From Thermoanaerobaculia bacterium (GTDB taxonomy: Bacteria; Acidobacteriota; Thermoanaerobaculia; Gp7-AA8), in NCBI GenBank assembly GCA_963715895.1, contig OY970284.1, forward strand, positions 2,441,484 to 2,505,483: 64,000 bases of DNA, read 5' to 3'. The notes under the pieces are model-generated. The model did no database searches. It worked only from the letters and a program-made list of their open reading frames with translations, and was not told the DNA's origin. The translations under genes were made by a program, and so were the position numbers. Below are positions 1 through 64,000 of this stretch, one piece after another. The number at the start of each line of letters is the position of its first letter. The stretch's first letter is position 1.

Positions 1-224
1 ACCGCGAAAGGGTCGCGCATTTTCTGATCACCAACAACTGTCGTGGCGACTCGGCGCGCAAACATCTCGCGGTGCACGTTGAGTAAGCCTTTGTTCCGAA
101 AGACTTTCGGTTGCTTCGACATCCTGATCCGTGATTATAGCGAACCAGCCCGTGTCCTTCCGAACGCGGCTGTGGATACTCATCAATGAACGACTAGTGA
201 ACAGCGTTTCTCGTCGTCCTGTGG

Positions 225-1157
225 TTACTGAGGAGTGTCCGAGGGAGACACGACTTCCGTCGGTTCGGCGACAGAGGCCGGAGTCTCCGCGGGGAGCACA
301 CGCTCCGTCAGTGCCACGAACGATGCGAGAAACCAGCAGGCGGTGATCGGAGTGGCGATGTTCTGCACCCAGGAGCCCGCCCCGTCAATCCCCGCCACCT
401 TTTCGGCGATGGTGAGGATGATCCCTATGCCGAGGAAGATGAGAGTGGGGATCAGCGCGGTGACGAAGTGAATGCCGAAGTTGTTCATCAGTTGCGACCA
501 GCCAATGTACAGGGAATCACGCACCGAGGCCTCGGGAATCGCAATGCAGACGACTTCGGACTTCATCGACATGAGCCATCCGAGCAGGATCGTAATCATG
601 AGGATGACCGCGGACAAACAACTGATCGCGATCGACCCGGCGGACTTGGATCCGAGCAGGAAAGGACCGAGGAACAGGACCGCTGGAGACAACGAGATCG
701 CACCGACGACCAGATCAACCTGAAGAACGCGCCACCATCCTGTGCGGCCCCCGGCGATCCACTCCCGCAGGCGGAAGACGCGAAAGGCTGCCACAGGGGG
801 GCGAGGCATCGCCGGCAGGGCGGCACGATAGCCGTCGAGATAGACGCGTATGTTCGCCGCGGAGACGAATGCGCTGACGGTCATTGCAACCGCGATGATG
901 AGCAACGCCGCCGCGACGATGACCAGGATGCTGAGAGCGGTGTAACGTTTCAACAGGTCTTCAATGCGGCTGCTGAATTTGGATAGATCGATGCTTGAGA
1001 ATCCGACCGCCGCGACCAGCCCGAGGCCCGCGGCAGCCGCCAGCAACGTCCCCGCTCCGCGCAGCAGGAGCGCCGGCCAGTTGGCGACCATGTTGTTGAA
1101 ACCAAGCCGCACCATGTCGGTCGCGGTGCCGCGCGGTGGTCGGAATGGGACGAACAT
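225..1157 (-). CDS. polytopic integral membrane protein, family not recognised (about 310 aa)
   Basis: C-terminal about 310 aa of the 225..1907 ORF are hydrophobic with multiple predicted TM helices. The N-terminal part of that ORF overlaps cheR antisense and looks like a GC-artefact. Start chosen at ATG 1157 (MFVPF...); alternative ATG at 1117. Confidence 0.45.
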   Translation of the reverse strand: MFVPFRPPRGTATDMVRLGFNNMVANWPALLLRGAGTLLAAAAGLGLVAAVGFSSIDLSKFSSRIEDLLKRYTALSILVIVAAALLIIAVAMTVSAFVSAANIRVYLDGYRAALPAMPRPPVAAFRVFRLREWIAGGRTGWWRVLQVDLVVGAISLSPAVLFLGPFLLGSKSAGSIAISCLSAVILMITILLGWLMSMKSEVVCIAIPEASVRDSLYIGWSQLMNNFGIHFVTALIPTLIFLGIGIILTIAEKVAGIDGAGSWVQNIATPITACWFLASFVALTERVLPAETPASVAEPTEVVSPSDTPQ

Positions 1158-1280
1158 CGCTCCTCCGTTCTCGGACGCGATTCTGGTCTGGATTGCTGGG
1201 GGATGGACCTGAATGGCAAGTGTATACCGGTCGATCCGACCACCTCGGGTTTGAGCACGCCGTTTGCTCTGTAGCGGCCA

Positions 1281-2138
1281 GTGGTTACGCGCGCTCTTCC
1301 GGAAGCCGAGCAGCAGGAGAAAGTCGATCTCGAGGCGATCGAGGTGGATCTGCTCACCCAAGGCATTTACCAGCACTACGGTTTCGACTTCCGCGACTAC
1401 TCGCTCCCGTCGCTCCGGCGCCGGCTTTGGAAGCGGGTCTATGCCGAGGGGTTGTCCACCATCTCCGCGCTGCAAGACAAGGTCCTGCACGACCCGGCCT
1501 GCATGGAGCGGCTGCTGCTCGATTTGTCGATCAATACGACGGCCATGTTCCGCGACCCGTCGTTCTACCTCTCCTTCCGGCAGAAGATCGTCCCGCTGCT
1601 GCGCACCTATCCCTTCGTCCGCATCTGGCACGCCGGCTGTTCCACCGGGGAGGAGGTCTATTCGATGGCCATCCTTCTGCAGGAGGAAGGGCTGTACGAG
1701 CGCAGCCGGATCTACGCGACGGACATCAACGAGGCCGTTCTGCAGCGCGCCAAGGACGGCATTTTTCCGTTGAGCTCGATGCAGGAGAACACGGCCAACT
1801 ACATCGCCGCGGGCGGGAAGGGGACGTTCTCCGAGTACTACACGGCGCGCTACGACTACGCGCTGTTCCGGCCGGCGCTGCGCGAGAACGTCGTCTTCGC
1901 CCAGCACAACCTGGTCACCGACGCCTCATTCAATCACTTCAACGTCATCTTCTGCCGCAACGTCCTGATCTACTTCAACAATCAACTCCAGGACCGCGTG
2001 CAGGAGCTCTTTCTCAACAGCATGGAGCTTTTCGGCATCCTCGGACTGGGCAAGAAGGAGACCATCCGTTACACAGCGGTGACGGATCACTACGAGGAGC
2101 TGGATGCCGCGGAGAGGCTGTATCGGAGGATTCGGTGA
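1281..2138 (+). CDS. cheR: CheR-type protein-glutamate O-methyltransferase
   Basis: Translation contains the diagnostic SAM-MTase motif IWHAGCSTGEEVYSMAILL and CheR-like N-terminal helical domain. GTG start at 1281 immediately after an in-frame stop. Confidence 0.85.
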   Translation: MVTRALPEAEQQEKVDLEAIEVDLLTQGIYQHYGFDFRDYSLPSLRRRLWKRVYAEGLSTISALQDKVLHDPACMERLLLDLSINTTAMFRDPSFYLSFRQKIVPLLRTYPFVRIWHAGCSTGEEVYSMAILLQEEGLYERSRIYATDINEAVLQRAKDGIFPLSSMQENTANYIAAGGKGTFSEYYTARYDYALFRPALRENVVFAQHNLVTDASFNHFNVIFCRNVLIYFNNQLQDRVQELFLNSMELFGILGLGKKETIRYTAVTDHYEELDAAERLYRRIR

Positions 2139-2145
2139 AAAGCGG

Positions 2146-2248
2146 CGCTACGCGCGTTGTCGGTTATCGGTTATCGGTTGATTGTGCTTGCGCGCGTTGT
2201 CAGGGAGAAACCAACCGACAACCGATAACCGACAACGCGCGCAGCGCA
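2146..2248. repeat. long imperfect hairpin (about 36-bp arms, about 31-nt loop) whose arms are tandem CGGTTRT heptamers; sits between cheR stop and cheB start
   Basis: Left arm gcgctacgcgcgttgtcggttatcggttatcggttg. Right arm caaccgacaaccgataaccgacaacgcgcgcagcgc, the reverse complement with 2 mismatches. Same heptamer as the 43137-43335 element. Confidence 0.75.
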
Positions 2249-2258
2249 GAGGGTCGCC

Positions 2259-2921
2259 ATGCTTGAGCGTCGCCACACCTGGTCTCCGGTGATCGAACGG
2301 CGGGACCGCGCAACCACGAAACCGCGCAACCGCGTTCCCGAGCTCATCGCCATCGGCTGTTCCCTCGGCGGGATGAACGCGCTGCAGGCAATCCTCAGCC
2401 GTCTCACGCACGACTTCTGTATACCGATCGTGGTCGCACAACACCGGCACCGGAGGTCGAGCGACGCGCTGGCGGCGTACTTCCGCAGGCAGACGGACCT
2501 GGAAGTCGTCGACGCCGAGGACAAACAATGGATCGAGCCCGGGCACGTCTATCTGGCGCCGGCCGACTATCACCTGTTCGTCGAGCGCAATGGCGCGCGG
2601 GGAGAGCTGAGCCTTTCGGTCGACGACGCCGTGCGCCACTCCCGGCCGTCGATCGACGTCCTCTTCGAATCAGCCGCGGAGGCCTACGGCAACCGGCTGC
2701 TCGGCATCGTCCTCACCGGCGCCAATGACGACGGCGCGCGCGGGGCGGCCAGGATCAAAGCGCTCGGCGGCATCGTCATCGCGCAGGATCCCGCGACGGC
2801 GGAAGCCCCGGCGATGCCCTGCGCCACGATCGACGCCGTGCAAGTGGATCGAATCTTGCGTCTTGAAGAGATTGCCCCATTCCTGATCGAGGTCTGCCAA
2901 GCCTCCTTGAGCCATTCATGA
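2259..2921 (+). CDS. cheB: CheB-type protein-glutamate methylesterase, catalytic domain only (no receiver domain)
   Basis: GCSLGGMNAL (active-site Ser region), QHRHR, conserved Asp/His context typical of CheB_methylest. 220 aa, no REC domain. Stop overlaps the start of the downstream kinase (ATGA). Confidence 0.8.
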   Translation: MLERRHTWSPVIERRDRATTKPRNRVPELIAIGCSLGGMNALQAILSRLTHDFCIPIVVAQHRHRRSSDALAAYFRRQTDLEVVDAEDKQWIEPGHVYLAPADYHLFVERNGARGELSLSVDDAVRHSRPSIDVLFESAAEAYGNRLLGIVLTGANDDGARGAARIKALGGIVIAQDPATAEAPAMPCATIDAVQVDRILRLEEIAPFLIEVCQASLSHS

Positions 2922-4501
2922 CGCCCGCTCCCGACGAAAATGTGAACATCCTGCTGGTCGACGACCAGGAGAGCAATCTGCTCGCGCTGGAGTCGATCCT
3001 CGACGGCATGAATCTCAATCTTGTCCGGGCGGAATCGGGCCGTGCCGCCCTTCGGGCTCTTCTGGACCGCGAATTCGCGGTGATCCTGCTCGACGTGCAG
3101 ATGCCCAACCTCGACGGCTTCGAGACGGCAAGCCTCATCCGCGAGCGCGACAAATCGCGCGGAACTCCGATCATCTTTCTCACGGCCCTGAGCCGCAGCG
3201 AGACGCATGTCTTCCGCGGCTACGAGTTGGGGGCCGTCGACTACATCTTCAAGCCGTACCAGGCGGAGATCCTTCGCTACAAGGTCAACGTCTTCGTCGA
3301 GCTGTTCCGGAAGACGCAGGCCCTCACGCGGCAGGCGCACGAGCTGAAACGCCTCAGCCGTCAGAACGAATTGATCCTGAACGCGGCCGCGGAAGGAGTG
3401 TTCGGCGTCACCCCCGACGGCAGGGCCACGTTCGTCAACCCGGCAGCGGCCAGGATGATCGGCCACAGCGCCTCCGACGTGATCGGACACGAAGTCCACC
3501 CGCTGATTCATCCATCGTTCCCGGGCGTCTCGACGTGCGACGTCGCGCGCTGCCCGCTCGACGCCGCGCTGCACGGCAATCGGGTGCGCGACGAGATCGT
3601 CGACACGTTCTTCCGCGACGACGGGACCAGTTTTCCGGTCGAGTTCTGCGCCTCGCCGATGCTCGATGACGAGGGGAACACCGTCGGCTCCGTCATCACG
3701 TTCCGCGACGTGACGGAGAAGCGCGCCGCGGCTGCCGCGGCCGAAAACGAACGGCGCTACCGGGAGGCCGAGGCGCAGAACCGCGCCAAAGACAACTTCC
3801 TGGCCACGCTCTCGCACGAACTGCGCACCCCGATGACCTCGATCCTCGGCTGGGTGCAGTTTCTCCGCTCCGGCGACTACTCCCCCGACGAGCTTCGCGA
3901 GGCGCTGCACATGATCGAGAACAGCGCCCAGCTGCAGAAGCGGCTGATCGACGACATGCTCGACGTCTCACGCATCATCCTCGGCAAGTTCCAGGTCGAC
4001 CTGCGGCCGACGCATCTGTCGGAGATCGTCGAAGCGGCTGTCACGAACGCGCGACCCGACGCCGCCGAACGCGGCGTCCGCCTGACCTCGGAAGTCGTCC
4101 GTCCGCCCGAGGACGTCGTCGAAGCCGACGCCGGGCGAATCCAGCAGGTCATCGGCAACATTCTCTCGAACGCCATCAAGTTCACGCCGCCGGGCAAGCA
4201 GGTCGACCTGCGCCTGGAGCGCGTCGATCACATGCTGCAGATCAGCGTGCTCGACGAAGGGGAGGGCATCGAGCCGTCCTTCCTCCCGCACGTCTTCGAG
4301 CGGCTGCGCCAGGCCGACGCTTCCTCCAAGCGCAGCGGCCTCGGCCTCGGCCTAGCCATCGCACGCCACATCATCGACCTCCATCACGGCGATATCCGCG
4401 CCGAGTCGGAGGGCTTGGGCAAAGGGGCGCGGTTCACCGTGACCCTGCCGGTGATCGAGCATGCGCAGGCCATGAGGGAGTCCGCGACATCGATCGCGTA
4501 A
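2918..4501 (+). CDS. hybrid response-regulator / PAS / histidine kinase (REC-PAS-HisKA-HATPase_c)
   Basis: N-terminal receiver (LLVDDQESN...ILLDVQMPNLDGFE). PAS (LNAAAEGVFGVTPDGRATFVNPAAARMIG). H-box (FLATLSHELRTPMTSILGW). G-boxes (GLGLGLAIARHIIDLHHGDIRAES). Translationally coupled to cheB. Confidence 0.85.
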   Translation: MTPAPDENVNILLVDDQESNLLALESILDGMNLNLVRAESGRAALRALLDREFAVILLDVQMPNLDGFETASLIRERDKSRGTPIIFLTALSRSETHVFRGYELGAVDYIFKPYQAEILRYKVNVFVELFRKTQALTRQAHELKRLSRQNELILNAAAEGVFGVTPDGRATFVNPAAARMIGHSASDVIGHEVHPLIHPSFPGVSTCDVARCPLDAALHGNRVRDEIVDTFFRDDGTSFPVEFCASPMLDDEGNTVGSVITFRDVTEKRAAAAAAENERRYREAEAQNRAKDNFLATLSHELRTPMTSILGWVQFLRSGDYSPDELREALHMIENSAQLQKRLIDDMLDVSRIILGKFQVDLRPTHLSEIVEAAVTNARPDAAERGVRLTSEVVRPPEDVVEADAGRIQQVIGNILSNAIKFTPPGKQVDLRLERVDHMLQISVLDEGEGIEPSFLPHVFERLRQADASSKRSGLGLGLAIARHIIDLHHGDIRAESEGLGKGARFTVTLPVIEHAQAMRESATSIA

Positions 4502-4507
4502 CCCAGT

Positions 4508-5143
4508 TCACAACAACGTACACGCCTCCCCAAACGCGAGCCGGGGGTGGCGCGGCTGGAGCTTCGCGGGGTCGCCGTAGCCGAGGTTGATGAGGAAGTT
4601 CGACTTCACATGTCCCTCGGGGAAGAACTCCTGATCACAACTCTCGCACTCGCGGCCGGCATCGAAGAACTCCCGGTCGAGCAAGGCGTTGTCGAAACCC
4701 GACATCGGGCCGCAGTCGAGCCCGAGGGCGCGTGCGGCGATGATCAGATACGCGCCCTGGAGCGATGAATTGCGCCGCGCCGTCATCTCGACGAGCTGGG
4801 GATTCGACGCGAACATCTCGCGCATCGACGGACTGTGCGGAAAGAGCCGCGGCAGCTTCTCGTAGAACTTCAGGTCGTAGGCGACGACCACCGTCACCGG
4901 CGCCGCCATCGTCTTGGCGACGTTGCCCGGCGCCAGAGTAGGACGAAGGCGCTCCTTCCCCGCTTTCGTGCAGATGAACACGAAGCGCGCAGGACTCGAG
5001 TTCGCGCTCGTCGGCCCCCACTTCATCGTGTCGTAGATCTCCCGTAGCAGTTCATCGCCGACCGGCTTGTCGAGCCATGCGGAATGAGTCCGGGCGTTGC
5101 GGAAAATGAGATCGAGACACGGTTCGTGGGCGGTTGTCGTCAT
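4508..5143 (-). CDS. nitroreductase-family flavoprotein (RutE/YdjA-like)
   Basis: [28 protein letters not shown]...; nitroreductase fold signatures. Start placed at ATG 5143. The upstream MPHW extension of the ORF-track ORF runs into the IS flank. Confidence 0.7.
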
Positions 5144-5258
5144 GGATTCGCCTCGGTGCACGTATCGCACCGATCCAGCCATTAGTCTCTGAGCTTCGCG
5201 GCAGGCCAATGCTACTGCGTGGTAAGTGAGCCAATAGGGAGACCAATGTGGCACAGAC

Positions 5259-6613
5259 CACAGTTGTCCAAATTAGGTTAGGAGAATTTGGCCCTCGACG
5301 GAAACGCCGGGCTCTGTAGGATTAGGCAGTTCGACCAAGAACGACCGATCAACAGGAGGCCCAGCGTTGAGTGCATTTTCTAGCGTATTCGGACAGATTC
5401 TCAAGTTGTTTCCCCGGGCAGAGTTCGAGCAGTTGGTTCGAGAGGCCAAGGCCGAGAGGCACGCTCGAGGGTTCACCTGTTGGCAGCAGTTCGTGGCGAT
5501 GCTGTTTTGCCAGTTGGGCAAGGCCCAATCGCTTCGTGAGATATGCCAGGGACTGGCCTCGGTGGAAGGGAAGCTCAATCACCTCGGTATCGAGGAGGCG
5601 CCGAACAAGTCCACCCTTTCCTACGCAAACGCCCACCGGCCGTGGGAGTTGTACCAGCTCGTTTTCGAGCAGATGTATCAGCGCTGCCGTCAGATTGCAC
5701 CGAAGCATAAGCTGCGGTTCAAGAACCCGTTGCTGTCGATCGACGCAACCGTGATCGAGCTTTGCGCGAGCCTGTTTGACTGGGCTCACTACAAGCAGAC
5801 CAAGGGAGCGGTGAAGCTTCACATGATTCTCGATCACAACGGGCTGCTACCGAGCTTCTGCCTCATCACCGAAGCCCGAAAGTACGACGTGACAGTGGCT
5901 CGGGACTGGGATTTCCCAGCCGGTACGATCATCGCTTTCGATCGTGGATACATCGACTTCCGCTGGTTTCGCTCACTCGACCAACGCGGCATCTTCTTCG
6001 TCACGCGACTCAAACGACGGACGACCTATTCTGTGGTCAAAGAGAACCCCATTCCTCAGAAGGGCGGCGTTCTTCGCGATGCCACCATCCAGCTGACCAG
6101 CCGGCAACTCAGAGGCGGTTCCTCTCCACTTCTTCGCTTGGTCGAGTATCGCGCTCAGGACGGCCGGACCTATGAGTTTCTCACCAACCATCTGAGCTTC
6201 GGACCAACCACCATCGCTGCCATCTATGAACAGCGATGGCAGATCGAGTCGTTTTTTAAAGCCATCAAGCAGAACCTGCGCATCAAGACCTTCGTGGGGA
6301 CCTCCGCGAATGCTCTTCACATCCAGGTCTGGACGGCTCTGATCGCCATCCTCACGCTTCGGTACCTCAAGCTACGCTCCACGTTCGGATGGGCTCTGTC
6401 GAATCTGCTCGCCATCTTGCGGTTCAACCTGTTCGCTTACCGCGATCTGTGGTCCTGGCTCAACGACCCGTTCACTCCACCGCCTCTCCCTCCACCCGCT
6501 CAACTCTCCCTCAATTTGGACAGCATCTGAGGGGGTCGATCTCACTTCCCGTCAAAAATGACTCGTACGCTCAGCAGAACCGGCCGTTTCTCAACCTAAT
6601 TTGGACAGCTGTG
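5259..6613 (+). mobile_element. IS4-family insertion sequence, copy 1 (1355 bp)
   Basis: 22-bp imperfect terminal IRs cacagTtgtccaaattaggtt / cacagCtgtccaaattaggtt. Flanked by perfect 9-bp direct repeat ggcacagac (5250-5258 and 6614-6622). Identical to copy 2 over its full length. Confidence 0.85.
5367..6530 (+). CDS. IS4-family DDE transposase
   Basis: 387 aa; C-terminal YEQRWQIESFFKAIKQNL (YREK-type) motif and DDE_Tnp_1-like architecture. TTG start as given in the ORF track. Confidence 0.85.
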   Translation: MSAFSSVFGQILKLFPRAEFEQLVREAKAERHARGFTCWQQFVAMLFCQLGKAQSLREICQGLASVEGKLNHLGIEEAPNKSTLSYANAHRPWELYQLVFEQMYQRCRQIAPKHKLRFKNPLLSIDATVIELCASLFDWAHYKQTKGAVKLHMILDHNGLLPSFCLITEARKYDVTVARDWDFPAGTIIAFDRGYIDFRWFRSLDQRGIFFVTRLKRRTTYSVVKENPIPQKGGVLRDATIQLTSRQLRGGSSPLLRLVEYRAQDGRTYEFLTNHLSFGPTTIAAIYEQRWQIESFFKAIKQNLRIKTFVGTSANALHIQVWTALIAILTLRYLKLRSTFGWALSNLLAILRFNLFAYRDLWSWLNDPFTPPPLPPPAQLSLNLDSI

Positions 6614-6715
6614 GGCACAGACACTCTTGTCTGTGCCGGATCTCGCCACGACCCAAGACGCAAGCCCTCAGCGGCGGGCGGCTCCGGCCGGGGCACAGAC
6701 AAGAGTGTCTGTGCC
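6614..6715. repeat. 102-bp inter-IS spacer made of two inverted copies of the 24-bp hairpin ggcacagaca-ctct/agag-tgtctgtgcc flanking 54 bp
   Basis: 6614-6637 ggcacagacactcttgtctgtgcc; 6692-6715 ggcacagacaagagtgtctgtgcc. Outer halves continue as caatgtggcacagac (5244-5258) and gtctgtgccacattgg (8071-8086). Confidence 0.8.
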
Positions 6716-8070
6716 CACAGTTGTCCAAATTAGGTTAGGAGAATTTGGCCCTCGACGGAAACGCCGGGCTCTGTAGGATTAGGCAGTTCGACCAAGAACG
6801 ACCGATCAACAGGAGGCCCAGCGTTGAGTGCATTTTCTAGCGTATTCGGACAGATTCTCAAGTTGTTTCCCCGGGCAGAGTTCGAGCAGTTGGTTCGAGA
6901 GGCCAAGGCCGAGAGGCACGCTCGAGGGTTCACCTGTTGGCAGCAGTTCGTGGCGATGCTGTTTTGCCAGTTGGGCAAGGCCCAATCGCTTCGTGAGATA
7001 TGCCAGGGACTGGCCTCGGTGGAAGGGAAGCTCAATCACCTCGGTATCGAGGAGGCGCCGAACAAGTCCACCCTTTCCTACGCAAACGCCCACCGGCCGT
7101 GGGAGTTGTACCAGCTCGTTTTCGAGCAGATGTATCAGCGCTGCCGTCAGATTGCACCGAAGCATAAGCTGCGGTTCAAGAACCCGTTGCTGTCGATCGA
7201 CGCAACCGTGATCGAGCTTTGCGCGAGCCTGTTTGACTGGGCTCACTACAAGCAGACCAAGGGAGCGGTGAAGCTTCACATGATTCTCGATCACAACGGG
7301 CTGCTACCGAGCTTCTGCCTCATCACCGAAGCCCGAAAGTACGACGTGACAGTGGCTCGGGACTGGGATTTCCCAGCCGGTACGATCATCGCTTTCGATC
7401 GTGGATACATCGACTTCCGCTGGTTTCGCTCACTCGACCAACGCGGCATCTTCTTCGTCACGCGACTCAAACGACGGACGACCTATTCTGTGGTCAAAGA
7501 GAACCCCATTCCTCAGAAGGGCGGCGTTCTTCGCGATGCCACCATCCAGCTGACCAGCCGGCAACTCAGAGGCGGTTCCTCTCCACTTCTTCGCTTGGTC
7601 GAGTATCGCGCTCAGGACGGCCGGACCTATGAGTTTCTCACCAACCATCTGAGCTTCGGACCAACCACCATCGCTGCCATCTATGAACAGCGATGGCAGA
7701 TCGAGTCGTTTTTTAAAGCCATCAAGCAGAACCTGCGCATCAAGACCTTCGTGGGGACCTCCGCGAATGCTCTTCACATCCAGGTCTGGACGGCTCTGAT
7801 CGCCATCCTCACGCTTCGGTACCTCAAGCTACGCTCCACGTTCGGATGGGCTCTGTCGAATCTGCTCGCCATCTTGCGGTTCAACCTGTTCGCTTACCGC
7901 GATCTGTGGTCCTGGCTCAACGACCCGTTCACTCCACCGCCTCTCCCTCCACCCGCTCAACTCTCCCTCAATTTGGACAGCATCTGAGGGGGTCGATCTC
8001 ACTTCCCGTCAAAAATGACTCGTACGCTCAGCAGAACCGGCCGTTTCTCAACCTAATTTGGACAGCTGTG
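6716..8070 (+). mobile_element. IS4-family insertion sequence, copy 2 (1355 bp, 100% identical to copy 1)
   Basis: Same IRs as copy 1. Flanked by perfect 9-bp direct repeat gtctgtgcc (6707-6715 and 8071-8079), which is the reverse complement of the copy-1 TSD. Confidence 0.85.
6824..7987 (+). CDS. IS4-family DDE transposase (second identical copy)
   Basis: Protein identical to 5367..6530. Confidence 0.85.
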   Translation: MSAFSSVFGQILKLFPRAEFEQLVREAKAERHARGFTCWQQFVAMLFCQLGKAQSLREICQGLASVEGKLNHLGIEEAPNKSTLSYANAHRPWELYQLVFEQMYQRCRQIAPKHKLRFKNPLLSIDATVIELCASLFDWAHYKQTKGAVKLHMILDHNGLLPSFCLITEARKYDVTVARDWDFPAGTIIAFDRGYIDFRWFRSLDQRGIFFVTRLKRRTTYSVVKENPIPQKGGVLRDATIQLTSRQLRGGSSPLLRLVEYRAQDGRTYEFLTNHLSFGPTTIAAIYEQRWQIESFFKAIKQNLRIKTFVGTSANALHIQVWTALIAILTLRYLKLRSTFGWALSNLLAILRFNLFAYRDLWSWLNDPFTPPPLPPPAQLSLNLDSI

Positions 8071-8134
8071 GTCTGTGCCACATTGGTCCCTGGTTTCCGG
8101 CACCAACGGACAACGCGGCGCGAAGCGCCGCGCC

Positions 8135-9523
8135 TTACTCCGCTGTTGCGATCTGGTATTGCTCGATCTTCCCGTCCGGCATGATGAAGGTCGTCAGGCG
8201 CAGCGTCTTGTTCGGGAACTTGATCCGGTAGCGGCGAAGGGTCATGCCGCCGCGGAGGGACTGGGCGGCCTGGACGAACTCCTGCGGGACGCCGAGGGGG
8301 GCGAGGCTGGAGGCAAAGTCCTTGATGGCCTGATCGTCGAAATAGGCGTTTGCGTTGGAGGTGAATTGCGTCCGGTCGAGGCGGCCTTTTTGGAGCTCGT
8401 CGAAGATCTCGTGCATCTGCTCGGTCGTCTTCGGCGTGGCCGGGTCGGTTGAGGCGAAGATCGTTTTGGAGATGCCGGCGGCGATCTGTTCCGAGGCGCC
8501 GGTGGCGTCGAGATTCGTCAGGACGGCGATGGCCACGCGATCGTCGGGATAGACCTCGTTACGCGCGGTGAAGCCGGAAACCTCGCCGCCGTGCGAGAGG
8601 ATGCGCCGACCGTCGGCCATGCCGATGCCGACGCCGAGGCCGTAGTGGGAGCCGACGCCGTTGTTCAGCTCCACCTCGGTCTCCAGAACCCGATACGACT
8701 CCGGTTTCAGGATAGTCTGATCGATCACCGAGATATCCCACAGCGCCAGGTCATGCGCGGTCATGGCCAGCTCGCCCGCGGCAAACATCCATCCGCGTCC
8801 TTCTTTCGGAGCGGGACGGAGCGGTCCGAGCGCGTAGCGGAGATAGCGCATCGGATCCTCGGGGCCGAGGGGAGCGGCATCGGTGTTGGAGACGGTGGTC
8901 ATCTTGAGAGGGACGAAGACCCGTTTCTGCAGGTAGTCCAGCAGCGGCATGCCGGCCACCTTCTCGGCGATCATTCCGGCGATCACGTAGTTGGTATTGC
9001 TGTATTGCCACTTCGCGCCCGGCTCGAAGTCGAGGGCCTTCTTCGCCCAGCCTGCCGCGATCTCCGGCGCCGTCACCGGCTGCATCATCATCGGCATGAC
9101 GTAATCCTGCGGCCAGAAATCCTGATAGCCGGAGGTCATCGAGAGGATCTGGCGGATGGTGACGTCGCCTGCGCGCGTGAGGTCGGGCAGCCAGCGGATG
9201 ACCTTGTCATCGAGCGAGAGTTTGCCCTCCTCGGCGAGCATGAGGATCGCGGTGGCCGTGAATTGCTTGCTGATCGAGCCGATCGAGTAGCGCATCTGCG
9301 GCGACGCAGGCAGCTTCGTCTCCAGGTTCGCGATTCCGTACGCGTGTGTGTAAACGATCTTTCCATCGCGGACGACGGCGATCGACGCGCTCGGCGCGCC
9401 GGTCTTTGCAAGGATGTCGGCAGCAGACTTGTCGATGCTGGCCCGCATCTCGGCGGGCAACTCCTGCGCGTGCAGGGCGGCGGTGAGGGCGAAGGCGAGG
9501 AGTGCGGTAACGATTCTGCGCAT
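8135..9523 (-). CDS. secreted serine hydrolase of the beta-lactamase / penicillin-binding-protein-like (class C) family
   Basis: Signal peptide MRRIVTALLAFALTAALHAQ. SxxK (SISKQF), YxN (YSNTNY) and HGG motifs. Start at ATG 9523. Confidence 0.8.
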   Translation of the reverse strand: MRRIVTALLAFALTAALHAQELPAEMRASIDKSAADILAKTGAPSASIAVVRDGKIVYTHAYGIANLETKLPASPQMRYSIGSISKQFTATAILMLAEEGKLSLDDKVIRWLPDLTRAGDVTIRQILSMTSGYQDFWPQDYVMPMMMQPVTAPEIAAGWAKKALDFEPGAKWQYSNTNYVIAGMIAEKVAGMPLLDYLQKRVFVPLKMTTVSNTDAAPLGPEDPMRYLRYALGPLRPAPKEGRGWMFAAGELAMTAHDLALWDISVIDQTILKPESYRVLETEVELNNGVGSHYGLGVGIGMADGRRILSHGGEVSGFTARNEVYPDDRVAIAVLTNLDATGASEQIAAGISKTIFASTDPATPKTTEQMHEIFDELQKGRLDRTQFTSNANAYFDDQAIKDFASSLAPLGVPQEFVQAAQSLRGGMTLRRYRIKFPNKTLRLTTFIMPDGKIEQYQIATAE

Positions 9524-9640
9524 GGCGCGGGATTCTAATGGACGTTGCATCCTGAGGCGGCGGCAGCCCCGGCAGAGCGCGCCGAAGGACCCCAACCTGA
9601 AACCCGGACGGGCGGCGGAATGTCGACTAACCCTCGACTA

Positions 9641-9952
9641 ACCCGCATTTCTCACAGCATTGCTTCGCTTCTTGTCACGCCCTTTCGTCGAGAGCCTTCT
9701 CCTCCCGCGGTTTTTTGCGGGAGGAGAAGGTGCCGACAGGCGGATGAGGAGGGCGTATACGCGTCAGAAACGATTCTCGCGTCGTTGGCCGAACGGCGCT
9801 TGAAAGCACGAATCGCGCGCGAATAACGCACGCGTGAATGCCCCCTCATCCGCCTGTCGGCACCTTCTCCCCCGCAAGAAACCGCGGGGGAGAAGGCCCT
9901 CGACGGTAACAGAGTGCCGACGATTTACGTGAGAGTGTGAGAAATGCGGGCT
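9641..9952. repeat. modular MITE-like element copy A (57-nt hairpin module in inverted pair around a variable core; outer IR cccgcatttctcaca / tgtgagaaatgcggg)
   Basis: Module ccttctccYcccgcggttttttgcgggRggagaaggtgccgacaggcggatgaggRgggcg. Its reverse complement (cccctcatccgcctgtcggcaccttctcccccgc...gcgggggagaagg) follows 90 bp later. Related copies are at 32054, 46737, 55003 and 62619. Confidence 0.65.
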
Positions 9953-10067
9953 AATCCGCCACCCAACCGGGATACAACTTGGGGGTCCTTCGACCGTCCT
10001 GCGCCGCGCAATCGCTTTCGCGATTACGCGGCTCCGGCGGCTCAGGATGACAGTGTTCGGATCGTGT

Positions 10068-12209
10068 TTACTTCGTTGCCGGCTCTGCCTTCAGTCCCCG
10101 TTCGATCAGCAGCGGCTCGACGATCGGGTCGCGGCCGCGGAAGGCGCGGTACATCGCCGCCTCATCCTGCGTGCCGCCGCGCGAGAGGATCATGTCGCGG
10201 AAGCGCTGGCCGTTGGCGCGGGTCATTCCGCCGTGCTCCTTGAACCAGTAGTACGCATCGTCGTCGATCAATTCGGACCAGAGATACGCGTAGTAGCCGG
10301 CCGAGTAGCCGCCGCCCCAGATGTGCGAGAAGTACGTCGTGTGATAGCGCGGGGGCACTTCGGTCATGTCGATCTTGAAGCGCTTGAGCGCGGCCGGCTC
10401 GAAGGCGTTCGCGTCAACCTGTTCCGCGCCGGGCGCCTGCGTGTGCCAGGCCATGTCCAGCAGCGCGGCGGCGAGGTACTCGACGGTGGCATAGCCCTGG
10501 TTGAACGTGCGCGACTTCTTGATGCGGTCGACCAGCGCCTGCGGCATCGGCTTGCCGGTCTGGTAGTGCTTGGCGTAATTGGCGAAGACTTTCGGCTCGA
10601 GCGCCCAATGCTCGTTGAACTGCGACGGGAACTCGACGAAGTCGCGGGGCACGTTGGTGCCGGCCAGCGTCGGGTACTTCACGTTCGAGAGCATGCCGTG
10701 TAGGGCGTGTCCGAACTCGTGGAAGATCGCCGTGACGTTGTCGAAGGTCAGCAGCGCCGGCTGGCCGGCGGCCGGCTTGGTGAAGTTGAGAACGTTGAAG
10801 ACAGCCGGCTTGGTGCCGAGCAGGCCTGACTGATCGACGAAGCTGTCCATCCAGGCGCCGCCGCTCTTGTTCGGGCGCGAGAAGTAGTCTCCGTAGAAGA
10901 GCGCCATCGACTTGCCGTCGGCGTCGAAGACTTCGAAGACGCGCACGTCCGGCTGGTAGACCGGGATGTCGTGGCGCTCTTTGAAGGTCAGGCCGTAGAG
11001 CTGGTTGGCGGCGTAGAAGACACCGTTCTGCAGGACGTTGTTCAGCTCGAAGTACGGACGGACCTGCGATTCATCGAGGTCATACTCCGCTTTGCGCACC
11101 TTCTCCGCATAGAGCTCCCAATCCTGCGGGCCGAGCGGGAAGCCGCCCTTCTCGGCGTCGATCACCTTCTGCATCTTCGCCGCCTCGGCGCGCGCCTTGG
11201 CTGTCGACGCGGGGACGAGATCGCTCATCAGTTTGATGGCGATCTCCGGCGTCTTGGCCATCTGATCGTCGAGCGAGTAGGCGGCATAGGTCGGATATCC
11301 GAGGAGCTTGGCCTTGGTGGCGCGAAGCTGGGCCAGGCGGGTGACGATGGCCTTGGTGTCATTCGGGCCGCCGTGATTGCCGCGCTGGATGGAGGCGTTG
11401 AACAGTCGCTCGCGCACGGCGCGGTTTTGCAGGTAGGTGAGGGCCGGCTGCTGCGTGGTGTTCTGCAGCGTCAGGACGTACTTCCCTTCGAGCTTGCGCT
11501 CCTTGGCCCGGTCGGCCGCGGCGGCGATATCGGAGTCGGGCAGTCCTGCCAGCTCGGCCTTCGTGTCGACCACGATCGCGGAGGCGTCGGTGTCGGCCAG
11601 AACATGCTCGCGAAACTTCGTGGTCAGCGTCGACTCTTCCTGATTCAGCGCGCGCAGGGTGGCCTGATCGGCGTCATTGAGCTGCGCGCCGGCGCGGATG
11701 AAGTTCCTGTAGTAGCGCTCGATCAGGTATTGCGATTCGGCGTCGAGCCCGCTGCCGGTGCGCTTGTCATAGAGAGCTTTGACCCGCGCGAACAGCTTCG
11801 GATTCATGTAGATCGAGTCCTGGTGCGCCGACAACTTCGGCGATTCCTCGGCCTCTATCTTCTGGAAGGCGTCGTTCGTATTCGACTGCGTCAGGTTGAA
11901 GAAAATCTTCGCGGCGCGCGTCAGCAGCTCCCCGGAGCGCTCCATCGCTTCGATCGTGTTGGCGAAGGTTGGCGGGGCGGGATCGTTGGCGATGGCATCG
12001 ATCTCGACGAGCTGACGCTTCATCCCTTCTTCGATGGCGGGCTGGTAGTCGGTGTCTTTGATGATGTTGAACGGCGGCGCCTGGAACGGGAGCGGGCTGG
12101 CCGTGAACAACGGGTTCTGGCGTTCCGGCGTGGCAGCCGGTTGCGCCTGCAGGGCGAAGGCGGCCAGCACGATGACTGCCGCAAAGATCGACGGGTTGCT
12201 CGTTTTCAT
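10068..12209 (-). CDS. dcp: M3-family peptidyl-dipeptidase Dcp / oligopeptidase A-like, secreted
   Basis: HEXXH zinc motif FHEFGHALHGM, M3 family-wide conservation. Signal peptide MKTSNPSIFAAVIVLAAFALQAQ (start ATG 12209). Confidence 0.85.
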   Translation of the reverse strand: MKTSNPSIFAAVIVLAAFALQAQPAATPERQNPLFTASPLPFQAPPFNIIKDTDYQPAIEEGMKRQLVEIDAIANDPAPPTFANTIEAMERSGELLTRAAKIFFNLTQSNTNDAFQKIEAEESPKLSAHQDSIYMNPKLFARVKALYDKRTGSGLDAESQYLIERYYRNFIRAGAQLNDADQATLRALNQEESTLTTKFREHVLADTDASAIVVDTKAELAGLPDSDIAAAADRAKERKLEGKYVLTLQNTTQQPALTYLQNRAVRERLFNASIQRGNHGGPNDTKAIVTRLAQLRATKAKLLGYPTYAAYSLDDQMAKTPEIAIKLMSDLVPASTAKARAEAAKMQKVIDAEKGGFPLGPQDWELYAEKVRKAEYDLDESQVRPYFELNNVLQNGVFYAANQLYGLTFKERHDIPVYQPDVRVFEVFDADGKSMALFYGDYFSRPNKSGGAWMDSFVDQSGLLGTKPAVFNVLNFTKPAAGQPALLTFDNVTAIFHEFGHALHGMLSNVKYPTLAGTNVPRDFVEFPSQFNEHWALEPKVFANYAKHYQTGKPMPQALVDRIKKSRTFNQGYATVEYLAAALLDMAWHTQAPGAEQVDANAFEPAALKRFKIDMTEVPPRYHTTYFSHIWGGGYSAGYYAYLWSELIDDDAYYWFKEHGGMTRANGQRFRDMILSRGGTQDEAAMYRAFRGRDPIVEPLLIERGLKAEPATK

Positions 12210-12274
12210 GGGCAGAGGAACAAGGGAGGGGGGCGGTGTCATCCCTTGTTTTGGGGAGTTGGGCGTCGGGAGTC

Positions 12275-12373
12275 GGTACGTAGGTCGGACTCTCTAGTCC
12301 GACCGGAGCTTGGGAAATGTATCTCGTCAACACCGCGCAAGTACCGGTCGGACTGAAGAGTCCGACCTACGTA
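12275..12373. repeat. two inverted copies of a small hairpin (acgtaGGTCGGACTctctAGTCCGACC)
   Basis: 12275-12306 and 12346-12373; a third copy lies at 36136-36164. The second copy overlaps the last codons of the FMN reductase gene. Confidence 0.6.
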
Positions 12374-12876
12374 GCGGAGTTGGCGAGGGCCGTCAGCGCT
12401 TCGCGGATCACGGCTGCCACCTCGCCTCCGATGTTCTCGTCGCGCACCTTCGTCGGAGCCTTCCACGTCCCCAGCACCCGCCAGTTCATCGTCGTCAGGA
12501 TCTCGACGAGCGAGGCCTGCGCGAACTGTCCACCGATGGGCGACGCGCTGAGGATTGCCACCGGTTTGTCGATCAGCGCGCCGTCGGAGACGAGCCAATC
12601 GAGCGCGTTCTTCAGCGAGCCGGGGAGGCCGTGCGCGTACTCCGGCGTCGAGATGAGGATGCCATCTGTCGCCGTGAGCAGCGCACGTAACGCAGCGACT
12701 GCGGGCGGCGGGTTCGCGCCTTCTTCGTCATCGTCGGGATTGAAGTGGGGAAGGGACGCGAGGCCGTCGTAGATGACGACCTCGATCCCCTCGGGCGCGA
12801 GCCTCACCGCGGCCTGCAGCATGGCGCGGTTCGAGGATCGCCCGCGCAAGCTGCCGGAGATCGCGATGATTTTCAC
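12367..12876 (-). CDS. NAD(P)H-dependent FMN reductase family protein
   Basis: MKIIAISGSLRGRSSNRAML...ILISTPEYAHGLPGSLKNALDW; classic FMN_red/ArsH-like flavodoxin fold signatures. Confidence 0.8.
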   Translation of the reverse strand: MKIIAISGSLRGRSSNRAMLQAAVRLAPEGIEVVIYDGLASLPHFNPDDDEEGANPPPAVAALRALLTATDGILISTPEYAHGLPGSLKNALDWLVSDGALIDKPVAILSASPIGGQFAQASLVEILTTMNWRVLGTWKAPTKVRDENIGGEVAAVIREALTALANSAT

Positions 12877-14987
12877 TTCCCCGTCAGCCCTCTCTCCTCC
12901 AGCAACGGCTCCACCTTCGGATCGCGTCCGCGGAAGGCGCGATACATCGCCGCCGGATCCTCGGTGCCACCGCGCGACAGAATCATCTTGCGGAACTTGT
13001 CGCCGTTCGCGCGGGTCATGCCGCCGTTTTCCTTGAACCAGTAGTAGGCGTCGTCGTCGAGCACTTCGCTCCAGAGGTAGGCGTAATAGCCGGCCGCGTA
13101 GCCGCCGCCCCAGATGTGGGAAAAGTAGGTCGAGTGGTAGCGCGGGGGGACCTGCTCCATGTAGACGTTGAACTGTTTCAGCGACTCCGGCTCGAAGGCA
13201 TTCACATCGAGAAGCGGTGCATCGGCAGGGATCGAATGCCAGGCCATATCGAGGAGGGCCGCGCCGAGGTACTCCGTCGTGGCGAAGCCCTGGTTAAAGG
13301 TCCGTCCCTTGGTCAGCTTCTCGACAAGCTCCTTCGGCATTGGCGCGCCGGTCTTGTAGTGCTTCGCGTAGTTCGCGAAGACCGACGGCTCCATCGCCCA
13401 GTGCTCGTTGAACTGCGACGGGAACTCGACGAAGTCGCGCGGAACGGCGGAGCCTCCGAACGACGGGTATTTCACGTTCGAGAACATGCCGTGCAGCGCA
13501 TGGCCGAACTCGTGGAACATCGTCGTCACTTCGGTGAAGGTCAGCAGCGCGGGCTGGCCGGCCGCCGGCTTCGTGAAGTTCTCATTGTTCGTGACCACCG
13601 GCTTCGTACCGAGAAGCTTGCTCTGGCCGACGAAGCTGCTCGTCCACGCGCCGCCGGCCTTGTTCGGCCGTGAGTAATAGTCGATGTAGAAGAGCGCCAG
13701 CGGTTTGCCATCCACGTCGAACACATCGAAGACGCGGACGTCCGGCTGGTAGACGGGGATGTCGTGACGTTCCTTGAAGGTGATGCCGTAGAGTTTCGTC
13801 GCGGCGAAGAAGACGCCGTTCTGGAGGACGTTGTTGATCTCGAAGTACGGCCGGACCTGTCCCTCGTCGAGGTCGAATTCGTTCTTGCGCACCTGCTCGG
13901 CGTAGAACTGCCAGTCGTACGGCTCGAGGGTGAAGCCGCCTTTCTGTGCGTCGATCAGTTTCTGCATCCGCGCCGCCTCGGCGCGCGCCTTCGCGGTCGC
14001 CGCCGGGACCATGTCGGTCATGAGCTTGATGGCGTTCTCCGGGTTCTTGGACATCTCATCGGCCAGGTTGTAGGAGGCGTAACTGGAAAACCCGAGGAGC
14101 TTCGCGCGCTGGGCGCGGAGCTGGGCGAGGCGGGTGATGATGGCCTTGGTGTCGTCATCGCCGCCGTGATTGCCGCGCGCGATCGAGGCCTCGTAGAGGC
14201 GCTTGCGCAGATCGCGATTCTTCAGGTAGGTCTGCGCGGGCTGCTGGGTGGTGTTCTGGAGCGTGAGGAGCCACTTTCCCTCGAGTCCGCGGCCCTTGGC
14301 GCGCTCGGCGGCCGCGGCGACGTCGGAGTCAGGCAGGCCGTCGAGCAGCGACTTGTCGTCGATCACGATGGCCGAGGCGTTCGTATCGGCCAGAACTCGG
14401 TCGCGGAACTGATTGGTCAGCTTCGACTGCTCCTGATTCAACGCCCGCAGCGCGGTCTTGTCGGCTTCATTGAGCTGCGCGCCGGAGCGGATGAAATTTC
14501 TGTAATAGCGCTCCACCAGGAACTTCGACTCGGCGTCCAGACCGAGCTTGTCGCGGCGGTCGTAGAGCGACTTGATGCGCGCGAAGAGTTTCGGATCGAG
14601 GTTGATGGCGTCGCGATGCGCGGCCTGCTTCGGCGCCAGCGCTGCCTGCGCTTTCTGCAGCGTCGGGTTCGTGTTCGACTGCGTCAGCCCGCCGAAGACG
14701 CGCTGCACCCGGCGCAGCAGCTCGCCCGAGCGCTCCATCGCTTCGATCGTGTTCGCGAAGGTCGGCGCCTCGGGGTTGTTGGCGATGGCCTGTACCTCGG
14801 CCAGCTCCTGTTTCATCCCTTCTTCGATGGCCGGCTGGAAATCGCCGTCCTTGATCCGGTCGAACGGCGGCGCCTGGAAGGGCAGCGAGCTCTTTTCGAA
14901 AAATGGATTTGCCTTGGGTGGATCGTCGGCGAGGGCGGTAAACGGGAGGAGGATGAGGAGGACGGCAGCGGCGTAGCGCAATTTCAT
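12873..14987 (-). CDS. dcp: second M3-family peptidyl-dipeptidase Dcp paralog, secreted
   Basis: FHEFGHALHGM; collinear with the 10068..12209 product (roughly 70% identity by eye). Signal peptide MKLRYAAAVLLILLPFTALA; alternative upstream ATG at 15002. Confidence 0.85.
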   Translation of the reverse strand: MKLRYAAAVLLILLPFTALADDPPKANPFFEKSSLPFQAPPFDRIKDGDFQPAIEEGMKQELAEVQAIANNPEAPTFANTIEAMERSGELLRRVQRVFGGLTQSNTNPTLQKAQAALAPKQAAHRDAINLDPKLFARIKSLYDRRDKLGLDAESKFLVERYYRNFIRSGAQLNEADKTALRALNQEQSKLTNQFRDRVLADTNASAIVIDDKSLLDGLPDSDVAAAAERAKGRGLEGKWLLTLQNTTQQPAQTYLKNRDLRKRLYEASIARGNHGGDDDTKAIITRLAQLRAQRAKLLGFSSYASYNLADEMSKNPENAIKLMTDMVPAATAKARAEAARMQKLIDAQKGGFTLEPYDWQFYAEQVRKNEFDLDEGQVRPYFEINNVLQNGVFFAATKLYGITFKERHDIPVYQPDVRVFDVFDVDGKPLALFYIDYYSRPNKAGGAWTSSFVGQSKLLGTKPVVTNNENFTKPAAGQPALLTFTEVTTMFHEFGHALHGMFSNVKYPSFGGSAVPRDFVEFPSQFNEHWAMEPSVFANYAKHYKTGAPMPKELVEKLTKGRTFNQGFATTEYLGAALLDMAWHSIPADAPLLDVNAFEPESLKQFNVYMEQVPPRYHSTYFSHIWGGGYAAGYYAYLWSEVLDDDAYYWFKENGGMTRANGDKFRKMILSRGGTEDPAAMYRAFRGRDPKVEPLLEERGLTGK

Positions 14988-15006
14988 GCCGACCTTATAC
15001 ACGGGG

Positions 15007-15161
15007 TTGCGGGGTCTCGCGGTTGCGAGGTCGCGGGGTGGGGGGGCTGGGTTGGTTGGTTTGTGGGTTGCTGCGTGGAGTCACTGCCGAATTGTTACAA
15101 CTCTGCAACCGAGCAACTCAGCAACCACGAGACCGCGAGACCGCGCAACCGCGAGACCGCC
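15007..15161. repeat. inverted repeat with arms of tandem GCGGTCTCGCG-type units (about 30-bp arms, about 88-bp spacer that itself contains GGTTG/CAACC inverted repeats) in the divergent region between dcp2 and the BNR gene
   Basis: Left ttgcggggtctcgcggttgcgaggtcgcgg; right ccacgagaccgcgagaccgcgcaaccgcgagaccgcc. Confidence 0.6.
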
Positions 15162-15182
15162 TCACGGATATTATGCGCGCCC

Positions 15183-18100
15183 ATGCGATTGCTCTTGCGC
15201 TGCTTTGTTCTCTCGCTCGTCGCCGTGACTTCCTTCGCCGCGGTCGATCCGACTCTCTTCCAGGATCTTCACTGGCGACTCCTCGGTCCGTTCCGCGCGG
15301 GGCGCGTGCTGGCGGTTACCGGCGTGCCGGGCGAGCCGGAGCATTTCTATTTCGGCAGCGTCAACGGCGGTGTGTGGGAAACGAAGGACGCCGGACGGAC
15401 GTGGCTGCCGATCTTCGACGGTCAGCCGGTCGGTTCGATCGGTGCCATCGCCGTGGCGCCGTCGAATCCGCGCGTGCTGTACGTCGGTAGCGGCGAGGCA
15501 GACATGCGCTCGGACATCGCCCAGGGCAACGGGATGTACAAGTCGGGCGACGGCGGCAGGACGTGGTCGCGCATCGGCCTGACCGACTCGCAGCAGATCG
15601 GGCGCATCATCGTGCATCCGGCGAACGCGGACGTCGTCTACGTCGCCGCGCTTGGACATCCGTACGGTCCGAACGCCGAGCGCGGCGTGTTCCGCTCGCG
15701 CGATGGGGGAGCGACGTGGCAGCGCGTGCTCTCGCGCAACAACGACAGCGACACCGGCGCGATCGACCTGGTCTTTGAGCCGGGCAATCCGAACGTTCTC
15801 TATGCCTCACTGTGGCAGACGCGCCGCACGCCATGGAGCGTCTACCCGCCGTCGAATGGTCCCGGCAGCGGTCTCTTCAAATCGACGGACGGCGGCGATC
15901 ACTGGACCGAAATCACCGGACACGGCTTTCCGGCCAAGCCGGGCCACATCGGCATCGCCGTCGCGCCGTCGAGCCCGCAGCGCGTCTACGCCGTCGTCGA
16001 TGCTCCCGAGGGGGGCATGTACCGGAGTGATGACGGGGGAGCGAACTGGATTCGCGCCAGCAGCGACGCGCGTGTCTGGTCACGCGGCTGGTATTTCGGC
16101 GGCGTGACCGTCGAGCCGAAAGATGCAGATACGGTCTACTCGATCAACGTCAACGTCTACCGCTCGACCGACGGCGGAAAGAACTTCGCGCCGGTCAAAG
16201 GCGCGCCGGGCGGCGACGACTATCATCAGCTCTGGATCGATCCCGATCATCCCGAGCGCCGCATTCTCGGCGTCGATCAGGGGACCGTGGTCTCGGTCAA
16301 CGGCGGCCGCACCTGGAGCAGTTGGTTCAACCAGCCGACCGGCCAGTTCTACCACGTCGTCACCGACAACCGGTTTCCCTACTGGGTCTACGGCGCGCAG
16401 CAGGACTCAGGCGCGGCCCGGATCCCGAGCCGCACCAGCACGATCGACGGCATCACGCTGATGGACTTCCGCGAGACGACCGCCGGCGGCGAGAGCGACA
16501 ACATCGCCCCCGATCCCAAGGATCCGGACATTCTGTACGGCGGCCGCGTGGAGCGTCTCGACACCCGCACGCACCAGACGCGGTCGATCGATCCGACGCT
16601 CGCCTATCCCGGCAACGACCGCCGCACCTGGACGCTGCCGCTCATCTTCTCGCCGCGCGATCCGAGGGTCCTCTACTTCGCGAACCAGCGCCTCTTCCGC
16701 ACGGAAGACGGCGGCGAGCACTGGACGGTGATCAGCCCCGACCTGACCCGCGAGAATCCGCCTGTCCCGCCGAATCTCGATCCGGTCACCGCGGCAGACA
16801 AAGCGCAGCCCGGGCCGCGCCACGGGGTCATCTACGCCATCGCGCCGTCGCGCATGATCGATCACGACCTCTGGGTGGGCACCGATGACGGCCAGATCTG
16901 GCGGACCCACGACGAAGGGGGACATTGGGAGAACGTGACGCCGGCGGCGCTCACGCCCTGGTCGAAGGTCGGCATCATCGACGCCTCGCATTTCGACGGC
17001 GAGACGGCCTACGCGGCCGTCGACCGCCATCGTCTCGACGATTTCAAGGCCTACATCTACCGCACGCACGACGGCGGCAAGTCGTGGCAGCTGGCCGTGT
17101 CGGGGATCGGCGAGACTCGTCAACGTCGTGCGCGAGGATCCGGTGCGGCGCGGGATGCTTTACGCCGGCACCGAGCGCGGCGTGTACGTCTCCTTCGACG
17201 ACGGCGATCACTGGCAGACTCTCCAGCTCAACCTCCCCACGACCTCGGTGCGCGACATCGACGTCCACGACGACGACGTCGTCATCGCCACGCACGGGCG
17301 CGCCTTCTGGGCCATCGACGACGTGACGCCGCTGCGGCAGGACGTGCCGGCGGGCGACTTCCTCTTCAAGCCGGCGGTCACCGTGCGCGAACGGCCGGCC
17401 GGCTTCACCGGCTCGCCGATGCCGAAGGATGAGCCGATGGCGCCGAATCCTCCGTTCGGCGCATATATCGACTACGTGATTCGCACCGCCGCGGCGCAGC
17501 CAGTCACCGTGGAGATTCTCGATGCGAACGACGCCCTCGTGCGCCGCTACAGCAGTGCCGACGTTCCGCCGGCGATGGATCCGAAGAGGCTGGGGACGGC
17601 ACCGGAATGGTTTACCACGCCGTCGACCGTGTCCGCTTCCCCGGGGATGCACCGCTTCATCTGGCCGCTGCACTACCCGGCGCCGTCGGGACTTGCAGGA
17701 CGCCGCTCGGGCGGAGGCGCGTTTTCCGACGGCATCTGGGCGCCGCCGGGCAACTACAAGGTGGTGTTGACCGTGAACGGCCAGAAGTTCACGCAGCCGC
17801 TGACGGTGGTTCCCGATCCAAGGATCCATCTGCCGGCGAACGCGTACAGCGAACAATTCACCCTCGCCCGCGAGGTCGAACAAACGCGCGCGGCCGTCGC
17901 TGCCGCGCTCGCCGACGCGGCGGCATTGGTGAAACGAACGGACATTCCCGATCCCCTGCGCCGCAAGGCAACCGAGGTCTCCGGCACGATTGCCGGCGAC
18001 GAATTCACAGCGCCGCCGCCGTCGGAGTCATCACTTCGTTTCATCGGTCAGGCGCTTTCCAAACTGGCCGGCGCCATCGACAGCGCCGACGGGGCGCCGA

Positions 18101-18201
18101 CGCCGGATGCGCGCGCGAGCTGGGCAACGCTGAAACCGGCTGCCGATGCTGCGCTGGCGGCGTGGACGGCGGTGAAGGGAGAGGCGCCGCCAGCGAAATA
18201 G
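15183..18201 (+). pseudogene. sortilin/Vps10-like BNR (Asp-box) repeat glycosyl-hydrolase-family protein, interrupted by a single-base frameshift near 17116-17118 (true pseudogene or sequence error)
   Basis: Signal peptide MRLLLRCFVLSLVAVTSFAA. Many SxDxGxTW Asp-box repeats. Reading frame switches between ...AVSGIGET (ends 17117) and VNVVREDPVRRGMLYAGTERG (from 17119). Skipping one nucleotide restores a continuous protein of about 1005 aa. Confidence 0.6.
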
Positions 18202-18207
18202 ACCAAG

Positions 18208-18633
18208 TCAGATCGGCCCGGGCGAGGCTTTGCGGTGCGTAGGACCGCGGTCGCGAAGGACCGGCCGTTCCGCGTGCCCGCCGGACCGGCCGATGATCTC
18301 GAGCAGATCGGACGTCGTCACGATTCCGGCCAGCTTCCGGTTCTCCGTGACGATGATCGAATGGATGCGGTGGCCGCGCATGAGGTTCGCCGCGCGGCTG
18401 ATCAATTCATGCGATTCGATCGTGACCGGTTTGGTGCTCATGACATCGCGTACCCGAATGTCAGGATTGACCCCGGCACAGTCAATAGCCGCCAACAGGC
18501 CGGCCACTGCTCCGCCGTCGAGAACGACGAGGTGCTCGATCCGGTATTGACTCATGAGCTCCGCCGCCTCTCCCACCGGCGAATCCGGCGTGACCGTGCG
18601 AACGGGATGCTTCATCACTTCTGTGACGCGCAT
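18208..18633 (-). CDS. CBS-domain pair protein
   Basis: Two CBS motifs (VRTVTPDSPVGEAAELMSQYRIEHLVVLD ... VMSTKPVTIESHELISRAANLMRGHRIHSIIVTE). Start at ATG 18633. Confidence 0.7.
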   Translation of the reverse strand: MRVTEVMKHPVRTVTPDSPVGEAAELMSQYRIEHLVVLDGGAVAGLLAAIDCAGVNPDIRVRDVMSTKPVTIESHELISRAANLMRGHRIHSIIVTENRKLAGIVTTSDLLEIIGRSGGHAERPVLRDRGPTHRKASPGPI

Positions 18634-18762
18634 GGCTTGGCTCCTTCCGGTACGAAAAGGATGCAAGCGGGTGGCCGGAAAGTGTGGATGGGCACGGTCG
18701 GGGATTGGCAAGCGGGTCAGTCACCTCACCGAGTTTGCCGCGAAAGCGCGGCTTCGCCGCCG

Positions 18763-18861
18763 GGCACAGACAAGAGTGTCTGTGCCACATTGCCCCTCGG
18801 TATTGCTGCAATGTGGAGTCTTCGCCGGATCTAATGTGGCACAGACACTCTTGTCTGTGCC
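18763..18861. repeat. inverted pair of the 24/30-nt hairpin element (ggcacagacaAGAGtgtctgtgccacattg ... aatgtggcacagacaCTCTtgtctgtgcc), nested inside an outer IR cgcggcttcgccgcc / ggcggcgaagccgc
   Basis: 18763-18786 and 18838-18861. Same element as at the IS locus and inside the PFOR gene. Confidence 0.8.
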
Positions 18862-18888
18862 GTGCGGCGAAGCCGCACGTTTGCCCGC

Positions 18889-20064
18889 CTACGCCTCCCT
18901 GGCCATAGCCGACGCCGGCAGCGGCAGGGGAGCGCCGGGCTCGTAGCTGCAAAGGGGATCGTCGGCGAAGACGTTCCACTCCGTGGCCCAGGCACGGGCT
19001 CGTGAGCCGCCGCAGATCTGGCGGAACTCGCAGTGCCCGCATTTGCCTTGCAGATTTTTTGGATCGCGAAGAGCGACGAAGAGATCGCTGCCGCGGTAGA
19101 TCGATCCGAGGGGACGATAGCGGAGATTGCCGGCGCTGAAAGGAAGGAACTCGCTGGCGCGCACATCACCGGCGTGAGAGATGAAAACGAAGCCGCTGGC
19201 GCCGTTGCGCGCGGAATCCATCACGCTCTGCAGACCATCAGCATCGTTCGATTCGTATCCGCTGAAATCCGACCAGTTGGCGTTCGCGGCATTGTCGAGC
19301 CGGGCATCGAGAGAGCGTTGCAGACGAAAGCGCCGGTACTGTGGCGCTTCGACCACTCTGACCAGGAACTTTTCGCGTCCCCTGATTTCGTCGATCGTCG
19401 CGAATAGGTCTTCGGCTTCCTTCGCGCTGATTGCCGCGGCGTGCGAGCTCTTGAGAGGCACGAGAAAATAGAGATTCCAGCGAACGATCTCCATCGATCG
19501 GAGGAGATCCGCCATGGCCTCGAGATCGCCGGCGTTCTGCTTCGTGATCAGCGTGTTGACCTCGATGGCCAGCCCCGCTTCTTTGGCGAAGCCGGCGGTC
19601 CGCATCGTCAGGTCGAATGTGGCCGCGACGCCATGGCCGGCTTCATGAATCTCCGGCACGGAGCCGTCGATGCCGATGACGATACGGGTCAGGCCGTTGC
19701 GCTCGAGGTTGGCGATGGCCTCCGTGGTGAGCTGCAAAGTCGGGCTCACCACCAGCGCGGGATCGAGACCACGCCGCCGCGCGTAGTTGACGATCTGGTC
19801 GACGTCGCCGCGTTCCAGAGGATCGCCGCCGGTCATGATCAACTCCCGCGGACTCAGGCTGGCGATCTGATCGATCGTCTTGTACGCCTCATACGTGGTC
19901 AGCTCGTTCGTTCCGCGGCTCTCCGTTGCGCCGATAGTGCAGTTGCGGCAATGGAGATCGCAAGCTCGGGTGAGCTCCCACATGACCACCGGATGTGCTT
20001 CGAATGACGGCATGGTGACACGACGATAGGCGCGACGAGCGGCCCCGGCGATGACTGGGATCAT
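18889..20064 (-). CDS. radical SAM enzyme with C-terminal SPASM/twitch Cys cluster
   Basis: CxxxCxxC = CDLHCRNC in the ELTRACDLHCRNC context; C-terminal CGHCEFRQICGG...C. No adjacent precursor-peptide-like small ORF seen. Confidence 0.8.
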   Translation of the reverse strand: MIPVIAGAARRAYRRVTMPSFEAHPVVMWELTRACDLHCRNCTIGATESRGTNELTTYEAYKTIDQIASLSPRELIMTGGDPLERGDVDQIVNYARRRGLDPALVVSPTLQLTTEAIANLERNGLTRIVIGIDGSVPEIHEAGHGVAATFDLTMRTAGFAKEAGLAIEVNTLITKQNAGDLEAMADLLRSMEIVRWNLYFLVPLKSSHAAAISAKEAEDLFATIDEIRGREKFLVRVVEAPQYRRFRLQRSLDARLDNAANANWSDFSGYESNDADGLQSVMDSARNGASGFVFISHAGDVRASEFLPFSAGNLRYRPLGSIYRGSDLFVALRDPKNLQGKCGHCEFRQICGGSRARAWATEWNVFADDPLCSYEPGAPLPLPASAMAREA

Positions 20065-20108
20065 TTGGACCAGTGATGGGCATCACCAGGAGACGTGTAG
20101 AAAGCCGG

Positions 20109-20182
20109 CTCACGCGGAGGCGCGGAGGCGCGGAGAGAAAGACATGATGAGTTCTCCTCTCCGCGTCTCCGCATCTCCGCGT
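20109..20182. repeat. hairpin with GCGGAGRC-type heptad arms (30-bp stem, 12-nt loop) in the divergent rSAM / Pat-like intergenic
   Basis: tcacgcggaggcgcggaggcgcggagagaa / ttctcctctccgcgtctccgcatctccgcgtga. Confidence 0.7.
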
Positions 20183-20277
20183 GAAAAATGCGTCCGGTGA
20201 CACCCGTCACATGCCATCGTGACTACCCTCGCCTCCCCGAAAGAGCGTACAAACATACTGTCCACTCGGAGGCAGTC

Positions 20278-22959
20278 ATGACCGCAGTCGCGTATCCCAT
20301 GCAGTTCGAAGCCGATGTCGTTCTCCGGACGGGGCATACCTTGCACCTTCGTCCCGTCCGTCCCGATGACCGGGAGCGGCTGCTGGCGTTTTACGGCCAC
20401 CTCTCGCCGGAAAGCCTGCACGCGCGGTTCTTCGACCTTTGCACGCCCGAGCGGGCCCTGACCTATTCACCTGCCGACGTCGACTACGACCGCGAATTCG
20501 GCGTGATCGGCGAGAACCTCGACGGCATCGTGGCCGTGGCGCATTACTTCGCATCACGGCGCCGGCCGGATGTGGCGGAAGTCGCCTTCGCCATCGCCGA
20601 CTCCGGGCAGGGCCGCGGCATAGGAACGAAACTGCTCGAGGTGCTCATCGCCGCGGCGCGGACGCACGGCATCCATCGCTTCGAGGCGGACGTGCTCTCG
20701 GACAACGAGCGCATGCTGGCCGTCTTCCTGGACATGGGCTTCGTCACCGATACCGAGCTCGATGAGGGAACCATTCATCTGTCGTTTCCGATCGCGGCGA
20801 CAGCGCTGGCGGACGAGCGCGCCGCGGAGCGCTCGCAGACCGCGGCCGCCGCTTCGATGCGCGCCATCTTCGCGCCGCGCTCGATCGCCGTCATCGGCGC
20901 CAGCCGCCGGCATGGCCAGCTCGGGAACGAGATCGTCCGGAACCTTGTCGCCACCGGCTATCAGGGATCGCTGTTCGCGGTGAATCCGAACGCCGCCGAC
21001 GTCGAGTCGGTGCCGGCCTTTCCGAGCATGGCCGCCATCAAAGACGAGGTCGAGTTGGCCATCATCGCGGTGCCGGCCGCGTTCGTGGAATCGGTGCTCG
21101 ACGATTGCATCGCCAAGCATGTCAGCGCGGTGGTGGTCATCAGCGCCGGCTTCGGCGAGATCGGCCAGGAGGGGCGCGCCATCGAGCGGCGCCTGCTGGA
21201 AAAAGTCCGCGCCGCCGGCATGCGCATGGTCGGACCCAACTGCATGGGTGTCCTCAACACCGATCCCGAGGTGCGCATGCATGCCACGTTCGCCGCGGCC
21301 TTTCCGCCGACCGGCAACGTGGCCATGTCGAGCCAGAGCGGGGCCCTCGGCCTGGCGGTTCTCGACTACGCGCGTTCGCTGCACATCGGCTTCTCGACCT
21401 TCGTCTCCGTCGGCAACAAGGCCGACGTCTCCGGCAACGATCTCATTCAGTACTGGGCCGACGATCCGCGCACAGATGTAATCCTTCTCTACCTGGAGAG
21501 CTTCGGTAACCCGCGCAAGTTCGTGGAGATCGCGCGGCGGGTGGGCAGGCAGAAACCGATCGTGGCCGTGAAGGCGGGGCGGTCGGCGGGAGGCGCGCGC
21601 GCCGCGTCGTCCCACACCGGGGCGCTCGCCTCCAGCGACGCCATCGTCGACGATCTCTTCCGGCAGTCGGGCGTGATCCGCACCGATACCCTCGAAGAGA
21701 TGTTCGACGTGGCCTCGCTCCTGGCCAAGCAGCCGCTTCCGAAAGGGAACCGCGTGGCCATCGTGACGAATGCCGGCGGACCGGGGATCCTGGCTGCCGA
21801 TGCCTGCGACGCCAACGGCCTGGCACTGGCGCAATTGAGTGTGACTACGACAGACCAGCTCCGCGCGCTTCTCCCCTCCGCCGCGAGCGTCGGCAATCCG
21901 ATCGACATGATTGCCTCGGCCACCGCCGATCAATATCGAGCTGCGCTGCGGCTGCTCCTGGCGGACCCCGAGGTCGATTCGGTCATCGCCATCTACATCC
22001 CGGTGCTGGCAACGGAAGCAGCCGCGGTGGCGGCGGCGATCCAGGGCTGCGCGAAAGAGACGGAGGGGAAGACGCTGCTGGCTACGTTCATGGGAACAGC
22101 CGGCACGCCGATGCCGCTCGATCCTGTCCCGGCGTTTCCTTTTCCGGAGCGCGCCGTGCAGGCGTTGGCCGCGGCGACGCACTATGCCGAGTGGCGGAGG
22201 ACGCCGGTCGGGACCGCGGTCCGGTTCAACGACATCGACCCCATCCGCCTTCGCGCGATCGTCGATGCCGCGCTCGAGCGCGGCGGCGGCTGGCTCGATC
22301 CGATGGACGTCGCCGCCGTGTTGAACGCAACCGGTATCGATGCGCCGGCCATCGCTCTCGCTCGCAGCGCGGACGAAGCGATGGAAGCGGCGATCTGTAT
22401 CGGCTTCCCTGTGGCGCTGAAGGCATACGGTCCCGAGCTGCTGCACAAGAGCGAAGTCGGCGGCGTGAAGCTGTCGCTCCGCGACGAATCGGCCGTCTGC
22501 TCCGCGTACGAGGAGCTGGCCTCCTCCCTCGGCGGCCTGATGACCGGCGCGGTCATTCAGGCGATGGCGCCGGACGGGGTGGAAATGATGATCGGCGTGA
22601 CGCTCGACCCGGCCTTCGGCCCCGTCATCGCCGCCGGCGCCGGCGGAACCCTGGTCGAGCTCATGGACGACGTCGCCTTCCGGCTTCTCCCGCTGACCGA
22701 TGCCGATCCGGAGGCCATGCTCACCGGCCTGCGCTGCATGAAATTGCTCCGCGGCTTCCGCGGTGCAAAGCCGTCGGACATCCCGGCTCTGCACAACGCC
22801 ATCCTCCGCGTGTCGTCGTTGGTGGAGATCTGTCCCGAGATCCGGGAGCTCGACCTGAACCCGATCAAAGTCCGCGACTCGGGCACGTTGACGGTCGACG
22901 CGCGGATCCGCGTGGAAACGCCGGTCCGAACGCAGCCGTCACTGCGGATTGCGTATTGA
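20278..22959 (+). CDS. GNAT acetyltransferase fused to NDP-forming acyl-CoA synthetase (CoA-binding + ATP-grasp) domains; Pat-like protein acetyltransferase candidate with GNAT at the N-terminus
   Basis: N-terminus GNAT (VAHYFASRRRPDVAEVAFAIADSGQGRGIGTKLLEVLI). Then succinyl-CoA-synthetase-like CoA-binding (IAVIGASRRHGQLGNEIVRNL...MVGPNCMGV) and ATP-grasp beta domain. Good SD (ggagg) before ATG 20278. Confidence 0.8.
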   Translation: MTAVAYPMQFEADVVLRTGHTLHLRPVRPDDRERLLAFYGHLSPESLHARFFDLCTPERALTYSPADVDYDREFGVIGENLDGIVAVAHYFASRRRPDVAEVAFAIADSGQGRGIGTKLLEVLIAAARTHGIHRFEADVLSDNERMLAVFLDMGFVTDTELDEGTIHLSFPIAATALADERAAERSQTAAAASMRAIFAPRSIAVIGASRRHGQLGNEIVRNLVATGYQGSLFAVNPNAADVESVPAFPSMAAIKDEVELAIIAVPAAFVESVLDDCIAKHVSAVVVISAGFGEIGQEGRAIERRLLEKVRAAGMRMVGPNCMGVLNTDPEVRMHATFAAAFPPTGNVAMSSQSGALGLAVLDYARSLHIGFSTFVSVGNKADVSGNDLIQYWADDPRTDVILLYLESFGNPRKFVEIARRVGRQKPIVAVKAGRSAGGARAASSHTGALASSDAIVDDLFRQSGVIRTDTLEEMFDVASLLAKQPLPKGNRVAIVTNAGGPGILAADACDANGLALAQLSVTTTDQLRALLPSAASVGNPIDMIASATADQYRAALRLLLADPEVDSVIAIYIPVLATEAAAVAAAIQGCAKETEGKTLLATFMGTAGTPMPLDPVPAFPFPERAVQALAAATHYAEWRRTPVGTAVRFNDIDPIRLRAIVDAALERGGGWLDPMDVAAVLNATGIDAPAIALARSADEAMEAAICIGFPVALKAYGPELLHKSEVGGVKLSLRDESAVCSAYEELASSLGGLMTGAVIQAMAPDGVEMMIGVTLDPAFGPVIAAGAGGTLVELMDDVAFRLLPLTDADPEAMLTGLRCMKLLRGFRGAKPSDIPALHNAILRVSSLVEICPEIRELDLNPIKVRDSGTLTVDARIRVETPVRTQPSLRIAY

Positions 22960-23056
22960 TCGTCAACGCACTTCACCTTACGCGCTCTCCTCGGCGGCCT
23001 CTCGCCGGCTAGTGATGCCTGTGAAGCGACGCCCGGGGGCGTTCAGGTCATTCGCG

Positions 23057-23380
23057 CTTGGGATCACGCCACTCCCGAAGGCCTTCAAGATCACACGCGC
23101 GTGAGATTTGCGACTCGCGACGGTATTCAAGATCACACGCGCATGAGATTTGGGACTCGCGACGGTATTCAAGATCACACGTGCATGAGACTTGGGACCC
23201 GCGACGGCCTTCAAGATCACCCGCGCATGAGATTTGGGATCAGGGATCGCCTCGAGGTCATGCGTGTCTGATATTTGTCCCCATGCGATCTGGCCTCGAG
23301 GTCATGCGTGTTTGATATTTGCCCCCATGCGATGTGGACTGAGGTCTTACGCATCTGATATTGACCCCCGCGTGGTAGCC
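23057..23380. repeat. array of 42-44-bp tandem repeats: 4 direct units (ttcaagatcacACGCGCatgagatttgggactcgcgacggta) followed by 3 units in inverted orientation
   Basis: Units at 23083, 23126, 23168, 23210 (direct) and 23252, 23296, 23340 (about reverse complement). Not CRISPR-like: no unique spacers. Confidence 0.7.
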
Positions 23381-23475
23381 GTCACCTGTTCAGAATTCGT
23401 ATGGATGCGGCGTTGCCGTTTCCTAAAGGCAGCCAACTGCCTCTGGAAGGCAGGCAACTCTGGAGATTGGACGTT

Positions 23476-23705
23476 TGCGACGCCGCATTAGCGGCTCAAG
23501 AGGGTAGCCAGGGGTGCGAGCGTTTTTTGCGAGCACCCCTGGAACCCGATGCGATCTGAAATCGTGACGCGTCAGCGGCACCGGATGGAGTCCCCGGTTA
23601 CTCCAGTGCCGCTAACGCGGCACCAAACCATGCATCTCTTCACCAGGGGTGCTCGCAAAAAACGCTCGCACCCCTGGCTACCGTCTTGTTGCCGCTAACG
23701 CGGCG
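23476..23705. repeat. long inverted repeat (about 63-bp arms, about 100-nt spacer); each arm itself contains the hairpin ccaggggtg...cacccctgg with a T6/A6 loop
   Basis: Left cgccgcattagcggctcaagagggtagccaggggtgcgagcgttttttgcgagcacccctgg. Right is its reverse complement with 3-4 mismatches. Lies just 3' of the giant adhesin gene. Confidence 0.7.
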
Positions 23706-23747
23706 AATAGAGCGGCGGCTCGCACCGCCGCTCTTCCTTCGATTCCA

Positions 23748-26700
23748 TCAACCTCTTGGCCGGATGGCGATGGCGGCGGCGATGGCGAGGGTGAGCGCCA
23801 GAAGCATCAATGCGTAGCCGCTCATCGCCGGCACCTCTTCGAGCAGGACGACCGGGGCGGTCGACGAGTTGTTGGCGGGCACCGGATCTGTTTCGTTGCC
23901 CGAGACGGTGGCGGTATTGGTCATCGTTCCGGCCACGTGGCCGGTTCCGTGGATGACGATGGTGGCGGTGGCGCCGTTGGGGATCGTGCCGAGGTTGCAG
24001 GTGACGGTTGTCGTCCCGCTGCAGGAGCCCTGCGTCGGGGTGGCGGTCGCCAGCGTGAAGTTGGCCGGGAGGGGATCGGTGACTACGACGCCGGTGGCAG
24101 TGCTGGGGCCGTGGTTGGTGACGACGAGCGTGTAGTCGAACTGCGACTGCTCGAGCAGCGGAGTCGGTGCCGTCTTGACGATTCCGAGGTCGGCCGATGG
24201 TGTGCCGGTCGTGCCGCCGTTGCCGGTGTTGTCGGTGTTGTTCGCCGGGTTTGGATCGGGCTCGGTCGCTGAGGCGGTGGCGCTGTTGTCGAATGCACCG
24301 GCGGCGGTGATCGTGGCTGTAACGGTGATGGTGACGTTGGCACCCGAGGCAAGGCTGGCGATGGTGCAGGGAAGGGCCGCGCAGCCGCCGCCGGTGACGT
24401 TGGTAATGGTCAGGTTCGTCGGCGTGTCGGTGACCTGGACGTTCGTGGCCGTGGACGGTCCGGCGTTGGCAACGACGATCGTGTAGCTGATGGTCTGGCC
24501 ACTGGTAAAGGGACCCGTCGTCGTCAGCGTCTTGACCAGGGAGACGTCGGCCGATGCCGCGGCGGTACCGCCGTTGCCAGTATTGTCGGTGTTGTTGCCG
24601 CTGTTGGGATCGGGCTCGGTGGCGGAGACGGTGGCGGTGTTGTCGAACGAGCCGGCTGCGTTGATCGTTGCGGTGACGTTGATGGTGACGTTGGCGCCCG
24701 AGGCGAGGCTGGCGATGGTGCAGGGCAGAGCGGCGCAGCCGCCGCCGCTGACGTTGGTGATGGTCATGTGCGTCGGGGTGTCGGTGACCTGGACGTTCGT
24801 GGCGGTGGACGGTCCGGCGTTGGCGACAACGATCGTGTAGCTGATGGTCTGGCCGACGGTGAAGGGACCGGCGGTCGTCAGCGTCTTCACCACGGAAACG
24901 TCGGCGGAGGCGCCGGTGACACCGCCGTTGCCGGTGTTGTCGGTGTTATTGCCCGGATTCGGATCAGGCTCCGTCGCCGACACCGTGGCGCTGTTGTCGA
25001 ACGCGCCGACGGTAGTGATCGTGGCGGTGACGTTGATGGTTACGTTGGCGCCCGAGGCCAGGCTGGCGATCGTGCAGGGGAGAGCGGCGCAGCCGCCACC
25101 GCTGACGGTGTTGATGGTCATGTTCGTCGGCGTATCGGTGACCTGTATGTTCGTGGCGGTGGACGGTCCGGCGTTGGCGACGACGATGGTGTAGCTGATG
25201 GTTTGGCCGGCGGTGAAGGGGCCGGAAGTCGTCAGCGTCTTGACGACGGAGACGTCGGCGGACAAGGTCGCCGTGCCGCCGTTGCCTGTGCTGTCGGTGT
25301 TGTTGTTCGTGTTCGGATCGAACTCCGTTGCCGAGACCGTCGATGTGTTGTCGAACGAGCCGGCGGCGGTGATCGTGGCCGTGACGTTGATGGTGACGTT
25401 CGCTCCGGAGGCCAGGCTGGCGATGGTGCACGGCAGCGCGGCACAACCGCCGCCGCTGACGTTGGTGATGGTCATGTTCGACGGTGTGTCGGTGACCTGA
25501 ACGTTGGTCGCGGTCGACGGACCGGCGTTGGCGACCACGATCGTGTAGCTGATCGACTGGCCTGCGTTGAAGGGGCCGGCGGTGGTCAGCGTCTTGACGA
25601 CCGAGACGTCGGCCGAGGCGACGGCGGTGCCGCCGTTGCCGGTGCTGTCGGTGTTGTTGGCGAGGTTCGGATCGGGCTCGGTCGCCGACACGGTAGAGCT
25701 GTTGTCGAAGGCACCGACGGCGGTGATCGTGGCGGTGACGTTGATCGTCGTATTGGCGCCCGAGGCCAGGCTGGCGATGGTGCAGGGGAGTGCGGCGCAA
25801 CCGCTGCCGCTGACGCTGGTGATGTTCAGGTTCGTTGGCGTGTCGGTGACCTGCACGTTGGTCGCCGTCGACGGTCCGGCGTTGGCCACGACGAGCGTGT
25901 AGCTGATCGACTGGCCGAGCGCGTATGGCCCGGAGGTCACCAGGGTCTTGACGACCGACACGTCGGCGGAGGCCAGGGCGGTGCCGCCGTTGCCGGTGTT
26001 GTCGGTGTTGTTGCCGATGTTCGGATCGGGCTCCGTCGCGGAGACGGTGGCGCTGTTGTTGAACGCCCCGGAGGCGTTGATCGTTGCCGTGACGGTGATG
26101 GTGACGTTGGCCCCCGAGGCCAGGCTGGCGATGGTGCAAGGGAGTGCCGCGCATCCGCCGCCGTTGACGTTTGTGATGGTCAGGTTCGTCGGTGTGTCGG
26201 TGACCTGCACGTTGGTGGCCGTCGACGGACCGGCGTTGGCCACGACGAGCGAGAAGGTGATCGACTCGGTTTCCGTGAACGGCCCGCTGGTGGTCAGCGT
26301 CTTGACCACGGAGACGTCGGCCGAGGCGGCGGCGGTGCCGCCGTTGCCGGTGCTGTCGGTATTGTTCGACGGATCGGGATCGGGCTCCGTGGCCGACACG
26401 GTAGCGGTGTTGTCGAACGAGCCGACGGCTGTGATGGTGGCGGTGACGTTGATGGTCGTGTTGGCGCCCGAGGCCAGGCTGGCGATGGTGCAAGGGAGTG
26501 CGGCGCAACCGCTGCCGCTGACGCTGGTGATGGAGAGGTTCGACGGTGTGTCGGTAACCTGCACGTTGGTGGCCGTCGAGGGGCCGGCATTGGCGACGAC
26601 GATCGTGTAGCTGATCGTTTCGCCGACGGTGAACGGTCCCGCGGTGTCGAGGGTCTTGTCGACCGATACGTCGGCCGAGGCGCCGGTGATGCCGCCGTTG

Positions 26701-29700
26701 CCCGTGTTGTCGGTGTTGTTGCCGGGATTCGGATCGGGCTGCGTTGCCGACACCGTGGCGCTGTTGTCGAAGGCGCCGGGGGAATTGATCGTGGCGGTGA
26801 CGGTGATGGTGGCGTTCCCACCCGCGGCCAGGCTGGCGATGGTGCAGGGGAGGGCCGCGCAGCCGCCGCCGGTAACGTTGGTGATGGTTTCGTTCGTCGG
26901 CGTGTCGGTGACCTGGACGTTGGTCGCGGTGGCCGGACCGGCGTTCGCTACGAAGATGGTGTAGGTGATCGACTGGCCGGAGGTGAAGGGGCCGCTGGTG
27001 GTCAGCGTCTTGACCACGGAGACGTCGGCCGCGGTGGCCAGGATGACCGTCGTGCTGTCGCTGTTCGAATTGACACCCTGCACGGTGGCAGTGGCGGTGT
27101 TCGTCACGGAAGCGTTGGCGATGTCGGTGCCGGTGATGATGTAGGCCGCCGTGCAGGTGATCGACTCGCCGGGATCGAGGAAGTTGTCGAGATCGCCGAC
27201 CGTCGAGACGGCCGGGCAGGTCACGGTGGCCTTGTTGTCGGCGACGGTGACCGGACCCTGGAGCGGTGCGGAGCCGCTGTTCGTCACCAGGTAGTTGTAG
27301 TGAATGGTATCGCCGGGGTTGAGGTAGGTCGTCTCGACGGAGGTCTTGTCGAGCGTCAGGCCGGTGGTGGCGTAGGTGGCGGAGGAGTTGGCGGAGTCGT
27401 GCGGCGTTCCGCTGAACGTTCCGGTGGCGTGGGCCGTGTTCGTGTGCGATCCGGGTGTGATCGCCACCGGGCCGGCCACGCAGGTGATGATGTGGTTGTC
27501 GTTGGCCGCCACGGCCACGGGAAGGGTGACCGAGGCGAATCCGGCGTTGCACCCCGAGACGTCGATGGTGTCGTCGGTGATGCTGATCGGGCTTAGCGGA
27601 ACGTCGCCGGTGTTCTCCACGGTGAAGCGGTAGAAGACCGGGCCGGAGCTGAGCGGGAGGAAGATCGACCAGGGGCCGCTGGCGCTCGCGCTGATCTGTT
27701 TGAGCAGTGAAATGGAAGGATGGGGCGTGCCGGCGTCGAGCGATCCGCTGGCGGTGTTCCCATTCACGGTGGCGGCGTTGATGATGTACGAGACGTTGCC
27801 GCTGGTGTTGTTATAGGTCCCGACCGCGGGGACGGTGACCTGAAGGCTGACGGTGCAGATGCCCCCGCCGGCGATCGTTCCGCCGGAGAACGAGATCGAG
27901 CCGGCGCCGGTGACCGGCGAGAAGCTGGGAGCGCCGCATCCGGACGTCGCCGGCGACGGCGACGGTCCCACCGTCATCGCTCCGGGAGATGTGGGGAAGG
28001 TGTCGGCGAAGGCGACGCCGCTGATGGCGTCGTTCTGATTGGGATTGGTGATGGTGAAGGTCAGGATCGACGTCCCGCCGGCCAGGATCGGCGTCGGATT
28101 GAATCCCTTGGCGATGACCGGCGGGACGAGCGCGGTCAGGGTTGCGCTGCCGACGCTGCTGATGTTCGTCCCGCTCTCGGTCGTCGAGAGGGTGCCGCTG
28201 ACGTTGCCGTGCGGTCCGGCGCTCGTAGCGGTGACGTGGACGCTGACGGTGCACGAGCCGCTGGCGGGGATGGTGCCGCCGCTGAACGTCAGCGACGTTG
28301 CCGCGGCTGCCGGTGCCCAAGTACCGCCGCAAGTCGTGCTGGCAGTCGGCGTAGCCGCGACCTGCACACCCGAGGGGAGCGAGTCGGTGAACGCGGCGCC
28401 GGTGAGCGCGGCCGTGTTCGTATTGGTGAGCGTGAACGTCAGCGTCGAGACTCCGCCGGCCGCCACCGGATTCGGCGAGAAGGCCTTGGCGATGGTCGGT
28501 TGAACCGCGGCCTTGCAGCCGGTGAAGGTGACGTTGTCGATGTTGCTGTCGGAGCCTGCGTTGGTGTTGCCGGAGTTGTACGGATAGATGCGGAAGAAGG
28601 TGAGACCCGACGAATTGAGGCCGCTGTTGACGGTGATCGGGCCGAAGGATTGCCAGGTGTTCGTCGACGTGATGGCGGTGGCGCTGTTGAAGATCGACGC
28701 CGCTGGCTCGCTCGTGCCGGCGCCCTTCGTCGTCGTGCCGAAGAAGACGGCCAGTCCCTTCGGGCCGTTCGGTGTCTTTTCCAGCGCGTCGAAGTTGAGC
28801 GTGACGCTCGATACGCCCGTCGTGTTGATGGCGAACTCGTAGTAGTCGTCGTTCGCCGTGACCAGCGTGGTGCCGGTGGTGATGGCCCCGTTCGATCCCC
28901 ACGACGAGGTGCCGTCAGCAGTCGTCGAGCTGTTCGTCGCCTGGATGGTCGGGTTCGACAGACCGGGGCCGGGCTCGGCCTGCGCGGTGCCGACGTTGTT
29001 CGTCGACGGTGCCGGCGAGGTGAGCGTGAAGCCGGTCGGGAACGTCCACTTGGCCAGCGTCAGACCGCAGAGCCCCGTTCCCGGAGGCGGCGCGGTGTTG
29101 ACCGTCAGCGTCGCCGTGGCGTTGTGGCCGGTGTCGGTGGTGTCGATGAAAAGGTGATTGGTGGTATTGACCAGCGATCCGGTCGCGCTCGGGGTGACGT
29201 TGACCTTGATCACGCAGTTGCTGTTGGCCGCGAGCGTGCCGTTGGAGAACGAGATCGAGCTCGATCCGGCGGTGGCGGTGAGCGTCGGCGCGCCGCATCC
29301 GCTGGTCGTCGCTCCAGCCGGATTGGCAACGAGGAGGTTCGCCGGAAGGTTGTCGACGAAGTTGTAGCCGCCCACCGTGCCGCCGTTCGGATTCGTGAGC
29401 GTGATCGTGAGCGCGGAGACGCCGTTCAGCGACGTGGGGTTGGGGCTGAAGCTCTTGGCGATCGTGGCCGAGGTCGGATCGATGACGTTCGCGATCCGGG
29501 CGCCGGTGGTGAAGTCGCCGTTGTAGTGGTAGCTGCTGCCGGAGAAGTCGTAGAGCAGCGTATTGAGGGGCTGGCTGGTGCCGCCGCCGCTCACGACCTT
29601 GATCGTGTACGTGGTGACGACGTTGTTGCCGCCGGCCTTGAAGTCGCCGCCGACACAGGAGCGGTAGTTGGGGCTGTTGGGATCGTTCTCCCAGAGGCAG

Positions 29701-30419
29701 GAATCGGCGTAGAGCTTGTCGCTCGCGGTGGGGAAGGGGCCCGGAACGAACGGTGAGTCATCGGCGGAGTAGGTCGTCGAAACGGAGAGGACCTGGAAGA
29801 TGGTGTTCGGGAAGTTGATGAAGGCCTCGAACTGGTTGTATCCCTGCGTGGCCGTTCCCCCGAGAAGCTGAATGACGTAGGTGTTGCCGACCACCATGTC
29901 CATCGACCCGCCGGCGGGGACGGAAACGAGGGTGGGGATGGTCGCCCCGAACTTGACGTCGGAGACGGAGTTGCGGTTCTGCGAGATGAGGTGCTCGACG
30001 TAGATCTCGCGCGGTGTCGACGTGGAGATCGTGCCCGAGAGGTCGGTGGCGGTGATGTGGTACCGGCGGGTGGTATCGAATGCCGCCGCGGTCTTGACGA
30101 TAGCCACCTCGAAGAATGCGTCTTTGCACTGGCCGGCAGGGATGGACGGAATGGTGATCGTGGTGAGCGAGCCGGCGCGCAGATCGACGAACGCGTTGGC
30201 CGTGTCCCAGACGTAATTGACGGCGACGTTCGTGGTGGCCACGCTGCTGCAGACGCGCGCGCCGACCGGGAAGTTGCCGGGGCCGGTGGCGGGTGAGTTG
30301 CTGTCGAGTCCGACGACGTTCCAGGATACCGGGGCGATGGTCAGCGTCACCGCGGCGTTCGCGGCAACCGGGGCCAGCAGTGTGAAGAGACACATAGCGA
30401 TCAAAGAGATACGGCGCAT
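23748..30419 (-). CDS. giant (2223 aa) secreted cell-surface protein with about 12 tandem DUF11 ('conserved repeat domain') repeats and an IPTL-CTERM-like C-terminal sorting signal
   Basis: Signal peptide MRRISLIAMCLFTLLAPVAANA. About 118-aa units (VSVVKTLTTSGPFT.GQ.ISYTIVVANAGPSTATNVQVTDTP...GGGCAALPCTIASLASGAN.TI.VTATI...) repeated with near-identical 354-bp DNA period between about 24100 and 26950. C-terminus VPAMSGYALMLLALTLAIAAAIAIRPRG. Confidence 0.85.
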   Translation of the reverse strand: MRRISLIAMCLFTLLAPVAANAAVTLTIAPVSWNVVGLDSNSPATGPGNFPVGARVCSSVATTNVAVNYVWDTANAFVDLRAGSLTTITIPSIPAGQCKDAFFEVAIVKTAAAFDTTRRYHITATDLSGTISTSTPREIYVEHLISQNRNSVSDVKFGATIPTLVSVPAGGSMDMVVGNTYVIQLLGGTATQGYNQFEAFINFPNTIFQVLSVSTTYSADDSPFVPGPFPTASDKLYADSCLWENDPNSPNYRSCVGGDFKAGGNNVVTTYTIKVVSGGGTSQPLNTLLYDFSGSSYHYNGDFTTGARIANVIDPTSATIAKSFSPNPTSLNGVSALTITLTNPNGGTVGGYNFVDNLPANLLVANPAGATTSGCGAPTLTATAGSSSISFSNGTLAANSNCVIKVNVTPSATGSLVNTTNHLFIDTTDTGHNATATLTVNTAPPPGTGLCGLTLAKWTFPTGFTLTSPAPSTNNVGTAQAEPGPGLSNPTIQATNSSTTADGTSSWGSNGAITTGTTLVTANDDYYEFAINTTGVSSVTLNFDALEKTPNGPKGLAVFFGTTTKGAGTSEPAASIFNSATAITSTNTWQSFGPITVNSGLNSSGLTFFRIYPYNSGNTNAGSDSNIDNVTFTGCKAAVQPTIAKAFSPNPVAAGGVSTLTFTLTNTNTAALTGAAFTDSLPSGVQVAATPTASTTCGGTWAPAAAATSLTFSGGTIPASGSCTVSVHVTATSAGPHGNVSGTLSTTESGTNISSVGSATLTALVPPVIAKGFNPTPILAGGTSILTFTITNPNQNDAISGVAFADTFPTSPGAMTVGPSPSPATSGCGAPSFSPVTGAGSISFSGGTIAGGGICTVSLQVTVPAVGTYNNTSGNVSYIINAATVNGNTASGSLDAGTPHPSISLLKQISASASGPWSIFLPLSSGPVFYRFTVENTGDVPLSPISITDDTIDVSGCNAGFASVTLPVAVAANDNHIITCVAGPVAITPGSHTNTAHATGTFSGTPHDSANSSATYATTGLTLDKTSVETTYLNPGDTIHYNYLVTNSGSAPLQGPVTVADNKATVTCPAVSTVGDLDNFLDPGESITCTAAYIITGTDIANASVTNTATATVQGVNSNSDSTTVILATAADVSVVKTLTTSGPFTSGQSITYTIFVANAGPATATNVQVTDTPTNETITNVTGGGCAALPCTIASLAAGGNATITVTATINSPGAFDNSATVSATQPDPNPGNNTDNTGNGGITGASADVSVDKTLDTAGPFTVGETISYTIVVANAGPSTATNVQVTDTPSNLSITSVSGSGCAALPCTIASLASGANTTINVTATITAVGSFDNTATVSATEPDPDPSNNTDSTGNGGTAAASADVSVVKTLTTSGPFTETESITFSLVVANAGPSTATNVQVTDTPTNLTITNVNGGGCAALPCTIASLASGANVTITVTATINASGAFNNSATVSATEPDPNIGNNTDNTGNGGTALASADVSVVKTLVTSGPYALGQSISYTLVVANAGPSTATNVQVTDTPTNLNITSVSGSGCAALPCTIASLASGANTTINVTATITAVGAFDNSSTVSATEPDPNLANNTDSTGNGGTAVASADVSVVKTLTTAGPFNAGQSISYTIVVANAGPSTATNVQVTDTPSNMTITNVSGGGCAALPCTIASLASGANVTINVTATITAAGSFDNTSTVSATEFDPNTNNNTDSTGNGGTATLSADVSVVKTLTTSGPFTAGQTISYTIVVANAGPSTATNIQVTDTPTNMTINTVSGGGCAALPCTIASLASGANVTINVTATITTVGAFDNSATVSATEPDPNPGNNTDNTGNGGVTGASADVSVVKTLTTAGPFTVGQTISYTIVVANAGPSTATNVQVTDTPTHMTITNVSGGGCAALPCTIASLASGANVTINVTATINAAGSFDNTATVSATEPDPNSGNNTDNTGNGGTAAASADVSLVKTLTTTGPFTSGQTISYTIVVANAGPSTATNVQVTDTPTNLTITNVTGGGCAALPCTIASLASGANVTITVTATITAAGAFDNSATASATEPDPNPANNTDNTGNGGTTGTPSADLGIVKTAPTPLLEQSQFDYTLVVTNHGPSTATGVVVTDPLPANFTLATATPTQGSCSGTTTVTCNLGTIPNGATATIVIHGTGHVAGTMTNTATVSGNETDPVPANNSSTAPVVLLEEVPAMSGYALMLLALTLAIAAAIAIRPRG

Positions 30420-30711
30420 AGATGGACCTCGCAAATGCCAATACCGGGTGCTGGAAGCTGGACAAATAGCCAGCGCACTCCCCCGGCTGGTTATGGGAAA
30501 ACGATTTTGGACCCGCGTCACTGTAACCGGTTCCAATCACAGTGCCGTCAATCCTGAATGATGAGACCGTGAAAATCGGTGCGGCCAGGGTTCTGCGTGG
30601 CAGAACGATCGAGCGAAGAGGTTGGCCGAGCCTTTGGCAACCAGCGAAGCCGGCCGTGCCGGCCCTACCCGCCCTTGATACCCTCCCTACCCCGTGGGGT
30701 GGCGTGCGGCA

Positions 30712-30727
30712 TCACATCGACATGTGA
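30712..30727. promoter_or_regulatory. palindrome TCACAT-cgac-ATGTGA about 30 bp upstream of the Fnr/Crp-family gene; candidate Crp/Fnr-type operator
   Basis: Sequence only; inverted TGTGA/TCACA half-sites with N6 spacing but in outward orientation. Confidence 0.3.
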
Positions 30728-30756
30728 CGATGGTCGCACGAAAGATGAGGTGCGAT

Positions 30757-31476
30757 ATGCCGACTCCCTACAACCTTGCCATTCACAACTCCTGCGCCGA
30801 CTGCACGGTGCGCACGGATCACCTGTTCTGCAACATGAGCACGTCGACGCTTGCGGCGATGGACGCGATGAAGTTCACCAGCGTCTACCCGAAAGGATCG
30901 ACCCTGTTCGTGGAAGGGGAAAAACCGCGCGGCGTATTCGTCGTCTGCAGCGGACGGGTGAAGCTGACCACCTCCTCGAGCGAGGGGCGCACGCTCATCG
31001 TGCGCATCGCCGGTCCCGGCGAGGTCCTCGGCGCGAGCGGCGCCATTCTCGGCCGTCCATACGAGCTCTCCGCGGAGACCCTCGAGCCGGCGCAACTGAA
31101 CTTCATCGGACGCGACGACTTCATGCGCCTGCTGAACGGCCATCCGGAAGCGTGCATGCACGCCGCCCAGCAGCTCAGCGAGAAGTATCACTCCGCGCAG
31201 CGCGAGATCCGTTCCCTCGGCCTGTCCCAGACGACCAGCGAGAAGCTGGCCCGGCTCATCCTCGACTGGTGTGAGAAAGAAGGCGACGAAACGCCGCGCG
31301 GCACGCGCCTCCAGGTGCTGCTCACGCACGAGGAGATCGCGCAGATGATCGGCACCACGCGCGAAACCGTGACCCGTATCTTCAGCGACTGGCGCAGGAA
31401 GAACATGATCGAGATCAAGGGCTCGAATTTCTTCATCCGCGAGCATCAGCAGTTGAGCGATATGGTCACGGTGTGA
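30757..31476 (+). CDS. Crp/Fnr-family transcriptional regulator with N-terminal Cys cluster (possible Fe-S / redox sensing, Fnr-like)
   Basis: N-terminal C-x2-C-x8-C (NSCADCTVRTDHLFC). cNMP-binding beta-roll. C-terminal HTH (EEIAQMIGTTRETVTRIFSDWRR). SD gaggtg 5 nt before ATG 30757. Confidence 0.8.
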   Translation: MPTPYNLAIHNSCADCTVRTDHLFCNMSTSTLAAMDAMKFTSVYPKGSTLFVEGEKPRGVFVVCSGRVKLTTSSSEGRTLIVRIAGPGEVLGASGAILGRPYELSAETLEPAQLNFIGRDDFMRLLNGHPEACMHAAQQLSEKYHSAQREIRSLGLSQTTSEKLARLILDWCEKEGDETPRGTRLQVLLTHEEIAQMIGTTRETVTRIFSDWRRKNMIEIKGSNFFIREHQQLSDMVTV

Positions 31477-31557
31477 GACAAAACGCACCGTCTCGTGTGC
31501 CAGCTGTCACAGCGGCGTTACAGGCTCCCCTCTATCTTCGCCACTGAGGTGAAGCCT

Positions 31558-31977
31558 GTGACGACCGAACTTGCTGTAGAACCCCATCTGCTCGAATCGA
31601 CGCTGCTCCACCATCAGGCCATCGAGGTCTGGCCCGCGGGAAGAACCCTTTTCTACGAAGGGGAGGACGCACGCGGCGTCTACTTGATTCACTCCGGCTC
31701 CGTCGATCTGATCTTCTCGGCGAAGGACGGCCGCGCCAAGACACTGCGCGTCGCCCACACCGGCCAGATTCTCGGATTGAGCTCCGTTTTCTCGCACCGC
31801 CCGCACGACTACACCGCCACCGTCCTCTCCACCAGCGACCTCGGCTACGTCGACCAGGTCACGTTTCACAGGCTCCTGGAGACCTCGCCCGCCCTGCTGT
31901 TCGGCGTACTGCGCCTGCTGAGCGAAGACGTGAACTCGTGCTACGAGTGCATGCGAGAGATCGCGCTAGCGCGGTAG
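31558..31977 (+). CDS. cyclic-nucleotide-binding-domain protein (Crp-like effector domain without recognisable HTH)
   Basis: ELAVEPHLLESTLLHHQAIEVWPAGRTLFYEGEDARGVYLIHSGSVDLIF...; GTG start at 31558 preceded by gaggtg. Upstream ATG at 31495 also possible. Confidence 0.55.
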   Translation: MTTELAVEPHLLESTLLHHQAIEVWPAGRTLFYEGEDARGVYLIHSGSVDLIFSAKDGRAKTLRVAHTGQILGLSSVFSHRPHDYTATVLSTSDLGYVDQVTFHRLLETSPALLFGVLRLLSEDVNSCYECMREIALAR

Positions 31978-31982
31978 GGCTG

Positions 31983-32051
31983 TTTCACGCGGAGACGCGG
32001 AGTCGCGGAGGGGAAGCGATGTACCTCTCGTCTCCGCTTCTTCGCGTGAAA
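31983..32051. repeat. hairpin of the GCGGAGRC heptad family (tttcacgcggagacgcggagtcgcggag / tctcgtctccgcttcttcgcgtgaaa)
   Basis: Same family as 20109-20182 and 40476-40510. Immediately followed by MITE-like copy B. Confidence 0.6.
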
Positions 32052-32053
32052 AA

Positions 32054-32370
32054 GCCCGGCACTTCTCACACTCTGACGTAAATCGCCGCCACCCTGTACC
32101 CCGTCGAGGGCCTTCTCCCCCGCGGTTTCTAGCGGGGGAGAAGGTGCCGACAGGCGGATGAGGGGGCGCTCGCGCGTGTGTTATTCGCGCGCGAGTCGTG
32201 CTTTCAAGCGGCGATTGCGCCAACGGCGCAAGATCGTTTCTGACGCGTATGCGCCCTCCTCATCCGCCTGTCGGCACCTTCTCCCCCCGCAAAAAACCGC
32301 GGGGGGAGAAGGCCCTCGACGGGGTAAAGAGTGCCGATGATTTACGTGAGAGTGTGAGAAATGCGGGCTC
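32054..32370. repeat. modular MITE-like element copy B
   Basis: Two inverted 57-nt hairpin modules (ccttctcccccgcggtttctagcgggggagaaggtgccgacaggcggatgagggggcg and its complement). Outer IR ttctcacactctgacgtaaatcg / cgatgatttacgtgagagtgtgagaa. Confidence 0.65.
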
Positions 32371-32460
32371 GTGTGATCCCCATCACCCGCCCCCTTGACG
32401 CGCGTCATCCGTCGCTGTTCGTGCGCGACGTACCTTGCAGTTCGAAGGAGACGCGCCGCC

Positions 32461-35400
32461 ATGTCGCTCGCCGAAGTCCTCAATCCGCATCAGAAAGCAC
32501 CGCAGAAGAACGTCGTCGAATACGCGATGGTCGACGGCAACGAAGCCGTGGCCCGCATCGCCTACGCGATGAACGAAGTGATCGCCATCTATCCGATCAC
32601 GCCATCCTCCTCGATGGGTGAATGGGCGGATGCCTGGTCGGCGGCAAAGCAGAAGAATCTCTGGGGGACGATTCCGGCGGTCGTGGAGATGCAGAGCGAG
32701 GGGGGCGCGGCGGGAGCGGTGCATGGCGCGTTGCAGACCGGATCGCTTGCCACGACCTTCACCTCGTCGCAGGGCCTGCTGCTGATGATCCCGAATATGT
32801 ACAAGATCGCCGGCGAGCTCACCCCGGCGGTGTTCCATGTCGCGGCGCGCTCCCTGGCCACGCACGCGTTGTCGATCTTCGGCGATCACTCCGACGTGAT
32901 GTCGGTCCGCTCGACCGGCTGGGTGATGCTCTGCTCGGCCAGCGTTCAGGAAGCACAGGATTTCGCCATGATCGCGCACGCCGCCACGCTAGAGGCGCGC
33001 ATCCCCTTCCTGCATTTCTTCGACGGCTTCCGCACGTCGCACGAGATCGCCCGGATCGAAGTGCTTTCCGAGGATCAGATGAGGGCGATGATCGACCTCG
33101 AGCTGGTCTTCGATCACCGCTCCCGCGCCCTGTCGCCCGATCATCCGGTCATCCGCGGTACGGCGCAGAACCCGGATGTCTTCTTCCAGTCGCGGGAACG
33201 GTCCAATCCGTTCTATCGCGACTGCGCATCGATCGTCGTCGAGACGATGGAGCGCTTCGCGCGCGTCACCGGCCGCGCCTACGCGCCGTTCGAATATCAC
33301 GGTGATCCTGTAGCTGAGCGCGTAGTGATCGTCCTCGGCTCGGCCGCCGAGACGCTGCATGAGACCGTCGACGTGTTGCGGGATCAGGGAGAACGCGTCG
33401 GCGTGCTGAAGGTGCGGCTCTATCGCCCCTTCGACAACCAACGCTTCCTCGATGCACTGCCGGAGTCGGCCCGCGCCATCGCCGTGCTCGACCGCACCAA
33501 GGAGCCCGGCGCCGCTGGTGAGCCGCTCTATCTCGACGTCGTCAACGCTCTCTTCGACTCCGACCGCCGCCCGCGCGTGATCGGCGGACGCTACGGCCTC
33601 TCCTCGAAGGAGTTCACTCCGGCCATGGCCAAAGGCGTTTTCGATCATCTCCTCGACCCCAAGCCGCGGAAACAGTTCACCGTGGGGATCGTCGACGACG
33701 TGACGCACCTGAGCATCGACTACGACCGGGCGTTTTCTACTGAGACCACTGACGTCTACCGCGCCATGTTCTACGGACTGGGGTCGGACGGCACGGTCGG
33801 CGCGAACAAGAACACCATCAAGATCATCGGCGAGGAGGGTGGCCGCTTCGCGCAGGGCTACTTCGTCTACGACTCGAAAAAAGCGGGGGCGATCACGGTG
33901 TCGCACCTTCGTTTCGGACCTCGGCCGATCCGCTCGACGTATCTGGTCACCAGCGCGAACTTCATCGCCTGCCACCAGCCACAGTTCGTCGAACGCGTCG
34001 ACATGCTGAAGGACCTGGCGCCGGGCGGGACGTTCCTGCTCAACGCGCCGGCGGGTTTCATTCTGCCGCGCACGTTCGCGGCGCAGTTGGCCGCGAAGAA
34101 GGCACGCGTCTTTGCCATCGACGCCACGCGCGTGGCCGCCGAGTGCGGCCTCGGCAACCGCATCAATACTCTGATGCAGGTCTGCTTCTTTGCCACCGCC
34201 GAGGTGCTGCCGATCGAGGAGGCGCTGGAAGCCGTCCGCGAGACCATCCGCAAGACCTACGCGAAGAAGGGCGAGAAGGTCGTGGCCATGAATCTCCGCG
34301 CGGTCGACGCCGCGCTGCAGAGTCTGCGTCCGATCGCGATCGACACGGAAGCACAGACAAGAGTGTCTGTGCCACAAGAGACAGGAGTGTCTGTGTCACA
34401 AAAGGAGAGCCAATGTGGCACAGACACTCTTGTCTGTGCCGGGCCGCTCCGCGACGTCATCCTGCCGATCATCGAAGGCCGCGGTGAGGATCTCCCGGTC
34501 AGCGCCATGCCGTGCGACGGCACGTTCCCTTCCTCCACCGCGCGCTACGAGAAGCGCAACCTCGCCACCGAGATCCCGGTGTGGGATCCGGTCTCCTGCA
34601 TCCAGTGCGGCAAGTGTGCGATGGTCTGTCCGCACGCGGCCATCCGGATCAAGGCCTATGACCAGTCGCTGCTGGAAGGCGCGCCGGCCACGCTCAAGTC
34701 GCTGACGCCGATGCACAAGGATTGGGCAGGGCTGGCGTACACCATCCAGGTCGCACCGGAGGACTGCACCGGTTGCACGATCTGCGTCGACGTCTGCCCG
34801 GCCAAGAGCAAGAGCGTTCCAGACCGCAAGTCGCTTTACATGCAGCCGCAGCCGCCGCTGCGCGATGCGGAGCGCGAGAACTGGAACTGGTTCCTCGATC
34901 TGCCGGAGCTCGACCGATCGAAACTCAATCCGACGCTGATCCGGCATCAGCAGCTCCAACAGCCGATGTTCGAGTTCTCCGGCGCCTGCTCCGGCTGCGG
35001 CGAGACGCCGTATGTAAAGCTGCTCACACAGCTCTTCGGCGACCGCCTGGTCGTGGCCAATGCCACCGGCTGCTCGTCGATCTACGGCGGCAATCTGCCG
35101 ACGACGCCCTGGTCGACGAACCGTGACGGCCGCGGCCCCGCCTGGGCGAACTCCCTCTTCGAGGACAACGCCGAGTTCGGCCTCGGCTTCCGCGTTTCGA
35201 TCGACAAACAGCGTGACTTTGCCATCGAGCTGCTGAAGTCTCTCGCCCCCGCCGTCGGCGAGAACCTGGCGGCCTCGATCATCGATGCCACCCAGCGCGA
35301 CGATGCCGAGATCTTCGAGCAGCGCAAGCGCGTCGAGCTGCTCAAAGTCGCTCTGCGCCGCCTGGAGCTGAAGACCCGGATGCACAAGCTCGATCCGACC

Positions 35401-36087
35401 GACGAGCAACAGCTCCTGGCGCTGGCCGACTTGCTCGTTAAAAAGTCCGTGTGGATCCTCGGCGGCGATGGCTGGGCCTACGACATCGGCTTTGGCGGAC
35501 TCGATCACGTCCTGGCCAGCGGCCGGAACGTGAAGGTGCTCGTCCTCGACACCGAGGTCTATTCGAACACTGGCGGACAGATGTCGAAGGCGACCCCCCG
35601 CGCGGCCGTGGCCAAGTTCGCCGCCGGCGGCAAGGCCGCCAGGAAGAAGGACCTCGGCCTGATCGCGATGACGTACGGGCACGTCTATGTCGCCAGCGTG
35701 GCCATGGGCGCGCGTGACGAGCACACGCTCAAATCGTTCATCGAAGCCGAGGCGTATGACGGCCCGTCGCTGATCATCGCCTACAGCGCCTGTGTCGCCC
35801 ACGGCTACGATCTGGGGACATCGCTGCAGCACCAGAAGACGCTGGTCGAATCCGGCCAGTGGCTGCTCTACCGCTACAACCCCGAGCGCACCGCTGAAGG
35901 CAAGAACCCGCTCCAGCTCGACTCGCGCGCCCTCAAGCTCCCCGTCGAGAAGTTCCTTCGGATGGAGAACCGCTTCAACCAACTGCTGAAGAACGACACC
36001 GAGGAATCCCGCAACGTGATCGCCGCCGCGCAGCACGACGTCGACGCACGGTGGAAGATGTACAGCTATTTGGCGGCGGAGAAGTGA
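32461..36087 (+). CDS. por: pyruvate:ferredoxin (flavodoxin) oxidoreductase, single-chain NifJ/Por type (1208 aa)
   Basis: Domains I-III, two ferredoxin-type 4Fe-4S motifs (CIQCGKCAMVCP, CTGCTICVDVCP), TPP-binding GDGWAYDIGFGGLDHVLASGRNVKVLVLDTEVYSNTGGQ. Start at ATG 32461 (MSLAEVLNPHQKAPQKNVVEYAMVDGNE). Confidence 0.9.
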   Translation: MSLAEVLNPHQKAPQKNVVEYAMVDGNEAVARIAYAMNEVIAIYPITPSSSMGEWADAWSAAKQKNLWGTIPAVVEMQSEGGAAGAVHGALQTGSLATTFTSSQGLLLMIPNMYKIAGELTPAVFHVAARSLATHALSIFGDHSDVMSVRSTGWVMLCSASVQEAQDFAMIAHAATLEARIPFLHFFDGFRTSHEIARIEVLSEDQMRAMIDLELVFDHRSRALSPDHPVIRGTAQNPDVFFQSRERSNPFYRDCASIVVETMERFARVTGRAYAPFEYHGDPVAERVVIVLGSAAETLHETVDVLRDQGERVGVLKVRLYRPFDNQRFLDALPESARAIAVLDRTKEPGAAGEPLYLDVVNALFDSDRRPRVIGGRYGLSSKEFTPAMAKGVFDHLLDPKPRKQFTVGIVDDVTHLSIDYDRAFSTETTDVYRAMFYGLGSDGTVGANKNTIKIIGEEGGRFAQGYFVYDSKKAGAITVSHLRFGPRPIRSTYLVTSANFIACHQPQFVERVDMLKDLAPGGTFLLNAPAGFILPRTFAAQLAAKKARVFAIDATRVAAECGLGNRINTLMQVCFFATAEVLPIEEALEAVRETIRKTYAKKGEKVVAMNLRAVDAALQSLRPIAIDTEAQTRVSVPQETGVSVSQKESQCGTDTLVCAGPLRDVILPIIEGRGEDLPVSAMPCDGTFPSSTARYEKRNLATEIPVWDPVSCIQCGKCAMVCPHAAIRIKAYDQSLLEGAPATLKSLTPMHKDWAGLAYTIQVAPEDCTGCTICVDVCPAKSKSVPDRKSLYMQPQPPLRDAERENWNWFLDLPELDRSKLNPTLIRHQQLQQPMFEFSGACSGCGETPYVKLLTQLFGDRLVVANATGCSSIYGGNLPTTPWSTNRDGRGPAWANSLFEDNAEFGLGFRVSIDKQRDFAIELLKSLAPAVGENLAASIIDATQRDDAEIFEQRKRVELLKVALRRLELKTRMHKLDPTDEQQLLALADLLVKKSVWILGGDGWAYDIGFGGLDHVLASGRNVKVLVLDTEVYSNTGGQMSKATPRAAVAKFAAGGKAARKKDLGLIAMTYGHVYVASVAMGARDEHTLKSFIEAEAYDGPSLIIAYSACVAHGYDLGTSLQHQKTLVESGQWLLYRYNPERTAEGKNPLQLDSRALKLPVEKFLRMENRFNQLLKNDTEESRNVIAAAQHDVDARWKMYSYLAAEK
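34351..34440. repeat. inverted pair of the 24/30-nt hairpin element inserted in-frame inside the por coding sequence
   Basis: 34351-34373 gcacagacaagagtgtctgtgcc; 34411-34440 caatgtggcacagacactcttgtctgtgcc; degenerate third copy 34381-34399. Translated as ...EAQTRVSVPQETGVSVSQKESQCGTDTLVCAG... without stop or frameshift. Confidence 0.8.
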
Positions 36088-36194
36088 GGGGGGCGGTGGA
36101 TTAGTGGATCAGGTTCCGGCCCCGTATTCGAGAAAACGTAGGTCGGACTCTCTAGGCCGACCGGTGCTCGCGCGGGCCGATCGCTCCAACCGCA

Positions 36195-36575
36195 TTCTTC
36201 ACGAGCGGTCGTGTAGCCTCCAGAGCCTCATGGGTGTGGCTTGAAGCCTCTCAGGGTGGACTCTGAGCCTCCTCCATGACGCTTTAGGCCTACCCCATGA
36301 GGCGTCGAGCCTCCTCAGTAGATCCATGGATCTACCCAAGTGGGCTCTAAGCCTACCCCATGAGGCTGTAGGTCTCTTCAGTAGATCCATGGATCTACTC
36401 AAATAGGCTTTAAGCCTACCCCATGAGGCTTTAAGCTTTAAGCCTATTCGGTAGATCCATGGATCTACACCATGAGGCTTAAAGCCTACCCTATGAGGCT
36501 TGAAGCCTATTCAGTAGATCCTGGGATCTACTCGAGACGAAAAAAAGCCTATTCAGTAGATTCAGAATCTACTCG
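36195..36575. repeat. array of about 6 units (about 63 bp) each carrying an 18-bp palindrome GTAGATCCATGGATCTAC and a second IR AAGCCTaccccatgAGGCTT
   Basis: Perfect palindromes at 36318-36335, 36381-36398, 36451-36468; variants at 36514-36531 and 36555-36571. In the convergent por / 36562 gene intergenic, bordering the low-GC islet. Confidence 0.75.
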
Positions 36576-37080
36576 ACTGCCGATTCGAGCCTCTCGCACG
36601 CGGGAACACCAACCCCGTCACGAGGTCGCCGGCCACTGCATCGCCATCGACAGTCCAGGCACTTCCGCCAGCTCCTCGGGCGTGCGCCGACGCCACGCCT
36701 TCCAGCTCCCGCGTCAGCACCGCATCGACCGACGTCCCCTCCCGCCGCGCCAGAGCCCGCAGCACGTCCCGCTGATACCGCGGAACTCGCGCCCGCAGCT
36801 CCACCAGCCGGATCGCCTCCGGCAGCACCGACGGCGCATCCTTCCCGAGCGCAGCTTCGATGACGGACTGCTCGTACTTCTGCATCGCCACCGCCACCAG
36901 CTCCTCCCTCGTCATCCGCTCGCCGAGCGCGGTCCAAACCGCTACAATCGCTCCATCCTCGATCTCCCGTTTCAGATCCCTGAGGGTGAGCCCAAGCAGA
37001 TCCGCCGCCGTCATGAGCGCGAAGTTGGGACGGGGAGCGAGGAAGATGTGATGGATGCGGGAGCGGGTGGATTCGTCCAT
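36562..37080 (-). CDS. hypothetical protein (possible small HTH / antitoxin-like helical protein)
   Basis: 172-aa ORF with genome-typical codon bias; segment AADLLGLTLRDLKREIEDG resembles an HTH. 3' end overlaps the palindrome array. No firm family assignment. Confidence 0.4.
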   Translation of the reverse strand: MDESTRSRIHHIFLAPRPNFALMTAADLLGLTLRDLKREIEDGAIVAVWTALGERMTREELVAVAMQKYEQSVIEAALGKDAPSVLPEAIRLVELRARVPRYQRDVLRALARREGTSVDAVLTRELEGVASAHARGAGGSAWTVDGDAVAGDLVTGLVFPRARGSNRQSSRF

Positions 37081-37114
37081 GAAGTTCTCCTCATCGAGCC
37101 CTTAGACACAACAT

Positions 37115-38224
37115 TTAGTCCGCCGCCGAGTTGTTATCTGCAGTAGGCCAGCGAGTGCTCGAGTAGCCCACGTGCGATCGTTGCGGAACGCGACGCTTTC
37201 CCGGGTCGAAGGGATACCACTCGACTTTCTTCGCGACCATGAGTGAAACGAGAGGCAAGCATAGAGGCTCACCTAAGTTGCGCCGAATGTGGGCGAGCAG
37301 GAAAGCGACCGACGCCGACGCGTTCAGCCATTCGGCAACATCTTCAATCGTAAACGCCAACGCAGGTGGATCAAAATGTGCGAAATGATTTCGAACGTCT
37401 TTGAGGCGAATGAACTGATTGATTTCGCCTGGACATTTCTCGAGAGGCTTTCCCGTGATCTTGCCGACCCATCTCAACTTGTCGCGTATGCTTTGCCCAT
37501 GAGTCGGGCCGAGTGACTCTGGGTCGAACGTCCATCCATGGCTCGCGGCCTCGTACTTCGCCCGGTAATAGAGTTGATGCAGCGTGTTATCTACGGCCGC
37601 GACCACTGTGCTGAAATAGGCGAACAGTTCGCGAAGCCACTCGTCCTCGAACATCAAGTCTGACCGCTCGACAAGGTTCCTGTATATCTCCATCCAGGCT
37701 TGCAGCAATACCAGTTGAAGAGAGGAGAACGCCCGTCCTTCACGATCGAGCTGTGGTACAACAGGAAACGAGTCGGAAACTGCGGTCGGAAACATGAACG
37801 TAAGCGCTTCATCAAGCTTTTCGTTGCACGGCGCGTGAAATTTTGGCGCGGCAGCAACGGACGCGTCAAGCCAACCTGAGATGAGCGGTGGAAAGTTGAA
37901 ACGGCCGGGATCGAATGTCTGATGATCTGCTAGCTGATCGCAAATCGACTGCCAGCGAAACGGACGCGTGATCTGTTGCGTTTTCTCACGTTTCCATCTG
38001 AACACCAGCCAATCAGCCTCTCTCCATTTCGTGAAGGACATTGTCTGTTTGTAGTACGACTCAAGAATCATCGAAGTCGTGGCGCGAACGCGCGCCTTGT
38101 CCGGAGGTCCTATCTGAAAACGAAGAGGATAGTACGTGCCCCGCGTGGCTAAAGGACTCGTAGTCATGTCGTACGTGAGTTCGTCATCCATCGAGACGAA
38201 TTGTATGAGATTGCGGGCTTCCAT
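37115..38224 (-). CDS. hypothetical 369-aa protein in low-GC islet; carries an R-N-x-x-A-H motif (DVRNHFAHF) like HEPN / AbiD-AbiF (Abi_2) abortive-infection proteins
   Basis: GC about 50-55% versus about 68% for neighbours. Motif RNHFAH about 100 aa from the C-terminus. No other recognisable domain. Family assignment is inference only. Confidence 0.5.
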   Translation of the reverse strand: MEARNLIQFVSMDDELTYDMTTSPLATRGTYYPLRFQIGPPDKARVRATTSMILESYYKQTMSFTKWREADWLVFRWKREKTQQITRPFRWQSICDQLADHQTFDPGRFNFPPLISGWLDASVAAAPKFHAPCNEKLDEALTFMFPTAVSDSFPVVPQLDREGRAFSSLQLVLLQAWMEIYRNLVERSDLMFEDEWLRELFAYFSTVVAAVDNTLHQLYYRAKYEAASHGWTFDPESLGPTHGQSIRDKLRWVGKITGKPLEKCPGEINQFIRLKDVRNHFAHFDPPALAFTIEDVAEWLNASASVAFLLAHIRRNLGEPLCLPLVSLMVAKKVEWYPFDPGKRRVPQRSHVGYSSTRWPTADNNSAAD

Positions 38225-38481
38225 GCCGAGGCAGCCACATGCAGATTGGTGTGACCCCGGTAGCTCTAGCCACGATTGGGGTCAGGTCTAAAGTCGAAAG
38301 TTCCGAAAGACCAAAGATGAAAGCGACCCGTCTGAATCGGTACCTTCGGATTTAGACCTGATAGGCTCCCTTATCGTTCGTGGTAGAGGCGCGAATGAGA
38401 AGAGAAGGCCTACCACTCCGCCACCTATGCCTGGTATGGTACCCTCTTACTTCCACAGAGATTGCACGCGAAAGGAAGGTA

Positions 38482-39156
38482 ATGGTCGAAGCCAATCCGA
38501 GTCAAGTCAAGAGTGCCTGGATCGCGGCTCTTGCCACGATCCTCGCAGCGGTCATCGGTGCTGGTGCCCTGATACTTGTGAACAGCCACAGGAATCAAGA
38601 AAGTCAGCATCAGGAGATCGCAGCTCTACAGCATGAAGCAACCACACTTCGTGGCGAACTGGAACAGAAAACCAAGGAAGTCAACACGCTCTCCGCTTCT
38701 CTCGCAACGAAGCGGAACCAACCTGCCCCGGGCCAGTTGACTGCGGGACCTGGAGCAACGGATTCCGCCAGCTTAGCGACGACAACAGGCGACGACAATG
38801 GCTTTGTGCTCGTGCTTGATCGATGCGTGCGCGCTGGACCAGCGGTGACGTGCAGCATGACCTTTCGGAATACTGGAGTTGAACGTCGTCTCATGATCGA
38901 ACTGGGTGATGGAAACACTCACGCTCTTGACGACCAGGGGATCCAGCGTGTCGCGCCAGAGGGGGAAGTCGCCGGAGTACATGGAGACTGGCCGTCCGTC
39001 GTTGTGCCTTCCGGTCTCACCGTTCCCGTAAAGATCCGTTTTCGAGACATCCCCGGTTCGGTGAAACAATTCGCTTTCATGAACGTGCAGTTTTCGCACA
39101 GCGATGGAAATGGGGGGCATCATATAGAACTACGCTCGATCCCAATCGTGAATTGA
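38482..39156 (+). CDS. membrane-anchored hypothetical protein (N-terminal TM, coiled coil, C-terminal beta-rich domain) in low-GC islet
   Basis: MVEANPSQVKSAWIAALATILAAVIGAGALILV then EIAALQHEATTLRGELEQKTKEVNTLSASL. SD aggaagg before ATG 38482. Divergent from the 37115..38224 gene. Confidence 0.5.
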   Translation: MVEANPSQVKSAWIAALATILAAVIGAGALILVNSHRNQESQHQEIAALQHEATTLRGELEQKTKEVNTLSASLATKRNQPAPGQLTAGPGATDSASLATTTGDDNGFVLVLDRCVRAGPAVTCSMTFRNTGVERRLMIELGDGNTHALDDQGIQRVAPEGEVAGVHGDWPSVVVPSGLTVPVKIRFRDIPGSVKQFAFMNVQFSHSDGNGGHHIELRSIPIVN

Positions 39157-39230
39157 GGCAACAGGGCGAGTTGTTTGGAGTTTGGGCCGTATCTGGAAAA
39201 TCAATTTAGCTGGCGGCCCCCAATCCAAGT

Positions 39231-39515
39231 TTACATTGAATTCCAGGCATCCACACCAGATCCATCAGCGACGCACCTATCCAGTGCCTCGAGCGCTTCA
39301 GCAGTCGAAATGGGATTGCGGCGCTCGGCTCTACGGAGCAATCTCGAAACCGCCCTCCTCCGACCGGCTGGGTCGTTGATAGGGCGGTGCTCACGGTGTG
39401 CCTCCGCAAGAGCGGCTCGGCGAACAAAGGAGCTACGCGTCTCGCCGGCCTTGCGTGCCGCAGCGTCAATGACCCGGAGATCGGTCTCGGGCAGTGAAAC
39501 GAGAACCTTGCGCAT
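39231..39515 (-). CDS. ribbon-helix-helix (CopG/antitoxin-like) DNA-binding protein
   Basis: MRKVLVSLPETDLRVIDAAARKAGETRSSFVRRAALAEA = RHH signature. Start at ATG 39515. Confidence 0.55.
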   Translation of the reverse strand: MRKVLVSLPETDLRVIDAAARKAGETRSSFVRRAALAEAHREHRPINDPAGRRRAVSRLLRRAERRNPISTAEALEALDRCVADGSGVDAWNSM

Positions 39516-39531
39516 CCAAATAGTATATCTA

Positions 39532-39543
39532 ACGGATATCCGT
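39532..39543. promoter_or_regulatory. perfect palindrome ACGGATATCCGT in an AT-rich stretch 17-28 bp upstream of the RHH gene; candidate autoregulatory operator
   Basis: Sequence aaatagtatatctaACGGATATCCGTagagg; RHH repressors typically bind such inverted repeats. Confidence 0.3.
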
Positions 39544-39622
39544 AGAGGTTGGTTCTTCCGCTTCGCGCCTTCGCGGCTTCGCGTGAGATCGATGTTCACG
39601 CGAAGCGCAGATATCCACTGCC

Positions 39623-39889
39623 TCACACCATCGCGCAACGCGCTTCCGTCGCGATCGGATCCTCACCTGCTTCCGTGAGGATGATCTCGTACAGTGCGAG
39701 CGTGTCGGCGATGAGGGCGTCGTCGATGCGGCGTACGGCGTGGCCTTCATGTTCGAGGATGTAGTCGCCGACGGCGAGCTCCCCGTGGAGCAGGTCGAGC
39801 TGCACTTCGCGGGTCATGCCCCAGAAATCACATTCGACGACTGTTTCATCGATGAACCGGACAATCTGGCCAGGAGCTCCGAGACACAT
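39623..39889 (-). CDS. hypC: HypC/HybG/HupF-family [NiFe]-hydrogenase maturation chaperone (orphan)
   Basis: Begins MCLGAPGQIVRF... (conserved N-terminal Cys2 of HypC); 88 aa; ...GDYILEHEGHAVRRIDDALIADTLALYEIIL. No other hyp/hydrogenase genes in the window. Confidence 0.75.
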   Translation of the reverse strand: MCLGAPGQIVRFIDETVVECDFWGMTREVQLDLLHGELAVGDYILEHEGHAVRRIDDALIADTLALYEIILTEAGEDPIATEARCAMV

Positions 39890-39968
39890 GACGCACCTCC
39901 GAGCCGTGACGATCGCATGCGGCCGGGTTGGCGTCGAGATCGGACCGCACACGTCCACGTGATTCGCG

Positions 39969-40510
39969 TCACGCGGAGGCGCGAAGCACTTATGGAGGGC
40001 GGTTGTGCGCGGAGGCGCGGACCACAATTCAGCCCCGCGCTCGGCGCAGCGCGAGCGCGGGGAATCGGTGGTGATGTGGAAGTGCGGCCGCGGAGGCGGC
40101 CGCTACAAGCTGTGCGGATCCGCTTCTGTTGCGAATTGGGCGGCGTTGTCCCGGCCGCCTCCGCGGCCGGCAAATGGGCGACCCCTCGTACCCCGCGCTC
40201 GCGCTACGCAGAGCGCGGGGCTGGATTGTGGAGCGCGCCTTCGCGCGAACCGGGAGCGCTGGCGCCAATCGCGTTTGGTTGTGGGCGATAGCCCGCGGAG
40301 TCAGGGGCGGCGCGGGCCGGGGGCGAGACCTCAGCGCTCCGCAAACCACCGCCCCGCCCGGCAAGATGCCAAACGTCTGCGGTAACCCGGCGGCGGGACG
40401 CACGCCGGGCCAGCCGGCGAGACGCCAGCGCTCCGGAAAACCCCCGCCGCCCGACCCGGTGAGACGCCACGGCTCTTTTTCTCCGCGTCTCCGCGTCTTC
40501 GCGTGAAACC
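39969..40510. repeat. 540-bp non-coding region: GCGGAGRC-family arm (39969-40023), GC-rich hairpins ccccgcgctcg...cgagcgcgggg (40033-40059, 40184-40211), about 100-nt direct repeat (ggcgagacNNcagcgctccgNaaaccNccgccNcgcccgg, at about 40322 and 40419), and matching right arm tttttctccgcgtctccgcgtcttcgcgtgaaacc (40476-40510)
   Basis: Seen directly in sequence; same arm family as 20109 and 31983. Confidence 0.55.
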
Positions 40511-40512
40511 GT

Positions 40513-41301
40513 CTACCCCTTCCCCATCACCCGCTCCAGCTCTTCCCGCCGATTGCGGCTCAGCGGAAGCTCCGTTCCATCCTTCAGCCGCACCGCGTAG
40601 TCGCCGCCGGAGGCGCGGAGGAGGATGTCGATGCGGTCGAGGCGGACGATGGCGGAGCGGTGGAGGCGGAAGAAGAGGGCGGGGTCGAGCTTCTCTTCCA
40701 GCGTCTGCATCCGTTCGCGCACGGCGAAGGTCTTGTCGCCGGCGTGCAGTTCGGCGTAGGGACCGCTGGCGGTGATGTAGTCGATCTTCGACACCGGGAC
40801 GACGCGCATCTGGCCGCGCTGCTCCACCGGGATGCGGTCGAGGTAGTGGCGCTTCGGAGGTTCCGGCGCGGCGCTTTCGTGCAGGAGCGTGGCCAGTTGT
40901 TTCGTCAGGCGTTCCACCTGCCGCAGCTCGATGGTCTTGCGGGCCCGGGCCAGGGCCTGCGCGAAGCGCTCGTCGTCGAACGGTTTGACGAGATAGTCGA
41001 TGGCGGCCACCTCGAAGGCCTTCAGCGCGAACTGATCGAACGCGGTCACGAAGATCGTCACCGGCATCCGGTCGGCGCCGATGGCGGCGACGACTTCGAA
41101 GCCGGTCATGCCGGGCATCTGCACGTCGAGAAAGACGAGATCGGGTGCGAACTTTCGGATGGCCGCCACCGCTTCCGGCCCATTCGAGGCTGTACCGACG
41201 ACGTCCACGGACGGATCGCGGGCCAGGAGGTCCTCGATGCGCTGGCGCGCCAGAAGCTCGTCATCGGCGATGACGACGTGCAATGTCTTCGTCTCAGGCA
41301 T
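40513..41301 (-). CDS. LytTR-family response regulator (REC + LytTR DNA-binding)
   Basis: LHVVIADDELLARQRIEDLL...LDVQMPGMTGFEV; C-terminal LytTR (YLDRIPVEQRGQMRVVPVSKIDYITASGPYAELHAGDKTF). Confidence 0.85.
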   Translation of the reverse strand: MPETKTLHVVIADDELLARQRIEDLLARDPSVDVVGTASNGPEAVAAIRKFAPDLVFLDVQMPGMTGFEVVAAIGADRMPVTIFVTAFDQFALKAFEVAAIDYLVKPFDDERFAQALARARKTIELRQVERLTKQLATLLHESAAPEPPKRHYLDRIPVEQRGQMRVVPVSKIDYITASGPYAELHAGDKTFAVRERMQTLEEKLDPALFFRLHRSAIVRLDRIDILLRASGGDYAVRLKDGTELPLSRNRREELERVMGKG

Positions 41302-42436
41302 GCGTGTCCGTCCGGAAGGGAAGGATCATCTCCGCGATCGCTCCTCCCTCGCTGTGCGAGGTAAGAGTGAACGATGCCGCGTCACCGTACAACTCCGTGA
41401 GGCGTGCGCGGGTGTTGCCGAGACCGACGCCCGTGGCGGCGGCCGGCTCAACGCCGGGGCCGTTGTTGATTACGGTGATGACCAGCTCGTCATCGCGTCT
41501 GCGCGCCGCGATCGCGACGACACCCTCGCCGGTGGCGCGTGCGGCCCCGTGCTCGAGGGCGTTCTCGACGATCGGCTGGAGGATCAGGCGCGGGACGAAT
41601 GCCGCAAGCGTCTCCTGGCCGGCGTCGATGCTCGTTCGCAGATGCCCCTGGAAGCGTACTTCCATGATGTCGATGTAGCGGCGGAGAAACGACAGCTCCT
41701 GGCCGAGGGTCACCTCGTGCTCGGCTTCGCTGTCCATCGTCAGGCGCAGCAGCTCGCTGAGGCGGGCAATCATCCTCCGGACTCCGGCCGGATCGCGCTC
41801 CACCAGCGCGGCGATGGCGTGGAGGGTGTTGAAGAGGAAGTGTGGATTGAGCTGCATCCGCAGCGCGTCGAGGCGCGCGTCGGCAAGCTGGACCTGCAGC
41901 AGCGCGGCGCGCGCGCCGAGGGCGCTCGCTTCCCGGATGCGAAGCTGATCGCGGATGAAGTACTTGCGCGCGTAGCCCGCGATGAGCACGGCCACGAAGA
42001 CCAGGAAGTGATTCACGAAACGGAAGCGGCCGATGTCGCGCAGCGGCTCGAAGAGCGCCGGCGGCGGGCGATGCGCAACGGCTGTCTCGAAGAACTGTTC
42101 ACGCAGCTCGGCCAGGCCGGAGTAGACGATGACGGAGATGACGATCCCGATCGCGAGCAGAGCGGGGATCTGCACGACCCAGCGCGACCGCTCGATGCTG
42201 AAGCGGCTGCTGAGCCAGAAGACGAACGGCGTCAGCGCCGCCCAGATCCACGACTCGAGGAACGCCAGCGCGATCGGGCCGACCGGAGAGATGCCGCGAA
42301 AGCCGAATCCGCGCGGGTCGAGAAGACGGTTGACCGACGCAAGCGTCGCCAGCGACGTCCAGAAGACGAAGATGAAAAACAGCTCGCGGCGCGACAGTCG
42401 TCTCCAGGATGCCGTCATCACGCTCGAAACTAGCAC
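41294..42436 (-). CDS. LytS/AlgZ/YehU-type sensor histidine kinase (TM + His_kinase PF06580-like + HATPase_c)
   Basis: LNPHFLFNTLHAIAALV (H-box of this family), ...QPIVENALEHGAA...VINNGPGV. Several N-terminal TM helices. Overlaps the response-regulator start. Confidence 0.8.
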   Translation of the reverse strand: MLVSSVMTASWRRLSRRELFFIFVFWTSLATLASVNRLLDPRGFGFRGISPVGPIALAFLESWIWAALTPFVFWLSSRFSIERSRWVVQIPALLAIGIVISVIVYSGLAELREQFFETAVAHRPPPALFEPLRDIGRFRFVNHFLVFVAVLIAGYARKYFIRDQLRIREASALGARAALLQVQLADARLDALRMQLNPHFLFNTLHAIAALVERDPAGVRRMIARLSELLRLTMDSEAEHEVTLGQELSFLRRYIDIMEVRFQGHLRTSIDAGQETLAAFVPRLILQPIVENALEHGAARATGEGVVAIAARRRDDELVITVINNGPGVEPAAATGVGLGNTRARLTELYGDAASFTLTSHSEGGAIAEMILPFRTDTHA

Positions 42437-42607
42437 GAACGACGCCGTCCCCCGCCACGCTTCGTTTCACCGGCGTGCAGTTCATGACATGCCCGTGCAG
42501 ATCGATGAAAAGCCGAAAGGAAGGCCGCCGGCGATTTGTCGTGATGCACGACTGGCAACCAGCAGCAATCGATCGACAAACCCAAGCGCCAGCCAAGGAG
42601 AATCAAC

Positions 42608-43075
42608 ATGAAAAGCACCAGTAAATGGATCACCGCAGCAGCCGTCCTCGGGCTGTCAGCCACCCTCGCCTTCGCCGGTACCGGCATGGGCGAAGGGCAC
42701 GGTCATGGCTTCGAAGGCAAGGGGCGACATCACGGGTTCAGCAAGCTCGCCAGCAAGCTGAACCTCACCGATGCGCAGAAGGTGCAGTGGAAAGCGATCC
42801 GCAAGAGCTCGCACGAGCAGAATGCGGCGTTCTTTCAGCAGTCGCGCCAGACGTGGCAGGAACTTCACGCGGCGAAGAAAGCCGGCGACACGGCGAAGGC
42901 CGATTCACTCAAGCCGGCGCTTCAGTCGCAGCGCGCGCAGATGAAGCAGATCCGCGCCGCCGAGGAGCAGCAGTTCGTCAAGATCCTCACGCCGGAGCAG
43001 AGCGCGCAGTACCAGACCCTCAAGGCCGAGCGGGCCGCGCGTCATGCCGCACGTGAGTCGCAAGAGAAGAAGTAA
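42608..43075 (+). CDS. Spy/CpxP-family periplasmic protein (LTxxQ motifs)
   Basis: Signal peptide MKSTSKWITAAAVLGLSATLAFA. LNLTDAQK and LTPEQSAQ LTxxQ repeats; His/Gly-rich N-terminus (GEGHGHGFEGKGRHHG). Confidence 0.7.
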   Translation: MKSTSKWITAAAVLGLSATLAFAGTGMGEGHGHGFEGKGRHHGFSKLASKLNLTDAQKVQWKAIRKSSHEQNAAFFQQSRQTWQELHAAKKAGDTAKADSLKPALQSQRAQMKQIRAAEEQQFVKILTPEQSAQYQTLKAERAARHAARESQEKK

Positions 43076-43099
43076 GCAGCACGCATCGCAGCAGTGAAT

Positions 43100-43127
43100 G
43101 AGGAGGCGGCGACGCCTCCTTTTTTTG
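43100..43127 (+). terminator. Rho-independent terminator after the spy/cpxP-like gene
   Basis: gaggaggcg-gcga-cgcctcct followed by ttttttt. Confidence 0.65.
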
Positions 43128-43136
43128 GCCTTCGGC

Positions 43137-43335
43137 GTTGTCGGTTATCGGGGCGGTTATCGGTTATCGGTTGTCGGTTGTCTGGGGCGCGGTAGGTAGA
43201 AGGGTGGGGAATCGGAGTTTCGGATCACACCAACGTCTGACCTCCGACAACCGACAACCGACAACCGACAACCGACAACCGACAACCGACAACCGACAAC
43301 CGATAACCGACAACCGACAACCGATAACCGATAAC
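43137..43335. repeat. large inverted repeat whose arms are tandem CGGTTRT / YAACCGA heptamers (about 5 on left, 12 consecutive on right) separated by about 63 bp
   Basis: Left gttgtcggttatcggggcggttatcggttatcggttgtcggttgtc. Right gacaaccga(caaccga)x6 taaccgacaaccgacaaccgataaccgataaccgacgac. Same heptamer as the cheR-cheB hairpin. Confidence 0.8.
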
Positions 43336-43457
43336 CGACGACCCAACCCCACCCAAAACACCCCAGTGCAGTCCATGCCATGCCTGTGCAACTCGCGTAA
43401 ATCACGCAAGCGGCGGCATTTGTGCAGTGTTAGAGCGTAACGAAGGGAGTAAGGGTC

Positions 43458-44759
43458 ATGAAACGCAAATTGATCATCGGAGCCATCCTGGTCGCCGTCC
43501 TCGGCACCACCGGTGTTTTCGTCTATCGCGACGCGTTCGCGAAGCCGGCGGCAGCATTCCGGTTCGTCACCGTGGAGCGCGGCAATCTGCAGCAGTCGGT
43601 CTCCGCTACCGGAACGCTCGGCGCGGTGACGACGGTCAGCGTCGGCACGCAGGTCTCGGGACAGGTTGCCCAACTGCTCGTCGACTATAACGATGTGGTG
43701 AAAAAGGGCCAGCTCCTGGCGCGGATCGATCCGACTCTGGCGCAGCAGGGGGTCGTCGATGCGCAGGCCAATCTCGACAAGGTGCGGGCGCAGCTCCTTC
43801 AGGGGCAGCGCGACAACAACCGCAACCGTGAGCTGAACACCGATGGCCTGCTGGCCAAGAGCGCCTTCGAGCAGAGCCAGTCATCGGTCGAGGTGGCGCA
43901 AGCGGATGTGAAGTCGGCTCAGGTGGCGCTTGACCGCGCGCGGCAGAATCTCGCCTACACCAATATCTACGCGCCGATCGACGGCGTCGTCGTCGACCGC
44001 AACGTGCAGCAGGGGCAGACCGTCGCGGCCAGCCTCTCGGCGCCGCAGCTCTTCCTGATCGCCAACGATCTCGCGCACATGCAGATCCTGGCGCAGGTGG
44101 GGGAGAGCGACATCGCCCAGATCAAGGAAGGGGAGCCGGTGTCGTTCAGCGTGCAGGCGCTGCCGAACCAGAAATTCAACGGAACCGTGCAGCAGGTCCG
44201 TCTGCAGTCGACGGTGGCCGACAACGTCGTCGACTACACCGTCGTCATCGCCGTCGACAACGCTCAGAACAAGCTTCTGCCGGGCATGACGGCACGCGTC
44301 GATCTCCAGACGCAGTCTGCCACGAACGTGCTGAAGGTCTCGAACGCGGCACTGCGCTTCAAGCCGACCGATGAACAGCTCGCGCAGCTCGGCGTACAGA
44401 AGGCGGCCGCTCCCGCGAAGACCACGACAACATCCACAGCGACGTCGACGATGTCGCCTGCCGAGCGCGCGGCGCGGAAAGCGGCGCGGGGCGGGCAAAG
44501 GCCCTCGATCGCCACGCTTTACTACCTCGACCAGAACGGCAAGCTTGCCTCCGCGAACGTCGCCACCGGCGTGAGCGACGGAACGTCGACCGAGATCAAG
44601 ACGCGCGGTGACTCCGTCATCAAGGAAGGGACGAACGTCGTAGCCGGTATCGCAGCGCCGTCGACTGCCACCGCTGCCACCGCCACCACCGGCTCGTCCG
44701 CGAGCCCGTTCACCCCAAGCGGAGGGCAGCAGCGTCCTGGAAGCCGGGGAGGCATCTAA
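43458..44759 (+). CDS. macA: HlyD/MacA-family periplasmic adaptor subunit of a tripartite efflux system
   Basis: N-terminal TM anchor, long coiled-coil (LAQQGVVDAQANLDKVRAQLLQGQRDNNRNRELN...), lipoyl/beta-barrel motifs (IYAPIDGVVVDRNVQQGQTV). Confidence 0.8.
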   Translation: MKRKLIIGAILVAVLGTTGVFVYRDAFAKPAAAFRFVTVERGNLQQSVSATGTLGAVTTVSVGTQVSGQVAQLLVDYNDVVKKGQLLARIDPTLAQQGVVDAQANLDKVRAQLLQGQRDNNRNRELNTDGLLAKSAFEQSQSSVEVAQADVKSAQVALDRARQNLAYTNIYAPIDGVVVDRNVQQGQTVAASLSAPQLFLIANDLAHMQILAQVGESDIAQIKEGEPVSFSVQALPNQKFNGTVQQVRLQSTVADNVVDYTVVIAVDNAQNKLLPGMTARVDLQTQSATNVLKVSNAALRFKPTDEQLAQLGVQKAAAPAKTTTTSTATSTMSPAERAARKAARGGQRPSIATLYYLDQNGKLASANVATGVSDGTSTEIKTRGDSVIKEGTNVVAGIAAPSTATAATATTGSSASPFTPSGGQQRPGSRGGI

Positions 44760-45514
44760 TGAGCGACGTCGTCATCGAAACGCGGCAGATCACGAAGACG
44801 TACGAGAGCGGATCGAAGAGCGGGTCGAATTCCGTGCATGCCTTGCGCGGAATCGACCTGACCGTCAACCGCGGCGAGTTCATCGCCGTGATGGGCACCT
44901 CGGGCTCAGGCAAGTCGACGCTGATGAACGTCCTCGGATGCCTCGATACGCCGACGTCGGGCTCCTATCTGCTCGACGGCGTGCATGTCGAGTCGCTCGG
45001 CAAGAACGAGCTCGCGGCCATCCGCAATCAGAAGATCGGCTTCGTTTTCCAGGGGTTCAACCTGCTGGCGCGCACGAGTGCGGTAGAAAACGTGCAGCTT
45101 CCGTTGCTCTATGACCGCAGCGGCAAGAAGCGCGACACGCATGCTCTTGCCATCGCCGCGCTGGAGAGCGTCGGACTGGGAGAGCGCGTCGATCACGAGC
45201 CGAGCGAGCTCTCGGGCGGGCAGCAGCAGCGCGTAGCCATCGCACGCGCGCTGGTCACCGAGCCGGCCATCATTCTCGCCGACGAGCCGACCGGCAATCT
45301 CGACTCGCACACGTCGGTGGAAGTGATGGCGCTGTTTCAAGCGCTGAATGACAAGGGCATCACCATCGTCCTGGTCACGCACGAGCCCGACATCGCCGTC
45401 TACGCAAAGCGAATCGTTGAATTCCGCGACGGCAGCATTCGCCGCGACGAGCTCGTGAAGGAGCGCCGCAACGCGGCCAGGGATCTCGAAGAGGAAGAAA
45501 GGAGCGCAGCATGA
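44759..45514 (+). CDS. ABC transporter ATP-binding protein (MacB/LolD type)
   Basis: Walker [11 protein letters not shown]-loop, signature [15 protein letters not shown], Walker [13 protein letters not shown]. Start overlaps macA stop (TAATG). Confidence 0.85.
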
Positions 45515-46728
45515 AGATCCAGATTCTCGTGAAGCTCGCCCTCCAGGCAATCCGCAAGAACAAGATGCGGGCGACACTGACGATGCTCGGCATCATCATC
45601 GGCGTGGCCGCGGTCATCGTGATGGTGGCCATCGGCTCCGGCGCCCGCGCCCGCATCCAGTCGCAGATCAACAACCTCGGCACGAACATGATCGTCATCA
45701 CGCCCGGTTCGGCCAATACCGCCGGCGTGAGCCAGGGCGCGCAGGCCTTTCCGACGCTATCGCTCGATGACGTGACCAAGATCCGCACCGAGGCGCAGTA
45801 CGTGACCGGCGTGTCCCCGGTCGTCGTCAGCAGATCGCAGGTGGTGGCGCAATCCGGAAACTGGCGGACGACGATCAACGGTGTCGATACCGACTACCAG
45901 ACCATCCGCGACTGGCAGACGGCCGACGGCGCTTTCTTCGGTGCCGACGACGTGCGCGGCCAGCGTGCCGTGGCCGTGGTCGGCCACACGGTGGCGCAGC
46001 GTCTCTTCGGCGACAACGAGCCGGTGGGTCAGGACATCCAGATCGCCAATTCGCCATTCAAGATCGTCGGCGTGCTGACGGTGAAGGGTCAGACCGCATC
46101 CGGCACCGACTCCGACGACGTGATCTTCGTGCCCTACACCACCGCCGCGGCGCGTCTCAACGGCAAGAGCCGCATCCCGCAGATCGTGGCCTCGGCGGGC
46201 TCCCAGCAGGACATCCCCGCCGCACAGGATGAGATTCGCGGCCTCGTGCGCGAGTCACATCGTCTGGCCAGCGGCGACGAAGACGACTTCACGGTCCGCA
46301 ATCAGACTGATCTTGCCCAGGCGGCAGAGAGCTCGACCACCGTGATGACCATGCTTCTCGCGGCCATCGCCTCGATCTCGCTGCTCGTCGGCGGCATCGG
46401 CATCATGAACATCATGCTGGTGTCGGTCACCGAGCGAACCCGCGAGATCGGCATCCGCCTGGCCATCGGCGCCCGCGGCTCCGACGTCCTCACGCAGTTC
46501 CTCGTGGAGAGCATCGTCATGGGCATCCTCGGCGGCGCCATCGGTCTCGCGGTCGGCGTCACCGGCGCCAAGGTGCTCGGCCATTTCACCGGATGGGAGA
46601 CCGTGATCTCCCCGATCGTGATGCTGATCGCCATCGGCTTCTCCGGCGCGGTCGGGGTGTTCTTCGGCTACTACCCGGCAAGAAAGGCGGCGGCACTGAA
46701 TCCGATTCAGGCGCTGCGGTATGAGTGA
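45511..46728 (+). CDS. ABC transporter permease, MacB/FtsX family
   Basis: N-terminal TM (LTMLGIIIGVAAVIVMVAIGSGA), large periplasmic domain, C-terminal FtsX 3-TM bundle (...IGIRLAIGARGSDVLTQFLVES...). Confidence 0.8.
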   Translation: MKIQILVKLALQAIRKNKMRATLTMLGIIIGVAAVIVMVAIGSGARARIQSQINNLGTNMIVITPGSANTAGVSQGAQAFPTLSLDDVTKIRTEAQYVTGVSPVVVSRSQVVAQSGNWRTTINGVDTDYQTIRDWQTADGAFFGADDVRGQRAVAVVGHTVAQRLFGDNEPVGQDIQIANSPFKIVGVLTVKGQTASGTDSDDVIFVPYTTAAARLNGKSRIPQIVASAGSQQDIPAAQDEIRGLVRESHRLASGDEDDFTVRNQTDLAQAAESSTTVMTMLLAAIASISLLVGGIGIMNIMLVSVTERTREIGIRLAIGARGSDVLTQFLVESIVMGILGGAIGLAVGVTGAKVLGHFTGWETVISPIVMLIAIGFSGAVGVFFGYYPARKAAALNPIQALRYE

Positions 46729-46736
46729 CGGAGGCC

Positions 46737-47028
46737 GCCTCACTCTCATGTAAATCGCCGGCGCCCTCTTTACCCATCGACGGCCTTCTCCCCCGCGGTT
46801 TCTGGCGGGGGAGAAGGTGCCGACAGGCGGATGAGGGGGCGCTTGCGGGTGCGTTATTCGTGCGCGACACGTGTTTTCAAGCGGCCCTTGGGCCAACGAC
46901 GCAAGATCGTTTCTGACGCGTATGCGCCTCCCTCATCCGCCTGTCGGCACCTTCTCCCCCCGCAAAAAAACCGCGGGGGGAGAAGGCTCTCGGCGAAAGG
47001 GCGTGGCAAGAAACGAAGCAATGCTGTG
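46737..47028. repeat. modular MITE-like element copy C (left outer IR truncated; right end runs into the parE-like toxin gene)
   Basis: Contains the 57-nt hairpin module in inverted pair. Right-end homology to copy A ends at cacagcattgcttcg (47014-47028, reverse strand). Confidence 0.6.
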
Positions 47029-47262
47029 TGCGCGGTAGTAGATGACGAATCCTACCCGGCGTAGAAACACCTGACGGACGTTTCGCGTCCTCGTGTTCGT
47101 GGCTCGCCGGCCAATGCCGGGAGTGGTGGCGAGTATTGCCGACATCGACCGGAAGTCTTCGTCGACTGCATTCGGCGCTGCGGTCTGGTTCATTTGCCAC
47201 CACGCGTCGGCGATATCGAGTTGCAGTTGGGCCTGCGGTGTTATGTCGATCGGGAGAGCCGT
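47029..47262 (-). pseudogene. ParE/RelE-type toxin gene remnant: no canonical start codon, and 3' end replaced by MITE-copy-C sequence
   Basis: ParE-like ...IDITPQAQLQLDIADAWWQMNQTAAPNAVDEDFRSMSAILATTPGIGRRATNTRTRNVRQVFLRRVGFVIYYRAH. After this the ORF continues into repeat-encoded ...SIASFLATPFRREPSPPAVF. Frame overlaps the antitoxin stop. Confidence 0.45.
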
Positions 47263-47420
47263 TCCTTCTCCCAGCGTTTCAGAAAGACCTCGAGGGGAAT
47301 CCCCTCGCCGCGGTCTGCCTGAGCGATCGCTTCCTGGAGGGCAGCATCGAGCTCTTCGTCGATTTCCACCATTTCGCCGGTTTCCGGATCCAGATTGAAC
47401 TGCGGTTCGCGTTTGCTCAT
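47241..47420 (-). CDS. small antitoxin-like protein (59 aa) upstream of the parE-like remnant
   Basis: MSKREPQFNLDPETGEMVEIDEELDAALQEAIAQADRGEGIPLEVFLKRWEKERLSRST; position, size and overlap typical of a ParD/Phd-type partner. Below the ORF-track length cut-off. Confidence 0.5.
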   Translation of the reverse strand: MSKREPQFNLDPETGEMVEIDEELDAALQEAIAQADRGEGIPLEVFLKRWEKERLSRST

Positions 47421-47443
47421 GACGGAATTCTACCTCGGTGTTC

Positions 47444-48511
47444 CTATCGGACACGCACATAGCGGCCTCCGGGCAGCGCCTTGAGCCAGCCGCCGAGCTC
47501 GAGTTGCAGAACAGGCTCGGAGAGCACCGCCACCGGGCAGCCGAGCGTCTCGGCGGCGGTGTCGATATGCGTCCCGAGCTCGCGGCGGAAGACCTCGAGC
47601 ACTTCGCGCAGCGGCGATTCAGGTTGCACCGGTGCAGAGGCCGGAACTTTCCAATCGCCTTGAAGCTCGTTGAGGATGTCGTCGGTGGTGTGGACCAGCT
47701 TTGCGCCGGTTTGGATCAGCCGGTGCGTCCCCTCCGATCCTGGCGAGAAGATCGAGCCGGGGACGGCGTAGACCTCGCGGTTCTGCTCCAGGGCCGTGCG
47801 CGCCGTGATCAGCGAGCCGCTACGGCCGTTCGCCTCGATGATCACGGTGCCGAGCGTGATGCCGCTGATGATCCGGTTGCGGATCGGGAAGTTGTAACGG
47901 AACGGTGGAGTGCCCGGCGGAAACTCGGTGAGGATCAGCCCGCGCTTTTCGATGGCGCGGAAGAGTTGCCGGTTCGAGCGCGGATAGACGATATCGATCC
48001 CCGTGCCGAGGACGGCCATCGTTTCGCCGGAGGCATCGAGGGTGGCCTGATGCGCCGCGGCGTCGACGCCGAGGGCCAGGCCGGAGACGACGGCCAAGCC
48101 GGCCGAGACCAGCTCGCGGCCGAGGTGTGCCGCGACGCTGAGCGCGTACGGCGAGGCGCGGCGCGAGCCGACCATCGCCACCGCCGGCTTCCGGGCCAGG
48201 GCGAGATTGCCGTGATAGAAGAGAGCCAGCGGCGGATCGACGAGTTGCCTGAGCAGCGGCGGGTATTCGTCATCGGCCAGCGTGACGGTGGAGCCGCGCA
48301 GGGTGTCGACCTGTTTGCGAAGTTCATCGTTCCGCCATGGCGCGGCGGCATCAGGTCCATCGATACTTAGCACCTGCCGCAATTTGGCGGGGGATGCATT
48401 GCAGATCGTCGCAAGCGGGTCGAAGGCTTTGATGAGGAGACGGATGCGGGCAGGTGAGAGAGGTAACAGGGCATACGCGATCAAACGATCGCGGAGCGGG
48501 ACTTCGGGCAT
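47444..48511 (-). CDS. dprA: DNA-processing protein DprA (Smf)
   Basis: Rossmann-like DprA core (VAMVGSRRASPYALSVAAHLGRELVSAGLAVVSGLALGVDAAAHQATL...YPRSNRQLF...GSLITARTALEQNREVYAVPG). Start ATG 48511; the upstream part of the 564-aa ORF is an artefact. Confidence 0.85.
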   Translation of the reverse strand: MPEVPLRDRLIAYALLPLSPARIRLLIKAFDPLATICNASPAKLRQVLSIDGPDAAAPWRNDELRKQVDTLRGSTVTLADDEYPPLLRQLVDPPLALFYHGNLALARKPAVAMVGSRRASPYALSVAAHLGRELVSAGLAVVSGLALGVDAAAHQATLDASGETMAVLGTGIDIVYPRSNRQLFRAIEKRGLILTEFPPGTPPFRYNFPIRNRIISGITLGTVIIEANGRSGSLITARTALEQNREVYAVPGSIFSPGSEGTHRLIQTGAKLVHTTDDILNELQGDWKVPASAPVQPESPLREVLEVFRRELGTHIDTAAETLGCPVAVLSEPVLQLELGGWLKALPGGRYVRVR

Positions 48512-48634
48512 GAGCGTGCTGGTGCCGCGGGAGGGAGCGATGCGTGTGGGACGCCGCCGCGACAATGGTAATCTCCCCGCCGTGTCCGGTAAAGTCCGAA
48601 CTCCATCGCCCGCAGCCCCGGAAGGAGATCGACG

Positions 48635-49207
48635 ATGAAAGGGATGCTTCGCCTCGGGACTTTGTTGATCGCGCTGTTGCTGGCGATCGGCTGTTCGCAT
48701 CAGTCCGATCTGTCGCGGCCGGCGTCTCAGGACAACTTCGGTGTGCAGATGGCGCGGATGAATCTCTGGCGCGAAGCAATGTTCCGCTTCGAGCGCGCCA
48801 TCCAGATCAATCCCGGTGACGCCCAGGCGCACAACAATCTCGCCGTCGCCTACGAGGCCAACGGGGACTTCGAGAAGGCGCGCAAGGAGTATCTCGAAGC
48901 GCTGAAGCTCGATCGCACCAATCCCTACATTCAGAAGAACTACAGCCGCTTCGTGGAGTCCCTCTCGCGCAACAAGAAACGGCAGCTGCCGGGAGTGAAC
49001 GCGGCTGTCCAGCCCAAAGGGCCGGTGAACAACCCTCAGGGGGGTGGGACGGTTACCACCGCGCAGCCCGCAGGCATCGAGGTACCGCCGCCCTCCGCCG
49101 TGAGCCCGCCGGGCGCTCCGCCGAGCGATCGCCCGCAACCGCAGCCGCCCACGCAGCCATCACCACCGCCCACGCCGCCGCCAACTCTGCCAGGAGGTGC
49201 TGCATGA
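48635..49207 (+). CDS. TPR-repeat lipoprotein with Pro-rich C-terminal tail
   Basis: Lipobox LLAIGC. TPR (AIQINPGDAQAHNNLAVAYEANGDFEKARKEYLEALKLD). C-terminal PPPSAVSPPGAPPSDRPQPQPPTQPSPPPTPPPT. Confidence 0.7.
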   Translation: MKGMLRLGTLLIALLLAIGCSHQSDLSRPASQDNFGVQMARMNLWREAMFRFERAIQINPGDAQAHNNLAVAYEANGDFEKARKEYLEALKLDRTNPYIQKNYSRFVESLSRNKKRQLPGVNAAVQPKGPVNNPQGGGTVTTAQPAGIEVPPPSAVSPPGAPPSDRPQPQPPTQPSPPPTPPPTLPGGAA

Positions 49208-49887
49208 AGCACATTGCCATCGTCGCCTTCGCCTTGCTGTTGCCGCTCACGTCGCTGGCCGGGGTGACGGAGGTCAAACTGAAGCTTCCGCTGAAGGCGA
49301 AGCTCTCGATCGCCGGCGACGAGAAGGTCGCCATCGCTCCCTTCGTCATCGCCAACCGCGAAAAGAAGAACGACCGCGCATCGAAGGTGGACGTGCAAGC
49401 GGAGTTTCAGCGCTACCTGAAGAAGCAGTTGACCAAGAATACGAAGCTGCGCCTCGTCGACGTGCCCCAGACCCGTCTGCCCGGTACCGACATGAAGGCC
49501 CTCGAGGCAAATCGCGATTACTGGAAGAGCCTGGGCGCGAAGACAGGCGCGGATTACATCGTCACCGGCATCGTCGATTTCGACGTCAACGACAAGTCCG
49601 GATACAAAACCGAAGAGTACGTCTCACCGGCGGATGGTAGGACGTATTACCGCCAGGTGCTCATCGAGACCACCGGCTTCGTCTTCGATATCGACATGGC
49701 CGTCTTCAATGCCGACACAGGCGAGAAAGTGCTCGAAGACAATTTCCGCGATTTCAAAGAGTTCGATCAACGCAATTACGACGAGATCCTCGGTCTATTC
49801 GAGAATCTCCGGTCCATGGAGACTCAGCTCGTTGGTATTTTCGTGCCCCAGGAGACCTCGGCTTCGAGATACGTGTTCACGGAGTAG
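49204..49887 (+). CDS. secreted hypothetical protein
   Basis: Signal peptide MKHIAIVAFALLLPLTSLAGV; no recognised domain. Overlaps the TPR gene stop, so probably co-transcribed with the 49898 outer-membrane protein. Confidence 0.55.
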   Translation: MKHIAIVAFALLLPLTSLAGVTEVKLKLPLKAKLSIAGDEKVAIAPFVIANREKKNDRASKVDVQAEFQRYLKKQLTKNTKLRLVDVPQTRLPGTDMKALEANRDYWKSLGAKTGADYIVTGIVDFDVNDKSGYKTEEYVSPADGRTYYRQVLIETTGFVFDIDMAVFNADTGEKVLEDNFRDFKEFDQRNYDEILGLFENLRSMETQLVGIFVPQETSASRYVFTE

Positions 49888-49897
49888 GGAGTAGTTC

Positions 49898-52867
49898 ATG
49901 GAGGCTCAATTGAAGCGAACGATCGCTCTGCTGTTTTTCGTCTCCATTCTGTTCACGCCGAGCGCCTATCCGTTCGGCCAGAACAAGATCGTCTACGACA
50001 AGTTCCATTGGAACATCTACCACGCCACGCATTTCGACATCTATTTCTACGATGAGGAAAAGCCGGCGCTGGAGAAAGTCGTGGACATGGCCGAGAGCGC
50101 CTATGACGACCTCTCGCGGAAGTTCAACTTCCAGATCTCCAAGAAGATCCCGATCATCTATTACGCCACGCATTCGGCATTCGAGCAGACGAACGTCGAC
50201 CTCAATTTCATCCCCGAGGGCGTCGGCGCGTTCGCCGAGCCAACGCGAAACAGGATGGTCATCCCCATCGACACCACGGACGAGAAGCTGCTGCAGCTCA
50301 TCCAGCACGAGCTCACGCACGTCTTCGAGTACGAGATCCTCTTCCAGGGCAAGCTCGGGAAAGAGGTGACCTCGAATCCGCCGACCTGGTTGATGGAAGG
50401 GCTGGCGTCGTTCATGGGGAACGACGAGGATTCGAAAGACCGGATGGTGTTGCGCGATGCCGTGGTCAACGATCAGGTCCCGCCCATCTCGCACGCACAG
50501 GGTGGCGGATACTTCGCGTATCGTTTCGGTCACGCTGTCTTCGCATACATCCAGCAGAAGTACGGGTGGGAAGGTCTGCGCGATTTCATTTACGAATACC
50601 GCAACACCCTCGGCAATTCCATCGACAAAGCCCTCAAGCGGGCCTTCGACCTCAAGCCGGACGAGTTCGACTCGCAGTTCCGTACCTGGCTTCGCAAGCA
50701 GTACCTGCCGGCCCTCATCGCCAAAGGCGAACCGCAGGAGTACGGCGACCCGTTCCGGATCGGGCCTGGTATCGCCAGCGAAGACATCTCGCCGGTGCCG
50801 TCGCCCTCGGGCGATCTTCTGGCGTCGTATGCAACCTATAAGGACTCCGTCGACGTCATTCTCTACAACATCCCCGAGCGGCGCCTGCTCCGCAATCTGA
50901 CCAGCGGCTATACGACGAAATACGAATACGCCATCGCCCAGATGTTCACGGTCGGGCCGGTCATGGGCCGCGATCTGGCCTTCTCGCCGAGCGGCGATCA
51001 GATTGCGCTCTTTGCGAAAAAGGAACGGGGCCGCAACCTTCTGCTGATCAATGCCCTCACCGGCACCATCGAGCGGTCTGTGAAGATGGAGTTTGAACAG
51101 CAGCTATCACCGACGTACTCACCGGACGGGAAGACCATCGCCTTCGCCGGTTTCAAGGGCAACATCCCTGACATTTATTTCTACGACATCGCCAGCGGGG
51201 CGATCAAGAACGTCACGAACGACAAATTCTTCGACGGCGCACCTGTCTTCTCGCCTGATGGCAAATGGCTCGTCTATTCGTCGGTCGTCAATGGGTACGC
51301 CAAGCTGTTCAAGCTGAATCTCGCCAATTACGACGAGCGATACCAGCTCACGACCGGCCAGTGGAACGATATTGACGCCTGGTTCTCTCCTGACGGGAAG
51401 CGGATTTTCTTCGCCTCGGACAAGCAGACCGGCCGCAATATGGAACTGGCCGCGCAGATTCTTCAGAACGCCGAGGCGAAGGCGAAACCGGAAGGCCCGA
51501 CGCCGCCGGCCGACATGACCAAGTACGCCGCCTACAACATCTATTCGCTCAACCTGGCCAGCGGCGACGTCCTCCAGTACACGGACGTCGTAGGCGGATG
51601 TTTTACGCCGGTCGTCTTCACCGGCACCAACAATCGGGAGCGGATGGTCTACGCCTCCTACTACAAACGCCACTGGCGCCTCTACTCGACCACCACCGAC
51701 AAGCCTCTGCATGAAGCGGAAAAGACCACGCTTCCGTCGGCGCCTCTGCTGGCAACGGCCCGTACGCTCTTCCAGCCGCCTGTGGAAGTGACGATCGATC
51801 CGGAGAAGATCGAGAAGCCAAACGACCACAAGCTCTTCATCGACGACGTCGAGGTCAATGCCGGCGTGACGTCGGATAATCTCCTCGTTTCGCGATCCGT
51901 CATCTATATGAGCGACATGCTCGGCGACAAGCGTTTCATCGCCTCGCTCGATTCGGTGTCCTCGTTCTCGAACTTCGACTTCCTTTATCTCGATCTGCAC
52001 AACCGCACCAACTGGGGCTTCCGCGTATTCGACAGCCGGGCCTTCTATTCGACACTGAACACCGATTTCACGATCGACCGCCATCAGCTCTATCGGGAGA
52101 CCGGCGCGATCGCCATCCTCAGTCATCCCTTCGACCGCTATCACCGCGTCGATGCAGGCATCGGCTATGAGGCGCGCGACGTGAACTATCCGTTCCTGGA
52201 TGATTCCGGCAATATCTTCTTCGTCAATCGCCGCGACAATTTCCCGCTTGTCACGGCCAGTTTCAGCGGCGATACCACGGCCTTCAAGGAGTTCGGCCCG
52301 ATCTCCGGACATCGCTATGACGTCGGGGTTCTTTTTGCGCCGAACGTTCACCGCAGCACCCTCAACAGCATCGGCGGCAGCGGTGGGTCCGTGCTGACGA
52401 ACGACTATACGCTCGACGCCCGGCAGTATCTTCCGATCACGTCGCGCGCGCTCCTGGCGACGCGTCTTTTCGTAGGCTACTCGCGTGGCGACTTCCCGAA
52501 CTTCTACTACTTCGGTGGATTGAACACCTTGCGCGGTTTCGATTTCCAGTCGATCATCGGTACGACCGCCGCGTATGCGAACGTCGAACTGCGCTTTCCG
52601 CTGATCGACGTCCTTGCCACGCCGGTCATTGCCTTCACCGGCATTCGCGCGAACGTTTTCTTTGATATCGGCGGGGCGAAGCTGCCGGGTCAGCAATATA
52701 CGTTCTACAAGGATCACCGGCTAGTGGATGGTCTCGCGTCCGTCGGCTACGGCCTTTCCCTGAACATGCTCGGCCTCGAGCTGCACTGGGACTTCGCCAA
52801 GCGGACGGATCTTCGCAACACCTTCGGCAAGTTCCGCACGGAGTTCTGGATCGGCGAGGTGTTCTAA
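49898..52867 (+). CDS. large outer-membrane protein: N-terminal HExxH metallopeptidase-like domain, TolB/PD40-like beta-propeller repeats, C-terminal beta-barrel (Omp85/BamA-like)
   Basis: Signal peptide. LQLIQHELTHVFEYE (HExxH). Repeated SPDG(K/D)xI(A/F)F... PD40-like blades. C-terminus ...FGKFRTEFWIGEVF ends in aromatic residue typical of OM beta-barrels. Confidence 0.65.
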   Translation: MEAQLKRTIALLFFVSILFTPSAYPFGQNKIVYDKFHWNIYHATHFDIYFYDEEKPALEKVVDMAESAYDDLSRKFNFQISKKIPIIYYATHSAFEQTNVDLNFIPEGVGAFAEPTRNRMVIPIDTTDEKLLQLIQHELTHVFEYEILFQGKLGKEVTSNPPTWLMEGLASFMGNDEDSKDRMVLRDAVVNDQVPPISHAQGGGYFAYRFGHAVFAYIQQKYGWEGLRDFIYEYRNTLGNSIDKALKRAFDLKPDEFDSQFRTWLRKQYLPALIAKGEPQEYGDPFRIGPGIASEDISPVPSPSGDLLASYATYKDSVDVILYNIPERRLLRNLTSGYTTKYEYAIAQMFTVGPVMGRDLAFSPSGDQIALFAKKERGRNLLLINALTGTIERSVKMEFEQQLSPTYSPDGKTIAFAGFKGNIPDIYFYDIASGAIKNVTNDKFFDGAPVFSPDGKWLVYSSVVNGYAKLFKLNLANYDERYQLTTGQWNDIDAWFSPDGKRIFFASDKQTGRNMELAAQILQNAEAKAKPEGPTPPADMTKYAAYNIYSLNLASGDVLQYTDVVGGCFTPVVFTGTNNRERMVYASYYKRHWRLYSTTTDKPLHEAEKTTLPSAPLLATARTLFQPPVEVTIDPEKIEKPNDHKLFIDDVEVNAGVTSDNLLVSRSVIYMSDMLGDKRFIASLDSVSSFSNFDFLYLDLHNRTNWGFRVFDSRAFYSTLNTDFTIDRHQLYRETGAIAILSHPFDRYHRVDAGIGYEARDVNYPFLDDSGNIFFVNRRDNFPLVTASFSGDTTAFKEFGPISGHRYDVGVLFAPNVHRSTLNSIGGSGGSVLTNDYTLDARQYLPITSRALLATRLFVGYSRGDFPNFYYFGGLNTLRGFDFQSIIGTTAAYANVELRFPLIDVLATPVIAFTGIRANVFFDIGGAKLPGQQYTFYKDHRLVDGLASVGYGLSLNMLGLELHWDFAKRTDLRNTFGKFRTEFWIGEVF

Positions 52868-52870
52868 GGG

Positions 52871-53545
52871 TTACAGCGCGTTGATGTCTTCCGTCTCCAG
52901 GATGGCTTTCGGTGCGCCGTTACGCGCCGCGGCGATCATTGCCCGGCCGATCTGTTCGGTCGTGGTCATGTACTTTGGCAGGAGACGCTTCAGCAGAGGC
53001 ATCAGCGGCCGCGCGATCACGTAGAACAGGCGATAGAGACGGGTCTTTGACGTCTCGCCGTGCATCGGCTGAATGCCCGCCGGGCGGAACATGTAGGCCG
53101 CCTTGAACGGCAGCCGGAGCAGCGCGTTCTCGGTACTGCCCTTGACGCGCGCCCACATGGTGCGGCCGTGTTCGGTGCTGTCCGTGCCGCTTCCGGACAC
53201 GTAGATGAATGTCATCGCCGGATTGCGTTTCGCCAGGACCGTCGCCGCCGCGAGGGTGATGTCGTAGGTCACGCGACGGTACTCATCCTCGGTCTTGCCG
53301 GCCGCGGAGACGCCGAGGCAGAAGAAACAGGCATCGTAGCCGGAGAGGTCGGAGGCGATGTCTGTGAAGTCGAACAGATTGTCGCGTGCGATCTCGTGCA
53401 GTTTCGGGTACTGCTGTCCGGTTGCCTTGCGTCCGATCGAGAGGACCCGATGCACATCAGGGTCGAGAAGGCACTCGCGGAGCACGCCTTGTCCGACCAT
53501 GCCGGTTGCGCCGAAGAGGACCACATCCATGCTGGCAGGATACAA
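52871..53545 (-). CDS. NAD(P)H-binding (NmrA / atypical SDR-like) protein
   Basis: Rossmann GxxGxxG: VVLFGATGMVGQGVLREC. Confidence 0.7.
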   Translation of the reverse strand: MYPASMDVVLFGATGMVGQGVLRECLLDPDVHRVLSIGRKATGQQYPKLHEIARDNLFDFTDIASDLSGYDACFFCLGVSAAGKTEDEYRRVTYDITLAAATVLAKRNPAMTFIYVSGSGTDSTEHGRTMWARVKGSTENALLRLPFKAAYMFRPAGIQPMHGETSKTRLYRLFYVIARPLMPLLKRLLPKYMTTTEQIGRAMIAAARNGAPKAILETEDINAL

Positions 53546-53583
53546 TCTTCCGCCCAGGTATCGCTGGTCTATAGGAGAAACAG

Positions 53584-54723
53584 ATGCCCGTCATCCATCA
53601 CGTCACCCCCCGTAACGGCGACGTCCTTTTGCTCGTCGGGACGATGAAGGGCGCCTTCATCTTTCGCGCGAACAAGAAGCGCGGGAAGTGGGACATGGGA
53701 GGCCCCTACTTTCCCGGCAGCGCGGTCTATGCCATGGCCTACGACGGCCGCGGCAACCGGCACCGCATCTGGGCCGGTCCGCAGAGCATGCACTGGGGAG
53801 CGCTCCTCCGATCGAGCGATGACTTCGGCGAGAGCTGGACCGATCCGGAAGTGGCGAACGTCAAGTTTCCGGAAGGAACGGAAGCGGCGCTGAAGAACAT
53901 CTGGCAGATCACTCCCGGCCGTGAGACGGAGCGAAACACGCTCTACTGCGGCGTCGAGCCGGCCGCTCTCTTCAAGTCGACCGATTCCGGCAAGTCGTGG
54001 GCGTTGGTCGAAGGGCTCTGGAACCATCCGCAGAGACCGAAATGGCAGCCTGGTGGCGGTGGGATGTGCCTGCACACGGTCCTTCTCGACCCCGCCAACC
54101 CGAAGAAGATCCGCATCGCCGTGTCGACGGCCGGCATGTATGTGACCGAGGACGGCGGCGCGACCTGGCGTCCGTCGAACAAAGGGGTGCGCGCCGACTT
54201 CCTCCCGGAGAAGTATCCGGAGTTCGGCCAGTGCGTTCACAAGGTCGTGCAGTCGAAGCAGAAACCGGAGCGGATGTTTCTGCAGAACCATTGGGGTCTC
54301 TATCGCAGTGACGATGCCGGCGAAAGCTGGGTCGACATCGCCAGCGACGTTCCATCCGACTTCGGTTTCGGCATGGCCATTCATCCCGAGGATCCCGACT
54401 GCGCATGGATCGTCCCGCTCGAATCGGACGGCTTCCGCTGTACACCGGAAGGAAAGCTCAGGGTCTATCGGACACGCAATGCCGGCGGGCACTGGAAAGC
54501 GTTGACGAAGGGATTGCCGCAGAAAGGAGCGTACGAGGCGGTTCTCCGCGACTCCCTGGCGGTCGATTCGCTCGACCCGGTGGGCGTCTATTTCGGGACG
54601 AGGAGTGGAAAGCTCTTCGGCTCGTCCGACGAAGGGAAGAGCTGGGAGGAAATGGCGGACGGTCTTCCGCCGGTGGTTTCTGTGAAAGCGGCGCGCGTCT
54701 CATTCGCCAGGAAGAAGGCGTGA
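53584..54723 (+). CDS. BNR/Asp-box repeat protein (sialidase-like / Ycf48-like beta-propeller)
   Basis: Repeated S.D.G.SW Asp-boxes (SSDDFGESW, STDSGKSW, TEDGGATW, SDDAGESW, SSDEGKSW). Confidence 0.7.
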   Translation: MPVIHHVTPRNGDVLLLVGTMKGAFIFRANKKRGKWDMGGPYFPGSAVYAMAYDGRGNRHRIWAGPQSMHWGALLRSSDDFGESWTDPEVANVKFPEGTEAALKNIWQITPGRETERNTLYCGVEPAALFKSTDSGKSWALVEGLWNHPQRPKWQPGGGGMCLHTVLLDPANPKKIRIAVSTAGMYVTEDGGATWRPSNKGVRADFLPEKYPEFGQCVHKVVQSKQKPERMFLQNHWGLYRSDDAGESWVDIASDVPSDFGFGMAIHPEDPDCAWIVPLESDGFRCTPEGKLRVYRTRNAGGHWKALTKGLPQKGAYEAVLRDSLAVDSLDPVGVYFGTRSGKLFGSSDEGKSWEEMADGLPPVVSVKAARVSFARKKA

Positions 54724-55004
54724 TGCCGTTCGTCTTCGTGATCCCGGGACCGTTGCGTGAGCTGGCCGGTGGCCGCGCGGAGATTCGCGTCGACGGCGCG
54801 GCCGGCTCCGTATCCGAGGCGCTGGCGCTGCTCGGCAGCGACTACCCCAAGGTTCACGACCGCATCGTCACCGAGCTCGGCGAGGTCCGCCCTCACATCA
54901 ACATCTTCATCGACGGCGACAGTTTCCGCGACCTCGGCGGGTTGGGTGCTCCGATCCGAAGCGGCGCGGAGATCATTATTCTGCCCGCGGTTAGTGGGGG
55001 ATAG
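54723..55004 (+). CDS. MoaD/ThiS-family ubiquitin-like small protein ending in Gly-Gly
   Basis: 93 aa, MPFVFVIPGPLRELAGGRAEIRVDGAAGSVSEALALLGSDYPKVHDRIVTELGEVRPHINIFIDGDSFRDLGGLGAPIRSGAEIIILPAVSGG*. ATG overlaps the stop of the BNR gene (TGATG). Confidence 0.65.
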   Translation: MPFVFVIPGPLRELAGGRAEIRVDGAAGSVSEALALLGSDYPKVHDRIVTELGEVRPHINIFIDGDSFRDLGGLGAPIRSGAEIIILPAVSGG

Positions 55005-55262
55005 TCCCAAAGTGGATACCGGCCAGGGCGCGGCAAGTACTGCCCCCTCATCCGCCTGTCGGCACCTTCTCCCCCAGCTGAAAAGCGCTGGGGGAGAAGG
55101 ACTCTCGATGTAAGGGAAGCGCAAGCTCTTGTTCTCTCGGGGCGGTCGCAGGGTTTGGAAGAAATCTTCGTGTTACGTGCTCGCGCTTCCCTAATATCGA
55201 GAGTCCTTCTCCCCCGCGTTTTTCAGCGGGGGAGAAGGTGCCGACAGGCGGATGAGGGGGCG
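55003..55262. repeat. modular MITE-like element copy D (variant core; shares about 40-bp left-flank homology with copy E)
   Basis: ccccctcatccgcctgtcggcaccttctcccccagctgaaaagcgctgggggagaagg ... ccttctcccccgcgtttttcagcgggggagaaggtgccgacaggcggatgagggggcg. Confidence 0.6.
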
Positions 55263-55317
55263 GTGCTTGCAATGCTCTTCTCTGCATCCGAGGTGGTTGC
55301 GGCTCGGATGCGGTGCC

Positions 55318-55986
55318 CTACGTCCCCCCGTCCTCCACATTCTTCAAATAGAACGACAGCGACTCCAGGTTGATGCGGAGGTCGACGGATTTGACCTTCA
55401 CGCCGGGGCGGGCGCGGAGCTGGGTGGGGGCGAAATTGAGGATGGCGTTCAGGCCGACGTCGGCGAAGGCGTCGTAGACGCTCTGGGCGGATTCGGCGTT
55501 GACGGCGACGATACCGATGTCGACCTGCTGATCGCGCACGATGGTCGGGAGATCCTCCCACGCCAGGACTTCGATGCCGATGCGGGAGCGGCGTCCGATT
55601 TTCGCAGGGTCGTTGTCGATGAGCGCGGTGATCTGGAAGCCGTGATCGTTGAAACCGCCGTAATCGGCTAACGCCATGCCGAGGTTGCCGGCGCCGGCGA
55701 TGAGAACGCGGCGGGTGCGGTCGAGGCCGAGCTCGCGCACGAGGTGGTCCTTCAGGCGCGACACGTTGTAGCCGACGCCGCGCGTGCCGAACTCGCCGAA
55801 GCAGGCCAGGTCTTTGCGGATCTGCGCGGAGTTGAGGTGGAAACGCTCGGCCAGTTCCGCCGAGGAGACGGTCTTCTGGCCGCAGGACTCGAGGAAGGTG
55901 AGACAACGAAGGTAGACCGACAACCTGCCGGTCGTCATCTCCGAGATCGTTTCGCGTTCGTTGTGGTTCAGCCGGTCGTTCGACAT
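55318..55986 (-). CDS. rex: redox-sensing transcriptional repressor Rex
   Basis: N-terminal winged-helix, Rossmann GAGNLG (VLIAGAGNLGMALADY); located directly downstream of nuoN. Confidence 0.85.
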   Translation of the reverse strand: MSNDRLNHNERETISEMTTGRLSVYLRCLTFLESCGQKTVSSAELAERFHLNSAQIRKDLACFGEFGTRGVGYNVSRLKDHLVRELGLDRTRRVLIAGAGNLGMALADYGGFNDHGFQITALIDNDPAKIGRRSRIGIEVLAWEDLPTIVRDQQVDIGIVAVNAESAQSVYDAFADVGLNAILNFAPTQLRARPGVKVKSVDLRINLESLSFYLKNVEDGGT

Positions 55987-55995
55987 GAGTCGGGA

Positions 55996-57498
55996 CTACG
56001 GCAGGAGCGCGCGGGCTGCTGCTCCGGCCGCATTGAAAAGAGGCGTTGGAAAGAGGCCGATGGCGAAGATGCCGATGAGTGAGATCAGCAGTGCACCGGT
56101 GCCGAAGATGTCTGCGTCGATGAGAACGGAGATCGGGAGCCGGGAGTCGGAGATTGCGTTAGTCTCACCATGCGAATTCGCGGTCTCGGGCTCCTTCATG
56201 TAGAGAAAGTAGACCACGCGCAGATAGTAATAGACCGAGACGATGCTGGTCAGGATGCCGATGAAGGCGATGGTCATATGACCGGAGTCGACGGCGGTCT
56301 TAAAGATGTAGAACTTGGCGATGAAACCGGCGGTGGGGGGGAGGCCGGAGAGCGAGAACATGCAGATGGTCAGTGCCAGGCCGTAGAACGGGCGGCGGAA
56401 GCCGAGGCCGGCGATGTCGTCGAGCGTCTGCGGATCGTTCTGGTTCTTGGCCAGCATGGAGATGACGCCGAAGGCGCCGATGTTCATCAGGGCGTAGGTG
56501 ATGACGTAGACGCTGATGGCGGCCACCGACTCATCGCGCAACGAGAGGAGAGCGATCAGCATGTAACCGACGTGGGCGATGCCGGAGTAGGCCAGCATCC
56601 GCTTCAGGTCGCGCTGGGCGATGGCCACGGCGTTGCCGATGATCATCGAGAGGATCGACAGCGCCGCCACCATCTTCATCCACGAGGCCTGCTGGATGAC
56701 CGGCGTCATCGACGAGAAGATGCGCACCAGGGCGATGAGCGTCGCTGCTTTGGGCGCGACGGAGAGCCAGCCGGCGATGGGTGACGGGGCGCCCTGATAG
56801 ACGTCCGGCGCCCATCCGTGGAACGGCGCCACGGCGAGCTTGAAGCCGAGGCCGGACATCAGGAGAATGAAGGCGATGGTGAGGAGCGGATTGCCGGGAT
56901 CGGCCGTGGCGAAGTAGCGCGAGAAGGCGGCCAGGTTCGTCGAGCCGGTGGCGCCGTAGAAGAGCGCCGTTCCATAGAGGACGAAGCCGGTGGCGAACGC
57001 CCCCATCAGGAAGTACTTGAGACTGGCCTCGTTGGAGACGGCGATCCGGCGGTGGAAGCCGACCAGGACGAAGATGCAGATCGAGAGTAGCTCCAGCCCG
57101 AGGATGACGATGAGGAGGTCGAGCCCCTTGGCCATCATCATCATCCCGACCGTTCCCCACATCAGCAGGGCGTAGAACTCGCCGCGCTCGAACCCCTCAC
57201 GGGCCAGGTAGGCGCGGGCGAAGAGCGTGGCCAGGACGGCGGCCAGGAGAAAGGTGTAGTCGAAGATCGCGGTGATGCCGCTGATCTGGTAGGTGCCGCC
57301 GAAGAAGTTGCCGCCGACGAGAAGGCGCTCGCTCCAGCCGGCGGCGAGGAAGACGATCACGGCCAGCGGCGACGTGGCACCGCGCAGTTTCGGAGCGAAG
57401 GCGTCGAAAAGGATCAGCAGGATGCCGCCGATCGAGAGGATCAGCTCGGGGAGGATGGCATTCAGCCAGCCGGGTTCGAGCAGCGGGGTCAGGTTCAA
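55996..57498 (-). CDS. nuoN: NADH-quinone oxidoreductase subunit N
   Basis: NuoN/ND2 antiporter-like TM protein; TTG start (SD ggaggtg) overlapping nuoM stop (TTGA). Confidence 0.8.
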   Translation of the reverse strand: MNLTPLLEPGWLNAILPELILSIGGILLILFDAFAPKLRGATSPLAVIVFLAAGWSERLLVGGNFFGGTYQISGITAIFDYTFLLAAVLATLFARAYLAREGFERGEFYALLMWGTVGMMMMAKGLDLLIVILGLELLSICIFVLVGFHRRIAVSNEASLKYFLMGAFATGFVLYGTALFYGATGSTNLAAFSRYFATADPGNPLLTIAFILLMSGLGFKLAVAPFHGWAPDVYQGAPSPIAGWLSVAPKAATLIALVRIFSSMTPVIQQASWMKMVAALSILSMIIGNAVAIAQRDLKRMLAYSGIAHVGYMLIALLSLRDESVAAISVYVITYALMNIGAFGVISMLAKNQNDPQTLDDIAGLGFRRPFYGLALTICMFSLSGLPPTAGFIAKFYIFKTAVDSGHMTIAFIGILTSIVSVYYYLRVVYFLYMKEPETANSHGETNAISDSRLPISVLIDADIFGTGALLISLIGIFAIGLFPTPLFNAAGAAARALLP

Positions 57499-59054
57499 CG
57501 GACACCTCCAACGTCGACGAATGACGGGGTATGGCGAGGGAGGGTGTTCCTGGCGATCATGGCCTTGCTGGCATCGGTCTTGTGGACGATCTGCAGGAGT
57601 TGCTGGACGCTCGGTGTCATCTTGCGCAGGAAGGTATTGGGGCGGATGCCGATCCAGACCATCAGGATGACCAGCGGGACCAGCGCGGCGATCTCGTTCC
57701 AGGCGATCTCGCGAACGTTGCGGTTCTCGTCCTTCGTGATCGGCCCGAAGAAGACGCGCTGGATGAGCCAGAGAAGGTAGATGGCCGCCAGGATGACTCC
57801 CGTCGCCGCGACCACCGTCCATCGCGGGAACGTCTGGAACGATCCAGCCAGGATCAGGAACTCGCCGATGAAGCCGTTCAGGCCCGGCAGACCGACCGAG
57901 GAGAGCATGGAGATGATGAAGAACGTTGCGAAGACCGGCATGGTCTTCGCCAATCCGCCGTAGTCGGCGAGAAGGCGCGTGTGCCGCCGTTCGTAGATCA
58001 CGCCGACGCAGAGGAAGAGGGCGCCGGTGGAGAGGCCATGGTTGACCATCTGCAGGATCGAGCCTTCGATCGAGGTCTGGGTCAGGGCGAAGATGCCCAG
58101 CACGCAGAAGCCGAGGTGGGAGACCGAGGAGTAGGCCACGAGCTTCTTCATGTCCGGCTGCACCCACGCCACCAACGCACCGTAGATGATGCCGATGACC
58201 GCCAGAGCGATGAGCAGGCCGGCGTATTTGGCGGTGGCATCGGGGAAGAACGGCAACACGAAGCGGAGGAAGCCGTAGGTGCCCATCTTCAGCATCACCC
58301 CGGCCAGGATGATCGAGCCGCCGGTAGGCGCTTCAACGTGCGCGTCAGGGAGCCAGGTGTGCAGCGGGAAGAGCGGGACCTTGATGGCGAAGGCGAGCGC
58401 GAATGCGAAAAAGAGCAGCGTCTGCGCGTGCGGCGCCAACGACGTGCCGTACAGCTCGGTGATGGCGAAGGTGATCGTTCCGGTGTCGTGGTAGTGGGCG
58501 AAGCCGAGATAGATGATGCCGAGCAGCATCAGCAGCGAGCCGGAGATGGTGAAGAGGAAGAACTTGATGGCCGCGTAGATCCGGTTCGCGCCGCCCCAGA
58601 CGCCGATCACCAGATACATCGGCAACAGCGTCAGCTCGAAGAAGACGTAGAAGAGAATCAGGTCGCTGGCGACGAAGACGCCGATCATGGCCGCTTCCAT
58701 GATCAGGAAGGCGATGACGTACTCCTTCGGATGCTTGTGGATGGTGTTCCATGAGGAGAGGAACACCACCGGCGTCAGAAGGGTGGTCAGCAGGATGAGC
58801 CAGAGCGAGATGCCGTCGACGCCGAGCGAGTAGCGGATTCCCCACTGCGGGATCCAGGCGAGCGACTCGACGAGCTGCAAGCCGGCCACCCCTTCCTTGA
58901 ATTGACCGACGATGCCGAGCGAGACGATGAAGGTGGCGATGGACGCGAGCAGTCCAAAGGCCTTGATCGCATTCGCCGCCGTCTTCGGAAAGACGAGCAG
59001 CAGCACGGCCGAGGCGATGGGGAGCCAGAGGGTGAGGGAGAGGACGTTAGTCAT
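57495..59054 (-). CDS. nuoM: NADH-quinone oxidoreductase subunit M
   Basis: NuoM/ND4 family (MTNVLSLTLWLPIASAVLL...); start ATG 59054. Confidence 0.85.
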   Translation of the reverse strand: MTNVLSLTLWLPIASAVLLLVFPKTAANAIKAFGLLASIATFIVSLGIVGQFKEGVAGLQLVESLAWIPQWGIRYSLGVDGISLWLILLTTLLTPVVFLSSWNTIHKHPKEYVIAFLIMEAAMIGVFVASDLILFYVFFELTLLPMYLVIGVWGGANRIYAAIKFFLFTISGSLLMLLGIIYLGFAHYHDTGTITFAITELYGTSLAPHAQTLLFFAFALAFAIKVPLFPLHTWLPDAHVEAPTGGSIILAGVMLKMGTYGFLRFVLPFFPDATAKYAGLLIALAVIGIIYGALVAWVQPDMKKLVAYSSVSHLGFCVLGIFALTQTSIEGSILQMVNHGLSTGALFLCVGVIYERRHTRLLADYGGLAKTMPVFATFFIISMLSSVGLPGLNGFIGEFLILAGSFQTFPRWTVVAATGVILAAIYLLWLIQRVFFGPITKDENRNVREIAWNEIAALVPLVILMVWIGIRPNTFLRKMTPSVQQLLQIVHKTDASKAMIARNTLPRHTPSFVDVGGVR

Positions 59055-59066
59055 TGCTTCGCCCTC

Positions 59067-59167
59067 GGGGGTCGGGGGTCGGGGGTAGGAGGTCGGAGAA
59101 GGCAGGCCGAGGGCGCGAAAACCAGAGCGGGTTTTCTCCGACTCCCGACCCCCGACTCCCGACTCCC
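59067..59167. repeat. hairpin with GGGGTCG / GGGAGTC heptad arms (about 33-bp arms, about 33-nt loop) filling the nuoL-nuoM spacer
   Basis: ggggtcgggggtcgggggtaggaggtcggagaa / ttctccgactcccgacccccgactcccgactccc. Confidence 0.75.
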
Positions 59168-59169
59168 GC

Positions 59170-61089
<1,920 letters not shown>

Positions 61090-61095
61090 GTACGG

Positions 61096-61193
61096 GAAGG
61101 ATGAAGGCAGAGGGCAGAAGGCAGAAGTGTGAGTCGAGAGGCCTCAGGCCGCTACGACTTCATCCTTCTGCCTTCTGCTTTCTGCCTTCATCC
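61096..61193. repeat. hairpin with GAAGGCA heptad arms immediately upstream of nuoL
   Basis: gaaggatgaaggcagagggcagaaggcagaag / cttcatccttctgccttctgctttctgccttcatcc. Confidence 0.75.
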
Positions 61194-61237
61194 TTTGTTC
61201 TCTCCTCGCATCTGCCGATGCGGGGAGCGTCTCCGCA

Positions 61238-61648
61238 TCAGCTCTGATCTTTTACACGTTCCTGGTAGTCATCGGAGGAGGCCGGGTCGAGCTCCCAGCG
61301 GTGTTCGTCGCGACTCCGTTCCTTTTCTCCGACTTTCAGCTCCTCGTCGTCGGCGTACGAGATTCCCATCGCCGCCGCCGTCTCCTCGGTGTCATTCTGG
61401 CCGGGGGTTGGCTGGCTCCCGGCCGACGCCTCGTCGCCCTGCGACTCGGCCATCTCCCACTGTGCGTCGATATCGCCTCCGGACAGCGACGGATCGACGC
61501 CGTTGTTCTCGCGCAACCGTCCCGCGAGCTTCTGCGTCCCCGCCTCGACGTCCGGCATGGCCGGCTCGATGCGGTCGTCGATGCCATTGCGATTCCTGTC
61601 CTTCCGCTCGTCCTCTTCCCAGTCAATGAGCTTCTCTGTCTTGTCCAT
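61238..61648 (-). CDS. acidic, low-complexity hypothetical protein (136 aa) inserted between nuoK and nuoL
   Basis: MDKTEKLIDWEEDERKDRNRNGIDDRIEPAMPDVEAGTQKL...; no TM, very acidic; flanked on both sides by heptad-arm hairpins. Confidence 0.5.
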   Translation of the reverse strand: MDKTEKLIDWEEDERKDRNRNGIDDRIEPAMPDVEAGTQKLAGRLRENNGVDPSLSGGDIDAQWEMAESQGDEASAGSQPTPGQNDTEETAAAMGISYADDEELKVGEKERSRDEHRWELDPASSDDYQERVKDQS

Positions 61649-61693
61649 TTTCGGCTCCTGTTGAGCCTGAAAATGCGACGTTCGTGCCGTCTT

Positions 61694-61781
61694 GAGCTGT
61701 TAGCTCTTAGCTGTTGGCTCTTAGGGGACCGAAGTCACAGATTTGGATGTCCCTAAGAGCTGACAGCTAACAGCTAAGAGC
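61694..61781. repeat. hairpin with AGCTNTT heptad arms between nuoK and the acidic ORF
   Basis: gagctgttagctcttagctgttggctcttagggga / tccctaagagctgacagctaacagctaagagc. Confidence 0.75.
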
Positions 61782-61787
61782 TTTCTC

Positions 61788-62090
61788 TTACCACCTCATC
61801 AAATTCGCCTCATCTACGTCGATCGTGTGCCGGTGATGGAACAGGGAGATGAAAATGGCCAGGCCGACGGCGGCTTCGGCGGCGGCGATGGCCATGACGA
61901 AAAAGACGAAGAGCAGTCCGTGGATCTGATGGAACTGGCGGGCGTAGGCGACGAAGGTCAGGTTGACCGCGTTCACCATCAGCTCGATGCACATGAAGAT
62001 GGTGATGCCGTTCTTCCGCGTCAGCACGCCGCAGACGCCGAGGGTGAAGAGGATGGCGCTGAGGATCAGGAACCAGTGGGTCGGAATCAT
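61788..62090 (-). CDS. nuoK: NADH-quinone oxidoreductase subunit K
   Basis: 100 aa, [49 protein letters not shown]...; start overlaps nuoJ stop (ATGA). Confidence 0.85.
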
Positions 62091-62611
62091 AGTTTGTTCT
62101 CCCCCGTCGGAGGTGGGATTGCGCCCGTGCGGCCGCTGAGGATCAACGCGCCGACGATCGCCGCCAGCAGAAGGATCGAGACCATCTCGAACGGGAAGAT
62201 GTAGGCCTCGAACAGGCGGATCCCGACGGTCCGCGCATCCGAAACGAACGGCCCGTCGGGCAGCTTCGTCACGCCGAATTTGGCGAGGTAGTAGATGAGT
62301 GCCAGCCCGAATGCGGCGCTGGTGGTGTAGCCGAGGAACTGTTGCACCGGGCGCGTGCGGGGCTCCTCCTGATGCTGCAGGTTCAGCAGCATGATCACGA
62401 AGAGGAACAGCACCATGATCGCGCCGGCATAGACGATCACCTGCAACGCCGCCAGGAACGGCGCCTCGAGCAGCACGTACATCACCGCCAGCGCGAAGAA
62501 CGACGCCACCAGCGACAGCGCCCCCACCACCGGGTTGCGGTGCAGCACGACCACAGCCGCGAAGATCACGGCGATAGCGGCGAAGAAGAAGAAGATGGCG
62601 AAGGTGATCAT
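62087..62611 (-). CDS. nuoJ: NADH-quinone oxidoreductase subunit J
   Basis: 174 aa NuoJ/ND6-like TM protein. Confidence 0.8.
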
Positions 62612-62618
62612 GGTCTCG

Positions 62619-62930
62619 GGGTCTCAAAACGTGGATACGGCAAGGGCATGGCAAGCACCGCCCCCTCATCCGCCTGTCGGCACCTTCTCCCCCAGCTGAA
62701 AAGCGCTGGGGGAGAAGGGCTCTCGATGTTAGGGAAGCGCAAGCTCTTGTTCTCGGGGCGGCCGCACGGTTCTGGAACTAATCTTCGCGTCACGCGCAGA
62801 GCCCAAGGCTTAGTACTGCAGACTGCTTGAGCCACTGGCCACGCCCTTTCGTCGAGAGTCCTTCTCCCCCCGCGGTTTTTTGCGGGGGGAGAAGGTGCCG
62901 ACAGGCGGATGAGGGGGGCGTATACGCGAC
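62619..62930. repeat. modular MITE-like element copy E occupying the position where nuoI would be expected (between nuoH and nuoJ)
   Basis: Same 57-nt modules as the other copies; right end gcgtatacgcgacataaacgat is homologous to the interior of copy A. Confidence 0.6.
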
Positions 62931-62969
62931 ATAAACGATCTACCGACCCTGGTTCGATTGAAAGCGTCG

Positions 62970-63974
62970 TCATATCCACCTCTTGGCGATGAACCACGCC
63001 ACGAGAACCACGTTCCCCAACGCCATCGGAAGGAACACTTTCCATCCGAGTTTCATCAGCAGGTCGTACTTGAGGCGGGGGATCGTCCAGCGGACCCAGA
63101 CGAAGATGAAGAGGATGATGCTGACTTTGACCAGGAAGGCCAGCACCGACACCGCGAAGCCGAAGGCGTTCGGCGGCTCGTTGTACCAAGGGATGTCCCA
63201 CCCGCCGAGATACAGCGTGGTGATCAGCGCCGACATCGTGGCCATGGCCATGTACTCGGACATGAAGAAGAGCGCGAACTTCATCGACGAGTATTCGGTG
63301 TGGTATCCAGCCACCAGCTCGGCGTCGGCTTCCGCGAAGTCGAATGGCAGCCGGTTCGTCTCGGCGAAGGCGGAGACGAAGAAGACGATGAAGCTCATCC
63401 ACATCGCCGGCGAGCAGATGTTCCAGGCCGGGAGCTTGATGGTGTTGAAGAGGACGAACGAGCCGGTCTGGCGCCAGACCACGTCCGTCAGCGAGAGCGA
63501 TCCGGCCACCATCAGCGCGCTGACCGCGGCCAGCGTGAGCGACAACTCGTACGAGATCATCTGCGCCGAGGCCCGGATGCCGCCAAAGAGCGAATACTTG
63601 TTGGCCGACGCCCAGCCGGCCATGACGATGCCGTAGACGCCCATCGACGCCAGCGCGAAGATCAGCAGGATGCCGATGTTGACGTTGGCGATGATCGGCT
63701 CGAAGAGGCGGCCGCCCGGCAGCAGGAAGGGCCGGCCCCACGGGACGACGGCGATCGTCGTCAGCGCCGGGATCAGGCCGAACATCGGCGCGATCGTGTA
63801 GAGGATCTTGTTCGCCTTGGCCGGCAGCATGTCCTCTTTGAGCACGAACTTCAGCGCGTCGGCGAACGACTGGAAGAGGCCGAAGGGTCCGACGCGGTTG
63901 GGGCCGGGACGGTCCTGAATCAGCGCGCTGCCGCGCCGTTCCACCCAGACCATGATCGGGGTGACGTTCAGCAT
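62970..63974 (-). CDS. nuoH: NADH-quinone oxidoreductase subunit H
   Basis: 334 aa NuoH/ND1 family (MLNVTPIMVWVERRGSALIQDRPGPNRVGPFGLFQSFADALK...). Confidence 0.85.
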   Translation of the reverse strand: MLNVTPIMVWVERRGSALIQDRPGPNRVGPFGLFQSFADALKFVLKEDMLPAKANKILYTIAPMFGLIPALTTIAVVPWGRPFLLPGGRLFEPIIANVNIGILLIFALASMGVYGIVMAGWASANKYSLFGGIRASAQMISYELSLTLAAVSALMVAGSLSLTDVVWRQTGSFVLFNTIKLPAWNICSPAMWMSFIVFFVSAFAETNRLPFDFAEADAELVAGYHTEYSSMKFALFFMSEYMAMATMSALITTLYLGGWDIPWYNEPPNAFGFAVSVLAFLVKVSIILFIFVWVRWTIPRLKYDLLMKLGWKVFLPMALGNVVLVAWFIAKRWI

Positions 63975-64000
63975 CGCTCCCAGGACGACGGCGATTTTCA

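Follow-up and report, generated by a model that had tools for sequence, protein, structure and literature searches.

The complex I of bacteria is commonly regarded as a minimal enzyme of 14 subunits, for which few lineage-specific additional subunits or assembly helpers are known. The window, by which we mean the whole 64-kb stretch of Thermoanaerobaculia DNA analysed here, raises the question of whether a further such protein exists. Its nuo genes include an open reading frame (ORF) for an acidic protein between nuoK and nuoL, and a MITE-like element lies between nuoH and nuoJ, where nuoI would be expected. An earlier note on this DNA had read both features as signs of a remodelled operon. 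At issue are the nature of the acidic protein, the depth to which its position is conserved and the part that the element plays in the absence of nuoI.

Gene order of the nuo locus

Pfam scans agree with the order first proposed for the locus: nuoH, a repeat element, nuoJ, nuoK, a hairpin, the 136-aa acidic ORF, a hairpin, nuoL, a hairpin, nuoM, nuoN and rex, all on the minus strand (Table 1). The membrane-arm genes H, J, K, L, M and N are intact as judged by their Pfam matches, and their products are 34-44% identical to the E. coli subunits; the orthologue of the truncated nuoH in a related locus (L001) encodes 356 aa. No sigma-70-like promoter is found in 55000-64000, and the three terminator-like matches in this region, where chance would give 5.4, fall within coding sequence and never in the spacers. 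Downstream of nuoN comes rex in all loci that extend far enough. We read the genes in the window as the 3' two-thirds of a probable transcription unit that is conserved, nuoG-H-J-K-DUF6335-L-M-N-rex, in which DUF6335 stands for the acidic gene. In a clade of Thermoanaerobaculia (Acidobacteriota) this unit would be part of a complex I gene set that is scattered over the genome.

Table 1. Positions of the nuo genes, spacer hairpins and repeat elements in the 64-kb window.
Feature	Coordinates	Strand	Remarks
nuoH	62970..64000	-	PF00146, E 3e-114; 5' end cut, ~40 nt beyond window edge
nuoH-nuoJ spacer	62612..62969	-	358-nt strain-specific insertion, ATGA on both flanks (alignment with L002, L001, L004)
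MITE-like copy E	62661..62917	.	inverted arms of 74 nt; a 14-nt hairpin inside each arm
nuoJ	62087..62611	-	PF00499, E 2e-39
nuoK	61788..62090	-	PF00420, E 7e-29; start overlaps nuoJ stop (ATGA)
nuoK-DUF6335 spacer hairpin	61695..61782	-	7-nt-repeat arms; no U tract after it
AGGAG Shine-Dalgarno	61655..61659	-	6 nt upstream of DUF6335 ATG
DUF6335 gene	61238..61648	-	136 aa; PF19861, 100.9 bits versus cutoff 25
DUF6335-nuoL spacer hairpin	61097..61195	-	7-nt-repeat arms
nuoL	59170..61089	-	PF00361 + PF00662; 40% identity to E. coli NuoL, full length
nuoL-nuoM spacer hairpin	59065..59168	-	7-nt-repeat arms
nuoM	57495..59054	-	PF00361; start set from comparison with L004 and E. coli
nuoN	55996..57498	-	PF00361; TTG start overlaps nuoM stop (TTGA)
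rex, redox-sensing repressor	55318..55986	-	PF06971 + PF02629; last gene of the operon, 9 nt past nuoN
Other MITE-like copies	9723-9870; 32137-32284; 46810-46957; 55043-55260

The acidic ORF is a member of the DUF6335 family

The ORF between nuoK and nuoL does encode a non-membrane and strongly acidic protein, as had been claimed (pI 4.2, 38 D+E versus 17 K+R, GRAVY -1.4). Over residues 30-131 it matches the Pfam family DUF6335 (PF19861) above the gathering threshold, with an E-value of 8.8e-29. A total of 1731 homologues were found, and the family comprises 845 clusters at 50% identity. These homologues, a median dN/dS of 0.22 over 1107 pairs, which denotes purifying selection, a GC3 of 0.81, which resembles that of the neighbouring genes, and the Shine-Dalgarno (SD) site lead us to reject the reading as a chance ORF. 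An SD-like site precedes DUF6335 in 59/59 orthologous loci, compared to 14/59 for nuoL. Judged from these sequence features, the ORF is a genuine gene, and it is well conserved, a point on which the earlier note had made its reading depend. The strong SD site of its own and the lack of translational coupling to its neighbours suit an accessory factor and a protein whose dose is set independently equally well.

The conserved core of the family spans about residues 50-131. Its motifs GGDxDAxWE, GDE, PTPDQ and RDxxRWELDPxS are all present in the protein, and D59, D61, G71, P82, G95, D114 and P122 are invariant in 143 DUF6335 sequences. N-terminal to this core, residues 17-28 form a DxNxNGxDDxIE loop, in which D17, N19, N/D21, G22, D25 and E28 are kept in 57-60 out of 60 sequences. 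The loop matches the spacing D-x-[DN]-x-[DN]-G-x-x-D-x-x-E, which we take to be that of a DxDxDG or EF-hand-like calcium-binding loop, and it is thus a putative cation-binding site.

Structure prediction yielded poor models in two AlphaFold runs, which used 33 and 143 sequences (pLDDT 63 and 67, pTM 0.22-0.32), and the loop region is among the parts modelled with low confidence. A Foldseek search of the PDB with the low-confidence model returned nothing below E = 1, and neither NCBIfam and PHROGs nor a profile search of the PDB and a Pfam scan at permissive settings matched anything except DUF6335 itself. Homology to a known complex I accessory subunit or assembly factor was found neither in Pfam and NCBIfam nor among PDB sequences and folds, and the literature that we searched does not mention DUF6335. 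Two fusions, with a lipoyl/E3-binding domain in one case and an N-terminal AlaDH/PNT fragment in the other, are probable gene-calling artefacts. The longer relatives have acidic or basic tails of low complexity and no respiratory domains. We infer a soluble, cytoplasmic and acidic DUF6335 protein that is for the most part disordered.

DUF6335 lies between nuoK and nuoL throughout the clade

The nuo loci of relatives were compared in Thermoanaerobaculia-type genomes and in metagenomes. These clade members are abundant soil bacteria which, in our dataset, are known only from MAGs. Every one of the 67 loci that cover the nuoK-nuoL junction has DUF6335 there. The set consists of 62 loci which carry K-DUF6335-L inside G-H-J-K-X-L-M-N-rex and of five which were found by the Rex box alone. 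The latter were recovered without DUF6335 as a query and span nuoK to nuoL, and all five contain the gene. In none of the 67 loci does nuoL directly follow nuoK. The clade has diverged down to ~60% amino-acid identity and its dS is saturated. In some genomes the spacers on either side of DUF6335 measure just 34-58 nt, an operon-like spacing. The relatives thus share the same non-canonical order with the extra conserved gene, and the arrangement, far from being a local or recent remodelling event, is fixed in a whole clade of Thermoanaerobaculia, as far as its members were sampled.

Outside the clade the picture is different. DUF6335 copies in Vicinamibacterales, Blastocatellia and Nitrospirae are not linked to nuo genes and lie in unrelated, variable neighbourhoods. 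This includes the Vicinamibacterales members, which are ~60% identical, and paralogues within the same genomes. We looked for a recurrent neighbour of the stand-alone copies and found none.

The nuo unit looks Rex-controlled

A Rex box, TTGTGAAANNTTTCACGG, lies ~100 nt upstream of nuoG in 55/55 relatives, compared to eight weak matches elsewhere in 808 kb; it was seen in the relatives, since the window's own promoter lies beyond coordinate 64000. Both the operator consensus and the control of nuo by Rex are documented in Streptomyces (PMC5355995). With the operator in front of nuoG and rex as the last gene, the unit looks autoregulated and responsive to the NADH/NAD+ ratio. As judged from sequence, then, the nuo operon looks Rex-controlled. 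To reach rex, transcription would have to pass through DUF6335 and through repeat-armed hairpins that have no U tracts.

The resemblance to the Rex-repressed nuoA-N, cydABCD and rex-hemACD of Streptomyces (PMC5355995) extends to a TTGTGAA-N4-TTCACAA-type operator upstream of complex I genes and to a rex gene within a possibly autoregulated operon. The clade differs in that its nuo operon itself ends with rex, and in that the right half-site of its operator, a putative Rex site, ends in CGG and not in CAA.

DUF6335 as a candidate helper of complex I

The reading that we favour, to which we give close to an even chance, is that the locus is a conserved, Rex-autoregulated unit of scattered complex I genes in which DUF6335 is a non-catalytic accessory factor of complex I. 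The protein would be made together with the membrane-arm subunits and would act on complex I in its assembly, stabilisation or regulation. Co-localization with complex I genes in all of the clade loci, which is not seen for family members outside the clade, makes DUF6335 a candidate helper, the link being one of conserved synteny. It is probably not a stoichiometric core subunit. A more elaborate form is rather unlikely in our view. It holds that DUF6335 is an unrecognised partner of complex I, be it a supernumerary subunit or a factor in assembly or regulation, which may bind a cation through its N-terminal loop and which was recruited from a widespread stand-alone acidic family and fixed between nuoK and nuoL in the Rex-autoregulated operon.

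A serious competitor, which we hold possible if somewhat short of even, is that DUF6335 is a passenger, a soluble acidic protein of unrelated function (for example stress- or hydrophilin-like, or a partner of another machinery), whose gene landed between nuoK and nuoL in the ancestor of the clade and has stayed there because its excision would put the operon at risk and not for any benefit of co-expression. In favour of this, the family is large and widespread, and beyond the clade its members stand alone, with no neighbour that recurs. The strong SD site of its own, the readiness with which the DUF6335 spacers take up repeat elements, the mostly disordered state predicted for the protein and the low-complexity tails in place of respiratory domains in its longer relatives fit as well. 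What argues against a passenger is that the same junction has been kept in every spanning locus in spite of the divergence of the clade, that no member was seen in which nuoK is followed directly by nuoL, and that the downstream rex would rely on transcription across DUF6335.

It is improbable that DUF6335 is a stoichiometric, structural supernumerary subunit attached to the membrane arm from the cytoplasmic side, close to NuoK, NuoJ and NuoL. The strictly conserved position would suit such a subunit, and there is precedent for it: Nqo15 and Nqo16 of Thermus thermophilus and three additional subunits of Paracoccus, which are homologous to NDUFS4, NDUFS6 and NDUFA12, are small, soluble proteins that occur in one lineage and associate with the 14-subunit core. 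DUF6335 is likewise small, predicted to be soluble and, by gene position, nuo-linked in one lineage, whereas the genes for Nqo15 and Nqo16 lie apart from the operon. In the searches made, DUF6335 resembled neither these accessory subunits nor any solved structure in sequence or fold. Its predicted disorder, an SD strength unlike that of the neighbouring nuo genes and the similar copies that function outside nuo operons in sister lineages also count against this reading.

Non-nuo ORFs among complex I genes are known from other bacteria. The nuo/nqo operon of Paracoccus denitrificans contains interspersed unidentified reading frames. The same is true of the Rhodobacter capsulatus nuo operon (PMC4758237), and in both cases, as here, the ORFs are presumably co-transcribed with the complex I genes. 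These alphaproteobacterial operons differ in belonging to another phylum, in retaining nuoI and the full A-N order, and in their ORFs, which are unrelated: no sequence link to DUF6335 was found. Acidobacteria are not mentioned in the reviews of nuo operon diversity that we searched.

nuoI is one of four genes absent from the unit

The absence of nuoI between nuoH and nuoJ was confirmed and extends to the rest of the 64-kb window. When the window was searched by tblastn with the E. coli proteins NuoI, NuoB and NuoCD, no match came up, and the nuoH-nuoJ spacer showed no nuoI remnant. The sole pair of CxxCxxCxxxC motifs in the window (34597-34797) belongs to the ferredoxin domain of a pyruvate:ferredoxin oxidoreductase (PFOR) and not to NuoI. 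Nor does the gene lie just outside the window in a different order, as the earlier note had considered: upstream of nuoH there is nuoG, followed by a divergent SurA-like gene.

The canonical run of fourteen contiguous genes in A-N order is not found in the clade, whose unit reads G-H-J-K-X-L-M-N-rex. Besides nuoI it is without nuoB, nuoC and nuoD. Neither the window, nor ~80 genome loci with a length of up to 16 kb that were searched by tblastn, nor 120 Rex-box loci yielded any of the four. On the supposition that nuoB, C, D and I share the Rex box (given above), metagenomes were scanned with it; this returned more nuoG operons and unrelated loci, and no nuoB, nuoCD or nuoI. In part of the clade, nuoA-E-F form a separate cluster, which is divergently oriented or further away. 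The claim that nuoI is missing thus stands as far as the operon is concerned, but nuoI is just one of four missing Q-module genes. On the evidence of these loci, its absence from the operon is an old, lineage-wide scattering of complex I genes and no recent loss.

That nuoI and nuoB, C and D are truly missing from the genome, so that the locus is a non-functional remnant or a novel enzyme which joins NuoG and the membrane modules without a canonical Q module, is very improbable. The failure to find the four genes in any of the loci searched would fit a genuine loss, but these loci cover a small fraction of each genome. The eight nuo genes are intact and conserved in more than 60 species, which is implausible for a remnant, and we know of no NuoH that works without the quinone site of NuoB and NuoD. 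Moreover, other Acidobacteria with adjacent nuoH and nuoJ keep an orphan nuoI and an orphan nuoB elsewhere, as tabulated for the peatland MAGs SbA1-7 (Hausmann et al., 2018, PMC6018796, supplementary Table S2b). By analogy with these, nuoB, C, D and I would be encoded elsewhere in the genome. SbA1-7 are of the same phylum and have nuoH and nuoJ in consecutive locus tags with no nuoI between them. Their operons, of the 14-subunit type, however, keep nuoA, C, D, E, F and G, whereas the clade of the window also lacks nuoC and nuoD, has nuoA-E-F apart from the unit, carries DUF6335 between nuoK and nuoL and closes its operon with rex.

Repeat elements in the spacers

The MITE-like element is present in five copies in 64 kb, compared to none expected by chance. 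The copies are 148-257 nt in size, with arms that are 88% complementary, and in terminal inverted repeats, copy number and the lack of a transposase they agree with a MITE. Compared to a locus that encodes an identical DUF6335 protein (L002), ATGA flanks the whole 358-nt insert, of which ~50 nt on each side fall outside the shared arms. The nuoH-nuoJ spacer has a predicted fold of -187 kcal/mol (z -9.4). In L002 the two genes overlap and in L004 they are 2 nt apart, both without a MITE and without nuoI at the junction, and L001 has a different, 142-bp hairpin there and likewise neither MITE nor nuoI. The proposal that the MITE took the place of nuoI is therefore not borne out.

That its insertion displaced or destroyed nuoI in this strain is practically untenable: the element does occupy the exact canonical nuoI position, but the close relative with overlapping nuoH and nuoJ has no nuoI, it is likewise missing from this junction in L004 and in more than 55 further species, and in the junction alignment a clean ATGA duplication flanks the insert with the nuoH stop and the nuoJ start preserved. 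From these comparisons, the MITE is a strain-level insertion and has no part in the absence of nuoI.

The hairpins reported around the acidic ORF are likewise real, in that three very stable folds with arms of 7-nt tandem repeats are predicted, in the spacers between nuoK and DUF6335 (-60.6 kcal/mol, z -7.7), DUF6335 and nuoL (-94.5 kcal/mol, z -11.5) and nuoL and nuoM (-66.6 kcal/mol, z -4.4). We considered them as intrinsic terminators and rejected this, since the sequence after them is not U-rich and the spacers contain no terminator-like site. Together with the MITE they may be mobile or expandable palindromic elements that colonise the intercistronic junctions of the operon. They resemble REP/BIME palindromes and MITEs, which also form stable hairpins without U tracts at cistron junctions, vary between close strains and are repeated genome-wide. 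The arms here differ from REP/BIME in consisting of tandem 7-8-nt repeats whose sequence differs from site to site, while those of the MITE are 74 nt long.

Implications

If DUF6335 were a mere passenger, the arrangement would be an ordinary lineage-specific gene order. As a gene kept at one junction in more than 60 species, it is a concrete candidate for another subunit or helper of complex I, and the nuo context would be the first functional context for a Pfam family of more than 800 sequence clusters. Annotation pipelines that judge from operon context whether complex I is complete would report nuoI, B, C and D as absent from these genomes, and wrongly so. Finally, the Rex box and the terminal rex offer a simple model of how the expression of complex I may be under redox control in Acidobacteriota.

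A conserved DUF6335 gene lies between nuoK and nuoL

Genes were identified by Pfam and their boundaries by reading the sequence. The earlier note had described an acidic ORF and hairpins within the nuo gene order and a lack of nuoI between nuoH and nuoJ. This description is accurate, since Pfam returns the same order, the spacers fold into hairpins, and motif and tblastn searches of the window find no NuoI. Overlaps of 4 nt join nuoJ to nuoK and nuoM to nuoN, and 9 nt separate nuoN from rex. Longer spacers flank the ORF on its nuoK (139 nt) and nuoL (148 nt) sides and separate nuoL from nuoM (115 nt). No sigma-70-like promoter was found by motif scan in 55000-64000.

Coordinates of features (window positions unless a related locus, L, is named)
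Feature	Coordinates	Strand or orientation	Basis
nuoH	62970 to beyond 64000	minus	Pfam
nuoJ	62087-62611	minus	Pfam
nuoK	61788-62090	minus	Pfam
136-aa ORF (DUF6335)	61238-61648	minus	Pfam
nuoL	59170-61089	minus	Pfam
nuoM	57495-59054	minus	Pfam
nuoN	55996-57498	minus	Pfam
rex	55318-55986	minus	Pfam
Rex-operator-like box TTGTGAAANNTTTCACGG	L004 6255-6272; L001 1869-1886; 53 other loci		
nuoA-E-F three-gene cluster	L005 1536-3772; L006 1-1708; 12 or more others	divergent, ~3 kb upstream of nuoG	
MITE-like family	9723-9870; 32137-32284; 46810-46957; 55043-55260; 62661-62917		
Repeat-armed intergenic hairpins	2156-2236; 15002-15160; 20113-20182; 43137-43343; 59065-59168; 61103-61189; 61690-61782; L001 4662-4800		

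The acidic ORF represents a genuine, conserved gene of the DUF6335 family. It matches the Pfam family with 100.9 bits (threshold 25) and has 1731 homologues in a protein collection clustered at 90%, where those with names are annotated "DUF6335 family protein [Thermoanaerobaculia bacterium]", and 845 clusters in a 50%-clustered library. Its GC3 of 0.81 is like that of the neighbouring genes. Conservation holds across orthologues, with a median dN/dS of 0.22 (1107 pairs, 60 orthologues), and an AGGAG-type ribosome-binding site precedes DUF6335 in 59/59 loci and nuoL in 14/59. The paper library searched holds no mention of DUF6335.

The window protein (pI 4.2, Asp+Glu 28%, GRAVY -1.4) has no hydrophobic segment in its 136 aa. 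The conserved core spans approximately residues 50-131 and carries the motifs GGDxDAxWE, GDE, PTPDQ and RDxHRWELDPASSxDY. Copies of the clade share a conserved N-terminal extra, MxKTxKLIDW followed by D17-x-N-x-N/D-G-x-x-D25-x-I-E28-P, and the spacing from D17 to E28 fits the pattern of a DxDxDG or EF-hand-type loop, a putative cation-binding site. The two AlphaFold models show short helices and nothing more, with low confidence (pLDDT 63 and 67, pTM 0.22 and 0.32), and searches of PDB sequences, PDB folds, NCBIfam and PHROGs returned nothing similar. Two family members from outside the window (P0183 and P0225) are predicted fusions; the partner is an N-terminal fragment of AlaDH/PNT in one and a lipoyl plus E3-binding domain in the other. 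These fusions could reflect faulty gene calling or a genuine connection to NAD(H)-dependent enzymes. Among the longer members of the family, many have extremely acidic or histone-H1-like basic tails.

The arrangement recurs across the clade

Comparison of related nuo loci upholds the insertion. A family-motif scan of one genome per GTDB species, with loci annotated by tblastn, recovered nuoK-DUF6335-nuoL within the same eight-gene unit in 62 loci, and 5 more at contig edges fit this arrangement. All 62 belong to MAGs that carry the label Thermoanaerobaculia or unclassified Acidobacteriota, and their DUF6335 is 60-95% identical to that of the window. On long contigs the order is a divergent SurA-like gene, then nuoG-H-J-K-DUF6335-L-M-N-rex. 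In a sample independent of DUF6335, metagenome contigs scanned with the Rex box from upstream of nuoG, DUF6335 lies between nuoK and nuoL in 5/5 matches spanning that junction.

No nuo genes were found near the DUF6335 copies of Vicinamibacterales, Luteitalea, Solibacteraceae, Blastocatellia and a Nitrospirae MAG, whose identity to the window protein is similar or lower. Two genomes (L082, L083) carry a nuo-linked copy and a second one away from nuo. None of these non-nuo copies has a recurrent neighbour, and a rough NJ tree places those of Vicinamibacterales near or inside the nuo-linked group and the others outside. The place of the gene within nuo is thus a clade-specific fixation of one member of a widespread stand-alone family.

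A putative Rex operator precedes nuoG

The site TTGTGAAANNTTTCAC(G/C)(G/C) is found upstream of nuoG in 55/55 loci with enough upstream sequence, at a distance of ~100 nt (range 31-162), and the rest of the locus DNA (808 kb) holds 8 weak matches. It agrees with the Rex operator consensus TTGTGAANNNNTTCACAA (PMC5355995); in Streptomyces, Rex represses nuoA-N (PMC5355995). In the source genome the box would fall shortly after the end of the window at 64000. In the surveyed loci the separate nuoA-E-F cluster has no comparable box in front of it. A Rex-like box before nuoG and a terminal rex make the unit look autoregulated by the NADH/NAD+ ratio. If rex is expressed from the nuoG promoter, transcription must read through DUF6335 and the hairpins.

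nuoI was absent before the MITE-like element arrived

The earlier note had placed a MITE-like element where nuoI should be. That the element took the place of nuoI is not borne out: in L002, a relative with an identical DUF6335 protein, the stop of nuoH overlaps the start of nuoJ (ATGA), in L004 the two lie 2 nt apart, and the 358-nt window insert has ATGA on each side and keeps both stop and start. L001, whose NuoJ is identical, has a 142-bp repeat-armed hairpin there. Because the junction varies among such close strains, the element is a recent insertion into a junction long without nuoI. It is one of five window copies, with 74-nt inverted arms; the family falls into size classes of about 148 nt and 218-257 nt, shares arms of ~60-74 nt with the core GGAGAAGGTGCCGACAGGCGGATGAGGGGG, and has one copy directly downstream of rex.

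The only NuoI-type double [4Fe-4S] motif in the window belongs to a pyruvate:ferredoxin oxidoreductase (32395-36087), and E. coli NuoI, NuoB and NuoCD queries gave no tblastn match there. In the surveyed clade loci, tblastn found no nuoI, nuoB or nuoCD within ~8 kb, and Q-module genes are absent from the unit lineage-wide. NuoG is short in this clade (532-541 aa). At least 14 clade loci have nuoA-nuoE-nuoF on the opposite strand, and in the subclade that includes the window (L004, L008-L017) this cluster is missing from the nearest 6-8 kb. Acidobacteria MAGs in a supplementary table of Hausmann et al. (2018; PMC6018796) have consecutive nuoH and nuoJ locus tags, with nuoI and nuoB at unrelated loci; the main text calls these units "nuoACDHJKLMN operons". 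The lack of nuoI here is thus a trait of Acidobacteria, and this half of the finding, together with the MITE-like element, is ordinary. Compared with those MAGs, the present clade further moves nuoC and nuoD, and in part nuoA-E-F, out of the unit. Given this precedent and the otherwise intact complex I genes, we infer that nuoB, C, D and I are probably encoded elsewhere in the genome.

Hairpins turn over at the junctions

Hairpins occupy the nuoK-ORF (-60.6 kcal/mol, z -7.7), ORF-nuoL (-94.5 kcal/mol, z -11.5) and nuoL-nuoM (-66.6 kcal/mol, z -4.4) spacers, with tandem 7-nt repeats as arms. They lack a trailing U tract, and a scan for terminator-like sites had no match in the spacers. Window-wide, each arm repeats a unit of 7 or 8 nt in tandem, and the unit differs per site, for example GTTGTCG x7 opposite CCGACAA x14 at 43137-43343. 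Hairpins of this kind sit at operon junctions and differ even between almost identical strains; most of the 62 related loci have them too. Spacers flanking DUF6335 vary between 34 and 280 nt. The hairpins are thus optional extras, and palindromic elements turn over at strain level at the unit's junctions.

Other repeats were also seen. Two tandem 387-aa ORFs (5367-6530, an IS4-like DDE transposase with DUF4372 and DDE_Tnp_1, and 6824-7987) share their first 30 residues and lie 294 nt apart in a stretch of lower GC (0.57). A 2262-aa protein of DUF11, DUF7507 and DUF7933 repeats (23748-30536, minus) contains a 354-bp DNA unit x8 in a region of strong GC skew. Non-coding tandem repeats occur at 23084-23369 (period 42-44 nt) and 36281-36531 (period 63 nt), the latter at the edge of a GC-0.55 stretch (37-39 kb) with few called ORFs.

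Role of DUF6335

DUF6335 is fixed within a conserved nuoG-to-rex unit with a Rex box. The unit is probably co-transcribed, and DUF6335 may be tied functionally to complex I. A non-catalytic accessory role in complex I assembly, stabilisation or regulation has somewhat below an even chance. That the gene is a pure passenger is a little less probable, and its stand-alone relatives, its own strong SD site and its predicted disorder fit this equally well; we lean slightly towards the accessory role.

Closest to this locus among known systems are acidobacterial operons whose nuoB and nuoI are orphans, alphaproteobacterial nuo operons interspersed with unidentified ORFs (R. capsulatus; PMC4758237) and Rex-controlled nuo operons. 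What is new is the inserted DUF6335 gene and how strictly it is conserved; this half of the finding is a reasonable lead for experiment.
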